NCBI GenBank assembly: GCA_963738405.1
Contig: CAVTWJ010000007.1
Span: 1 to 36,089 of the forward strand
DNA: 36,089 nt
Direction of reading: 5' to 3'
DNA from: a candidate division FCPU426 bacterium
Lineage (GTDB): Bacteria; Oederibacteriota; Muellerivitia; Muellerivitales; Muellerivitaceae
Shown here: in pieces, positions 1 through 36,089 of the stretch
Layout of the letters: every line of letters begins with the position of its first letter
Position numbering within the stretch: the first letter of the stretch is position 1
Notes under the pieces: generated by a model
Told to the model about the DNA's origin: nothing
What the model saw: the letters and a program-made list of their open reading frames with translations, nothing else
The model's database searches: none
Made by a program: the position numbers and the translations under genes

Positions 1-579
1 CAGCGCCTGTCCCAGGGGCTTGATGATCTCGATGGAATAGGCGTCCTTCACCATGCGGGAAAGCAGGGAAATATTGAACCCGCTTCCGGTCCCCACTTCC
101 AAAACCCGGTCGGAGGCCCTGGGATGGGCCAACTGGGCCATATAGGCCTGGCCCTCGTAATCGCTCAAGGCCGAACCCCAGCCTAAGGCGAAGGTGCGGG
201 GCGGAAACTCATAGGCGGATTTGGAAAAATCCTCGCCCGCCTGGTAGTCGAAGTGGAAATATTCCCGGGGCAGGTCCTGAAAGGCCTTCAGCACCCTGGG
301 GTCCGCCTCGCCGAATTTCCGGTACAGATAACGGTGGATGTCCTTCATCATGGCCGGTTTGCGTTCCTGAACCCTGTCGAATTCCTGGGCTGTGAGGTGG
401 GTGACCCGTCCGCTTTTTTTGAAGGCCTTCAGGTATTTTTTATAGGTCCAGCTTTGGCTGTCCGGGCTTGCCGCGACCGATGTCTTGTCCGTTGGGGCAT
501 CGGCTCTTGCCTTTGGCGGGGTGGGAAAAAGAAGCAGGGACAAGGCTAGAAAGAACGCTAAAAAGGAGGATTCCTTCAT
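1..579 (-). CDS. pcm: Protein-L-isoaspartate O-methyltransferase (PIMT/Pcm)-like protein with N-terminal signal peptide; partial, 3' end beyond window edge
   Basis: Not in the ORF track; translated by hand from ATG 579-577, which overlaps the upstream TGA (ATGA coupling): MKESSFLAFFLALSLLLFPTPPKARADAP...DPRVLKAFQDLPREYF...SDRVLEVGTGSGFNISLLSRMVKDAYSIEIIKPL. The VLEVGTGSG SAM motif I, PRE-F and YSIE motifs match the PIMT family. Open to base 1. Confidence 0.8.
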   Translation of the reverse strand, partial: MKESSFLAFFLALSLLLFPTPPKARADAPTDKTSVAASPDSQSWTYKKYLKAFKKSGRVTHLTAQEFDRVQERKPAMMKDIHRYLYRKFGEADPRVLKAFQDLPREYFHFDYQAGEDFSKSAYEFPPRTFALGWGSALSDYEGQAYMAQLAHPRASDRVLEVGTGSGFNISLLSRMVKDAYSIEIIKPLGQAL

Positions 580-3092
580 GAGTTGTTTCCCCCCTTCTCC
601 AGCTTCGCCAGCCCCGGGGGAAAGGCCAGTATGGCCAGCGCGTAAAGTCCCAAGCCCGCCAGTACCAGAACCTGGTAACCGGAGGAAATCGCCAGCAGAT
701 TGGCCAAGGGCGTGGCCACCACCGAAAAGGCGCCATTCAAGGCCCAGGCCCAGGGAATCAATCCGCTCTCACGGGGAAGTCGGCTAAGACCTAAGGGAAA
801 GAAAAAGCCTAAGGGCAGCGCCGCCAAGGCGGCCCAAGCCGAAAGGACGAGACATTTCACAGGAAGGGGCCAGGCCAGCAGGGCTTCCAAAACCCAGTTC
901 ACGGGGCCCAGGCTCAAGAGAAGCCAAATCCCCAGCGCGATGGCGGCCGGTTTCAAGCCTTCCATGGGTTCCTTTAAAAAGCCCCCCGAAAGCCAGCTTC
1001 CAATCCCTGAAAAAACCAGCATCGCGGCGAGCACCAAAGAAAAGGCGTAGGTGCGGTCCCCCAAAAAGTAGGCGCCCTTTTCGATCAACTCGATCTCGAT
1101 AAAAAGAAAGCCCAATCCCAAACAGGAAAAATAAAGAAGGGTTTTCCCTAGCCTTGGCAGGGGCACCGCGCCCCGGGCCCGTCCCAAAAGAGGAAGCGCC
1201 AAAACCAGCAGGGCCCAAACCAGGGATTGGGCCAGCACCGCCAGGTTGATGAGATAGCCGATTTCTTCCCGGGGAATCTGGGAAAGATTCTGCAGAATTT
1301 CCTGCAAATGGTTCAGCCTCAGCACGGAAAAAAAGAAGGGCCGGTTTCGGGTGGAGGGCGCCAGGTTGAAAAAGTGGTTTTTTAAAAAGGCCGGACCCTG
1401 GGGGGAAAGCAGTTGAAGCAGGTCGTCCCTTAACGCGTCGCTGACTTCCGTGGGCGCGGCCACTTGGTCGTCCGCCCCGGACCAAACCGTGGGGGGGAGG
1501 TCATTGAAAATTTCAGTGGTGGCGGAAGCCGCCGTCAGACCGGGGTAATAAGAAATGTCGAAGGACCGCAGGTCGCAGTATTTTTGAAGGGCGGTGAGAT
1601 TCTCCGGGCTCCAGGGGTCTTTGGTGATGAGGAGCCTGGCGTTCCAGGCGGAACGGTAAAGAACCAGATGGGATTCGGGGTCCTTCACCCCCAAGTCGGT
1701 CAGCGCTTCCCGGGCGGTTTCGGTGAGCTTCAGGGCGTAAACCGTGAATTCGCGGATGTTCACCGGCAGGGAAACAAGCCCCCCCGGGTTTAAGGCCCGC
1801 CAATCGGCCTGAAGGGCTTCCTTGGTAAAGGCGTATTTATTGGCGTCCGCCTGGCCTAAGAATTCGCTCGAAAGGTCGATGATGTCGAATCCTTTTTTGG
1901 AGCCCGCCAGGTAGGATTCGGGGTCTTCCCGCAAAAAAGTCACATGGGGGTTCTTCAGCCATTTCCCCTCGTTGTGGGCCATGGGGCCCTTGATCAGCGA
2001 AACAATATTGGGGTCGCTTTCCAGGGCCACCAATTCGGAGGCGCCGGTCGCCAGGGTTTCCCCCACCCGGAAACCGCCCCTGGTTCCGATTAAAAGCGTC
2101 CGGCACCCCGGCTTGAGCACATAGGGAAAGAGGTCGAGCGCGGCCTTGGCGTAACCGAAATCCGGTTTACCTTCTTTAGGAAAAGAAGTGATTCGGTTGC
2201 CGTCCAAATAAAGGCCGTAAGCCTTGGGCGGGCCCTCCACCTTTAATAGTACGTAGTTGTTGGAAAGGTCGATGTCGAGACGTTCGGTGAAATTATCCAA
2301 CATCAGGTAATAGCCCTGGGGCGAGTAGATGCGCTTCTTCACGTAGGCGTCCGAAACGTTCAAGGCGGGCGTGATCATCTTGTAGGCGCAGAAATGGCTT
2401 TTGTTGAATTTCAAGGCGGTGCCTTCGCCCAAGATCAAAACCAGGGCGATGGCCGCATATCCCCAGGCCTTGGCCTGGAAGCGGGCCCGGTAATGGGCCA
2501 AAAAGGCGGCCAGGGACCAGAAGGGAATGAGCGCGCAAAGCAGGTAAAAGGGGTTCATCCAGAACATGGCCGCCAGCATGGCCAGGGAACCAAAACCCGC
2601 CCCCACCAAATCCACCGCGTATACCGCCCCGATCTTCTCGTTGGTCAAGGCCAGGAAACTTAACGATATATAGAGACCCGAAAGGAAAAAGACGGGGAAA
2701 AGGGCGGCATAGTATTGGGCGATGTTTTTGAACTGGTCCTCCCAAAGGTCCATGTTTTGAAGTTCCAGGGGGTTGAAGGGGTTCACCGTCACCAGGTAAA
2801 AGCCCAGGCAGGCCAGGATGGGCAGAAGCAGGGGAATAAAAAAGAAGAAGCGGTGGGCCTGCTTGAAAAAGAAATTCTTAAAGAGGCTCAAGACCACTCC
2901 GCTGGCGGAATAGCCCGCCATGGCGATGGAAATAACCCAGTAGCCGTATTCGGCCCAGCTGGCGATTGCGAAATAGCGGGTGAGCATGATTTCAAAACCG
3001 ATGCTGGCGGCGGAAACCGCGAAGAGGGCGCCTAAGAGCTGAACGTTCGGCCGGGAAAGGTTGTAGCGGCGGTCAGAAGCTGGCGAGGGCAT
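576..3092 (-). CDS. Polytopic membrane protein with central spermidine synthase/class I SAM methyltransferase-like domain (membrane-fused SpeE-like)
   Basis: 838 aa. About 7 N-terminal TM segments (FEIMLTRYF, YAVDLVGAGFGS), a soluble domain with TLLIGTRGG / VALESDP / FDIID / FTKEAL...ALNPGG, and C-terminal TMs with LGLGFLFIEI and WAWALNGAFSV, typical of membrane spermidine-synthase-like proteins. Confidence 0.75.
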   Translation of the reverse strand: MPSPASDRRYNLSRPNVQLLGALFAVSAASIGFEIMLTRYFAIASWAEYGYWVISIAMAGYSASGVVLSLFKNFFFKQAHRFFFFIPLLLPILACLGFYLVTVNPFNPLELQNMDLWEDQFKNIAQYYAALFPVFFLSGLYISLSFLALTNEKIGAVYAVDLVGAGFGSLAMLAAMFWMNPFYLLCALIPFWSLAAFLAHYRARFQAKAWGYAAIALVLILGEGTALKFNKSHFCAYKMITPALNVSDAYVKKRIYSPQGYYLMLDNFTERLDIDLSNNYVLLKVEGPPKAYGLYLDGNRITSFPKEGKPDFGYAKAALDLFPYVLKPGCRTLLIGTRGGFRVGETLATGASELVALESDPNIVSLIKGPMAHNEGKWLKNPHVTFLREDPESYLAGSKKGFDIIDLSSEFLGQADANKYAFTKEALQADWRALNPGGLVSLPVNIREFTVYALKLTETAREALTDLGVKDPESHLVLYRSAWNARLLITKDPWSPENLTALQKYCDLRSFDISYYPGLTAASATTEIFNDLPPTVWSGADDQVAAPTEVSDALRDDLLQLLSPQGPAFLKNHFFNLAPSTRNRPFFFSVLRLNHLQEILQNLSQIPREEIGYLINLAVLAQSLVWALLVLALPLLGRARGAVPLPRLGKTLLYFSCLGLGFLFIEIELIEKGAYFLGDRTYAFSLVLAAMLVFSGIGSWLSGGFLKEPMEGLKPAAIALGIWLLLSLGPVNWVLEALLAWPLPVKCLVLSAWAALAALPLGFFFPLGLSRLPRESGLIPWAWALNGAFSVVATPLANLLAISSGYQVLVLAGLGLYALAILAFPPGLAKLEKGGNNS

Positions 3093-3104
3093 AGGTCATC
3101 CTTT

Positions 3105-5333
3105 TTATCTAAATACCGGGGTTTGACCGGGCGCGGCTTTTTTTCGCGCCGGGTGCGGCAGGTCCGGCGGATAAATCGCGGACCGCCCCAGGAAATCGCG
3201 GACCAGGCCATTAAAACGCGGGGCGTCATCCACAAACAAGGCGTGTCCGGTGTTTTCGAAAATTTCCACCCTCGCCAGCGGGTCCACCTGGGTCAGGTAG
3301 GCGGATTGGGAAAGATATTTGGGGGTGACCGCGTAAAGCAGGGGGACCGTACAAATCGTTTTAAGGTTGGGCTGCCAGTTGTCGCCGGGGAAGGCGTTAT
3401 TCAACAAGGCCATGGCGATCTCGGGCGGAACCCGGGCGGCGGCGTCTCCCAGGTCACGGTAGTAATCCTGCGGGGGCGGGGTCTTAAAGAGGCCCCAAAC
3501 GAAACCCCGGGCGGCCTTGGCGTGGTCGGCCTTGAATTCTTCCAAAAACCGCGCCTGGGCGGGGGAACTGGCGGGGGCAGAAGCGGCGGCCAGCGCCGAA
3601 TCCACCAAGATGACGGCATAGAGCCGGTCCGTGCCGTATTGGCCCATGTAGGCTAAAACCTGAAAGCCCCCATGCGACCAGCCCGCCAATACGACGGATG
3701 TGAGATGAAGGTGGTCCATCAGTTCCTTGATGTCCTGGGCCTGCCTTATGGGTTCATCGCCAACAGAGGTGACGTCCGACCCGCCCTGGGATCGGGGGTC
3801 CAGGGCTACCACGTGGTAATCCTGGGCTAGGTCTTCCAATTGGGGCTGCCAGATCTCGCCGGGCAAAAGCCAGCCGGGAATCAAAAGCAATGTCAGGCCC
3901 TGTCCCGCCTCCAGATAGTGAAGCTTGACGTGGTCGCTGGTGTAGAAATAACCGTCCTGAACCTGGTTTTCAGAAGTGACCGTCAGGGGATGAAATCCCG
4001 GCGCCTTGGCCGGGATGGCCGTAGGCGGCCCAGTTGGAGTTGAAATTTGGGAAGGGGATTGGGAACCGAAAGATTTCAACGCCGACCATAAATTCTGCAA
4101 TCGGCTTGGTGCCGGTGTCCCTTTCGGGACCGGGGTCCCCGTCGGGACAATTATTTCTGTCGAAATCTTGGTCGCGGTTGGGACTTGAGTTACCTCCGGA
4201 ACAGGAGTCTCGAATGAGACTGGAGTCCCGACTAGGACGGGAGTTGAAGTCGAAGTGGCGGCAGACATTGGGGTAGGCGTCCTTGGGGGCAGGGGTGTTG
4301 AAGTAGAGGTAGGGACCGGAGTCCCCGTTGGGACTGGAGTCCCGATTGAGACCGAAGTCTGCGGAGCCGTTCCTAGGGCTGAGGGGAAGGCCGCCATGTG
4401 GGGCCCGGGCTGGACCGCTTTTCTGCGCCGGGGTTCGGGCAGGCCGGGGGGATAAAGCGAAATCTGTTTCATAAAATCCCGCATCAAGGTGTTGAAGTGT
4501 TTCGATTCGTCCACGAAGAGGCCATGGCCCGACTGGGTGAAGGTTTCCACCCGCGCTTGGGGGTCCACCTGTAATAGGTAAGCCGCTTGAGAAGAAAATT
4601 TGGGGGTGACCGCGTAAAGCAGGGGAACCTGGTTGAGAAGCTTCAATCCGGGCTGCCAGGCATCCCCCGGCTGGGTATTGTCCAGGGCCGCCAGGGCGAT
4701 GTCGGTGGGGATCCGGTCCGCCGATGAAGCCAGGCTATTCACAAATAACGTCGAGGGGGGGCTTTTGAAGAGGCCCCACACATAACTTTTATCGGCATTG
4801 GCCCGGTCGGTTTGAAAGCTGCCTAAAAAAGAACTGCGATTGGTCGGCTTGGGACCTGAGGGAACCGCGAGAGGGGAATCCACTAAGACGAGGGCGTCGA
4901 GCCGGTCGTCCCCGAATTGACGAAGATAAGCGAGACAGTCGAAAGCGCCCAGCGACCACCCGGCCAGCACCACCGAGTCGATATGAAGGTAGTCGAGCAG
5001 TTCGCGGATATCCAGCGAGCGCCGAATAGGGTCGTTGCCTAGCGCAGTCATGTCCGAAAGCCCCTGCGACCGGGGGTCCAGCGCGACCACGTGGTAATCT
5101 TTTGAAAGGTCTCGTAATTGCAGTTCCCAGATCTCCGCAGGCATCAGCCAGCCGGGAATAAAAAGAATCGTCTGGCCCGTGCCGGCTTCCAGGTAGCGCA
5201 GTTTCACATGGTCGCTGGTGGTGAAAAAGGCCTGGGTGACCGGGGTTTGCCCCAAGATGGGAAAGGATGAAAGAAAAAGGAACAGAAAAACAATTTGAGT
5301 GATAGTGAGAAGCCGTGCATTGGACCTGATCAA
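3105..5333 (-). CDS. Secreted tandem double alpha/beta-hydrolase with Pro/Thr-rich linker
   Basis: 742 aa, TTG start with GAGGG upstream, signal-like N-terminus. Two homologous domains (TSDHVKLxYLEAGxG..IPGW..DPRSQGxS..LAGWSLG / LAGWSHG nucleophile elbows..GHGLF / GHALF) separated by GTPVPT-type repeats. Confidence 0.85.
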   Translation of the reverse strand: MIRSNARLLTITQIVFLFLFLSSFPILGQTPVTQAFFTTSDHVKLRYLEAGTGQTILFIPGWLMPAEIWELQLRDLSKDYHVVALDPRSQGLSDMTALGNDPIRRSLDIRELLDYLHIDSVVLAGWSLGAFDCLAYLRQFGDDRLDALVLVDSPLAVPSGPKPTNRSSFLGSFQTDRANADKSYVWGLFKSPPSTLFVNSLASSADRIPTDIALAALDNTQPGDAWQPGLKLLNQVPLLYAVTPKFSSQAAYLLQVDPQARVETFTQSGHGLFVDESKHFNTLMRDFMKQISLYPPGLPEPRRRKAVQPGPHMAAFPSALGTAPQTSVSIGTPVPTGTPVPTSTSTPLPPRTPTPMSAATSTSTPVLVGTPVSFETPVPEVTQVPTATKISTEIIVPTGTPVPKGTPAPSRLQNLWSALKSFGSQSPSQISTPTGPPTAIPAKAPGFHPLTVTSENQVQDGYFYTSDHVKLHYLEAGQGLTLLLIPGWLLPGEIWQPQLEDLAQDYHVVALDPRSQGGSDVTSVGDEPIRQAQDIKELMDHLHLTSVVLAGWSHGGFQVLAYMGQYGTDRLYAVILVDSALAAASAPASSPAQARFLEEFKADHAKAARGFVWGLFKTPPPQDYYRDLGDAAARVPPEIAMALLNNAFPGDNWQPNLKTICTVPLLYAVTPKYLSQSAYLTQVDPLARVEIFENTGHALFVDDAPRFNGLVRDFLGRSAIYPPDLPHPARKKAAPGQTPVFR

Positions 5334-5517
5334 TCGTGTCCCTCATCGGCGTGGAATGGGAAATGGAATCAATCGCGAAAAGGAGTTTATCATTTTCATA
5401 AAGGAATCAAATCAATAACCTTTTTGATTGGAACGAAAGAAAGGTTAAACGAACCTCCTTGCCGAAAAAAATTTACAGGGATTTATTTCGGCTCGACCGC
5501 TGGGAAAGGAAATGAAC

Positions 5518-6666
5518 TCAGTTCGTCCCGGAATTTTGCGGGAAATAGAAGTTCAAGATTTTTTCGTAACTCCAACCTAACTGGGCAAGTCTTAAGGCCC
5601 CCGATTGGCACAGGCCAACGCCGTGGCCCAGTCCCCGGCCGGTGAATTGGTAGGTATCGTCCTTTTGATGAATCTCGAAAAGATCGCTGGGAAAGACGCG
5701 CCAACCGAATTTTTTTCCGAACTCCGATTCGAACCGGACCGCATTTTCGTGGATCGCCAGGGTTTCCCCGGCCGCCAATTGAAAGGTGGCGAGCAGGGTT
5801 TTGTTCCGGCCGAATTTGGTTTTCTCCTCGATTTCCAGGGTTTTCAACACGGCATCGGGCGGTAGTTGGGCCATCGCCCGGAGAATTCCTTCCGCGTTTT
5901 GAACCGCCGTCGTGGAGGTCCAATGGGAGAAGGGGTCCGCCCGGCAGAGGATTTCCCCATTCCATTCATCCGAACCGGTCCGGTTAGGCGAGGGCGTTCC
6001 GCCCCAAATCTGGTCGGCTGATTCCAGCAGGCCCCCGCAACAGCGGTGAAAATAGATGGAACGGGCGTCGAAAGAAGACGGGAAATAAAATCCCGCGCCC
6101 GCCTCCGCTATCTTTTCCCAGAAGCCGAAACGCGGGGGCAGACCCTGATAGACCTGGCAATGGGAAAGGTCGCAAAGGTCGTAGGTTCGGTGTCTTCCCC
6201 GGTGGGCGCGAGCAAAGGTTCGAACAACGACCGCGAGGGCCTTTAAATATTCGGGTTGGGAATCATCGTAATCGGACTCGTAAGCGGTGACGCAAGCCGT
6301 GTAATCCGAGAGGGAAACGAGATTTAAGATGACCATTTCCGCGTCTTGGGGCCCTCCTTGGGACGAAAGGACGATTTGGCCTGGATAAATTCTCGTTAAA
6401 TTTGCGGCTTTTAATTTCACCTTGGATTGGGGCGACCCATAGGACATCCTCGTGAGGGGAATGCCGTTGACCGTCCAAATACCCCGTGTTAGCTTGACTT
6501 GGTTCCAGGGGCCTTGATCCGCGGGGGACTGTATCTCGAAGGCTTGAAGGTTTTGTTTCTCAAGAATTCGGACACAGAGGATCGGGTTATTTTCCTCTCC
6601 GCCCATGGTCGGTGGCGGCAGGAAAAACAGTACGGTTAAGCTGAATAAAAATATATTTTGAATCAT
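5518..6666 (-). CDS. SpoIID/LytB domain protein (lytic transglycosylase-like; YfaQ-like)
   Basis: 382 aa with signal peptide; motifs E..PEYLKALAVVVRTFA, DLCDLSHCQVYQG, YFHRCCGG, GRGLGHGVGLCQ and ILNFYFP are diagnostic of SpoIID/LytB. Confidence 0.85.
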   Translation of the reverse strand: MIQNIFLFSLTVLFFLPPPTMGGEENNPILCVRILEKQNLQAFEIQSPADQGPWNQVKLTRGIWTVNGIPLTRMSYGSPQSKVKLKAANLTRIYPGQIVLSSQGGPQDAEMVILNLVSLSDYTACVTAYESDYDDSQPEYLKALAVVVRTFARAHRGRHRTYDLCDLSHCQVYQGLPPRFGFWEKIAEAGAGFYFPSSFDARSIYFHRCCGGLLESADQIWGGTPSPNRTGSDEWNGEILCRADPFSHWTSTTAVQNAEGILRAMAQLPPDAVLKTLEIEEKTKFGRNKTLLATFQLAAGETLAIHENAVRFESEFGKKFGWRVFPSDLFEIHQKDDTYQFTGRGLGHGVGLCQSGALRLAQLGWSYEKILNFYFPQNSGTN

Positions 6667-6711
6667 TCACCCCATTATAAGTGCTGAGCTCTTCGTTCAA
6701 GGAGGGGCTTT

Positions 6712-9700
6712 ATGTCGTCGAAGAAAGTATGGAACGCCTGGGCTGTTATCTCCGTTGTTTTAATCCTCATGTCGGCCCTTCCCAATTGGATGAACCATCC
6801 CCAAGTGGTCAGCCTGATTCAACACCAAAACCTTTGGCTCTTTCTTTCCCTGTTCATCGGGGTGGGCCTGCTTCGCAGGATTTTCTTAAAACTCCCCTTC
6901 CGTCTCGCTGAAGGGTTTTTTACCGCCGTTCTCATTTCCTTTCTCACGCCGAAATGTTTCGACCGGGTGCCCTCCAGCCTTTCCCACCTAAAGATCGTCT
7001 GGTTCACTGCCCTGGCCCTATCGCTTTACGCTTTGATCCTTTTGGGCTGGGAAACCGCGCAGGACGCCCTTAAAAAAATACCGGCCCTCAAAAAAGTGAA
7101 CATCGGAATCCTCCTGATGCTTTTCACGGGGGCGTCCCTGGCGGTTTGCCTCATGGGGCTCCCGCCAACCTATTTTCCCTTGGTTCTCTTTTTGGGCTTT
7201 ACCCCCCTGGTCCGCTATTACTTTATGAACCGAGACCCGGAAATCACCAAAGCCTTCGCCTTGTTTTTCCTGACCGATTGGCTCTACCGCAGTTTTCCTG
7301 AAGTTTCCGGCTATACGGATTGGGCCTGGCTTCACAACTTCCAGGGATTATGGAATACCGCTTTTCTGTTGCACCACTTCCTCCTTTCGGCCCTGGTTTT
7401 CCTGTTTTGGGAAAAACTGAAGGAACCCAAAGCCCAACGGGGAAGGATTTACTTATCCCTGTTCGCCATCCTCCCCATGCTCCCTTTTCATTATTTTGGT
7501 TTTGGCAATTGGGCCTGGCCGGTTCAAATCCTGGTTTTGGGCCTGCTGTGGGGTTGGAACCCCTGGCTCAAACCCCATGCCAAGGAAGTTTTCCTTTCCC
7601 TTTGGTCGCTGGCGGCCTTGTTGATGATCCAGGCCAATACGGGTTCGTGGCTGATCCCGATGGGCCTCCTGGTTCTAACCTTCGCGACAGCTCAGGTCCG
7701 GACCCAATACTTCAAACTGCCCCAGGCTCTCCTGCGGGCCTTGGCCTTTTACGGGGTGGGAGGCTGGGCCACCACCCTATATTCTTCCGGCGATAACCCA
7801 TGGATCCTCGCGGGGCATTTGATTCTTTCAGGATTGTTCCTCGTTTTTTGGGAAAGGATGAGGGAAGAAAAGCACCGCAACCTGCGGGCTTGGATATGGA
7901 TCTACGCCCTGCTTCCCATTCCCTTCATGCTGTTTAAAAAAAACCTGATTTGGGCCCTCCAGGTTTTGGTCCTCTATCTGACGCGGTTTTACCAATCCCT
8001 CGGCGCGGCCGGTAAACTGGGCAAGGACGGCCTTCCGGAGGTGGACTGGGAAACGAAATGGAACGCCATCCAAAAAAGTCCGCTTTACCAGAAGACTGCC
8101 CGCTTCCTCAAGCAAAAGGGGAAACAGGGCGGTGAAGGAATCGTCGAAATTTCCAAGAACCCCGCGGCCCGCAAAGGCGCCCTCGGGTTGTTGGCTTTGG
8201 CGGCCGCCTGGGCCATCTTCACCCTCGTCTATGACTTCTCCACGACCCACATCATCAGTTTCACCCCCCAGGGCATCATCACCACGCCCAATACGGTGAT
8301 CCGGGCCAAGTTTTCGGATGACGTTCAGGCCGTCGGCTCCCTGGATTCGGCCTTTGAGATCGTTCCGACCCTCCCCGGCACCACCCGACTGGAGGATTCC
8401 AACACCCTGGTCTTTACCCCCTCCGCGCCGTTGAAACCCGCCTCCGCCTACCAGGTGAAATTGGATGTTTCCGGAAAACTGAAATCCAACAAATGGTTCG
8501 TCCAGGGAAGCTCCAAAACCGCCTTTGCCACCGAGCCCCTGAAAGTGGTTTCCAGCCGCCTTTTCTATACCTATGACCTGATCAAGGAAACCGAAAAGGA
8601 ACTGGTGGGGGAGATCGAGTTCAACTATCCGGTTGAGATGAACGTCCTCAAGCAGAACCTTTCCGTGGCCAGGGCCGGAAGCCCCCTGAATTATGAATTG
8701 GAACAGGGAACCCTTCCCACCCGCTTTTTCTTCAAGGCGGGCGGCCTGGAAAGGGAGACCGAGCCCCAGGTTTTGACCTTGACGGTCGACCCGGCCCTCA
8801 CCTGCGTGGACGGCGGCAAGCCTCTCGGCGATAAATACCAAAACACCGTCACCCTTCCAGCCAAGCCCAAGATGCTGGTCAATGAGATCAAGCTCCACCA
8901 CGTGCCGGGCAATACACTGATCTCCATCCTCTTTTCCCTGCCGGCTTCCGCCGACCAGGTCCGAAACAACGTGACCATCGAGCCGGCCCTTGCCTTCAAG
9001 GTGGACACCGAATACTGCTACGCGGTCCTGAAGGCCGATTTCCAGCCCAACATCGACTACAAGATCCACGTCAAGGAAGGCTTGCGGGCGGAATCGGGGG
9101 AGGCGCTGGAACATCCCAGCGAGCAGATCATCCGCCTGGAGGACATCCAGCCCTCGGTGCGTTTCGGCGACTCCGGCCGGTTGATCCCCCTGGAAGGCGG
9201 GAAAATCGTCGCGGTCAAAACCATGAACCTGGACAATTACTGGGTCTACGTGAATAAGATCTTCCGCAATAACATCGTCCAATACCTCAAGAACAATTAC
9301 GATGCCGGGCTGGGCGCCAATGTGTGGAACGGGAAGGTGGACGTCAAGGGCGGCCAAATCAACCAGGAAACCGAAACGGACCTGGATTTCAGCAAGTGGC
9401 ATGCCCAGGCCTATAAGGGCATTTTCAACGTCACCCTCAACGGCTCCAACGGCGGCGGCCGGGATTCCCGGGTTTTCCTCTGCACCGACTTGGGGCTGAT
9501 GCTCAAGCACTCGGGCGACGACCTGCTGGTGCAGGTGCTTTCCATCTCCAAATTAACCCCGGGCGCCGGGGTCAAGCTGCAGTTGATATCCGAAAACAAC
9601 CAGGTCATCCAGGAAAAGGAAACGGACCTGGAGGGCCGGGCCTGGTTCACGGATTGGAAAAACAACCCCTATAACTTCCGTCCCTTCGTGATCGTGGCCG

Positions 9701-12700
9701 AACTGGGCGACGATTGGTCCTATCTCCGGCTGGACCAGGAGGCCTTGAACCAATCCCGGTTCGATGTCGGGGGGGACCCTTTTCAATCCAGCGGGTGGGA
9801 CGCCTTCCTGAGTTCGGACCGGGGCCTTTACCGGCCCGGTGAAACGGCCAATTTCACGGCCGTCGTCAGGCACGCGGACCTGGAAATTCCGGCGGATCTT
9901 CCCGTCAACGTGACGATCCGGGACGGGAGCGGCAGTCAGGTGGCCAAATTGACGGCCAAACTCCAGGATTTCGGCATGGCCACCTTCACCTTCCCGATTC
10001 CTGAAGACATCACCACCGGCATGCTCAACGTCGAATTGGGCCTGGAAAACGGCGTCCATTTGGCGAACACCACCATCAAGGTCGAGGAGTTCATTCCCAA
10101 CAAGATCAAGGTGGAGGTCCGCCCCGCCAAGAAGACCACCGCCCCCGGGGAACAATTGGCCTTCGAAGTCGCCGTCCGCCAGCTCTTCGGCGCCCCCGGA
10201 GCCAACCTGAAGGTGCATACGGCCGTGCAGTTGAGCGCTTTGGAATACACCAACAAGAATTGGAAGGGATACCAGTTCTCCGATCCCACAAGGCAGTTCA
10301 ACGGGGAAGACTTGAAGGTCCCCAGCGGCACAACGGACTCGGCGGGCAATTTCGACGTCCAACTGCCCGTTCCCATCTCCATGCTTCCGCCTTCCATGCT
10401 GCAGGCCGAGGTCTATGCCGAGGTGCTGGACACGGGCGGCCGTCCCGTGGGCGCCAACGCCGCCATCAATGTCCACCGCTATCCCTATTACCTGGGCTTG
10501 AAGTGTGAAGAGGGCAAGGAAGTGGCCCCGAATAAAAAAGTCCACATCAAATACGTGGCCATCACCCCGGACGGCGAACCCACCAAGGTGGAAAAGGCCG
10601 ACCTGATCGTGAAGCGCAAGATTTGGTATTCCATCTTCCGCCGCAGCGGGTGGTCCGGCGAGGGCTATGATTCGGACTATTACGAACAGGTGGTGGATGG
10701 CAAGGAAATCGACGTCGACGGCAAGGGCGCCTATACCTTCACCCCGGACAAGCCGGGCGAATACACCATCTATCTGGGCAATGAAGAATCCATGCGCAGC
10801 TCCATCCGGATCGCCGTCTCCGGGCCCGAGGAAAAACAGGCAAATGCCGGGGAATCCACCGACCTCGGGGAACCGGACAAGCTTTCCCTCAACCTCGACA
10901 AGACCCAGTACCAGGTCGGGGAAATCCCCAGCCTGGAAGTGCGGGCGCCCTTCGCCGGGCGGTTGATGTTGTCCATCGAGCGGGAAAAGGTCTTCTACAC
11001 TTCCACCGTTCCCGTGGCCGCGGGATTAAACGTCGTTCCCCTTCCGGCCGTCGCGACCGCCTACCTGCCCAACGCCTATGTGGTGGGCCTGTTGGTGCGC
11101 AAGCCCGACGAGTCCCTCCGCAACCTGCCCATGGCCTCCTTTGGCATCATTCCCCTGGGCATCGATACCTCCAGCCATGAAATCGACCTCAAGTGGAAGG
11201 CGCCCGAATCGGTGAAATCCCAGGAGGGCATCGACGTCAACCTGTCCACCGGCGCGCCGGGGGCCAAGGTGGTCCTGGCCGCGGTGGATGAGGGAATTCT
11301 TCAGATCATCGCCTTCACCACGCCCGACCCCTTCAAGTATTTCTACCGCAAGAGGGGCCTGACGACCTCCACCTTGAGCCTGTTCGAGGATATTCTGCCC
11401 GACCTCGACCGCAAGGACGCGGTGGGCGGGGACGAGGGCGAATCGTTCCAGTTCCGCCACTTGAACCCCATCGAGGCCAAGCGGGTGAAATCTTTCGCCC
11501 TCTTCTCAGGGATACTGACAGCCGATAAAGAAGGGAACCTCAGCTACCATTTCCCGACGGACAAGTTCCACGGCGAAGTTAGGGTTATGGCCCTGGGGGT
11601 GGAGGAAAACAAGTTCGGGGCTTCCGCCTTCCACGTGAAGGTGGCCGATCCGGTGGTGGTGGAGCCTTCCTTCCCGCGGTTCATGGCGCCCGGGGACCAT
11701 ATCGACGTGCCGGTTTTGGTTTACAACAATACGAAGAAGGCCCAGACCATCAAGATCGCCCTCTCCTCGGACGGCCCGGTGGCGGTGGATGGCGAGAAGG
11801 AACAGGTGTTGAAGCTGGGTGAAGAGGGACAGCAACAGATCCTCTTCCACGCGAAAGCCAACATGGACGCGGGGGTGGCCCATTTCAAGGTGACGGCCAC
11901 GGACGATGAAAACAACAGCTTCGACGTGGATACCGAACTGGCGGTAAGGCCCGGTAACCCCCTGACGACCCAGATCAGCTTCGGCCAATTGTCCGGCGGG
12001 GGCAGCCAGGCCCTCTCGGTCCCCGGCGGTTTCATCAAGCAGGGCCAAAAGGTCCGCCTCACCGTTTCCTCCAGCCCCCTCTTAACCTTCTTGGGCAGCA
12101 TGGACTATCTCATCCATTACCCCTACGGCTGCGCCGAACAGCGCACTTCCCAGGCCTTCCCCCTGCTTTATTTCAAGGACATGGGTCTTTTGACCGGCCG
12201 GTTCGAGGGCCGCGCCAACGCGGTGGAGATGTACGTCCAGGCCGCGGTGGATGACCTTTCCAAGATGCAGTTATCGGATGGAAGTTTCGCCCTTTGGCCG
12301 GGGGAACAGGAAAACGGCGGGGATTACCTTTCCCATTACGTTTCCGAATTTCTCCTCACCGCCCAAAAGATGGGTTATCAGGTGAACCCGGATGTGATGA
12401 ATCGAATCCTGAACCGTTTGGGGGCCATCAAGGTCACGGGCCAGGGCGTGGGACGGCTGGACCGGCGCCAGCAGAACGTGGAGATCGAGGACAGCGCCTA
12501 CGTGCTTTACCTGAAGGTCTTGGCCGGAAGAACCGACGCCGAATCCATGGCGGCCATGCGGGATCAAATGAAAGACCCCAAGGCCCGCAGCCTTTCGGAC
12601 CGGTGCTACCTTTCCCGTGCCTATTCGGCCATGGGCGACCGCTCGACGGCCCTCGCGATCCTTCCCGTCCATTACCTGCCCACCAACCTGGCAAGGGAAC

Positions 12701-13533
12701 TGGACGGCGATTGGTTCTCGCCCAACCGGGAAATGGCCCTCTATCTGTTGGCCCTCACCGATGCGGACCCGCAAAACGCCGAAATTCCAAAGTTGATTAT
12801 CGAGTTCGGCAAGACCCTTCAGCAATCAGGCCGGGGCTGGTTCGGCACCACCCAGGAAGACGCCCTTTGCTTCATGGCTATCGGCAAGGCGGTCCAGGCC
12901 ACGACCCTGGCTTACCCTTTAAGCGCCCAGTGGTCGGTGAAGGGGGGAACCCCCAACGCCCTGGCGGGGGAAACCGCCGTGGTCAAGGACGAGGAGCTTT
13001 CCGGCAAAGACGTCAGCCTGAACAACACGGGCAGCCGCAACCTTTACTATCACCTCATGGCTGAGGGCACCAAATTGAAAAGCGAAAAGGAATCGGTCTC
13101 CAACGGGCTTTTTGTCAGCCGCGAGTATCGGGATGAGACAGGAAGCACGATCAACCTGGGATCGATCTCCCAGGGCCAGCTGGTGGTGGTGACCCTGCGG
13201 GTGAAATGCTCTAGGCCGCTCGATAACCTGGTGGTGGTGGACCTGCTTCCCGCCGGGTTTGAGGTGGATAATCCCCGCTTGTCCTCCAGGGGCAACCTGT
13301 CTTTTGAGCCGGATTGTACCTTCCAACCCGCCTTCCAGGATTTCCGGGACGACCGGGTGCTCTTGTTCTCCCGCAACGTGGAAGGGGACCAGACCTTCTC
13401 CTACAGCGTGCGCGCGGTCACGCCGGGTTCCTTCCAGGTGCCGGGCCTGGAGGCCGAGGCCATGTACGACCCACAGATTTACGGAAGGTCCAACGAGGGC
13501 CAGACACTGGTCATCGCGCCGGCCAAATACTGA
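6712..13533 (+). CDS. Bacterial alpha-2-macroglobulin (YfhM-like, intact thioester) with N-terminal polytopic membrane extension
   Basis: 2273 aa, RBS AAGGAGGGG. Motifs TDLGL, DRGLYRPGE, VEEFIP, LAAVDEGIL, PRFMAPGD, thioester YPYGCAEQ, VVVDLLPAGFE, RDDRV, RAVTPG..AEAMY; directly upstream of pbpC. Confidence 0.95.
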   Translation: MSSKKVWNAWAVISVVLILMSALPNWMNHPQVVSLIQHQNLWLFLSLFIGVGLLRRIFLKLPFRLAEGFFTAVLISFLTPKCFDRVPSSLSHLKIVWFTALALSLYALILLGWETAQDALKKIPALKKVNIGILLMLFTGASLAVCLMGLPPTYFPLVLFLGFTPLVRYYFMNRDPEITKAFALFFLTDWLYRSFPEVSGYTDWAWLHNFQGLWNTAFLLHHFLLSALVFLFWEKLKEPKAQRGRIYLSLFAILPMLPFHYFGFGNWAWPVQILVLGLLWGWNPWLKPHAKEVFLSLWSLAALLMIQANTGSWLIPMGLLVLTFATAQVRTQYFKLPQALLRALAFYGVGGWATTLYSSGDNPWILAGHLILSGLFLVFWERMREEKHRNLRAWIWIYALLPIPFMLFKKNLIWALQVLVLYLTRFYQSLGAAGKLGKDGLPEVDWETKWNAIQKSPLYQKTARFLKQKGKQGGEGIVEISKNPAARKGALGLLALAAAWAIFTLVYDFSTTHIISFTPQGIITTPNTVIRAKFSDDVQAVGSLDSAFEIVPTLPGTTRLEDSNTLVFTPSAPLKPASAYQVKLDVSGKLKSNKWFVQGSSKTAFATEPLKVVSSRLFYTYDLIKETEKELVGEIEFNYPVEMNVLKQNLSVARAGSPLNYELEQGTLPTRFFFKAGGLERETEPQVLTLTVDPALTCVDGGKPLGDKYQNTVTLPAKPKMLVNEIKLHHVPGNTLISILFSLPASADQVRNNVTIEPALAFKVDTEYCYAVLKADFQPNIDYKIHVKEGLRAESGEALEHPSEQIIRLEDIQPSVRFGDSGRLIPLEGGKIVAVKTMNLDNYWVYVNKIFRNNIVQYLKNNYDAGLGANVWNGKVDVKGGQINQETETDLDFSKWHAQAYKGIFNVTLNGSNGGGRDSRVFLCTDLGLMLKHSGDDLLVQVLSISKLTPGAGVKLQLISENNQVIQEKETDLEGRAWFTDWKNNPYNFRPFVIVAELGDDWSYLRLDQEALNQSRFDVGGDPFQSSGWDAFLSSDRGLYRPGETANFTAVVRHADLEIPADLPVNVTIRDGSGSQVAKLTAKLQDFGMATFTFPIPEDITTGMLNVELGLENGVHLANTTIKVEEFIPNKIKVEVRPAKKTTAPGEQLAFEVAVRQLFGAPGANLKVHTAVQLSALEYTNKNWKGYQFSDPTRQFNGEDLKVPSGTTDSAGNFDVQLPVPISMLPPSMLQAEVYAEVLDTGGRPVGANAAINVHRYPYYLGLKCEEGKEVAPNKKVHIKYVAITPDGEPTKVEKADLIVKRKIWYSIFRRSGWSGEGYDSDYYEQVVDGKEIDVDGKGAYTFTPDKPGEYTIYLGNEESMRSSIRIAVSGPEEKQANAGESTDLGEPDKLSLNLDKTQYQVGEIPSLEVRAPFAGRLMLSIEREKVFYTSTVPVAAGLNVVPLPAVATAYLPNAYVVGLLVRKPDESLRNLPMASFGIIPLGIDTSSHEIDLKWKAPESVKSQEGIDVNLSTGAPGAKVVLAAVDEGILQIIAFTTPDPFKYFYRKRGLTTSTLSLFEDILPDLDRKDAVGGDEGESFQFRHLNPIEAKRVKSFALFSGILTADKEGNLSYHFPTDKFHGEVRVMALGVEENKFGASAFHVKVADPVVVEPSFPRFMAPGDHIDVPVLVYNNTKKAQTIKIALSSDGPVAVDGEKEQVLKLGEEGQQQILFHAKANMDAGVAHFKVTATDDENNSFDVDTELAVRPGNPLTTQISFGQLSGGGSQALSVPGGFIKQGQKVRLTVSSSPLLTFLGSMDYLIHYPYGCAEQRTSQAFPLLYFKDMGLLTGRFEGRANAVEMYVQAAVDDLSKMQLSDGSFALWPGEQENGGDYLSHYVSEFLLTAQKMGYQVNPDVMNRILNRLGAIKVTGQGVGRLDRRQQNVEIEDSAYVLYLKVLAGRTDAESMAAMRDQMKDPKARSLSDRCYLSRAYSAMGDRSTALAILPVHYLPTNLARELDGDWFSPNREMALYLLALTDADPQNAEIPKLIIEFGKTLQQSGRGWFGTTQEDALCFMAIGKAVQATTLAYPLSAQWSVKGGTPNALAGETAVVKDEELSGKDVSLNNTGSRNLYYHLMAEGTKLKSEKESVSNGLFVSREYRDETGSTINLGSISQGQLVVVTLRVKCSRPLDNLVVVDLLPAGFEVDNPRLSSRGNLSFEPDCTFQPAFQDFRDDRVLLFSRNVEGDQTFSYSVRAVTPGSFQVPGLEAEAMYDPQIYGRSNEGQTLVIAPAKY

Positions 13534-13542
13534 GTTTTCGGC

Positions 13543-13572
13543 CGCGCCCCGGGATTCGTTTCCCGGGGCGCG
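13543..13572. repeat. Intergenic GC-rich hairpin (12-bp stem) between A2M and pbpC
   Basis: CGCGCCCCGGGA-TTCGTT-TCCCGGGGCGCG perfect stem; no U-tract after it on the + strand, so more likely mRNA-stabilising or REP-like than an intrinsic terminator. Confidence 0.6.
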
Positions 13573-13617
13573 AACCTCCCCCCAAAAGGGTAGTCGTTCC
13601 ATCCTAAAACGGTTTTA

Positions 13618-15999
13618 ATGCTTCCCATGAAAAAACCTATTTGGAATCCCGGGAAATGGTTTTTCCGGCTTTTACTGGCCCTCTTCTGTTTTTATGTCCT
13701 CCTGCGGGCCCTGCCCCTTCCCATTCAAAAGCTCAAGGGCGATTATTCCACCGCCTACCTGGCCTCCGATGGCAGCCTTCTGCGCCTCAACCTTTCCAAA
13801 AGCGGCAAGTACCGCTTGCCCCTAAAGCTCGAGGACATTTCCCCCCAGGTCGTTCAGGGCTTCACCGCCTACGAAGACCGCTGGTTCTACTGGCATTACG
13901 GGGTAAACCCGGTAGCGCTGGCCCGGGCCCTTTACCTGGATCTTTCCCGCCGCAAGGCGGTCACCGGGGCCTCCACCATCACCATGCAGGTCGCCAAATT
14001 GATTGACCGCAGGCCCCGCACCCTTTGGGCCAAGATGATTGAGGCCTTCCGGGCCATGCAGTTGGAAGCCCGCTATTCCAAGAAACAGATTTTGGAGTTC
14101 TACCTCAACAGCGTCCCCATGGGGGGCAACATCGAGGGGGTGGGGGCGGCCTCCCTGCTTTATTTCGGCAAACCCGCCAAACTGCTTTCCTGGGGCGAGA
14201 CGGCGCTTCTGATCAGTCTTCCCCGGTCGCCCGCGGCCCGTCGCCCGGACCGTTATCCCGAAAAAGCCAAGGCGGGAAGGGACCGGGTGCTGGCGCAAAT
14301 CCTCCCGATATTAAACCCGCCCCAAGCCGAGGCGGATGAAGCCTACCATTCGTTCCTTCCCAACGGGCGTTACAAAAACCCCAATCCCGTTCCGCACCTT
14401 ATCCGTCGGGCCTCCGCGCTTTCCAACCATGCAGGGGGGGTGGTCCAGCTGGCCCTCCAACCCAACTTGCAGGGGCTGGCCGTGCGGATGCTGGAAGCCG
14501 CCATCGAGCCTATCCGCAACCAGGGCGTCCATAACGGGGCCGTCGTCATGGTGGACAACCACACGATGAAAGTGGTGGCCTACGTGGGCAGTCCCGATGA
14601 CACCGATCCCCATGGGGGCCAGGTGAACGGGGCCAACATTCCCCGTTCGCCGGGATCGGCCTTGAAACCCTTCCTGTACGGGTTGGCCATCGACCATGGG
14701 CTGATCACCCCCAAGACTGTTCTCTTCGACATCCCGCGCGATTACGCCGGTTATAAACCCACGAATTACGAGGGCAAATACAGCGGGTTGGTCACGGCGG
14801 AAGACGCGCTGGCCCATTCGTTGAATATTCCGGCCGTGGGGTTGGAATCTTCCCTGGAAACCATGGGTACCGACGGCCTGGTCTTTTGGATCAAGCAGGC
14901 CGGCTGTATCGGGCGGGGCCGGGGCCAGATGGAACCGGGCCTCTCGGTGGTCTTGGGGGCCTATCCCATGACGGTGGAGGAAATGGTAAGGATTTACGCC
15001 GCGCTGGCCAACGGCGGGCGCATGAGGGCCTTGAGGTTTTTCGAGGGTGAAAACCAGGCCCAGGAACAAGGTAAGGAACTGATTTCCCCCGAGGCCAGTT
15101 ACCTGGTGTCCGAGATGCTTTCCAAGGTGGAACGCACCGATATTCCCGCCTCCTGGGAATTTTCGCCCACCCGGGGAAAGGTGGCCTTCAAGACCGGCAC
15201 TTCCTTCGGCCACCGGGACGCCTGGTGCGTGGGCTACAACCCGGATTACACCATCGGGGTCTGGCTGGGCAACGTCGACAACCAGGGTTCCCCGGCCCTC
15301 ATCGGGCACGATGCCGCGGCGCCGGTGGTGATCAACCTGTTTGACGCCCTGACCCGCTCCACCGACTCCTGGTTTAAGAAACCGCCCGGCATCCAGACCC
15401 GCAAGGTTTGCGCCATTTCGGGCGAGCCCGCGGGGCCCGATTGCGACGACGTGGTGGACGACCTGTTCATTCCCGGCGTCAGCGACAACACCGCCTGCCC
15501 GGTTCACCAGAAGGTTTGGATCAGGAAAAAGGACGGCAGGGAAGTTTGCCGGTACTGCATGACGGGTCCACCAACGGATTATTATTCCAAGATCTTCGAG
15601 GTATGGCCCCCGGACGTGACCCGATATCTCAGAAGCCACGGGAAAAGGTTCGATCCCATCCCCCGGCATAATCCCGACTGCGCCTATTTTTATTCCAGGT
15701 TCAAACCCCACATCACCTCACCCAAGTCGGGCGTTAAGTACGAGCTTCAGCAAGACTTTGGAACGGAAAACCAAAAGATGTCTTTTTCAGTTCAAACCGG
15801 CCCGGACGTGGATAAGGTCTATTGGTTCGTGAATGGGAAGCTTCTGGGGCAGTCGAAACCCGATCAATCGTTCTTTTGGGCGCCCGAACAGGGCAAATGG
15901 GAAGTTTCGGTGCTGGATTCCCAGGGCCGGGCGGACAAGGTGCAAATTCTGGTATTTGATAAGAAGATCGAGGATATAAAACAGAATGGGCCTCACTAA
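13618..15999 (+). CDS. pbpC: Penicillin-binding protein 1C
   Basis: 793 aa. Transglycosylase motifs EDRWFYWHYG and GASTITMQVA; transpeptidase SALK (SxxK), SLN and KTGT; C-terminal YWFVNG PBP1C domain; canonical position after an A2M gene. Confidence 0.95.
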   Translation: MLPMKKPIWNPGKWFFRLLLALFCFYVLLRALPLPIQKLKGDYSTAYLASDGSLLRLNLSKSGKYRLPLKLEDISPQVVQGFTAYEDRWFYWHYGVNPVALARALYLDLSRRKAVTGASTITMQVAKLIDRRPRTLWAKMIEAFRAMQLEARYSKKQILEFYLNSVPMGGNIEGVGAASLLYFGKPAKLLSWGETALLISLPRSPAARRPDRYPEKAKAGRDRVLAQILPILNPPQAEADEAYHSFLPNGRYKNPNPVPHLIRRASALSNHAGGVVQLALQPNLQGLAVRMLEAAIEPIRNQGVHNGAVVMVDNHTMKVVAYVGSPDDTDPHGGQVNGANIPRSPGSALKPFLYGLAIDHGLITPKTVLFDIPRDYAGYKPTNYEGKYSGLVTAEDALAHSLNIPAVGLESSLETMGTDGLVFWIKQAGCIGRGRGQMEPGLSVVLGAYPMTVEEMVRIYAALANGGRMRALRFFEGENQAQEQGKELISPEASYLVSEMLSKVERTDIPASWEFSPTRGKVAFKTGTSFGHRDAWCVGYNPDYTIGVWLGNVDNQGSPALIGHDAAAPVVINLFDALTRSTDSWFKKPPGIQTRKVCAISGEPAGPDCDDVVDDLFIPGVSDNTACPVHQKVWIRKKDGREVCRYCMTGPPTDYYSKIFEVWPPDVTRYLRSHGKRFDPIPRHNPDCAYFYSRFKPHITSPKSGVKYELQQDFGTENQKMSFSVQTGPDVDKVYWFVNGKLLGQSKPDQSFFWAPEQGKWEVSVLDSQGRADKVQILVFDKKIEDIKQNGPH

Positions 16000-16405
16000 T
16001 TGGCCGTGAGATTGGTAGTATTACTACCACTCAAAATAAGGGAAATAATGATTTTCTGGCAAAATGCGAGAATTTGAATAAACCCCTTATTTTTTGCGTT
16101 CAGAGTCTGAACACGATTTTAAAGGGTTTTTGAGGTTGAAATTCTCACGGCCAATTAATGGTCATGTCCTGACGTTTAATTGGCCGTGAGATTGGTAGTA
16201 TTACTACCACTCAAAATAAGGGAAATAATGATTTTCTGGCAAAATGCGAGAATTTGAATAAACCCCTTATTTTTCGTCCTCAGCGGGTGAGGATCATTTT
16301 TAAGGGTTTTTTGAAGAGTTTTGTCTAAATGTATACATGATGTATAGATTCAATTTCTTACGGCCAATTAAATTATTTAAAATAACTTAATTGGCCGTGA
16401 GAAAT
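15997..16405. repeat. AT-rich nested palindrome / direct-repeat array
   Basis: 15-bp TAATTGGCCGTGAGA at 15997(+), 16143-16157(-), 16177(+), 16356-16370(-, 1 mismatch), 16388(+). 98-bp exact direct repeat 15997-16094 = 16177-16274. Several internal palindromes. Confidence 0.95.
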
Positions 16406-16420
16406 GGCAAAGGGGGTGCC

Positions 16421-17032
16421 ATGGAAGAACAACCATCCATTAATGGCTTTCTAAAGGAGTTCCTGGGTTGGGGTAAACCCAAGCCCAAACCTTCAGAACC
16501 GGCCCCATCCCAAGCCCCAAACCCACCTACCCCGAGGCCACACCCCAGCTCCGAGCCTACTAGGCGAGGAGCAAGCTTTGGCAGTACCGGCCCGTCAGCT
16601 AAAGGGGCCGGTATAGAGGGGTGGGATTTGGTTGCCCCAATTGCAAAGGGCAATGGGGGTACCGCGAGGTCACCCCAACCTAGGTCCGAAGCCTATCTCA
16701 ACCGCCGAAAAGGCCGAAAGGTCCATGACTCCGCATGGGGCTATCTCAAGGTCATTTGCCCCTACCTGCTGAGTAAGGGGGAGGTATCGCCCGGGGAAAT
16801 AGCTAGGGATTTGGGGTTGCCCAAAAGCACCCTCAAATACAATTTGAATAACCTATTGGATTACTGCCAAAAGCCCCAAACGGACCGTTCGGCAGAATAT
16901 GTCGTTAAGGAACTTTTGAAGGGCCATCGCGTGGTTCGGGTGGGGGCGGGTAAGTATGTCCGGTATAAGCTAATACCTGTACCCCCTGATTTGCCACCTG
17001 GCCTGCCCCCCGGCTCCCCCACCGAAGCTTAA
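16421..17032 (+). CDS. Winged helix-turn-helix protein with Pro-rich disordered N-terminus
   Basis: ATG 16421 with RBS AAAGGGGG (the track starts at TTG 16391 inside the repeat). C-terminal GEVSPGEIARDLGLPKSTLKYNLNNL (HTH) and RVVRVGAGKYVRYKL (wing). Confidence 0.75.
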   Translation: MEEQPSINGFLKEFLGWGKPKPKPSEPAPSQAPNPPTPRPHPSSEPTRRGASFGSTGPSAKGAGIEGWDLVAPIAKGNGGTARSPQPRSEAYLNRRKGRKVHDSAWGYLKVICPYLLSKGEVSPGEIARDLGLPKSTLKYNLNNLLDYCQKPQTDRSAEYVVKELLKGHRVVRVGAGKYVRYKLIPVPPDLPPGLPPGSPTEA

Positions 17033-17207
17033 GCGTAGGTGGGAGGAAATCAAACTCGATTCTTAGTACGAATAAGCGCCAAATATAGGGCGGTTTTGTG
17101 GAACCATAGTATGGGGTGGTTTGTTTGGCCGATTAGGTTAATTCTAAGGGTTGTTCACGCTTGTGATCGCTGAAATTTTAGAAAACGGGATAATGGGCAC
17201 TGAAGGT

Positions 17208-17232
17208 TGTCCACTAAATCGGGGGAACTCCA
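17208..17232 (-). mobile_element. IS3-family-like terminal inverted repeat (orphan end, element interior to the left)
   Basis: Minus strand reads TGGAGTTCCCCCGATTTAGTGGACA: 5'-TG terminus and TAGTGGACA core resembling the E. coli IS3 end (recalled as TGATCTTACCCAGCAATAGTGGACA). No transposase seen. Confidence 0.5.
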
Positions 17233-17263
17233 GCCTGGCCCCTTTTTTGTACGGGCGAGTTAA

Positions 17264-17308
17264 GGTCTGGTCTGAAATTCGTTGAAATTTCTATTTTCAG
17301 GCCTGACC
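17264..17308. repeat. REP-like imperfect inverted repeat
   Basis: GGTCTGGTCTGAAA (17264-17277) pairs 12/14 with TTTCAGGCCTGACC (17295-17308); shares the GCCTGACCC/GGGTCAGGC motif seen at 17233-17242 and 20472-20480. Confidence 0.45.
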
Positions 17309-17389
17309 CCGTTCAAAGGAGAATTTGAAGTTTAAAGTGGAATATGTTGGCTAGACACTATCTGTTTATTTCTTTTGGGAGGTCCTGTT

Positions 17390-18562
17390 ATGAAGTTTGA
17401 TCTTATTCTTCCAGAGTTGCCAAGTGGTTACGTGGCTGAATTTCACCCCAAAGGAAAACCAGGTCCACTAAAAGTCCATATATCGGGATATTACACAATT
17501 GAAAATGGTGAAGGATTAATTCGAGCGTTGGATGGAATCTCTCATGCATATCTTTCGCAGCTTCCAAAGGAAAAAAGACCCGATGAGTCCCAAATAAATT
17601 CCTTGCTTGCGATAGTCCGAAAGGATAAGAGCTGTACCCTGTATATAAACGAGCTACAACTTGTGGCAGAAATTATTACGAAACGATTTGCGGCTAAAAA
17701 TGATGCGGTATATACCGATGACATTGCTGATGTTGTTCGAATGACAATTAAAGATATAACGATTCCAAGCGATGCTGGTTTTGCATTAGTCCTTTCTTCG
17801 GGGTGGCGTCGGGGCTTGTTTTTCGATTATGGACCCTTTTTTCCCGATAAGGATAGTGACCGAAAATACGATTTCGAAGCGACACTTGCACAGGTATGGG
17901 CCTATATCACCCTGCAAAACCGTTTGGCCTTTTCCGAAAAGCAATGGGAAGAGTTTTTTAAGCAAGCCTGGTTCCCCTATTCGTCTCTCAATTCCGAACG
18001 GATTGAAAGTATTAAAAATTACGCTGAAAACAGCTTGCCGATTGATGATATGCAAAATGAAATAAAAGGCGATTTACTCAAACGGTGTTCTGAAATACGG
18101 TCTGCAATTTCTACCCATGCCGAATTAGAAAAACATAGGGATTACCTATTAAAGACCGTTGAGCATTTTCAAAATTCTGACTGGCTCAGTTGTTCATCTA
18201 TGCTTTACCCACGCATTGAAGGCGTGCTTCGTTCTTGGCATGAAAAAGTCGGTATTGGGACACAGGCTAATCAGAACAATCTTGTAAAAAGCGCAGGTAC
18301 TTCCTTAAATGGCAGGCCGATCGCCTCTGGGTTGCTTCTTGTACCAAAGTTTTTAGAATTTTTAGATAATATTTATTTTGCAGATTTTGATCCAGCTCAT
18401 CCTGAAGGGGTTTCACGCCATACCGTTTCGCACGGGGTTGTACCCCAAGAGCAATTGAATCTTAAATCAGCTTTAACCGGGATGATGATTTTGGAACAAC
18501 TTATTTTCCTAATGAGTGCTGGAAAAGCTGGTGTTAATTTGAAGACTAACCCTGTTAAATAG
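17390..18562 (+). CDS. Hypothetical protein with C-terminal HEPN-like (RxxxxH) domain, low GC
   Basis: ATG 17390 with GGAGG RBS. C-terminal helical region with YPRIEGVLR and SRHTVSHG (R-X4-H), the HEPN E...RxxxxH pattern. Confidence 0.65.
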   Translation: MKFDLILPELPSGYVAEFHPKGKPGPLKVHISGYYTIENGEGLIRALDGISHAYLSQLPKEKRPDESQINSLLAIVRKDKSCTLYINELQLVAEIITKRFAAKNDAVYTDDIADVVRMTIKDITIPSDAGFALVLSSGWRRGLFFDYGPFFPDKDSDRKYDFEATLAQVWAYITLQNRLAFSEKQWEEFFKQAWFPYSSLNSERIESIKNYAENSLPIDDMQNEIKGDLLKRCSEIRSAISTHAELEKHRDYLLKTVEHFQNSDWLSCSSMLYPRIEGVLRSWHEKVGIGTQANQNNLVKSAGTSLNGRPIASGLLLVPKFLEFLDNIYFADFDPAHPEGVSRHTVSHGVVPQEQLNLKSALTGMMILEQLIFLMSAGKAGVNLKTNPVK

Positions 18563-18648
18563 AAATAAAGGGGCGATCAAACAAGACTTTTTGTAATTCG
18601 ATAATCCTTTAGTGATAAATGTAAGCCGTTTTATTATTGAGGTTAAAA

Positions 18649-20445
18649 GTGAGTCTTCCTAATCCGGGGCAATTTGGTAACTTTGAAGATTTTCTTAAAG
18701 TTTTATGTAAGAGTCGTGAGCCTTTCTCGACATTTTGGTTATCCGATCAACTGCCTGTTTTCATCGAAAAATTAAAACAACAAAAACAACCAATTCCTGA
18801 TGATCTGTACTGGGAAGTTGTAGCATTTCTTTTCAGGCCAAACATGAATTTTGTTTTCGATGAGATTTATTTTTATATGGGTTGGGGATTAGTTAATGAA
18901 CAAGAAAATCAGGTTAAAAATATTCCTATTGAGGAAATTGTTGCAAATAAAAATGCTTTGGAATATTGGGGAAGAAGGTTTTTAGACTGTTCGCATCCAT
19001 TATTAAAACTGAGATATGCGGATTTGATATGGGAATTTTCGAAAGGGGATATAAATAAAAGCATAAAAGCAGATGTGGCAAGGGAGATAATTAAATGCAC
19101 TAAAGAAATAATTGACGAAAATTTAATCCACGAATCTAGTTCAGTTACTGAAAAAGTATCAAAAATAGGATTATTGAGGCGAGCACTCTATATTTCAAAG
19201 TGTTTAAAAGATCATTCTCTTGAAGAAGCGGTTATTAAAATCGGCATTAAGTTACATGATCAAATAAAAATGGAAGATGGTCTGCTTTCTAAAACATTTG
19301 CATTTGATTTATTTCTCAATCAAAAAACAAATATTTCTCCCAACGATGAAAAAATATTAGTAAATGATTTAGAAAAATATTTCAACGACTGTTGTTTATC
19401 AAATGATTTTGATTTTTTTGACATTTTAAACACCTCCGAAATATTATCTGCATATTTTAAACGCACAAATAATTCTGCTAAGAAAGACGAGATTTTGAGG
19501 AATGCCGTTTTCGCGCTCGAAAAGATCAGTTCGAAATTCGAACCATTGATAGCTGTTGAATACTTGAAGAAAATTCATCGAATCTTTGGTGAGCTTGGCG
19601 ATGCTAATGAAGCGGATAGGGTATTAATTAAAATTAGAGATTTAAGCCCCGCTGTTTTAGATAGCTTAAAACCGGTGGGCACTGAATTTCAAATAACACA
19701 AAAAGAAATCGATCAACTATTAAAGGCTGTAATAGTTGATGACTTAGAAAAAACAATTAACAATTTAATAATTTATTTTCTTCCAAGAAAGAAAAAGATA
19801 TTTGAACTGTTAAAAGATTTGGCCCAAGATCATCCGTTGTTATTTTTAATGCCTAAGAAAATTGTCGATAAAGAGGGCCTGACTGTTGCTTATATAGGTT
19901 CATTGAATGACGACCTTGATGGAAATATTATTTATGAGATTTCGCGTAATTTGCAGATGAATAGAATTTATCTAAAATTCATTTTTGATGAATTAAATAA
20001 AAAACACTTCAAAATTATTGACGACTACATGCGACTGATAACAACATCACCGCTGTTTCCTAAAGACTCTCATGTTTTTATTAAAGAAGCGCTTAAGGAT
20101 TACTTAGAAAAAAAATATATTCAATCTTCGCATGTGCTAATTCCTCAAATAGAAGCAGCTTTAAGACGACTAGCGAAGAAAATTGGTATCGTGACTATTA
20201 AGTTCAATAGAAATGGAGGATATGATTACAAAATACTTCATGAACTATTAAGGGATTCACAACTGGTAGAATTTCTTGGTGAAGATGTTTGTAATTTCTT
20301 GAATGTTTTGCTCACCGAAAAGAGGGGATTGAATTGGCGTAATGATATGTTCCATGGGTTGATGGAAGAAAATGAAATTAACGAAGTTATGATGAATTAT
20401 TTGTTAATGGTCGTTTTTTTGCTCTGTACAATAAAGTTTCAATAA
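18649..20445 (+). CDS. DUF4209-like / HEPN-like protein, very low GC
   Basis: GTG 18649 with GAGG RBS (track start TTG 18637). C-terminal HVLIPQIEAALR ... GLNWRNDMFHG is the DUF4209-type RNxxxH signature. Strongly AT-rich codon usage relative to flanks. Confidence 0.75.
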   Translation: MSLPNPGQFGNFEDFLKVLCKSREPFSTFWLSDQLPVFIEKLKQQKQPIPDDLYWEVVAFLFRPNMNFVFDEIYFYMGWGLVNEQENQVKNIPIEEIVANKNALEYWGRRFLDCSHPLLKLRYADLIWEFSKGDINKSIKADVAREIIKCTKEIIDENLIHESSSVTEKVSKIGLLRRALYISKCLKDHSLEEAVIKIGIKLHDQIKMEDGLLSKTFAFDLFLNQKTNISPNDEKILVNDLEKYFNDCCLSNDFDFFDILNTSEILSAYFKRTNNSAKKDEILRNAVFALEKISSKFEPLIAVEYLKKIHRIFGELGDANEADRVLIKIRDLSPAVLDSLKPVGTEFQITQKEIDQLLKAVIVDDLEKTINNLIIYFLPRKKKIFELLKDLAQDHPLLFLMPKKIVDKEGLTVAYIGSLNDDLDGNIIYEISRNLQMNRIYLKFIFDELNKKHFKIIDDYMRLITTSPLFPKDSHVFIKEALKDYLEKKYIQSSHVLIPQIEAALRRLAKKIGIVTIKFNRNGGYDYKILHELLRDSQLVEFLGEDVCNFLNVLLTEKRGLNWRNDMFHGLMEENEINEVMMNYLLMVVFLLCTIKFQ

Positions 20446-20475
20446 TTCTTGATCCGATGAATGGAAAAATAGGGT

Positions 20476-20585
20476 CAGGCTGATCCTCCCCCGAAATAAT
20501 GGATACCCCAGAAAAGGGAATGCCCTGGTTTAGCCTTATCCCTTTAAATCGCCCCATGAAATCCATCCTTGGTATGACCTTTTAA
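20476..20585 (+). repeat. Direct repeat copy 1: duplicated upstream region and truncated 5' end of the 24353 gene (MKSILGMTF*)
   Basis: Gapless alignment to 24273-24380 at offset 3797; the 3' 82 bp match at 69/82 by hand count; ATG 20556 to TAA 20585. Confidence 0.85.
20481..20505 (+). mobile_element. IS3-family-like terminal inverted repeat (orphan end, element interior to the right)
   Basis: TGATCCTCCCCCGAAATAATGGATA: TG terminus, similar to the inverted copy at 17208-17232 and to recalled IS3 ends. Confidence 0.5.
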
Positions 20586-20666
20586 CAAAAACAAAACTCT
20601 GATCCTGTAACCTTTTGGATTGGCCCCTAGTAGATTCAGGCGTTCAATTCAATCCAAGGGGTTGCC

Positions 20667-22397
20667 ATGCTTTTCCTTCTTTTCTTCAGCTTTCTCGCCG
20701 GTTTCGCCACCATTCTCGCGCCCTGCATCTGGCCCCTTCTGCCCCTGGTGCTTTCGGTTTCTTCCACGGGAGGGAAGCGAAAACCCTTCGGCCTGACCCT
20801 GGGGGTCATGACCAGCTTCACCCTCTTCACCCTGTTCGTTTCTTATTTAGAGCGGATTCTTCACATCGACGCCAATGTGTTTCGGCTGATGGCGGTGGTG
20901 ATTATCGGTCTATTGGGCATATCCCTATTATTTCCCGCGCTCGGCGCCAGGTTTGAAGCCTGGATCAACCAGGTGCTTCAGCCCCTTCAAAACAGGCTTC
21001 AGGGCCAAGGCGAGGGAACAGGCTTTGGCGCGGGTTATGTGGCGGGCTTTTCCATCGGGCTCGTCTGGGCGCCCTGCGCCGGGCCCATCCTGGCCACCAT
21101 CGCCACCCTGGCCGCGACCCAATCCGTCAGCTTCCAGGTGATCCTGGTGACTTTGGCCTATGCGGTGGGGTTGGGCATTCCCCTTTTGCTGGTTTCGCTC
21201 GGCGGTTCGGTCATCTTCGCCCGCATGCGCAAGGTCAACAAGTACACGGGGATCATCCAGCAGGCTTTCGGCGTGGTGATGATCGCGGTGGCATTGCTGA
21301 TTTACACCAATTACGACAAGACGATTCAACTGAAGATTCTGGAGGCCTTTCCCTCTTACGGAAACCTGCTCAGCGGCGTGGAAAACAACAAGATCGTCAG
21401 CGATCAATTGGATTCCCTGAGGGGCACCAAAGCCACCCAGGCCACCGCTGGCATGGGGGGGAAACTGGCCGACTTGGGGCCAGCGCCCGAATTTACCGGC
21501 ATCACGAACTGGCTCAACAGCCCGCCCCTGACCCTGGCTTCCTTAAAGGGCAAGGTGGTGTTGGTGGACTTTTGGACCTACAGCTGTATCAACTGCCTGC
21601 GCACACTGCCCAACACCAAGGCCTGGTATCAAAAATACGGGCCCGACCATTTCGTGCTGATCGGCGTGCACGCGCCCGAATTCGCCTTTGAAAAAGACAC
21701 CGCCAATGTGCAAAAGGCCCTGAAGCAATTCGACATTACCTATCCGGTCCCCCAGGACAACGACTTCAAGACCTGGGGCGCCTTTCACAACGAATACTGG
21801 CCCGCCGAGTACCTGATTGACGCGAAGGGGCATATCCGCCTGGCCGATTTTGGGGAAGGGCATTACGACGAAATGGACGCCGCCATCCGCCAGCTGTTGG
21901 CCGAGGCCGGCCACCCGGTCGCCGGGGGCGCGGCCCTGGTGCAGGCCCCCAGCGACAGTTACGACCAGACCCCCGAATCTTATTTGGGGCTGGACCGGCT
22001 GGACCGTTTCGCCTCGCCGCAAAAGCCCGCCGCCGGAAGCCATACCTATTCCTTGCCCCAAACCCTGCCTAACCACCACCTGGCCTATGAAGGCGCCTGG
22101 ACACTGACGGGCGAGGCCGCCAAGCCGGCCCAGGGTTCGGCCCTGGAATTCCAGTTCACGGCGGACAAGGTGTACCTGGTGATCGGCCCGGCGCAAAAGG
22201 GGGACCAGGTTTCCATTTTCTTAGATGGAAAGCCCATCGGCGACGCTTCGGGGACGGATGTACAAAACGGCAAGGTGCTTTTGGACACCCAAAGGCTTTA
22301 CAACCTGGTGGATTTGAAGGGAAAGCCGGGCACCCACCGCCTGAGGGTGGAGTTTACGGACCCGGGAACATCGGTCTATGCCTTTACCTTTGGGTGA
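20667..22397 (+). CDS. dipZ: Cytochrome c biogenesis DipZ-type protein (DsbD/CcdA TM domain + thioredoxin + C-terminal beta domain)
   Basis: TM cysteines in APCIWP and WAPCAGP; thioredoxin VDFWTYSCINC; GVHAPEF, YWPAEY, FGEGHY, TPESYLG and C-terminal YAFTFG. Confidence 0.9.
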   Translation: MLFLLFFSFLAGFATILAPCIWPLLPLVLSVSSTGGKRKPFGLTLGVMTSFTLFTLFVSYLERILHIDANVFRLMAVVIIGLLGISLLFPALGARFEAWINQVLQPLQNRLQGQGEGTGFGAGYVAGFSIGLVWAPCAGPILATIATLAATQSVSFQVILVTLAYAVGLGIPLLLVSLGGSVIFARMRKVNKYTGIIQQAFGVVMIAVALLIYTNYDKTIQLKILEAFPSYGNLLSGVENNKIVSDQLDSLRGTKATQATAGMGGKLADLGPAPEFTGITNWLNSPPLTLASLKGKVVLVDFWTYSCINCLRTLPNTKAWYQKYGPDHFVLIGVHAPEFAFEKDTANVQKALKQFDITYPVPQDNDFKTWGAFHNEYWPAEYLIDAKGHIRLADFGEGHYDEMDAAIRQLLAEAGHPVAGGAALVQAPSDSYDQTPESYLGLDRLDRFASPQKPAAGSHTYSLPQTLPNHHLAYEGAWTLTGEAAKPAQGSALEFQFTADKVYLVIGPAQKGDQVSIFLDGKPIGDASGTDVQNGKVLLDTQRLYNLVDLKGKPGTHRLRVEFTDPGTSVYAFTFG

Positions 22398-22410
22398 AAT
22401 CTCAAATTTT

Positions 22411-22430
22411 CCACCACCAAGACACCAAGA
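22411..22430 (+). repeat. CACCAAGA octamer repeat, intergenic copy (x2)
   Basis: CCAC-CACCAAGA-CACCAAGA just after the dipZ stop; same unit at 26667-26690 and 28397-28412. Confidence 0.7.
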
Positions 22431-22544
22431 GAGACATGTTTTTGATACCAGCAGTACTAAAGGGAAATTTTTTAGATATACCTTTCAAAAGAAATCGAAG
22501 AACCCGTTCTCGGGTAGCTTCATATTTGGACTGGGGAGGAAGTT

Positions 22545-22775
22545 ATGAGGAAGTTTTTAGCCGTTTTGTTGACCGGGCTATTCGTAAGTTTGAGCGGGTT
22601 GGCTTTGGCGGATGACGCCATGATGGCCACCCCGGGGGCCATGGCGCCTTCGATGAGCGCCACACCGGCGCCGAAAATGATGATGAAGAGGAAGATGAAA
22701 AAGAAAAAGATGAAGGCGATGAGCAAGGACATGGGGACAGCGACACCCATGGTTTCCACACCGATGGCCCAATAA
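22545..22775 (+). CDS. Small secreted Met/Lys-rich protein
   Basis: RBS GGAGGAAG; Sec signal ending ALA|DD; mature part MMATPGAMAPSMS...KMMMKRKMKKKKMKAMSKDM; followed by a terminator. Confidence 0.85.
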   Translation: MRKFLAVLLTGLFVSLSGLALADDAMMATPGAMAPSMSATPAPKMMMKRKMKKKKMKAMSKDMGTATPMVSTPMAQ

Positions 22776-22793
22776 GAGGTTTCGGTGGGTTCT

Positions 22794-22824
22794 TGAGCCG
22801 GGTGAAAGCCCGGCTCATTGTTTT
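22794..22824 (+). terminator. Intrinsic terminator
   Basis: TGAGCCGGG-TGAAAG-CCCGGCTCA followed by TTGTTTT, shortly after the stop at 22775. Confidence 0.75.
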
Positions 22825-23019
22825 ATTCAAGGCGTTGAAGGAAGCCATAAAGTAGTTCCTTCGGGTAAGTCGATAGCAGGCCCTTTTTTTACAAAGAAAA
22901 ACCTTAAAAAGACTATAAAACAATGAAGGTAAACGGCCTACCTTGCATTTACGGTCATACCGAACTAATGTCCCCTTAGACACTTCGATCTGAGGGTTTG
23001 GAAAGAGTTAAGAAACCGT

Positions 23020-24126
23020 TTGAATAACGGGAATTCATCGTTTTTCTTTCCATCCCCTGTCAGGGGAGATCATTTGGCTGAAGAACATCGATTATCCAAA
23101 CCAAAAATCAACGCCCTCAAGAAAAAGGGAGACCGCTTTTTTCAAAGGGGCACCAAGGGCCTCAATGAGGCAAAGTTGGGCCAAGCCAGGATCCACTTGG
23201 ATCAGGCCCTTCTGTTCTATTCCAACGCCAATGATTCTGGGGGCATCGCCGCTTGTCTTTTGAAGTTGGGAAGGGTCGTGGAGTTGATGGGGGAGTACCC
23301 ACGGGCCAAAGAAACCTACCAGGCAAGCCTTGATCTTTACCAGCGGTTGAAAGATATCTCAGGTATCGCCCGATCTAAGGCTTTTTTAGGAAACGTGGCT
23401 TGGGCCCAGGGCGATTATGCGGCTTCGGAGAAACTCCTGAATGAAGCTGGCCATTTTTTTAAGGAATCCCCGGACCCGTCGGGCGAGGCATGGGTCATCG
23501 ACATGAAGGCAAATCTCCAACTCGCCCAAGGCCATGACATGGAGGCTGAAAAATTACACCTTGCGGCCTTGGAGAGGGTGTTGGCCCTTGGTGAAAAACA
23601 GGAAAACCTCGGGTGGCATGAGTACCACATGGCGGCCATCCAACTTTTCCGCAACCAATTGGAGGAATCGCGTTTAGGTTTTCTGCGCGCACTCGAAATT
23701 TTTACCCGGTTGGGGGATGTTTTGGGCAAGGTGGCGACTTGCACCCACCTGGGGGAGATTGCCTGCCTGCAAAATGATTTTACGGCAGCGGAAAAATACG
23801 TCTTTCAGTCGATCCACTGGGTGATTCCCACCCAATGCAGGCCGCTTTTAACGGACGCCCTGACGAGCCTAGCCCGATTGTTGAACGCTCGAAATCAAAA
23901 AAACAAGGCATTAGGCATTTTGATGTTTGTGTTATCCCATCCCACCTGCCGCCAACAAACCAAAGACAGCATGGTGAACCTCTCGAAGTCCTTGGAAGCA
24001 AACTTTTCTTTAAAAGAGCTTGAAAGCGGTTTCACATGGGCTAAGCAATTCACGATGGAAGAAATGGCTTCCGCATGGCTGAAAGTTCTTGCGCCCAATT
24101 CGAAAAGTAAAAAGAATCAAGCCTGA
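23020..24126 (+). CDS. Tetratricopeptide repeat protein (cytoplasmic)
   Basis: Repeated helical units (GIAACLLKLGRV, GIARSKAFLGNVAWAQGDY, GKVATCTHLGEIA). The true start may be TTG 23074 (GGGGAG RBS). Confidence 0.8.
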   Translation: MNNGNSSFFFPSPVRGDHLAEEHRLSKPKINALKKKGDRFFQRGTKGLNEAKLGQARIHLDQALLFYSNANDSGGIAACLLKLGRVVELMGEYPRAKETYQASLDLYQRLKDISGIARSKAFLGNVAWAQGDYAASEKLLNEAGHFFKESPDPSGEAWVIDMKANLQLAQGHDMEAEKLHLAALERVLALGEKQENLGWHEYHMAAIQLFRNQLEESRLGFLRALEIFTRLGDVLGKVATCTHLGEIACLQNDFTAAEKYVFQSIHWVIPTQCRPLLTDALTSLARLLNARNQKNKALGILMFVLSHPTCRQQTKDSMVNLSKSLEANFSLKELESGFTWAKQFTMEEMASAWLKVLAPNSKSKKNQA

Positions 24127-24272
24127 ATAATGAAAATTCATCTATTCCATTCTTCTGAATGAATCAGGTTGATGATCCCGGTCGACATTTCAAACCCCGG
24201 TCTTTTTGCCCGACCCCATCACCCATCAAAACCGCCCGGAAGCCGAGATGGAGCTTAAATCCTCCGCAAAAC

Positions 24273-24380
24273 CAGGCTGAAGTTCCATTGAATGGGTCGA
24301 TAACCCCGAAAAGGAAATGCCCCGGCCTAGCCTTTTCCCCTAAAATGGCCTCATGAAATCCATCCTGGGTATGACCCTTT
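24273..24380 (+). repeat. Direct repeat copy 2 (upstream region and start of the O-antigen-ligase-like gene)
   Basis: Aligns without gaps to 20476-20583. Confidence 0.85.
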
Positions 24381-27300
24381 CTGCCGAAGCCATCTGGCAA
24401 ACCGGGTTCCTGATACTGGCCTCTTTTCTCCTCTTTAATCCCCCCTTAGCCAACCCCCTCTTTACGGCCATCGCCTTGGGGGGCGGGCTGGTTCTGACTC
24501 TTTTCTCCCCGAACCTATCGATGAAGCCCACCCATCTCGGATTTTTGGCCTGGGCTTTCTTAAGCTATGCGCTTCTTTCCTTTATATGGTCCTCTCAGCC
24601 GGGAGTCAGCCTGGTTTCGGCGGGTTTTCTTTTCCTCGCGGTTCTGCTTTTTCTTTCCCAGGCCGGTTGGGGAAAGAAGACTCAGGAAAGGGTGGAACTA
24701 TTCGGTCTTTTGCTGGCCCTTGCGGCGGCGGTGATGGGGTTGGAACAAAGGTTTTTTGGATTGCCGGCTTTAACCCAAGTTCTGCCCAGCTTTTATGGGG
24801 AAGAGCTGGATGTCATCAAGGCGGCGATCCATAACCAAAGGGCCTTCGGACCCTTGGTGACCCCAGGGGCTTTGGCGGCATTGATGATTTTCTTTTTTCC
24901 CCAGGCCTTCATTCGGGCCCAAATTGCGTCGGGCACTAAGAAAAATTTATTTTATTTAGCGGCCCTGGTTTTGACCGCCGGGCTTTGGTCCACCCAAAGC
25001 GTGGGCGCCCTGGCTTCCATGACCTTGGCGGTTCTCATCATCTTGGCGATCCGCAAATCTTATAAAGCCCTGGGATGGGTGTTGGGGTTGGGCCTGGCGG
25101 GGGTTTTATATTTGATCGCTCAGCGCGGGCTTTACAGCTGGCACCTGGCCGCCTTTTCCATGCGGCTCGAACTTTGGAACAAGGCCTGGCAGTTATTTTT
25201 GATGAAGCCCTGGCTGGGCTGGGGCTTGGGGTGCTTTGGGGAGGCTTACCAAAACCTGGGGTACGACCCGAACACCGGTTCCCGCTACGCCCACGACTTA
25301 CCCCTGCAGGTTTTGGTGGAACTGGGATTGCCGGGACTGGTGCTTCTCTTGATCGCCGTGTTTTCGATTCTTAAAAGGGTCAAACCCCAACCTCGATGGG
25401 AAGCCTGGGGCGTGGGTACGGGCCTTCTCTCTGTTCTTTTCTTTTCACTCGTTGATCTTCCGTTTCAGATGCCCGAATTGGCGGTTCTTTTCGCGGCGAC
25501 CGCGGGAAGAATCGAATTGAAAAATGTGGGTTCTAATACCTTCAACTTCCATTTTGCGATGGAGGTCTTTGGAGAAAGGCTTAGGGAAAGGAAAATTTTT
25601 GGTTTCAACGCGATAGAGTGGATATTGCTTGCCGTATTTTTGATCACCGGTTTTTGGCCGCCCTTTAGGCCCTGGAACTTTGCGCTTCTGGCCGTGACCC
25701 TTTGGGCCTTTGCGGGTTTAAGCGGCAAAACCCACGATCGAATATCCCTTTGGACCCTGCTGGGCGTTAGCTTTTTTATCCTCAGGGCCTTGGCTTCCCC
25801 CTCCGCCTCGGGGTGCGTCCGCTTTTTCGAATTGTCCGGCATTCTTTTGGCTTTCGCCACGGTCTTTCCCGCTCTTCCGAACAAAGAACGGTTTTTGAAG
25901 GCCTTTGGATTTTTGGGACTGATCTGGGCCCTGAAGGTTTGGTGGGAAACCTTTCACTACAACGAAGGCGGGTTTTCCGGCTGGATCCATTTCCAATTCT
26001 CGGACGTGAAAGATTGGATCATCTTTCCCAACCCGAAACAAATTGGCCTCTTCCTGATCCCTTTGCTTTTTCTTCCCTTTCTATTTCGCCATCGAAAGGC
26101 CCTTTGGGCCGCGTCGGCCGCCGCCTTTTTAACGGCTCTTCGCTTGAAAAGCGGGGGAGCCCTTTTGGGTTTTTTCGCGGGCTTATCGTGCTTCGCCAAG
26201 AAAAAATTCCTTCCCTGGATTTTGGGAACAGGGGTGGTCTTATTGTTGGGGATATTGGCCCTTCGCGCCGCCGACCCCAGTTCCACCAAATGGGGAAGGT
26301 TCGAAATTTGGGATTCGGCCCTGAAGGTTTTTGCCATGAACCCGATTCTGGGGCAGGGTCCGGGGGCCTTTGCCGGCCTTTACCATCAAGTCAAAGAGCC
26401 GAGGGAAGGAGGCGTTTCCCGTTATCTCATGGACGCCCGCTATGCCCACAACGAGGTCTTGGAACTGCTGGCGGCCTTTGGCCTCGTGGGATTCACTTTT
26501 CTTTCGGCCTGGTTGTTTCTGTTTTGGCCGGGGAAGGACAAGGCTTGGAACAGGGTATCGGCCTTGGGGCTGGGGGCGGCCTCCCTGACGGACTTTTGCT
26601 TCCACACGCCATTGATAGCGCTTTGGGGAACGGCCTTTTTGAATTTCAAAAGCTCCAATGATTCACCACCAAGACACCAAGACACCAAGAAAACCCGATT
26701 TTTAGATATTGGAAAAACCAGTTCGCCCCGCGAGACACCGTTCATAGCCCCCAACCTGACTAGGGGATTTTTGGTTTTGGGAATCGCCTTAGGGTTGTTC
26801 GCGGTTCCCGTTTTTATTCCCCAAGTGACCGACAAGTTCGAATCCGCCATCACCGCGAACCAATTGCCCCAGGCCCTGCGTTACATTCAAACGGCCCAAA
26901 ACCTGAACCCTTGGGACATGCGCTTGACCGCCCAAAAGATGGATTTTCTGGAGAAGCTTTATCTTTCCACCGGCGACCCGACCTGGAAACAACGAGCGGA
27001 TGACGCCCAAGACCATCTGACCGCCATGGAAGGAACCGATGGGTCCCTCAGGTTCGAAAAAGCCCAGCGCCTCGTCGCGCGCTACAACCTGCGCCCCGAT
27101 GCCGAAAGCCTCAATGCGGCGAAAGACGCCTGGGAAATGGCGCAGAGGGCTCTGCCTTTCAACGCCTTCGTGAGATTTGAGAAGGGCATGTTCTATTACG
27201 GTCGGGGGCCCGGAAAATCGGGAATCTGGAACCTGACTACGGCCCTGGATGGGGCCGAGGCCTTGAGATGTTTTCAACAGGCGCAAGGGTTGGAACCGAA

Positions 27301-27499
27301 TTTCGCGCAGGCTTGGTATTACAGCGCCCTTTGCCGCAAGGGAATGGGGGACCCAAACTACACTTTGGATGAACAAAAGGCATACGAGGTCTATGACCGT
27401 TATCAATCAGCGGAGAGGATTGATCCCCTGGAAAAACTATTGGTGAGTCTTACCCCGGAACAGTTGCAAAGCCTCCGTCAGGAATTGAACATCAAGTGA
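24353..27499 (+). CDS. O-antigen ligase/Wzy_C family membrane protein with two ligase-like repeats and C-terminal TPR-like region
   Basis: 1048 aa. Two copies of the R..W......P..G.G.G.F...AH motif: RLELW..KPWLGWGLGCF..YAHDLPLQVLVELG and RFEIW..NPILGQGPGAF..YAHNEVLELLAAFG. TPR-like tail (LEPNFAQAWY). Confidence 0.85.
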   Translation: MKSILGMTLSAEAIWQTGFLILASFLLFNPPLANPLFTAIALGGGLVLTLFSPNLSMKPTHLGFLAWAFLSYALLSFIWSSQPGVSLVSAGFLFLAVLLFLSQAGWGKKTQERVELFGLLLALAAAVMGLEQRFFGLPALTQVLPSFYGEELDVIKAAIHNQRAFGPLVTPGALAALMIFFFPQAFIRAQIASGTKKNLFYLAALVLTAGLWSTQSVGALASMTLAVLIILAIRKSYKALGWVLGLGLAGVLYLIAQRGLYSWHLAAFSMRLELWNKAWQLFLMKPWLGWGLGCFGEAYQNLGYDPNTGSRYAHDLPLQVLVELGLPGLVLLLIAVFSILKRVKPQPRWEAWGVGTGLLSVLFFSLVDLPFQMPELAVLFAATAGRIELKNVGSNTFNFHFAMEVFGERLRERKIFGFNAIEWILLAVFLITGFWPPFRPWNFALLAVTLWAFAGLSGKTHDRISLWTLLGVSFFILRALASPSASGCVRFFELSGILLAFATVFPALPNKERFLKAFGFLGLIWALKVWWETFHYNEGGFSGWIHFQFSDVKDWIIFPNPKQIGLFLIPLLFLPFLFRHRKALWAASAAAFLTALRLKSGGALLGFFAGLSCFAKKKFLPWILGTGVVLLLGILALRAADPSSTKWGRFEIWDSALKVFAMNPILGQGPGAFAGLYHQVKEPREGGVSRYLMDARYAHNEVLELLAAFGLVGFTFLSAWLFLFWPGKDKAWNRVSALGLGAASLTDFCFHTPLIALWGTAFLNFKSSNDSPPRHQDTKKTRFLDIGKTSSPRETPFIAPNLTRGFLVLGIALGLFAVPVFIPQVTDKFESAITANQLPQALRYIQTAQNLNPWDMRLTAQKMDFLEKLYLSTGDPTWKQRADDAQDHLTAMEGTDGSLRFEKAQRLVARYNLRPDAESLNAAKDAWEMAQRALPFNAFVRFEKGMFYYGRGPGKSGIWNLTTALDGAEALRCFQQAQGLEPNFAQAWYYSALCRKGMGDPNYTLDEQKAYEVYDRYQSAERIDPLEKLLVSLTPEQLQSLRQELNIK
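26656..26692 (+). repeat. In-frame CACCAAGA x3 repeat inside CDS
   Basis: CAATGATTCAC-CACCAAGA-CACCAAGA-CACCAAGA-AA encoding NDSPPRHQDTKK in a hydrophilic loop. Confidence 0.8.
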
Positions 27500-27560
27500 T
27501 AACTGTTCGAATGAATAAAAGTTTCTTTCGCTTAATGATTTTAAACCAAATCGGATTTTA

Positions 27561-27651
27561 GCCACAGATTCATGGGATGCACACAGATGGCCCCCAAAAG
27601 GGCTTTTAATCTTTTGTGACTTTAATCCCATGTATCTCATGAATCTGTGGC
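27561..27651. repeat. Intergenic 91-bp MITE/REP-like element with 21-bp inverted arms
   Basis: GCCACAGATTCATGGGATGCA (27561-27581) pairs with TGTATCTCATGAATCTGTGGC (27631-27651): 19 Watson-Crick pairs plus 2 G-T. Confidence 0.8.
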
Positions 27652-27706
27652 AAGTATTTTTGTTGGCTGGAAATGTAAAATAACCAGTAAAGAGGCGCGC
27701 CGCGCA

Positions 27707-30016
27707 ATGATAAGCCAATGGGTTAAAAACCGAAAAAGTTGGGCGTTTGATCTTGGTATGGTGATCGCGTTGGCCGTGATACTGGCTTGTTTTTATGCCC
27801 CGGTGATTTGGGGCGGGCAATTGTTTATGTTCGTCGATGCCTCCCGGTTTTTTTACCCCCTGTGGAAATGGGGGGCGGGGGTTTTGGCTTCCGGCCGTCT
27901 GCCCCTTTGGAACCCCGCGGCCCAATTCGGCGTTCCCTTTTTCGCCGACCCCCAGATGGCCTATGCCTACCCGCCCGTTCCCCTTTTTTACGGCCTATTC
28001 AGCGCCGATAACGCCTTCGCCTGGCTGATCATCTTCCACCATTTTTGGGCGCTTTTTGGCTTTTGGCGTTTCGCGCGAAGGGAAGGCATGGGGTTGGGAG
28101 CGGCTTTTTTTGGCTGTCTGGCCTTTGGTTTTTCCCTTCACGTGGTTTGTTCTTCCTGGACCCCGGTGGCACTTTTTACCATCAGCTGGATTCCCTGGAC
28201 CGTCCAGGCGGCCCTTGCGCTTTACCGAGGGAAAAGGGGTGCGACGCTGGCCCTTTCTTTTTGCGCGGCGATGGAATTTTCAGCCGGGTACCCCGTTTTG
28301 GTTTACCTGACCGCGCTGGCCCTGGGCGCGGGGTTATTAATTAAATGCTTCAATGATTCACCACCAAACACTTCGGCCCGCAACCGAAGTGTCGATGACC
28401 AAGACACCAAGAAAGCCCCAAAGTTCGATAACGATAAAAAAAATAATTCCCGACAGAACCATAAGGGGAATTGGGGATGGGTGAAAGGCGCTGGTATAGC
28501 CTCGATCCTTGCCTTGCTCTACAACCTCAGCTGGATGTTGCCCTTCGCCGAATATTATCCTTATAGCAATTACGAGGGGGGCGGGAACCACCTGCAGGCC
28601 TTAGGGTTCAAGGACCTGGCCACCCTGCTGACACCCTTTTACCAGGGACATCCTTTGGAGGCCGGATACCAGGGGCCTCATTACTGGATCTCCACATACT
28701 ACTTAGGGCTTCCGGTTCTGGTTTTTATTTTGATGGGAGCGGCGGAGGGGGTTTTTACCTGGGCAGCGATGGCGGGTTTTTCAACGCTTGGAATATTAAG
28801 TCTGGGGGAAACCTTAGGAGTCGGGGGATGGCTGAAGACCATTCTTCCCGGCTATTCCTTGGTGATCCGGTCCGGCTTTTGGCTTCCGCTTTTTCTTTTT
28901 GGCGCGGCATGGATGGCGGGCCTGTCATTCGACCATCAGAAAAAAGAGGATGGACCGGGCTCCCGGGCGTTATTGGTTTGGGTTTTCTCGACGATGGGAA
29001 TTTTCGGCATCTCTTACCTATCGGGTAAACCTGCCCAGCCCGCTTTATTTTTGATTTCCGCTTTTCTGATGATGGCTTCCGCGCCTCTTTCTCCCTTGAA
29101 ACCTTACCTACGCCAAATCGCCTGGGTGCTGGCCCTTGGTTTCTCTCTTTTTCCGATCGCCTCGAGCGTGAATATCCTGCTCGATCGGTCCTATTACGAC
29201 CAGCCCCCCGTTTTGGTTTCCAACATGCCGGAACCGGGCAGGGTCTTTTTTACGCCGTCTTATATGAAGGACGCCTTTCGTCTTCAGGGTGCGAACTACC
29301 AGGATGCCTATGGAAAGGCCAAAAATGATCTCTACCCCAATTGGCCTTTAGCGGAGGGGCTGGAAGAAATTCCCTTCTACAACACCTTTCAGCTTTCCAC
29401 GACGAAGCCCTTCGCGCAGGAGGCCTTTCAATATTCGGAAGGACACACGAAAGAGGTTTTGGATTACCTGGACATCCGCTACCTACTGGGGACCAGCCGG
29501 TTGAAGGGTTTGAAATCCATCGCCCCGGCAGGTTCGGGGGAATGGCTTTACGAAAACAGCCTAGCGGAATCTAAATGGTATTCGGTATCGAAGGCCCAAG
29601 CAGCTGGTTCCATCGGGGATGATTTTAAAAAAGCCGCCAAGGAAAAATGGAATTACGGCCAAACCTGCACGGTGCAAGACCCGAACTTGGCCGGGGCCTA
29701 TGGCGTGAGGCCGGTGCGGATGATTTCCCGTTACGCCCAAGGGGTGGAAATCGAGGCGCCGGGGAAGGGAAGGGCGCTTCTGGTTTCATCCGAGGCAGCA
29801 TTCCCCGGTTGGAAGGCTTACGTGAACGGACAAGAAAAAAGCGTCGTGACGGTGAACCATTGTTTCCGGGGCGTGGAGTTGGAAGACGGGGAATGCCAGG
29901 TCGTTTTGACCTATAGCCCGGAATCGGTAAGGCTGGGGTTTTTCCTCGCATTGTTGGTTTGCGCTGTGTGGGTTTCAGGCTTAGGGTTTTTGGGGCTTGG
30001 CCTTCTTTCCTTTTAG
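27707..30016 (+). CDS. YfhO-family membrane protein (putative GT-C glycosyltransferase)
   Basis: ATG 27707 with AGAGG upstream (the track start 27647 lies in a repeat arm). FVDASRFFYP, GRLPLWNP..FGVPFFADPQ..YPP, C-terminal FPGWKAYVNG...FRGVEL...YSP. Confidence 0.85.
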   Translation: MISQWVKNRKSWAFDLGMVIALAVILACFYAPVIWGGQLFMFVDASRFFYPLWKWGAGVLASGRLPLWNPAAQFGVPFFADPQMAYAYPPVPLFYGLFSADNAFAWLIIFHHFWALFGFWRFARREGMGLGAAFFGCLAFGFSLHVVCSSWTPVALFTISWIPWTVQAALALYRGKRGATLALSFCAAMEFSAGYPVLVYLTALALGAGLLIKCFNDSPPNTSARNRSVDDQDTKKAPKFDNDKKNNSRQNHKGNWGWVKGAGIASILALLYNLSWMLPFAEYYPYSNYEGGGNHLQALGFKDLATLLTPFYQGHPLEAGYQGPHYWISTYYLGLPVLVFILMGAAEGVFTWAAMAGFSTLGILSLGETLGVGGWLKTILPGYSLVIRSGFWLPLFLFGAAWMAGLSFDHQKKEDGPGSRALLVWVFSTMGIFGISYLSGKPAQPALFLISAFLMMASAPLSPLKPYLRQIAWVLALGFSLFPIASSVNILLDRSYYDQPPVLVSNMPEPGRVFFTPSYMKDAFRLQGANYQDAYGKAKNDLYPNWPLAEGLEEIPFYNTFQLSTTKPFAQEAFQYSEGHTKEVLDYLDIRYLLGTSRLKGLKSIAPAGSGEWLYENSLAESKWYSVSKAQAAGSIGDDFKKAAKEKWNYGQTCTVQDPNLAGAYGVRPVRMISRYAQGVEIEAPGKGRALLVSSEAAFPGWKAYVNGQEKSVVTVNHCFRGVELEDGECQVVLTYSPESVRLGFFLALLVCAVWVSGLGFLGLGLLSF
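28351..28414 (+). repeat. In-frame CACCAAGA-family repeat interrupted by a hairpin, inside CDS
   Basis: CAATGATTCACCACCA...ACACTTCGG-CCCGCAA-CCGAAGTGT...ACCAAGACACCAAGAAA encoding NDSPPNTSARNRSVDDQDTKK. Confidence 0.75.
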
Positions 30017-30061
30017 GGTGAGGGTTTCGGGGCCTCGGTCGAGTTGTTATGATAAGGCCCC

Positions 30062-32290
30062 ATGAAAAACGACCCAATTTCCAAGGCCGTCGGGGCCATT
30101 CTTCTACTGAGTCTTCTGATCTGGGCTATCCGCTTTACCGGCCACTTTCCCGCCTTTGCCGACACGCTCGAATATGTTTTTCCCGAAAAATGGTTCAACG
30201 TGGAAAGCTTCCGTTCCGGACTCCTTCCCCTATGGAACCCCTATGTGGCTTGCGGCCAGCCCCACCTGGCGAATTTCCAGTCGGCTGTTTTTTACCCGCC
30301 CTTCTGGCTGTGGGGCCTGACGGGCCTGACCAATTGGTTTTTCTTTATGGCCCTGGCCCATTCCCTTTGGGGGGCGCTGGGGTTTTATCTTTGGATGGTG
30401 GAAAACAAAACCCACCCAACGGCTTCCGCCCTTTTAGGGATTAGCTACGGAACCTCGGCCATGGCGGCGCTTTACTGGGGTTTCCCCACCCACATGGCGG
30501 CCTATGCCTGGGTGCCATGGGTTTTCTGGGCCTGTTCAAACTATCTCCGACAGCCCCGCATTGGGGCCTGGGCGGGGGTTGTGCTTTGTTGGAGCCTCCA
30601 GCTTTTGGCGGGCTATCCCTATTTCACCCTCTATACCACCCTGTTCCTGGGTGTTTGGCTGTTGCGGGAAAGGCCGAATTTTAAAACAGTTTTGGGACTC
30701 GGGGCCGCCCTTCTCGCGGCTTTGGCTTTAACCTGCGCCCATTGGCTGCCCTTCGCCGATTTCCTCGGTTATTTACGCAGGGAAGGATGGCAGGACCCGG
30801 TCTATTGCCTCAGGTGGGTTAATTTCTTGACCCTGTTTTCCCCCAATGTTTTGGGCATCCCGGGAACCCAAGGATATGTGGGGGACTACCCCAATTTTAT
30901 TTTCGGCAATCTTTATTTAGGGCTGGTGCCGCTGGGGTTGTTCCTCTGGGCCCTGGGACCTAAGGGTGAAGGGCGGGGAAAATTTTGGGGGTTTTCGGCC
31001 TTAGGCGTTGGGGTCTGGATGCTGGGGGTTTATTTCCCGCCCTGGAAGCTTTTGCCGAAGAGGCTTTTGGAAACTTTTGAACCTACCAAGGCCGCCTTTT
31101 TGTTTGTCTTTTGCGCCCTGACGGCGGCGGGCACGGCCCTTTCAGGCCGGATATTTGATTCAAACCGGATGAGGCCCAACCGGAAAACACTTTCCCGCCA
31201 GGGGCTTTTGATTTGGGCCTTGGGAATTTTTTGGCTGATGGATGCCCTGGCCGTTCCTTACCGGGTTTTGCACCTGGTCGCCGATCCTTACCGCAATCCC
31301 CAGGTTGCCCAGGCCGCCCAGGGAGCCAAACAACTGGCGGGGGAAGGAAGAATCGTAAGCCTGCGCAGCCGTGAAAAATTATTCTCAGGCGATGTGCATG
31401 ATATCGAAAGCTCCCTCCTGGAGACGGCCTATACCCTTCGCCCCAATACCCAAGTGGTGTGGGGAATCCCTTCCGCGGTGGGGTATCTTTCCATTTACCT
31501 GAACGGCTACCAGAACTTGAGCCGCTACACGGAAAATTTTTTCCCTTATGACGGCAGGGTTTTGGACGCAGCCGACGCGAAGGTTTTGATCCTGCCGGAT
31601 AGGCTTTCCGCTTTCAAGTACAAGCTGGCCTATCCCCAGGGACCGGTTTTTGACGTTCAAAACGCCGGCGCCATGGCGGGGGCCTGGGAAGCGGACCAGG
31701 TTCGGGAATTCGACAACCGGCCTTCGGTATTTAACGCACTTTTGGACCCCCGGGCCTTTTTGGAAAACCAGGTCTTTACCGAAAAATCAACGGATGGCAA
31801 GGCGGTGCGGCTTCCGCCCGCGGGGAGGGTTTTGGAGGGGGACGCGAAGCCTTCGCTTTTGGACCAGGCAAAGGGCCTGCTGACCCAATGGGCCGGAAAA
31901 ATCTTCGACCTCAGCCCCGATTTGAAAACTTCCCGCCCCGGGCCCTGCGAGGCGGTGTTTGAGACCAACTCCCCCAGGCCGGGATATCTTGTTTTTGACG
32001 AAAGCTTCGCGCCGGGCTGGCGCGCCTGGTGCGATGGCAAGCCCGAAACCATCTTCAGGGCCTACGGCTATTGGATGGCGGCCATGATCCCGGAGGCGGG
32101 GGCCCACCGGATTGTTTTCCGCTATGAACCGGTCGCGGTGAGGTTGGGAATCTTTTTGTCCCTGGTTTTCGCGGTTTGTTTTGGAACCTCCATTTTTGGG
32201 GGAAGAAAGCGGCTTTTTTTAAAAGAGACGGAAAAGACCCTTTCTTTGAATCGCCAAGCAAAGCCCAAGCGGCGGTTTAGAAAGTCCTGA
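30062..32290 (+). CDS. YfhO-family membrane protein (putative GT-C glycosyltransferase)
   Basis: FADTLEYVFP, GLLPLWNPYVACGQPHLANFQSAVFYPP, QLLAGYP, ESFAPGWRAWCDG...FRYEP; paralog of the upstream gene. Confidence 0.85.
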   Translation: MKNDPISKAVGAILLLSLLIWAIRFTGHFPAFADTLEYVFPEKWFNVESFRSGLLPLWNPYVACGQPHLANFQSAVFYPPFWLWGLTGLTNWFFFMALAHSLWGALGFYLWMVENKTHPTASALLGISYGTSAMAALYWGFPTHMAAYAWVPWVFWACSNYLRQPRIGAWAGVVLCWSLQLLAGYPYFTLYTTLFLGVWLLRERPNFKTVLGLGAALLAALALTCAHWLPFADFLGYLRREGWQDPVYCLRWVNFLTLFSPNVLGIPGTQGYVGDYPNFIFGNLYLGLVPLGLFLWALGPKGEGRGKFWGFSALGVGVWMLGVYFPPWKLLPKRLLETFEPTKAAFLFVFCALTAAGTALSGRIFDSNRMRPNRKTLSRQGLLIWALGIFWLMDALAVPYRVLHLVADPYRNPQVAQAAQGAKQLAGEGRIVSLRSREKLFSGDVHDIESSLLETAYTLRPNTQVVWGIPSAVGYLSIYLNGYQNLSRYTENFFPYDGRVLDAADAKVLILPDRLSAFKYKLAYPQGPVFDVQNAGAMAGAWEADQVREFDNRPSVFNALLDPRAFLENQVFTEKSTDGKAVRLPPAGRVLEGDAKPSLLDQAKGLLTQWAGKIFDLSPDLKTSRPGPCEAVFETNSPRPGYLVFDESFAPGWRAWCDGKPETIFRAYGYWMAAMIPEAGAHRIVFRYEPVAVRLGIFLSLVFAVCFGTSIFGGRKRLFLKETEKTLSLNRQAKPKRRFRKS

Positions 32291-32340
32291 TTCGTATAAT
32301 CACCCGGCCTGCCGATTGAACTTGAGAAGAAAAGAGACGC

Positions 32341-33996
32341 TTGATGGATTCGGCCAAGACGAAGGTTTCGACTCACCGGCAGTCCCCGTTGGAGGGGACG
32401 TTGAGAGAGGGGAAGTATCCCCTTTGGGTTTACGCGTTCCTCCCGGCTTTGCTGACCGCTTTGTTCTATTGGTCCCTGTTTAAAAACGGTTTTGTCGGGT
32501 GGGACGACCCGGACATGATCCTCAATAATATCCACATTCGAAACTTGGATTTTGAATCCATCCAATGGATGTTCTCTAATTTTCACGCCGGTTATTGGAT
32601 CCCGATGACCTGGCTTTCTTATGCCCTCGACTTTCTCATCGGCCGTCTGGACCCGGCGCTTTACCACTTTACGAATCTTTTCCTTCACCTGTTGAATACG
32701 GCCCTGGTCTTTCAGGTTTGCCACAAGATCCTGAAAATAGGGAGTGAAAGATCCGGTTCCGATGGGGTTTTGGAACGGAAAATTTCTGAAATCCTTCCAG
32801 CCTTCATAACCGCCCTTCTGTTTGGGCTTCATCCGATTCAAGTGGAAACCGTGGCTTGGGCTTCCGAACGGAAGGGGGTACTTTGCGCTTTCTTTTATCT
32901 GCTGGCCCTGTGGTTCTATTTAAAATACGCGGCAGCCCTTGAACGAAAAGCTTCGTTTTATTGGGCCTGTTTTGGTTTTTTTCTTTTGGCGCTCATGTCC
33001 AAACCCATGGCCGTGACCCTTCCTTTTGTATTGTTGATCCTTGATGGATGGCCCTTGGGAAGGATTCGAAAAGACTTTTTCAAAGTGATTGCTGAAAAGG
33101 CGCTCTTTTTTGTCCTTATCCTATCGGATGGAATCCTGACGGCCCATTTCTATGCCCAAGTCAATGTTCTTCAAACCATCGAAAATTTCCCATGGTATTT
33201 CAGGGTCCTGACCGCGTTCCGGTCCCTTGGCTTTTATTTGGAGAAAATGGCGTTACCCCTGGATTTGGTTCCTCTCTATCCCCTGCCACGGACTCCGAAT
33301 AATGTGTATTACCTTGAGGGAGCCTTGGCGGCGGCGCTGGTGGTTTTTCTATCGGTCCTCTGTTTCAGTTTGCGAAACAAAAGACCCTATCTAGCCGCTG
33401 CTTGGTTTTTTTACCTTGTTACTTTGGGCCCGGTGCTTGGAATATTGAAGCTGGGATATCACGCCGCGGCGGACCGTTACGCTTACCTGCCTTGTGTCGG
33501 GGTTTTCTTTCTTTTGTCGGTTTGGATTTCCCCCCTCATCCTGAAACACCGCGCGGTAGGGTTTGGGGTATTCGCGGTGATCATGGGTCTATTGGGTTTT
33601 TTGACGGCGGGTCAAATCGGCGTTTGGAACAATACCACCGCCCTTTGGGAAACCGTGGTCCGGCATTATCCGGATGATTCCCCCTCTTTTGTTTATTCCA
33701 ACCTGGGCGCTTCATATCAGGTGGCGGGACGCTCAGAGGACGCCATGCGGGAATATGATGCCGCCATCGCCCTGCCCCCTCCCTGGCCCTCCGCCCACAA
33801 TGGAAAAGGAACCCTTCTTTTTGACAGGGGGAAAAGGGAAGAGGCGGTTCAAGAATTTAAGACGGCTATTTCTTTGGACGCGAATTACGCGCCGGCCCAT
33901 AAAAATTTAGCGGCGGCCTATCAAAAGATGGGAATGAATGAGGAAGCACAAACCGAAATGCGGGAAGCGCTCCGAATCGAGCAAGAAGCACATTGA
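32341..33996 (+). CDS. TMTC/PMT-like GT-C membrane protein with C-terminal TPRs
   Basis: FVGWDD, YWIPMTWLS, YHFTNLFLH, LFGLHPIQVETVAWASERK, LALMSKPMAVTLP, ADRYAYLP, then TPRs; start TTG 32341 or ATG 32344. Confidence 0.88.
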   Translation: MMDSAKTKVSTHRQSPLEGTLREGKYPLWVYAFLPALLTALFYWSLFKNGFVGWDDPDMILNNIHIRNLDFESIQWMFSNFHAGYWIPMTWLSYALDFLIGRLDPALYHFTNLFLHLLNTALVFQVCHKILKIGSERSGSDGVLERKISEILPAFITALLFGLHPIQVETVAWASERKGVLCAFFYLLALWFYLKYAAALERKASFYWACFGFFLLALMSKPMAVTLPFVLLILDGWPLGRIRKDFFKVIAEKALFFVLILSDGILTAHFYAQVNVLQTIENFPWYFRVLTAFRSLGFYLEKMALPLDLVPLYPLPRTPNNVYYLEGALAAALVVFLSVLCFSLRNKRPYLAAAWFFYLVTLGPVLGILKLGYHAAADRYAYLPCVGVFFLLSVWISPLILKHRAVGFGVFAVIMGLLGFLTAGQIGVWNNTTALWETVVRHYPDDSPSFVYSNLGASYQVAGRSEDAMREYDAAIALPPPWPSAHNGKGTLLFDRGKREEAVQEFKTAISLDANYAPAHKNLAAAYQKMGMNEEAQTEMREALRIEQEAH

Positions 33997-34136
33997 TTTT
34001 GTCTTAGACCTTTCCTGCTGATCTATCCTTCTCTTGGCTTCTCATCCCATTGAGACTTGAAGACCCATCGGATCAATTTTTTTATTGAGTGCGATGAGAA
34101 GTCATTACGTACAAAAAATAATTTTTAAAATCATAA

Positions 34137-34286
34137 TGAAACCGTTACCAAAGAATGTTTATGGAACCGGTTACAAAGAATGGGTTTAAAGTTCAACTCT
34201 TGAATCCGGTACCATTTCGATAGTACTTGGCGTCGAAAATTATTTTGGATAACGAATGACCCTTTTTATTCGTGGAAGCGCTTCAA
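34137..34286. promoter_or_regulatory. Cluster of four LacI-family (cre-like) operator-like sites
   Basis: 14-mers centred on CG: TGAAACCGTTACCA 34137-34150, TGGAACCGGTTACA 34162-34175, TGAATCCGGTACCA 34201-34214, TGGAAGCGCTTCAA 34273-34286. Confidence 0.55.
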
Positions 34287-34413
34287 TGTTCAAGCTTTAA
34301 ACGGCCAACTCTGTAAAAATTAATACGGGGAGAGGTGACCTTTTCCCCCAAAAATTTATTCAGGCCCCCGATTCGAGAACAAAAATCGTTTTATCGGCTG
34401 GACCTAGAGCGGC

Positions 34414-36089
34414 ATGATGCGTTTTTATTTCTGCCACACACCTTTTTTTTCAAAAAGATGGGTTCTCTTCGGCTTAATGCTGACGGGTTTTTGTTTTTTT
34501 TCCTGCCCTTCCTTTGCCCAAACCTGCAGTAACAATACTTCCAACGTACCCAATCTTTGCATCACGGTTTCGCCCACGAACCCCTCTCCCGGGTCTTCCA
34601 TCACCCTCACCGCCAATTATTGCAGCCAGGTTACGGGAGGCAACGGCACGGAGTTCGTGGTGGCCTTGAACAACAATGCCGCCACGGTTCAAGGCTGTCC
34701 GACCTCGGGACAAATATTCCTGGTGGATTTGAACGGCAAAAATGTCAATGACACCAACCCCTGCGGGGCCAGCAGCGGGTGCGATATCGGCTACTACATG
34801 AATGATGAGGCTTCCAACAGCAGCGGTTCACCCTGCACCAGCAACCATTCCGTCACATGGGTTTTAACCGTTCCCACCGGTATTCAGGTCGGCGGCACCT
34901 ATAACGTGGTTGTCGCGGCCGGCGGATACACCAACCTGAGATGCAGCGGAACCCTTTCAAACCTCGTTTCGGTACCCATCACCATTCCGCTTCCCCCTCC
35001 TGCCATTTCAGCCTCCAAAAACGTGGAGGAAAGCGGAACGACGGTTAATCCTGGGGATCTTTTGTTGTTTCCTATTAATTATTCCTTTGTGAATACCACT
35101 GGTTTTATTATCTCGGATACGGTTCCGCCATTTACCACTTTGGTTTCCGCCGGCCCGCCGGCAATCGAAAGCGGGGCGGGGCCTGGCGCGGGACCGGGGA
35201 GCGGTGTGACTTGGTCGCTGGGAGCCGCCACCACTCAAACGACCGGTGAGGTTTGGATGCTGGTTCGGGTCAATTCAGGAGCCTCCGGGCCCATTTCGGG
35301 CACGGCCATTACTAATACCGCTTCCATTACTTCCAACGATTTCACCACGCCTCTTTCCACCGATACCGCCTCGGTCACCGTGGGGGCCGGGTACACCCTC
35401 ACGAAAAGCCAGTCCCCCGGTCCCTTTCTTCCCGGGCAAAACATTACCTATGTGCTGAATTACAGCCACAGTGGCCAGAGCCTGCAACTATTCGATTCCT
35501 ACGATAACGACACGGTTGGAACTAACGGCAACGCGATCCAAGGGTTTGACACCACCCCCTATTCGGCCTCGGCGGGGGTTTCTTTTACCACCGCTTCCGA
35601 TAGCCAGAACAACCATTACATTGTGGCGCAGTCCTGCCTGGGACAATCCCAAAGCACGACCTGCACCACTTTTGGTTCACTGTTAAGAACCGGACCGACA
35701 GTGAATATCTGCAGCGGCTACACGGTCGAGGGGAATTTGTATATCCCGGCGGGTGATCCCGAGGGGGCCGACGCCCATATGGTGATCGCTTCCTCCGGAA
35801 CCAACGCTTATATGGTCGGAATTTCCCTGGACAATTATCCAGGCAATTTTTTTCTTCAAAAAAACCTGTCCGGAGTTGTGACCGACCCTGTCACGATGCT
35901 TAACCCCGCCATTGGCACCACCATCACCGCCGGGGTCTGGTACACCGAATTAGCCAAAATCACCTATCTATCCGCCACGAGCCTCCAAATTTGCGCTTCC
36001 ATTTGGCCGACCGGAGGCACCCAGCCCATCGGATGGACCTTTTGCTATACCGACACAACCCCTCTTCCCTGCGGGCAATACCAGATCGG
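34414..36089 (+). CDS. Secreted Cys/Thr/Ser-rich surface protein with DUF11-like Ig domains; partial, runs off window
   Basis: Not in the ORF track; translated by hand from ATG 34414: MMRFYFCHTPFFSKRWVLFGLMLTGFCFFSCPSFA|QTCSNN...ISASKNVEESGTTVNPGDLLLFPINY...IISDTVP...VTWSLG...ITNTASITS...TLTKSQSPGPFLPGQNITYVLNY. No stop codon before the window end. Confidence 0.8.
   Translation, partial: MMRFYFCHTPFFSKRWVLFGLMLTGFCFFSCPSFAQTCSNNTSNVPNLCITVSPTNPSPGSSITLTANYCSQVTGGNGTEFVVALNNNAATVQGCPTSGQIFLVDLNGKNVNDTNPCGASSGCDIGYYMNDEASNSSGSPCTSNHSVTWVLTVPTGIQVGGTYNVVVAAGGYTNLRCSGTLSNLVSVPITIPLPPPAISASKNVEESGTTVNPGDLLLFPINYSFVNTTGFIISDTVPPFTTLVSAGPPAIESGAGPGAGPGSGVTWSLGAATTQTTGEVWMLVRVNSGASGPISGTAITNTASITSNDFTTPLSTDTASVTVGAGYTLTKSQSPGPFLPGQNITYVLNYSHSGQSLQLFDSYDNDTVGTNGNAIQGFDTTPYSASAGVSFTTASDSQNNHYIVAQSCLGQSQSTTCTTFGSLLRTGPTVNICSGYTVEGNLYIPAGDPEGADAHMVIASSGTNAYMVGISLDNYPGNFFLQKNLSGVVTDPVTMLNPAIGTTITAGVWYTELAKITYLSATSLQICASIWPTGGTQPIGWTFCYTDTTPLPCGQYQI

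Follow-up and report, generated by a model that had tools for sequence, protein, structure and literature searches.

Within the 36,089-nucleotide stretch of DNA analyzed here (the window), a gene for a winged helix-turn-helix (wHTH) protein lies behind an array of inverted repeats and ahead of two further open reading frames (Table 1). The first array element overlaps the end of the preceding gene.

Table 1. Features of the wHTH locus, in window coordinates
Feature	Position	Strand	Size	Remarks
PBP1C gene	ORF 13618-15999			Transgly/Transpeptidase/BiPBP_C; upstream of the array
Solo right-type half-site	15997..16011	+		AATTGG + arm CCGTGAGA; first three bases are the TAA stop of the PBP1C gene
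Inter-site module, copy 1 ("Y module")	16012..16142			Hairpin 16012-16029, second GC-rich hairpin near 16097-16113; boxes AAATAAGGG at 16034 and inverted CCCTTATTT at 16084
Distal extended palindrome	16143..16191		49 bp	TCTCACGG-CCAATT-N21-AATTGG-CCGTGAGA; predicted site for two wHTH monomers
Inter-site module, copy 2	16192..16352			Unit from 16177 identical to copy 1 for the first 98 bp
Proximal extended palindrome	16353..16405		53 bp	TCTTACGG-CCAATT-N19-AATTGG-CCGTGAGA; predicted autoregulatory operator
wHTH gene	16421..17032	+	203 aa	Winged-helix protein
ORF	17375..18562	+	395 aa	Without family match; may be cargo controlled by the module
DUF4209 protein gene	18637..20445	+	602 aa	PF13910, 58.1 bits; may be cargo

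Layout of the array

A search of the window for the repeated 15-mer found it exact (TAATTGGCCGTGAGA) at 15997(+), 16143(-), 16177(+) and 16388(+), and with one mismatch (TAATTGGCCGTAAGA) at 16356(-). The orientation of these five sites alternates strictly, as the sequence-only reading had stated, but only four of the five copies that it had counted are exact; together, they make up one solo half-site and two long palindromes. At up to two mismatches, the 15-mer had six matches in the window against 0.07 expected, and none of 100 shuffles gave six. The sixth match (34605-34619, two mismatches) lies within an ORF and looks like chance. The last site of the array ends at 16402, in agreement with the 18 bp previously given as its distance to the ATG at 16421.

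Both large palindromes were confirmed. The distal one has 22-nt arms that are 91% complementary, and the proximal one has 26-nt arms that are 92% complementary, which corresponds to two mispairs. Folded as single-stranded DNA, they reached -20.6 kcal/mol (z = -8.6) and -19.2 kcal/mol (z = -8.7), respectively.

The 98-bp left part said to be shared by two units of the array is exact in the assembly (15997-16094 and 16177-16274, 100%), and no public contig spans the duplication. A 180-bp tandem duplication begins at the solo half-site, which is a leftover of this event. As for the proposed units of 161 and 194 bp bounded by inverted repeats, they do not stand as functional units: their interior belongs to a separate family of dispersed hairpin repeats, and the functional units are instead the two convergent palindromes. 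Neither unit has another whole match genome-wide, while an inner piece of 26 to 28 bp and the 15-mer recur. Copy 2 of the inter-site module departs from copy 1 after 16274: its GC-rich hairpin (16271-16293) is a different one, terminator-like when read on the + strand, and some 60 additional AT-rich bases are present. These segments of about 130 bp are not specific to the wHTH gene, related hairpin modules with a conserved base and a variable tip being found on at least seven other contigs.

The winged-helix family and its upstream palindromes

The wHTH protein comprises a conserved amphipathic terminal motif (residues 1-18, INGFLKEFLGWG), a disordered Pro-rich linker (residues 19-88), a conserved basic arm (residues 89-100, EAYLNRRKGRK) and the winged helix-turn-helix itself (residues 104-186), with the recognition helix PKSTLKYNLNNL. 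ORF 16421-17032 matched Pfam HTH_20 at 29.4 bits (cut-off, 27), and HTH_5 (ArsR) remained below threshold (20.5 bits; cut-off, 22). In two other family members, NCBIfam HTH_metalloreg scored 23.1 and 16.9 against a cut-off of 55. AlphaFold gave a pLDDT of 93 to 98 over most of residues 111-190, with dips to 85 near residues 151-160, and left residues 1-89 unstructured, the terminal motif sitting on a tether of about 70 residues ahead of the confident wHTH. This is in good agreement with the earlier description of a wHTH protein with a disordered, Pro-rich N terminus. The best Foldseek match, AspA (5k5q; E 8.4e-3, TM 0.57 on the target), was weak and was followed by SmtB, NolR, CadC and CzrA, none of the matches being significant. 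With VIA-align, the domain tied at Z scores of 8 to 9.5 across many wHTH classes (Z-alpha, ScpB, ROK, IclR and MarR).

The gene had been regarded as an orphan, and this turned out to be wrong. Among 1.84 billion representatives, the protein belongs to a family of about 55 clusters that is confined to one bacterial family of an uncultured phylum, with several paralogs per genome, each having its own site variant. Fourteen of 19 homologous loci harbor, within 600 bp upstream, one or more palindromes fitting arm-CCAA[AT][ATC]-N13-23-[ATG][AT]TTGG-arm. The nearest palindrome ends 9 to 43 nt ahead of the called start in 9 of these 14 loci, and in six loci, from five genomes, the proximal site lies 18 to 21 nt from the start codon. 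As to the five loci without an upstream palindrome, one has none (L075), two have direct half-site repeats (L077 and L083), one is frameshifted (L080) and one lies at a contig end (L029).

The identity of the base just 5' of CCAATT goes with that of residue X in the helix motif S-T-L-X-Y in all 14 loci, a count drawn from related sequences with few independent events. Where X is isoleucine or alanine, CCAATT is preceded by T (10 of 10 loci), and where X is lysine or threonine, it is preceded by G (4 of 4). At least two independent switches can be placed on the tree: the window (Lys/G) is nested in an Ile/T clade, and L084 (Thr/G), which is on a long branch, falls in an Ala/T clade. Furthermore, CCAATT-N19-AATTGG occurs 39 times in 13 genomes bearing the protein versus 7 times in 18 genomes without it, and a reversed control occurs 4 times in these 31 genomes. 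Judged from these sequence comparisons, the palindromes are very probably the wHTH protein's own sites. The earlier expectation that homologs would have inverted arrays upstream, co-varying with the recognition helix, was thus borne out at 14 of the 19 loci, and the recurrent palindromes together with the helix co-variation support the suggestion of an undescribed protein-DNA module read by the adjacent wHTH.

It is very improbable that the array is instead a mosaic intergenic repeat or non-autonomous element, in which the 15-mers would be MITE-like ends or part of a REP/BIME-like family and the wHTH gene would merely adjoin. REP clusters show alternating orientation, as does this array; its inter-site segments belong to the dispersed hairpin family, whose AAATAAGGG box occurs 79 times versus about 24 expected. 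A 16-mer "X box" had 50 matches in the 13 protein-bearing genomes and also 16 in the 18 protein-free ones (control, 10). The sequence-only reading had weighed its module against a MITE scattered independently of the gene, and, in partial conflict with that module, palindromes do occur away from any wHTH gene: five more in the window's genome, beside unrelated genes, and two in a 99% complete genome (G015) where a family member was not found at E <= 1e-5. However, the 15-mer is present in few copies, with nine matches at up to one mismatch in the 3.18-Mb genome, five of them inside the array. The palindrome arms also vary among paralogs in step with the recognition helix, unlike what passive spreading would produce, and the short distance between proximal site and start codon is kept in the six loci noted above. 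In addition, no transposase or Y1/HUH gene is adjacent to the array, and the flanks show no consistent target-site duplication. The array does not fit a MITE or other non-autonomous transposon: inverted ends are present, but the whole unit is not dispersed and the flanks are not consistently duplicated.

The spacers of the palindromes vary in sequence between copies while their self-complementarity is kept. Of 38 sites, 26 have a 19-nt spacer and 35 a spacer of odd length (131 of 287 for background matches), the length varying in steps of two. Between the half-site centers lie about 2.4 to 3.1 helical turns, according to which bases are counted, so that a compact dimer on B-DNA is not obviously accommodated. 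Double-strand binding alone leaves the self-complementary spacers unexplained; in this lineage, their symmetry could be upheld by selection for extrusion or by a mutational process. Very stable stems, with spacers that change in this stem-like manner, could also be RNA-level elements, either transcribed hairpins serving as terminators or insulators after PBP1C or a 5'-UTR stem controlling translation or stability of the wHTH mRNA. The proximal stem abuts a Shine-Dalgarno-like AAAGGGGG located just downstream of it, and the terminator-like hairpin of copy 2 would fit as well. Nevertheless, we regard this explanation as extremely improbable. In 27 gene-oriented palindromes (590 pairs), 28 G.T and 30 A.C mispairs were counted on the sense strand, without a G.U-type strand bias, and this balance indicates that the symmetry acts at the DNA level. 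Neither palindrome is followed by a U-tract, and an RNA stem would not explain the co-variation with the protein helix. Between positions 15000 and 18000, the best Rfam 15 match reached 25.7 bits against a gathering score of 54.3.

The terminal motif and the neighboring genes

The MinD-like terminal helix, which was absent from the sequence-only reading, changes the likely function of the wHTH protein. The C terminus of Escherichia coli MinD, read from NC_000913, ends KKGFLKRLFGG, and N termini of the family read, for example, LKQGFLKRLLGWGK; GFLKRL is common to both, the next residue being L or F, followed by G. By regular expression, the motif was found at the N terminus of 25 of the 55 family representatives and at the C terminus of 4, and inspection by eye added 4 N-terminal and 5 C-terminal cases. 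Two of the 55 end instead in a 19-residue transmembrane (TM)-like stretch with a mean hydrophobicity of 0.79 to 0.81, and nothing resembling an extracytoplasmic domain lies beyond it in these two. The protein of the window has no hydrophobic stretch of this kind (top 19-residue mean, 0.37). In alignments A1 and A3, residues 1 to 18 are conserved and followed by a linker varying in length and sequence. Since the MinD-like motif can sit at either end of the protein and two members have a TM-like helix in its place, we read it as a membrane anchor, and the terminal helix probably binds the membrane, as far as sequence patterns can tell.

An ordinary autorepressor, with the palindromes as operators, a terminal peptide of non-membrane function (a degron, a contact to RNA polymerase or another protein, or a dimerization aid) and an untethered locus, would accommodate all the site-protein evidence equally well. 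The generic ArsR/MarR/IclR-like fold belongs to a class of mainly soluble regulators. Moreover, AlphaFold did not draw the terminal motif as a helix, and its hydrophobic moment (about 0.6) does not exceed the values for helices within the folded domain. We nonetheless consider this unlikely: the motif closely resembles the experimentally defined membrane-targeting end of MinD (GFLKRL, then L or F), and its presence at either protein end on a long linker, with a TM-like substitute in two members, is the pattern of an anchor and not of a specific contact.

We found no transposase, recombinase, Rep, ParA or Cas domain in the 15 window ORFs scanned, consistent with what had been noted for the genes adjacent to the array. 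Rep, ParA-type ATPases and protelomerases were likewise missing from these ORFs and from 88 neighbor proteins, which came from 16 of the 18 homologous neighborhoods fetched. An iteron origin, a ParA-dependent centromere and a protelomerase target were rejected as candidates, no such gene being adjacent. A related possibility is that the array is a centromere and the protein an adaptor for a ParA/MinD-type ATPase encoded elsewhere, which the terminal peptide would bind or stimulate, much as the N terminus of Spo0J/ParB is described to contact Soj/ParA (PMC4331003). ParA/MinD-like genes are present on other contigs of the genome, and the best, albeit weak, structural match is the plasmid centromere-binding protein AspA. 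This is very improbable, however, as the loci lie on large chromosomal contigs (up to 1.6 Mb) with no adjacent ParA-like gene in the window or the 18 neighborhoods examined, a TM-like replacement of the motif would be ill-suited to contacting an ATPase, and a bona fide MinD is absent from the genome (best TIGR01968 score, 112.8; cut-off, 212.9).

The product of 18637..20445 matches the candidate phage-defense family PDC-S39 (PDLC05011, E 8.9e-41). In three relatives, the wHTH gene is followed by cas1-cas2, the spacer-acquisition genes of a type I-E CRISPR system.

Proposed mechanism and comparison with known systems

We propose that the palindromes and the solo half-site are the cognate sites of the wHTH protein and that this protein is, on balance probably, an autoregulated tether between DNA and membrane, acting in the manner of Noc, RocS and Par of pSK1, to which it is not homologous. 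One monomer would read each half-site (arm plus CCAATT), residue X of S-T-L-X-Y contacting the base immediately 5' of CCAATT, and the conserved basic arm would probably occupy the AT-rich minor groove. As the proximal palindrome is immediately next to the ribosome-binding site, the bound protein most likely regulates its own gene and those behind it, here the ORF without family match and the PDC-S39-like candidate and, in three relatives, cas1-cas2. No promoter was recognized at the wHTH locus, so this regulation is deduced from position. The terminal peptide would act as a MinD-type amphipathic membrane-targeting helix on its long, flexible, Pro-rich tether. A single helix would bind the membrane weakly, and several copies assembled on two or three palindromes would bind jointly, thereby drawing the DNA-bound complex, and hence the locus, to the inner membrane face. 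From sequence, then, we infer DNA binding, autoregulation, membrane association and effects on downstream genes; that regulation and tethering both occur seems somewhat less than an even prospect.

A further reading, which we hold to be quite unlikely, is that these elements of about 47 bp are sites able to form cruciforms or hairpins, in which the base is conserved and the self-complementary tip varies freely at a fixed length, and that the anchored wHTH protein is a structure-sensitive reader. If the cruciform reading were true, protein and sites would form a portable cassette pinning the following locus to the inner membrane, placing cas1-cas2 or a defense gene where phage DNA arrives or letting membrane potential tune expression. 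Other hairpins with a conserved base and a variable tip in this bacterial family would then be further sites of this kind for other proteins.

Returning to the proposed tether, the family offers an unusually clean and testable rule linking one helix residue to one base, and its minimal architecture of about 150 residues would suit testing how DNA clustering turns on membrane binding. Its placement before defense genes, including cas1-cas2, hints at regulating or positioning immunity functions.

Among known systems, RocS of Streptococcus pneumoniae and Par of pSK1, a single-gene partition factor, are described as small wHTH proteins with a terminal MinD-like amphipathic helix; a single helix is reported to be insufficient, multivalency being required, and tethering of target DNA to the membrane has been proposed (PMC11500499). 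The present family likewise combines a wHTH with a MinD-like terminal helix, the membrane role here being predicted. However, RocS and Par are described with an N-terminal MerR-type wHTH, an oligomerizing coiled coil, DUF536 and a C-terminal helix, whereas our family has an ArsR/MarR-like wHTH, a disordered Pro-rich linker, a mostly N-terminal helix and 47-bp extended palindromes. No coiled coil or DUF536 was seen in the window protein, for which the Pfam scan returned only HTH families and AlphaFold no helix in residues 1-89. Homology to RocS/Par was not detectable, and the fold matches listed were of ArsR, MarR, IclR, ROK, ScpB and Z-alpha types, with RacA/Par chains not among them.

Noc of Bacillus subtilis is described as having a highly conserved amphipathic helix at its extreme N terminus and a variable spacer after it. 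The protein is reported to recognize specific palindromic sites and to bring DNA to the membrane; its membrane affinity is weak and takes effect only once the helices are clustered in nucleoprotein complexes (PMC4331003). The helix of RocS is similarly reported to be too weak alone, needing DNA clustering or oligomerization (PMC11500499). The conserved residues 1-18 and variable linker of our family resemble the arrangement in Noc, in function only. Noc, a CTPase of the ParB family, spreads from about 70 sites across the chromosome (PMC8429893), while the present protein is a third of its size, has its sites concentrated ahead of its own gene and, with a single wHTH in 203 residues, gave no Pfam or NCBIfam match to a ParB-family domain. 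RicO of Staphylococcus aureus, a protein with a coiled coil and a C-terminal helix, positions the origin and uses nine non-palindromic 18-bp sites over 700 kb around it; those of our family are palindromic, local and specific to each paralog.

ToxR, TcpP and CadC are wHTH regulators that function in a membrane-attached state, as the present family may do, and ToxR has been reported to tether DNA to the membrane via multiple sites (PMC10629549, PMC11856585). These regulators differ from our family, in which a TM-like helix is found in only 2 of 55 representatives and none has an outside domain, by their OmpR-type wHTH and by combining a true transmembrane helix with a sensor domain in the periplasm. 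By sequence and fold, the nearest relatives of the present wHTH are ArsR/SmtB-type repressors and AspA of pNOB8, whose palindromic target sites, operators or centromeres, precede their own operons. The ArsR dimerization helices are absent from our AlphaFold model, and these proteins have nothing that corresponds to the terminal helix, the linker and the basic arm. To our knowledge, proteins that bridge DNA and membrane through a weak amphipathic helix are few, namely, Noc, RocS, RicO and probably Par of pSK1, all from Firmicutes and all linked to chromosome or plasmid segregation. If our proposal is true, the wHTH family would represent an independent invention in an uncultured soil phylum, built on a different winged helix and a disordered tether.

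Sites upstream of the wHTH gene

The sequence-only reading had described alternating copies of a 15-mer in front of the wHTH gene, which can be read as two large palindromes. We found TAATTGGCCGTGAGA exactly at 15997 (+), 16143 (-), 16177 (+) and 16388 (+), together with a one-mismatch copy at 16356 (-). Shuffled sequences contained a mean of 0.07 copies, and none of 100 shuffles reached the observed count. Both palindromes were borne out, each with a single-stranded DNA fold of about -20 kcal/mol (z about -8.6), as were the exact duplication of 98 bp (15997-16094 and 16177-16274, no mismatch) and the 18 nt between the final site and the ATG at 16421. The 180-bp duplication period begins within the distal palindrome, and this accounts for the solo half-site in the first copy. 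One more match to the 15-mer, at 34605-34619 (-), has two mismatches, lies within an ORF (34414-36087) without a partner site and is probably due to chance.

Among sequencing runs, none of RNA was listed as containing the sequence. Four soil-metagenome DNA runs contain small shares of it, and none of the contigs obtained from them (151-248 nt) extends across the duplication or across a complete palindrome. Even at a permissive threshold, Rfam produced only sub-threshold chance matches in 15000-18000, and a scan with consensus promoters and terminators gave no more sites than shuffles, with none on the + strand before the wHTH gene. An alignment of five close homologs over the 130 nt preceding the gene revealed no conserved elements other than the palindrome arms and the ribosome-binding site.

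Table. Array, related repeats and neighboring genes (bare coordinates, window; Cn, contig; G0xx, related genome; L0xx, examined locus)
Feature	Position	Strand	Remarks
Alpha-2-macroglobulin and PBP1C gene pair	6712-15999	+	directly upstream of the array
Solo half-site	15997-16011		first three bases are the PBP1C stop codon
Inter-site module, copy 1	16012-16142		131 bp
Distal palindrome	16143-16191		
Inter-site module, copy 2	16192-16352		about 60 bases longer than copy 1
Proximal palindrome	16353-16405		followed by a Shine-Dalgarno-like run, then the wHTH gene
395-aa ORF	17375-18562	+	no match in Pfam, NCBIfam or PADLOC
DUF4209 protein gene	18637-20445	+	PADLOC candidate defence family PDC-S39, E 8.9e-41
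Further palindromes, own genome	C1:41744, C2:162066, C2:197935, C20:50477, about C20:50640		the last is a variant
Dispersed modules, own genome	C2:22590-22790, C2:161870-162280, C2:198040-198160, C6:10330, C19:27030, C20:50380-50730, C22:116010, C23:147890, C23:415270-415420; window 16012-16142, 16192-16352		
Palindromes of G015	L091 (G015:C2:35000-39000), L092 (G015:C3:313500-317500)		mosaic repeats near RHS/YD-like genes
wHTH genes embedded in CRISPR-cas loci	L070 (G001:C3:180000-194500), L073 (G008:C79), L074 (G002:C180)		

The protein family and its palindromes

The product of ORF 16421-17032 was recognized marginally as a winged helix by Pfam (HTH_20, 29.4 bits with a cut-off of 27). AlphaFold predicted with confidence a three-helix-plus-wing domain at residues 104-186, together with a short basic helix at residues 90-97; the 89 residues before it are unstructured. 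Since Foldseek gave no significant match to the domain and VIA-align a broad tie among wHTH classes, no particular structural family could be assigned. A profile built from 15 homologs was then searched against 1.84 billion cluster representatives. It retrieved 92 proteins at E <= 1e-3; 52 of them remained at E <= 1e-10, and no E-value fell between 1.2e-9 and 6.5e-6. The gene, which had been taken for an orphan, thus belongs to a small family with sharp limits, comprising about 55 clusters. Within the window's taxonomic family, 13 of 31 genomes, representing 8 of 17 genera, encode at least one member and none more than five; the 68 genomes examined from the phylum's 22 other families encode none. 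In the own genome, tblastn detected no paralog. A search of genome contigs for related loci, run with a narrow alignment, added nothing beyond one locus known already. No curated family and no solved structure covers these proteins, and a full-text literature search found no description of a small wHTH protein combining an N-terminal MinD-like helix with upstream palindromes.

A helix-plus-wing pattern applied to 23 loci located 19 homologous genes. For 14 of these genes the 600 bp upstream contain one or more palindromes of the type arm-CCAATT-N-AATTGG-arm, usually two or three, and in nine cases the called start follows the end of the closest palindrome by 9-43 nt. These nine include L074, where a family-type start is found 28 codons downstream of the called one. 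The remaining five homologs have no upstream palindrome: at L075 the start directly adjoins a YhcG gene, L077 and L083 harbor runs of direct half-sites instead, L080 is a frameshifted copy of the gene, and L029 is cut at a contig end. Genome-wide, CCAATT-N19-AATTGG had 39 occurrences in the 13 genomes that encode the protein and 7 in the 18 that do not, and its reversed control had 4 across all genomes.

While the CCAATT core is constant, the arm varies from paralog to paralog. At all 14 palindrome-bearing loci, the base directly 5' of the core varies in step with the residue at position X of the recognition-helix motif S-T-L-X-Y. It is T where X is isoleucine (L069, L070, L073 and L076) or alanine (L074, L078, L079, L081, L082 and L023), and G where X is lysine (window) or threonine (L071, L072 and L084). 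The direct half-sites obey the same rule, with alanine and T at L083 and threonine and G at L077. Such pairs agree with established chemistry, in which small hydrophobic side chains suit the methyl group of thymine and hydrogen-bond donors suit guanine. In a maximum-likelihood tree of 18 wHTH domains, the window protein (Lys/G) is nested within an Ile/T clade (support 100/99), L084 (Thr/G) sits on a long branch within an Ala/T clade (98/95), and L074 (Ala/T) stands among Thr/G rows in an unresolved group. These positions therefore imply at least two, and probably three, independent switches of residue and base. The palindromes upstream of the homologs and the co-variation of arm and helix both support the main proposal of the sequence-only reading, namely a protein-DNA module read by the adjacent wHTH; that reading had itself suggested this check, which thus gave a positive outcome.

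To describe the geometry of the palindromes, 372 pattern matches were reduced to 38 sites in which 5 or more of the 8 flank positions are complementary, the spacer spans 13-23 nt and the core is of the CCAAT type; own-genome matches were limited to the six previously identified, and those at L020 and L082 were left out. The spacer measures 19 nt in 26 of the 38 sites, and its length is odd in 35 of them, versus 131 of 287 background matches. Spacers are nearly all unlike one another (36 distinct left 8-mers among the 38 sites), and they are self-complementary: the mean pairing was 5.82/8 within a site, versus 2.67/8 when the left half of one site was set against the right half of another and 2.17/8 in the background. 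The within-site value was reached 0 times in 10,000 permutations, in a test unbiased by the flank-based selection of sites. Oriented relative to the gene, the mispairs comprised 28 G.T and 30 A.C among 590 pairs from 27 sites. There is no strand bias, so that the symmetry is a property of the DNA and not of a sense-strand RNA stem. Two candidate causes can be put forward: the entire 47-bp element may need to extrude or fold back, or template switching may symmetrise long inverted repeats in this lineage.

Repeat mosaic and gene neighborhoods

Palindromes were also found away from the gene. Five further ones in the own genome adjoin unrelated genes; two of the five are hybrids that combine different arm types. 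G015, a related genome that is 99% complete and in which no family member was detected, contains two clear palindromes with an Ile-type arm and an adjacent X box. A search with a helix-motif regular expression revealed no wHTH remnants within 1.5 kb of six orphan palindromes, and the RHH gene adjoining one orphan palindrome encodes no amphipathic end. A 395-aa ORF adjoining another palindrome (L010) proved to be an unrelated MFS transporter.

The segments between the sites belong to a family of intergenic modules dispersed in the own genome, with AAATAAGGG/CCCTTATTT boxes (79 versus about 24 expected) and hairpins whose flanks are conserved and whose stems are unlike between copies. On C6 and C19, for example, paralogous loci share the module but differ in its hairpins, and the two copies in the window are identical over 98 bp and then diverge precisely at one variable-stem hairpin. 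A related 16-mer had 50 matches in the 13 genomes with the protein versus 16 in the 18 without it (control, 10). The suggestion that the array might be a non-autonomous element remains tenable in part, for the inter-site modules. The gene-free palindromes and the dispersed modules together indicate that the array consists of protein-specific sites within a lineage-wide mosaic of structured repeats.

Several other repeats and neighbors were noticed. Direct-repeat arrays of TTAAGCGARGA, with 7 and 6 copies at a 21-22-bp period (C2:197762-197880 and C1:41832-41940), are situated some 45 bp away from the two hybrid palindromes, and one of these arrays is upstream of a CopG-type RHH gene (L010 9305-9589). 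Short phased arrays of TGGCACGAT, with 3-4 copies 11-13 bp apart, occur in mosaic intergenic regions (C1:42000-42100, C2:22650-22700). The variant CCAATTTTTRCC-N7-GGYAAAAATTGG, found in three genomes of the genus (G000:C10:29837-29867; G002:C79:64257 and G002:C96:35299; G003:C40:21130), may be a separate conserved site. Own-genome orphan palindromes adjoin genes for an adenylate/guanylate cyclase and a TMEM175-type channel (C2:198207-199247 and C1:42171-42746), and the same two gene families adjoin the wHTH homologs L081 (G003:C2) and L083 (G025:C47). These common neighbors may reflect a shared regulon or an ancestral location.

The window yielded no mobility, replication, partition or Cas domains. 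The wHTH gene, the 395-aa ORF and the DUF4209 gene may form one same-strand unit. The C-terminal half of PBP1C was not found in the three same-genus genomes with the query used, and the alpha-2-macroglobulin/PBP1C pair may itself be accessory. No neighbor gene is conserved throughout all homologous loci, and the surroundings of wHTH genes are variable and rich in defence genes. In four loci a gene for a YhcG PD-(D/E)xK nuclease is directly upstream, and in three the wHTH gene is embedded in a CRISPR-cas locus, with casE/YhcG on one side and (cas4) cas1 cas2 on the other. At one of these, L070, the wHTH gene shares 4 bp with the start of cas1; beyond cas2 is a CRISPR array (L070 2632-5554) whose period is 61 bp. 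Further neighbors include toxin-antitoxin pairs, a Fic protein, a large methyltransferase and a DDE transposase. The cassette resembles a portable module placed ahead of accessory genes.

The terminal motif and known membrane-DNA tethers

Outside the wHTH domain, the most conserved portion of the family is the first 18 residues. N termini such as LKQGFLKRLLGWGK, SINGFLKEFLGWGK (window) and PTGGFLKRLLGFAQ, among others, resemble the C-terminal membrane-targeting helix of MinD, which in Escherichia coli (K-12 record) ends in KKGFLKRLFGG; a search for MinD in the own genome, intended for a same-organism comparison of the helix, gave no match over the cut-off. Among 55 representatives, a regular expression located the terminal motif within the first 30 residues of 25 and the last 30 of 4, and inspection by eye added four N-terminal and five C-terminal cases. 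Two members without the motif end instead in a 19-residue stretch with a mean hydrophobicity of 0.79-0.81, typical of a transmembrane helix, while the 19-residue mean of all other members is at most 0.37. A short peptide that can sit at either end of a long flexible linker, and whose place a membrane-spanning helix can take, behaves as expected of a membrane anchor.

Judged from sequence, the protein is most likely an autoregulated wHTH that would be tethered to the membrane via its amphipathic helix and would bind the extended palindromes before its own gene. This proposed mode of working resembles that of Noc, RocS, Par and RicO. The N-terminal helix of Noc is described as weak and as needing nucleoprotein clustering (PMC4331003), and the account of RocS states that at least two copies of its MinD-like helix are needed and that pSK1 Par, a single-gene partition system, shares its architecture (PMC11500499). 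RicO is described as bridging the membrane and origin-proximal sites (bioRxiv 10.64898/2026.03.06.710092). Membership tests nevertheless failed for each of the four: the wHTH family appears to have a different DNA-binding fold and harbors no coiled coil, DUF536 or ParB domain. Moreover, its amphipathic helix is mostly N-terminal, whereas that of RocS and pSK1 Par is at the other end. Four to six monomers on two or three palindromes could provide multivalency; in the known systems this comes from coiled coils or spreading, whereas here it would come from the palindrome-bound monomers themselves.
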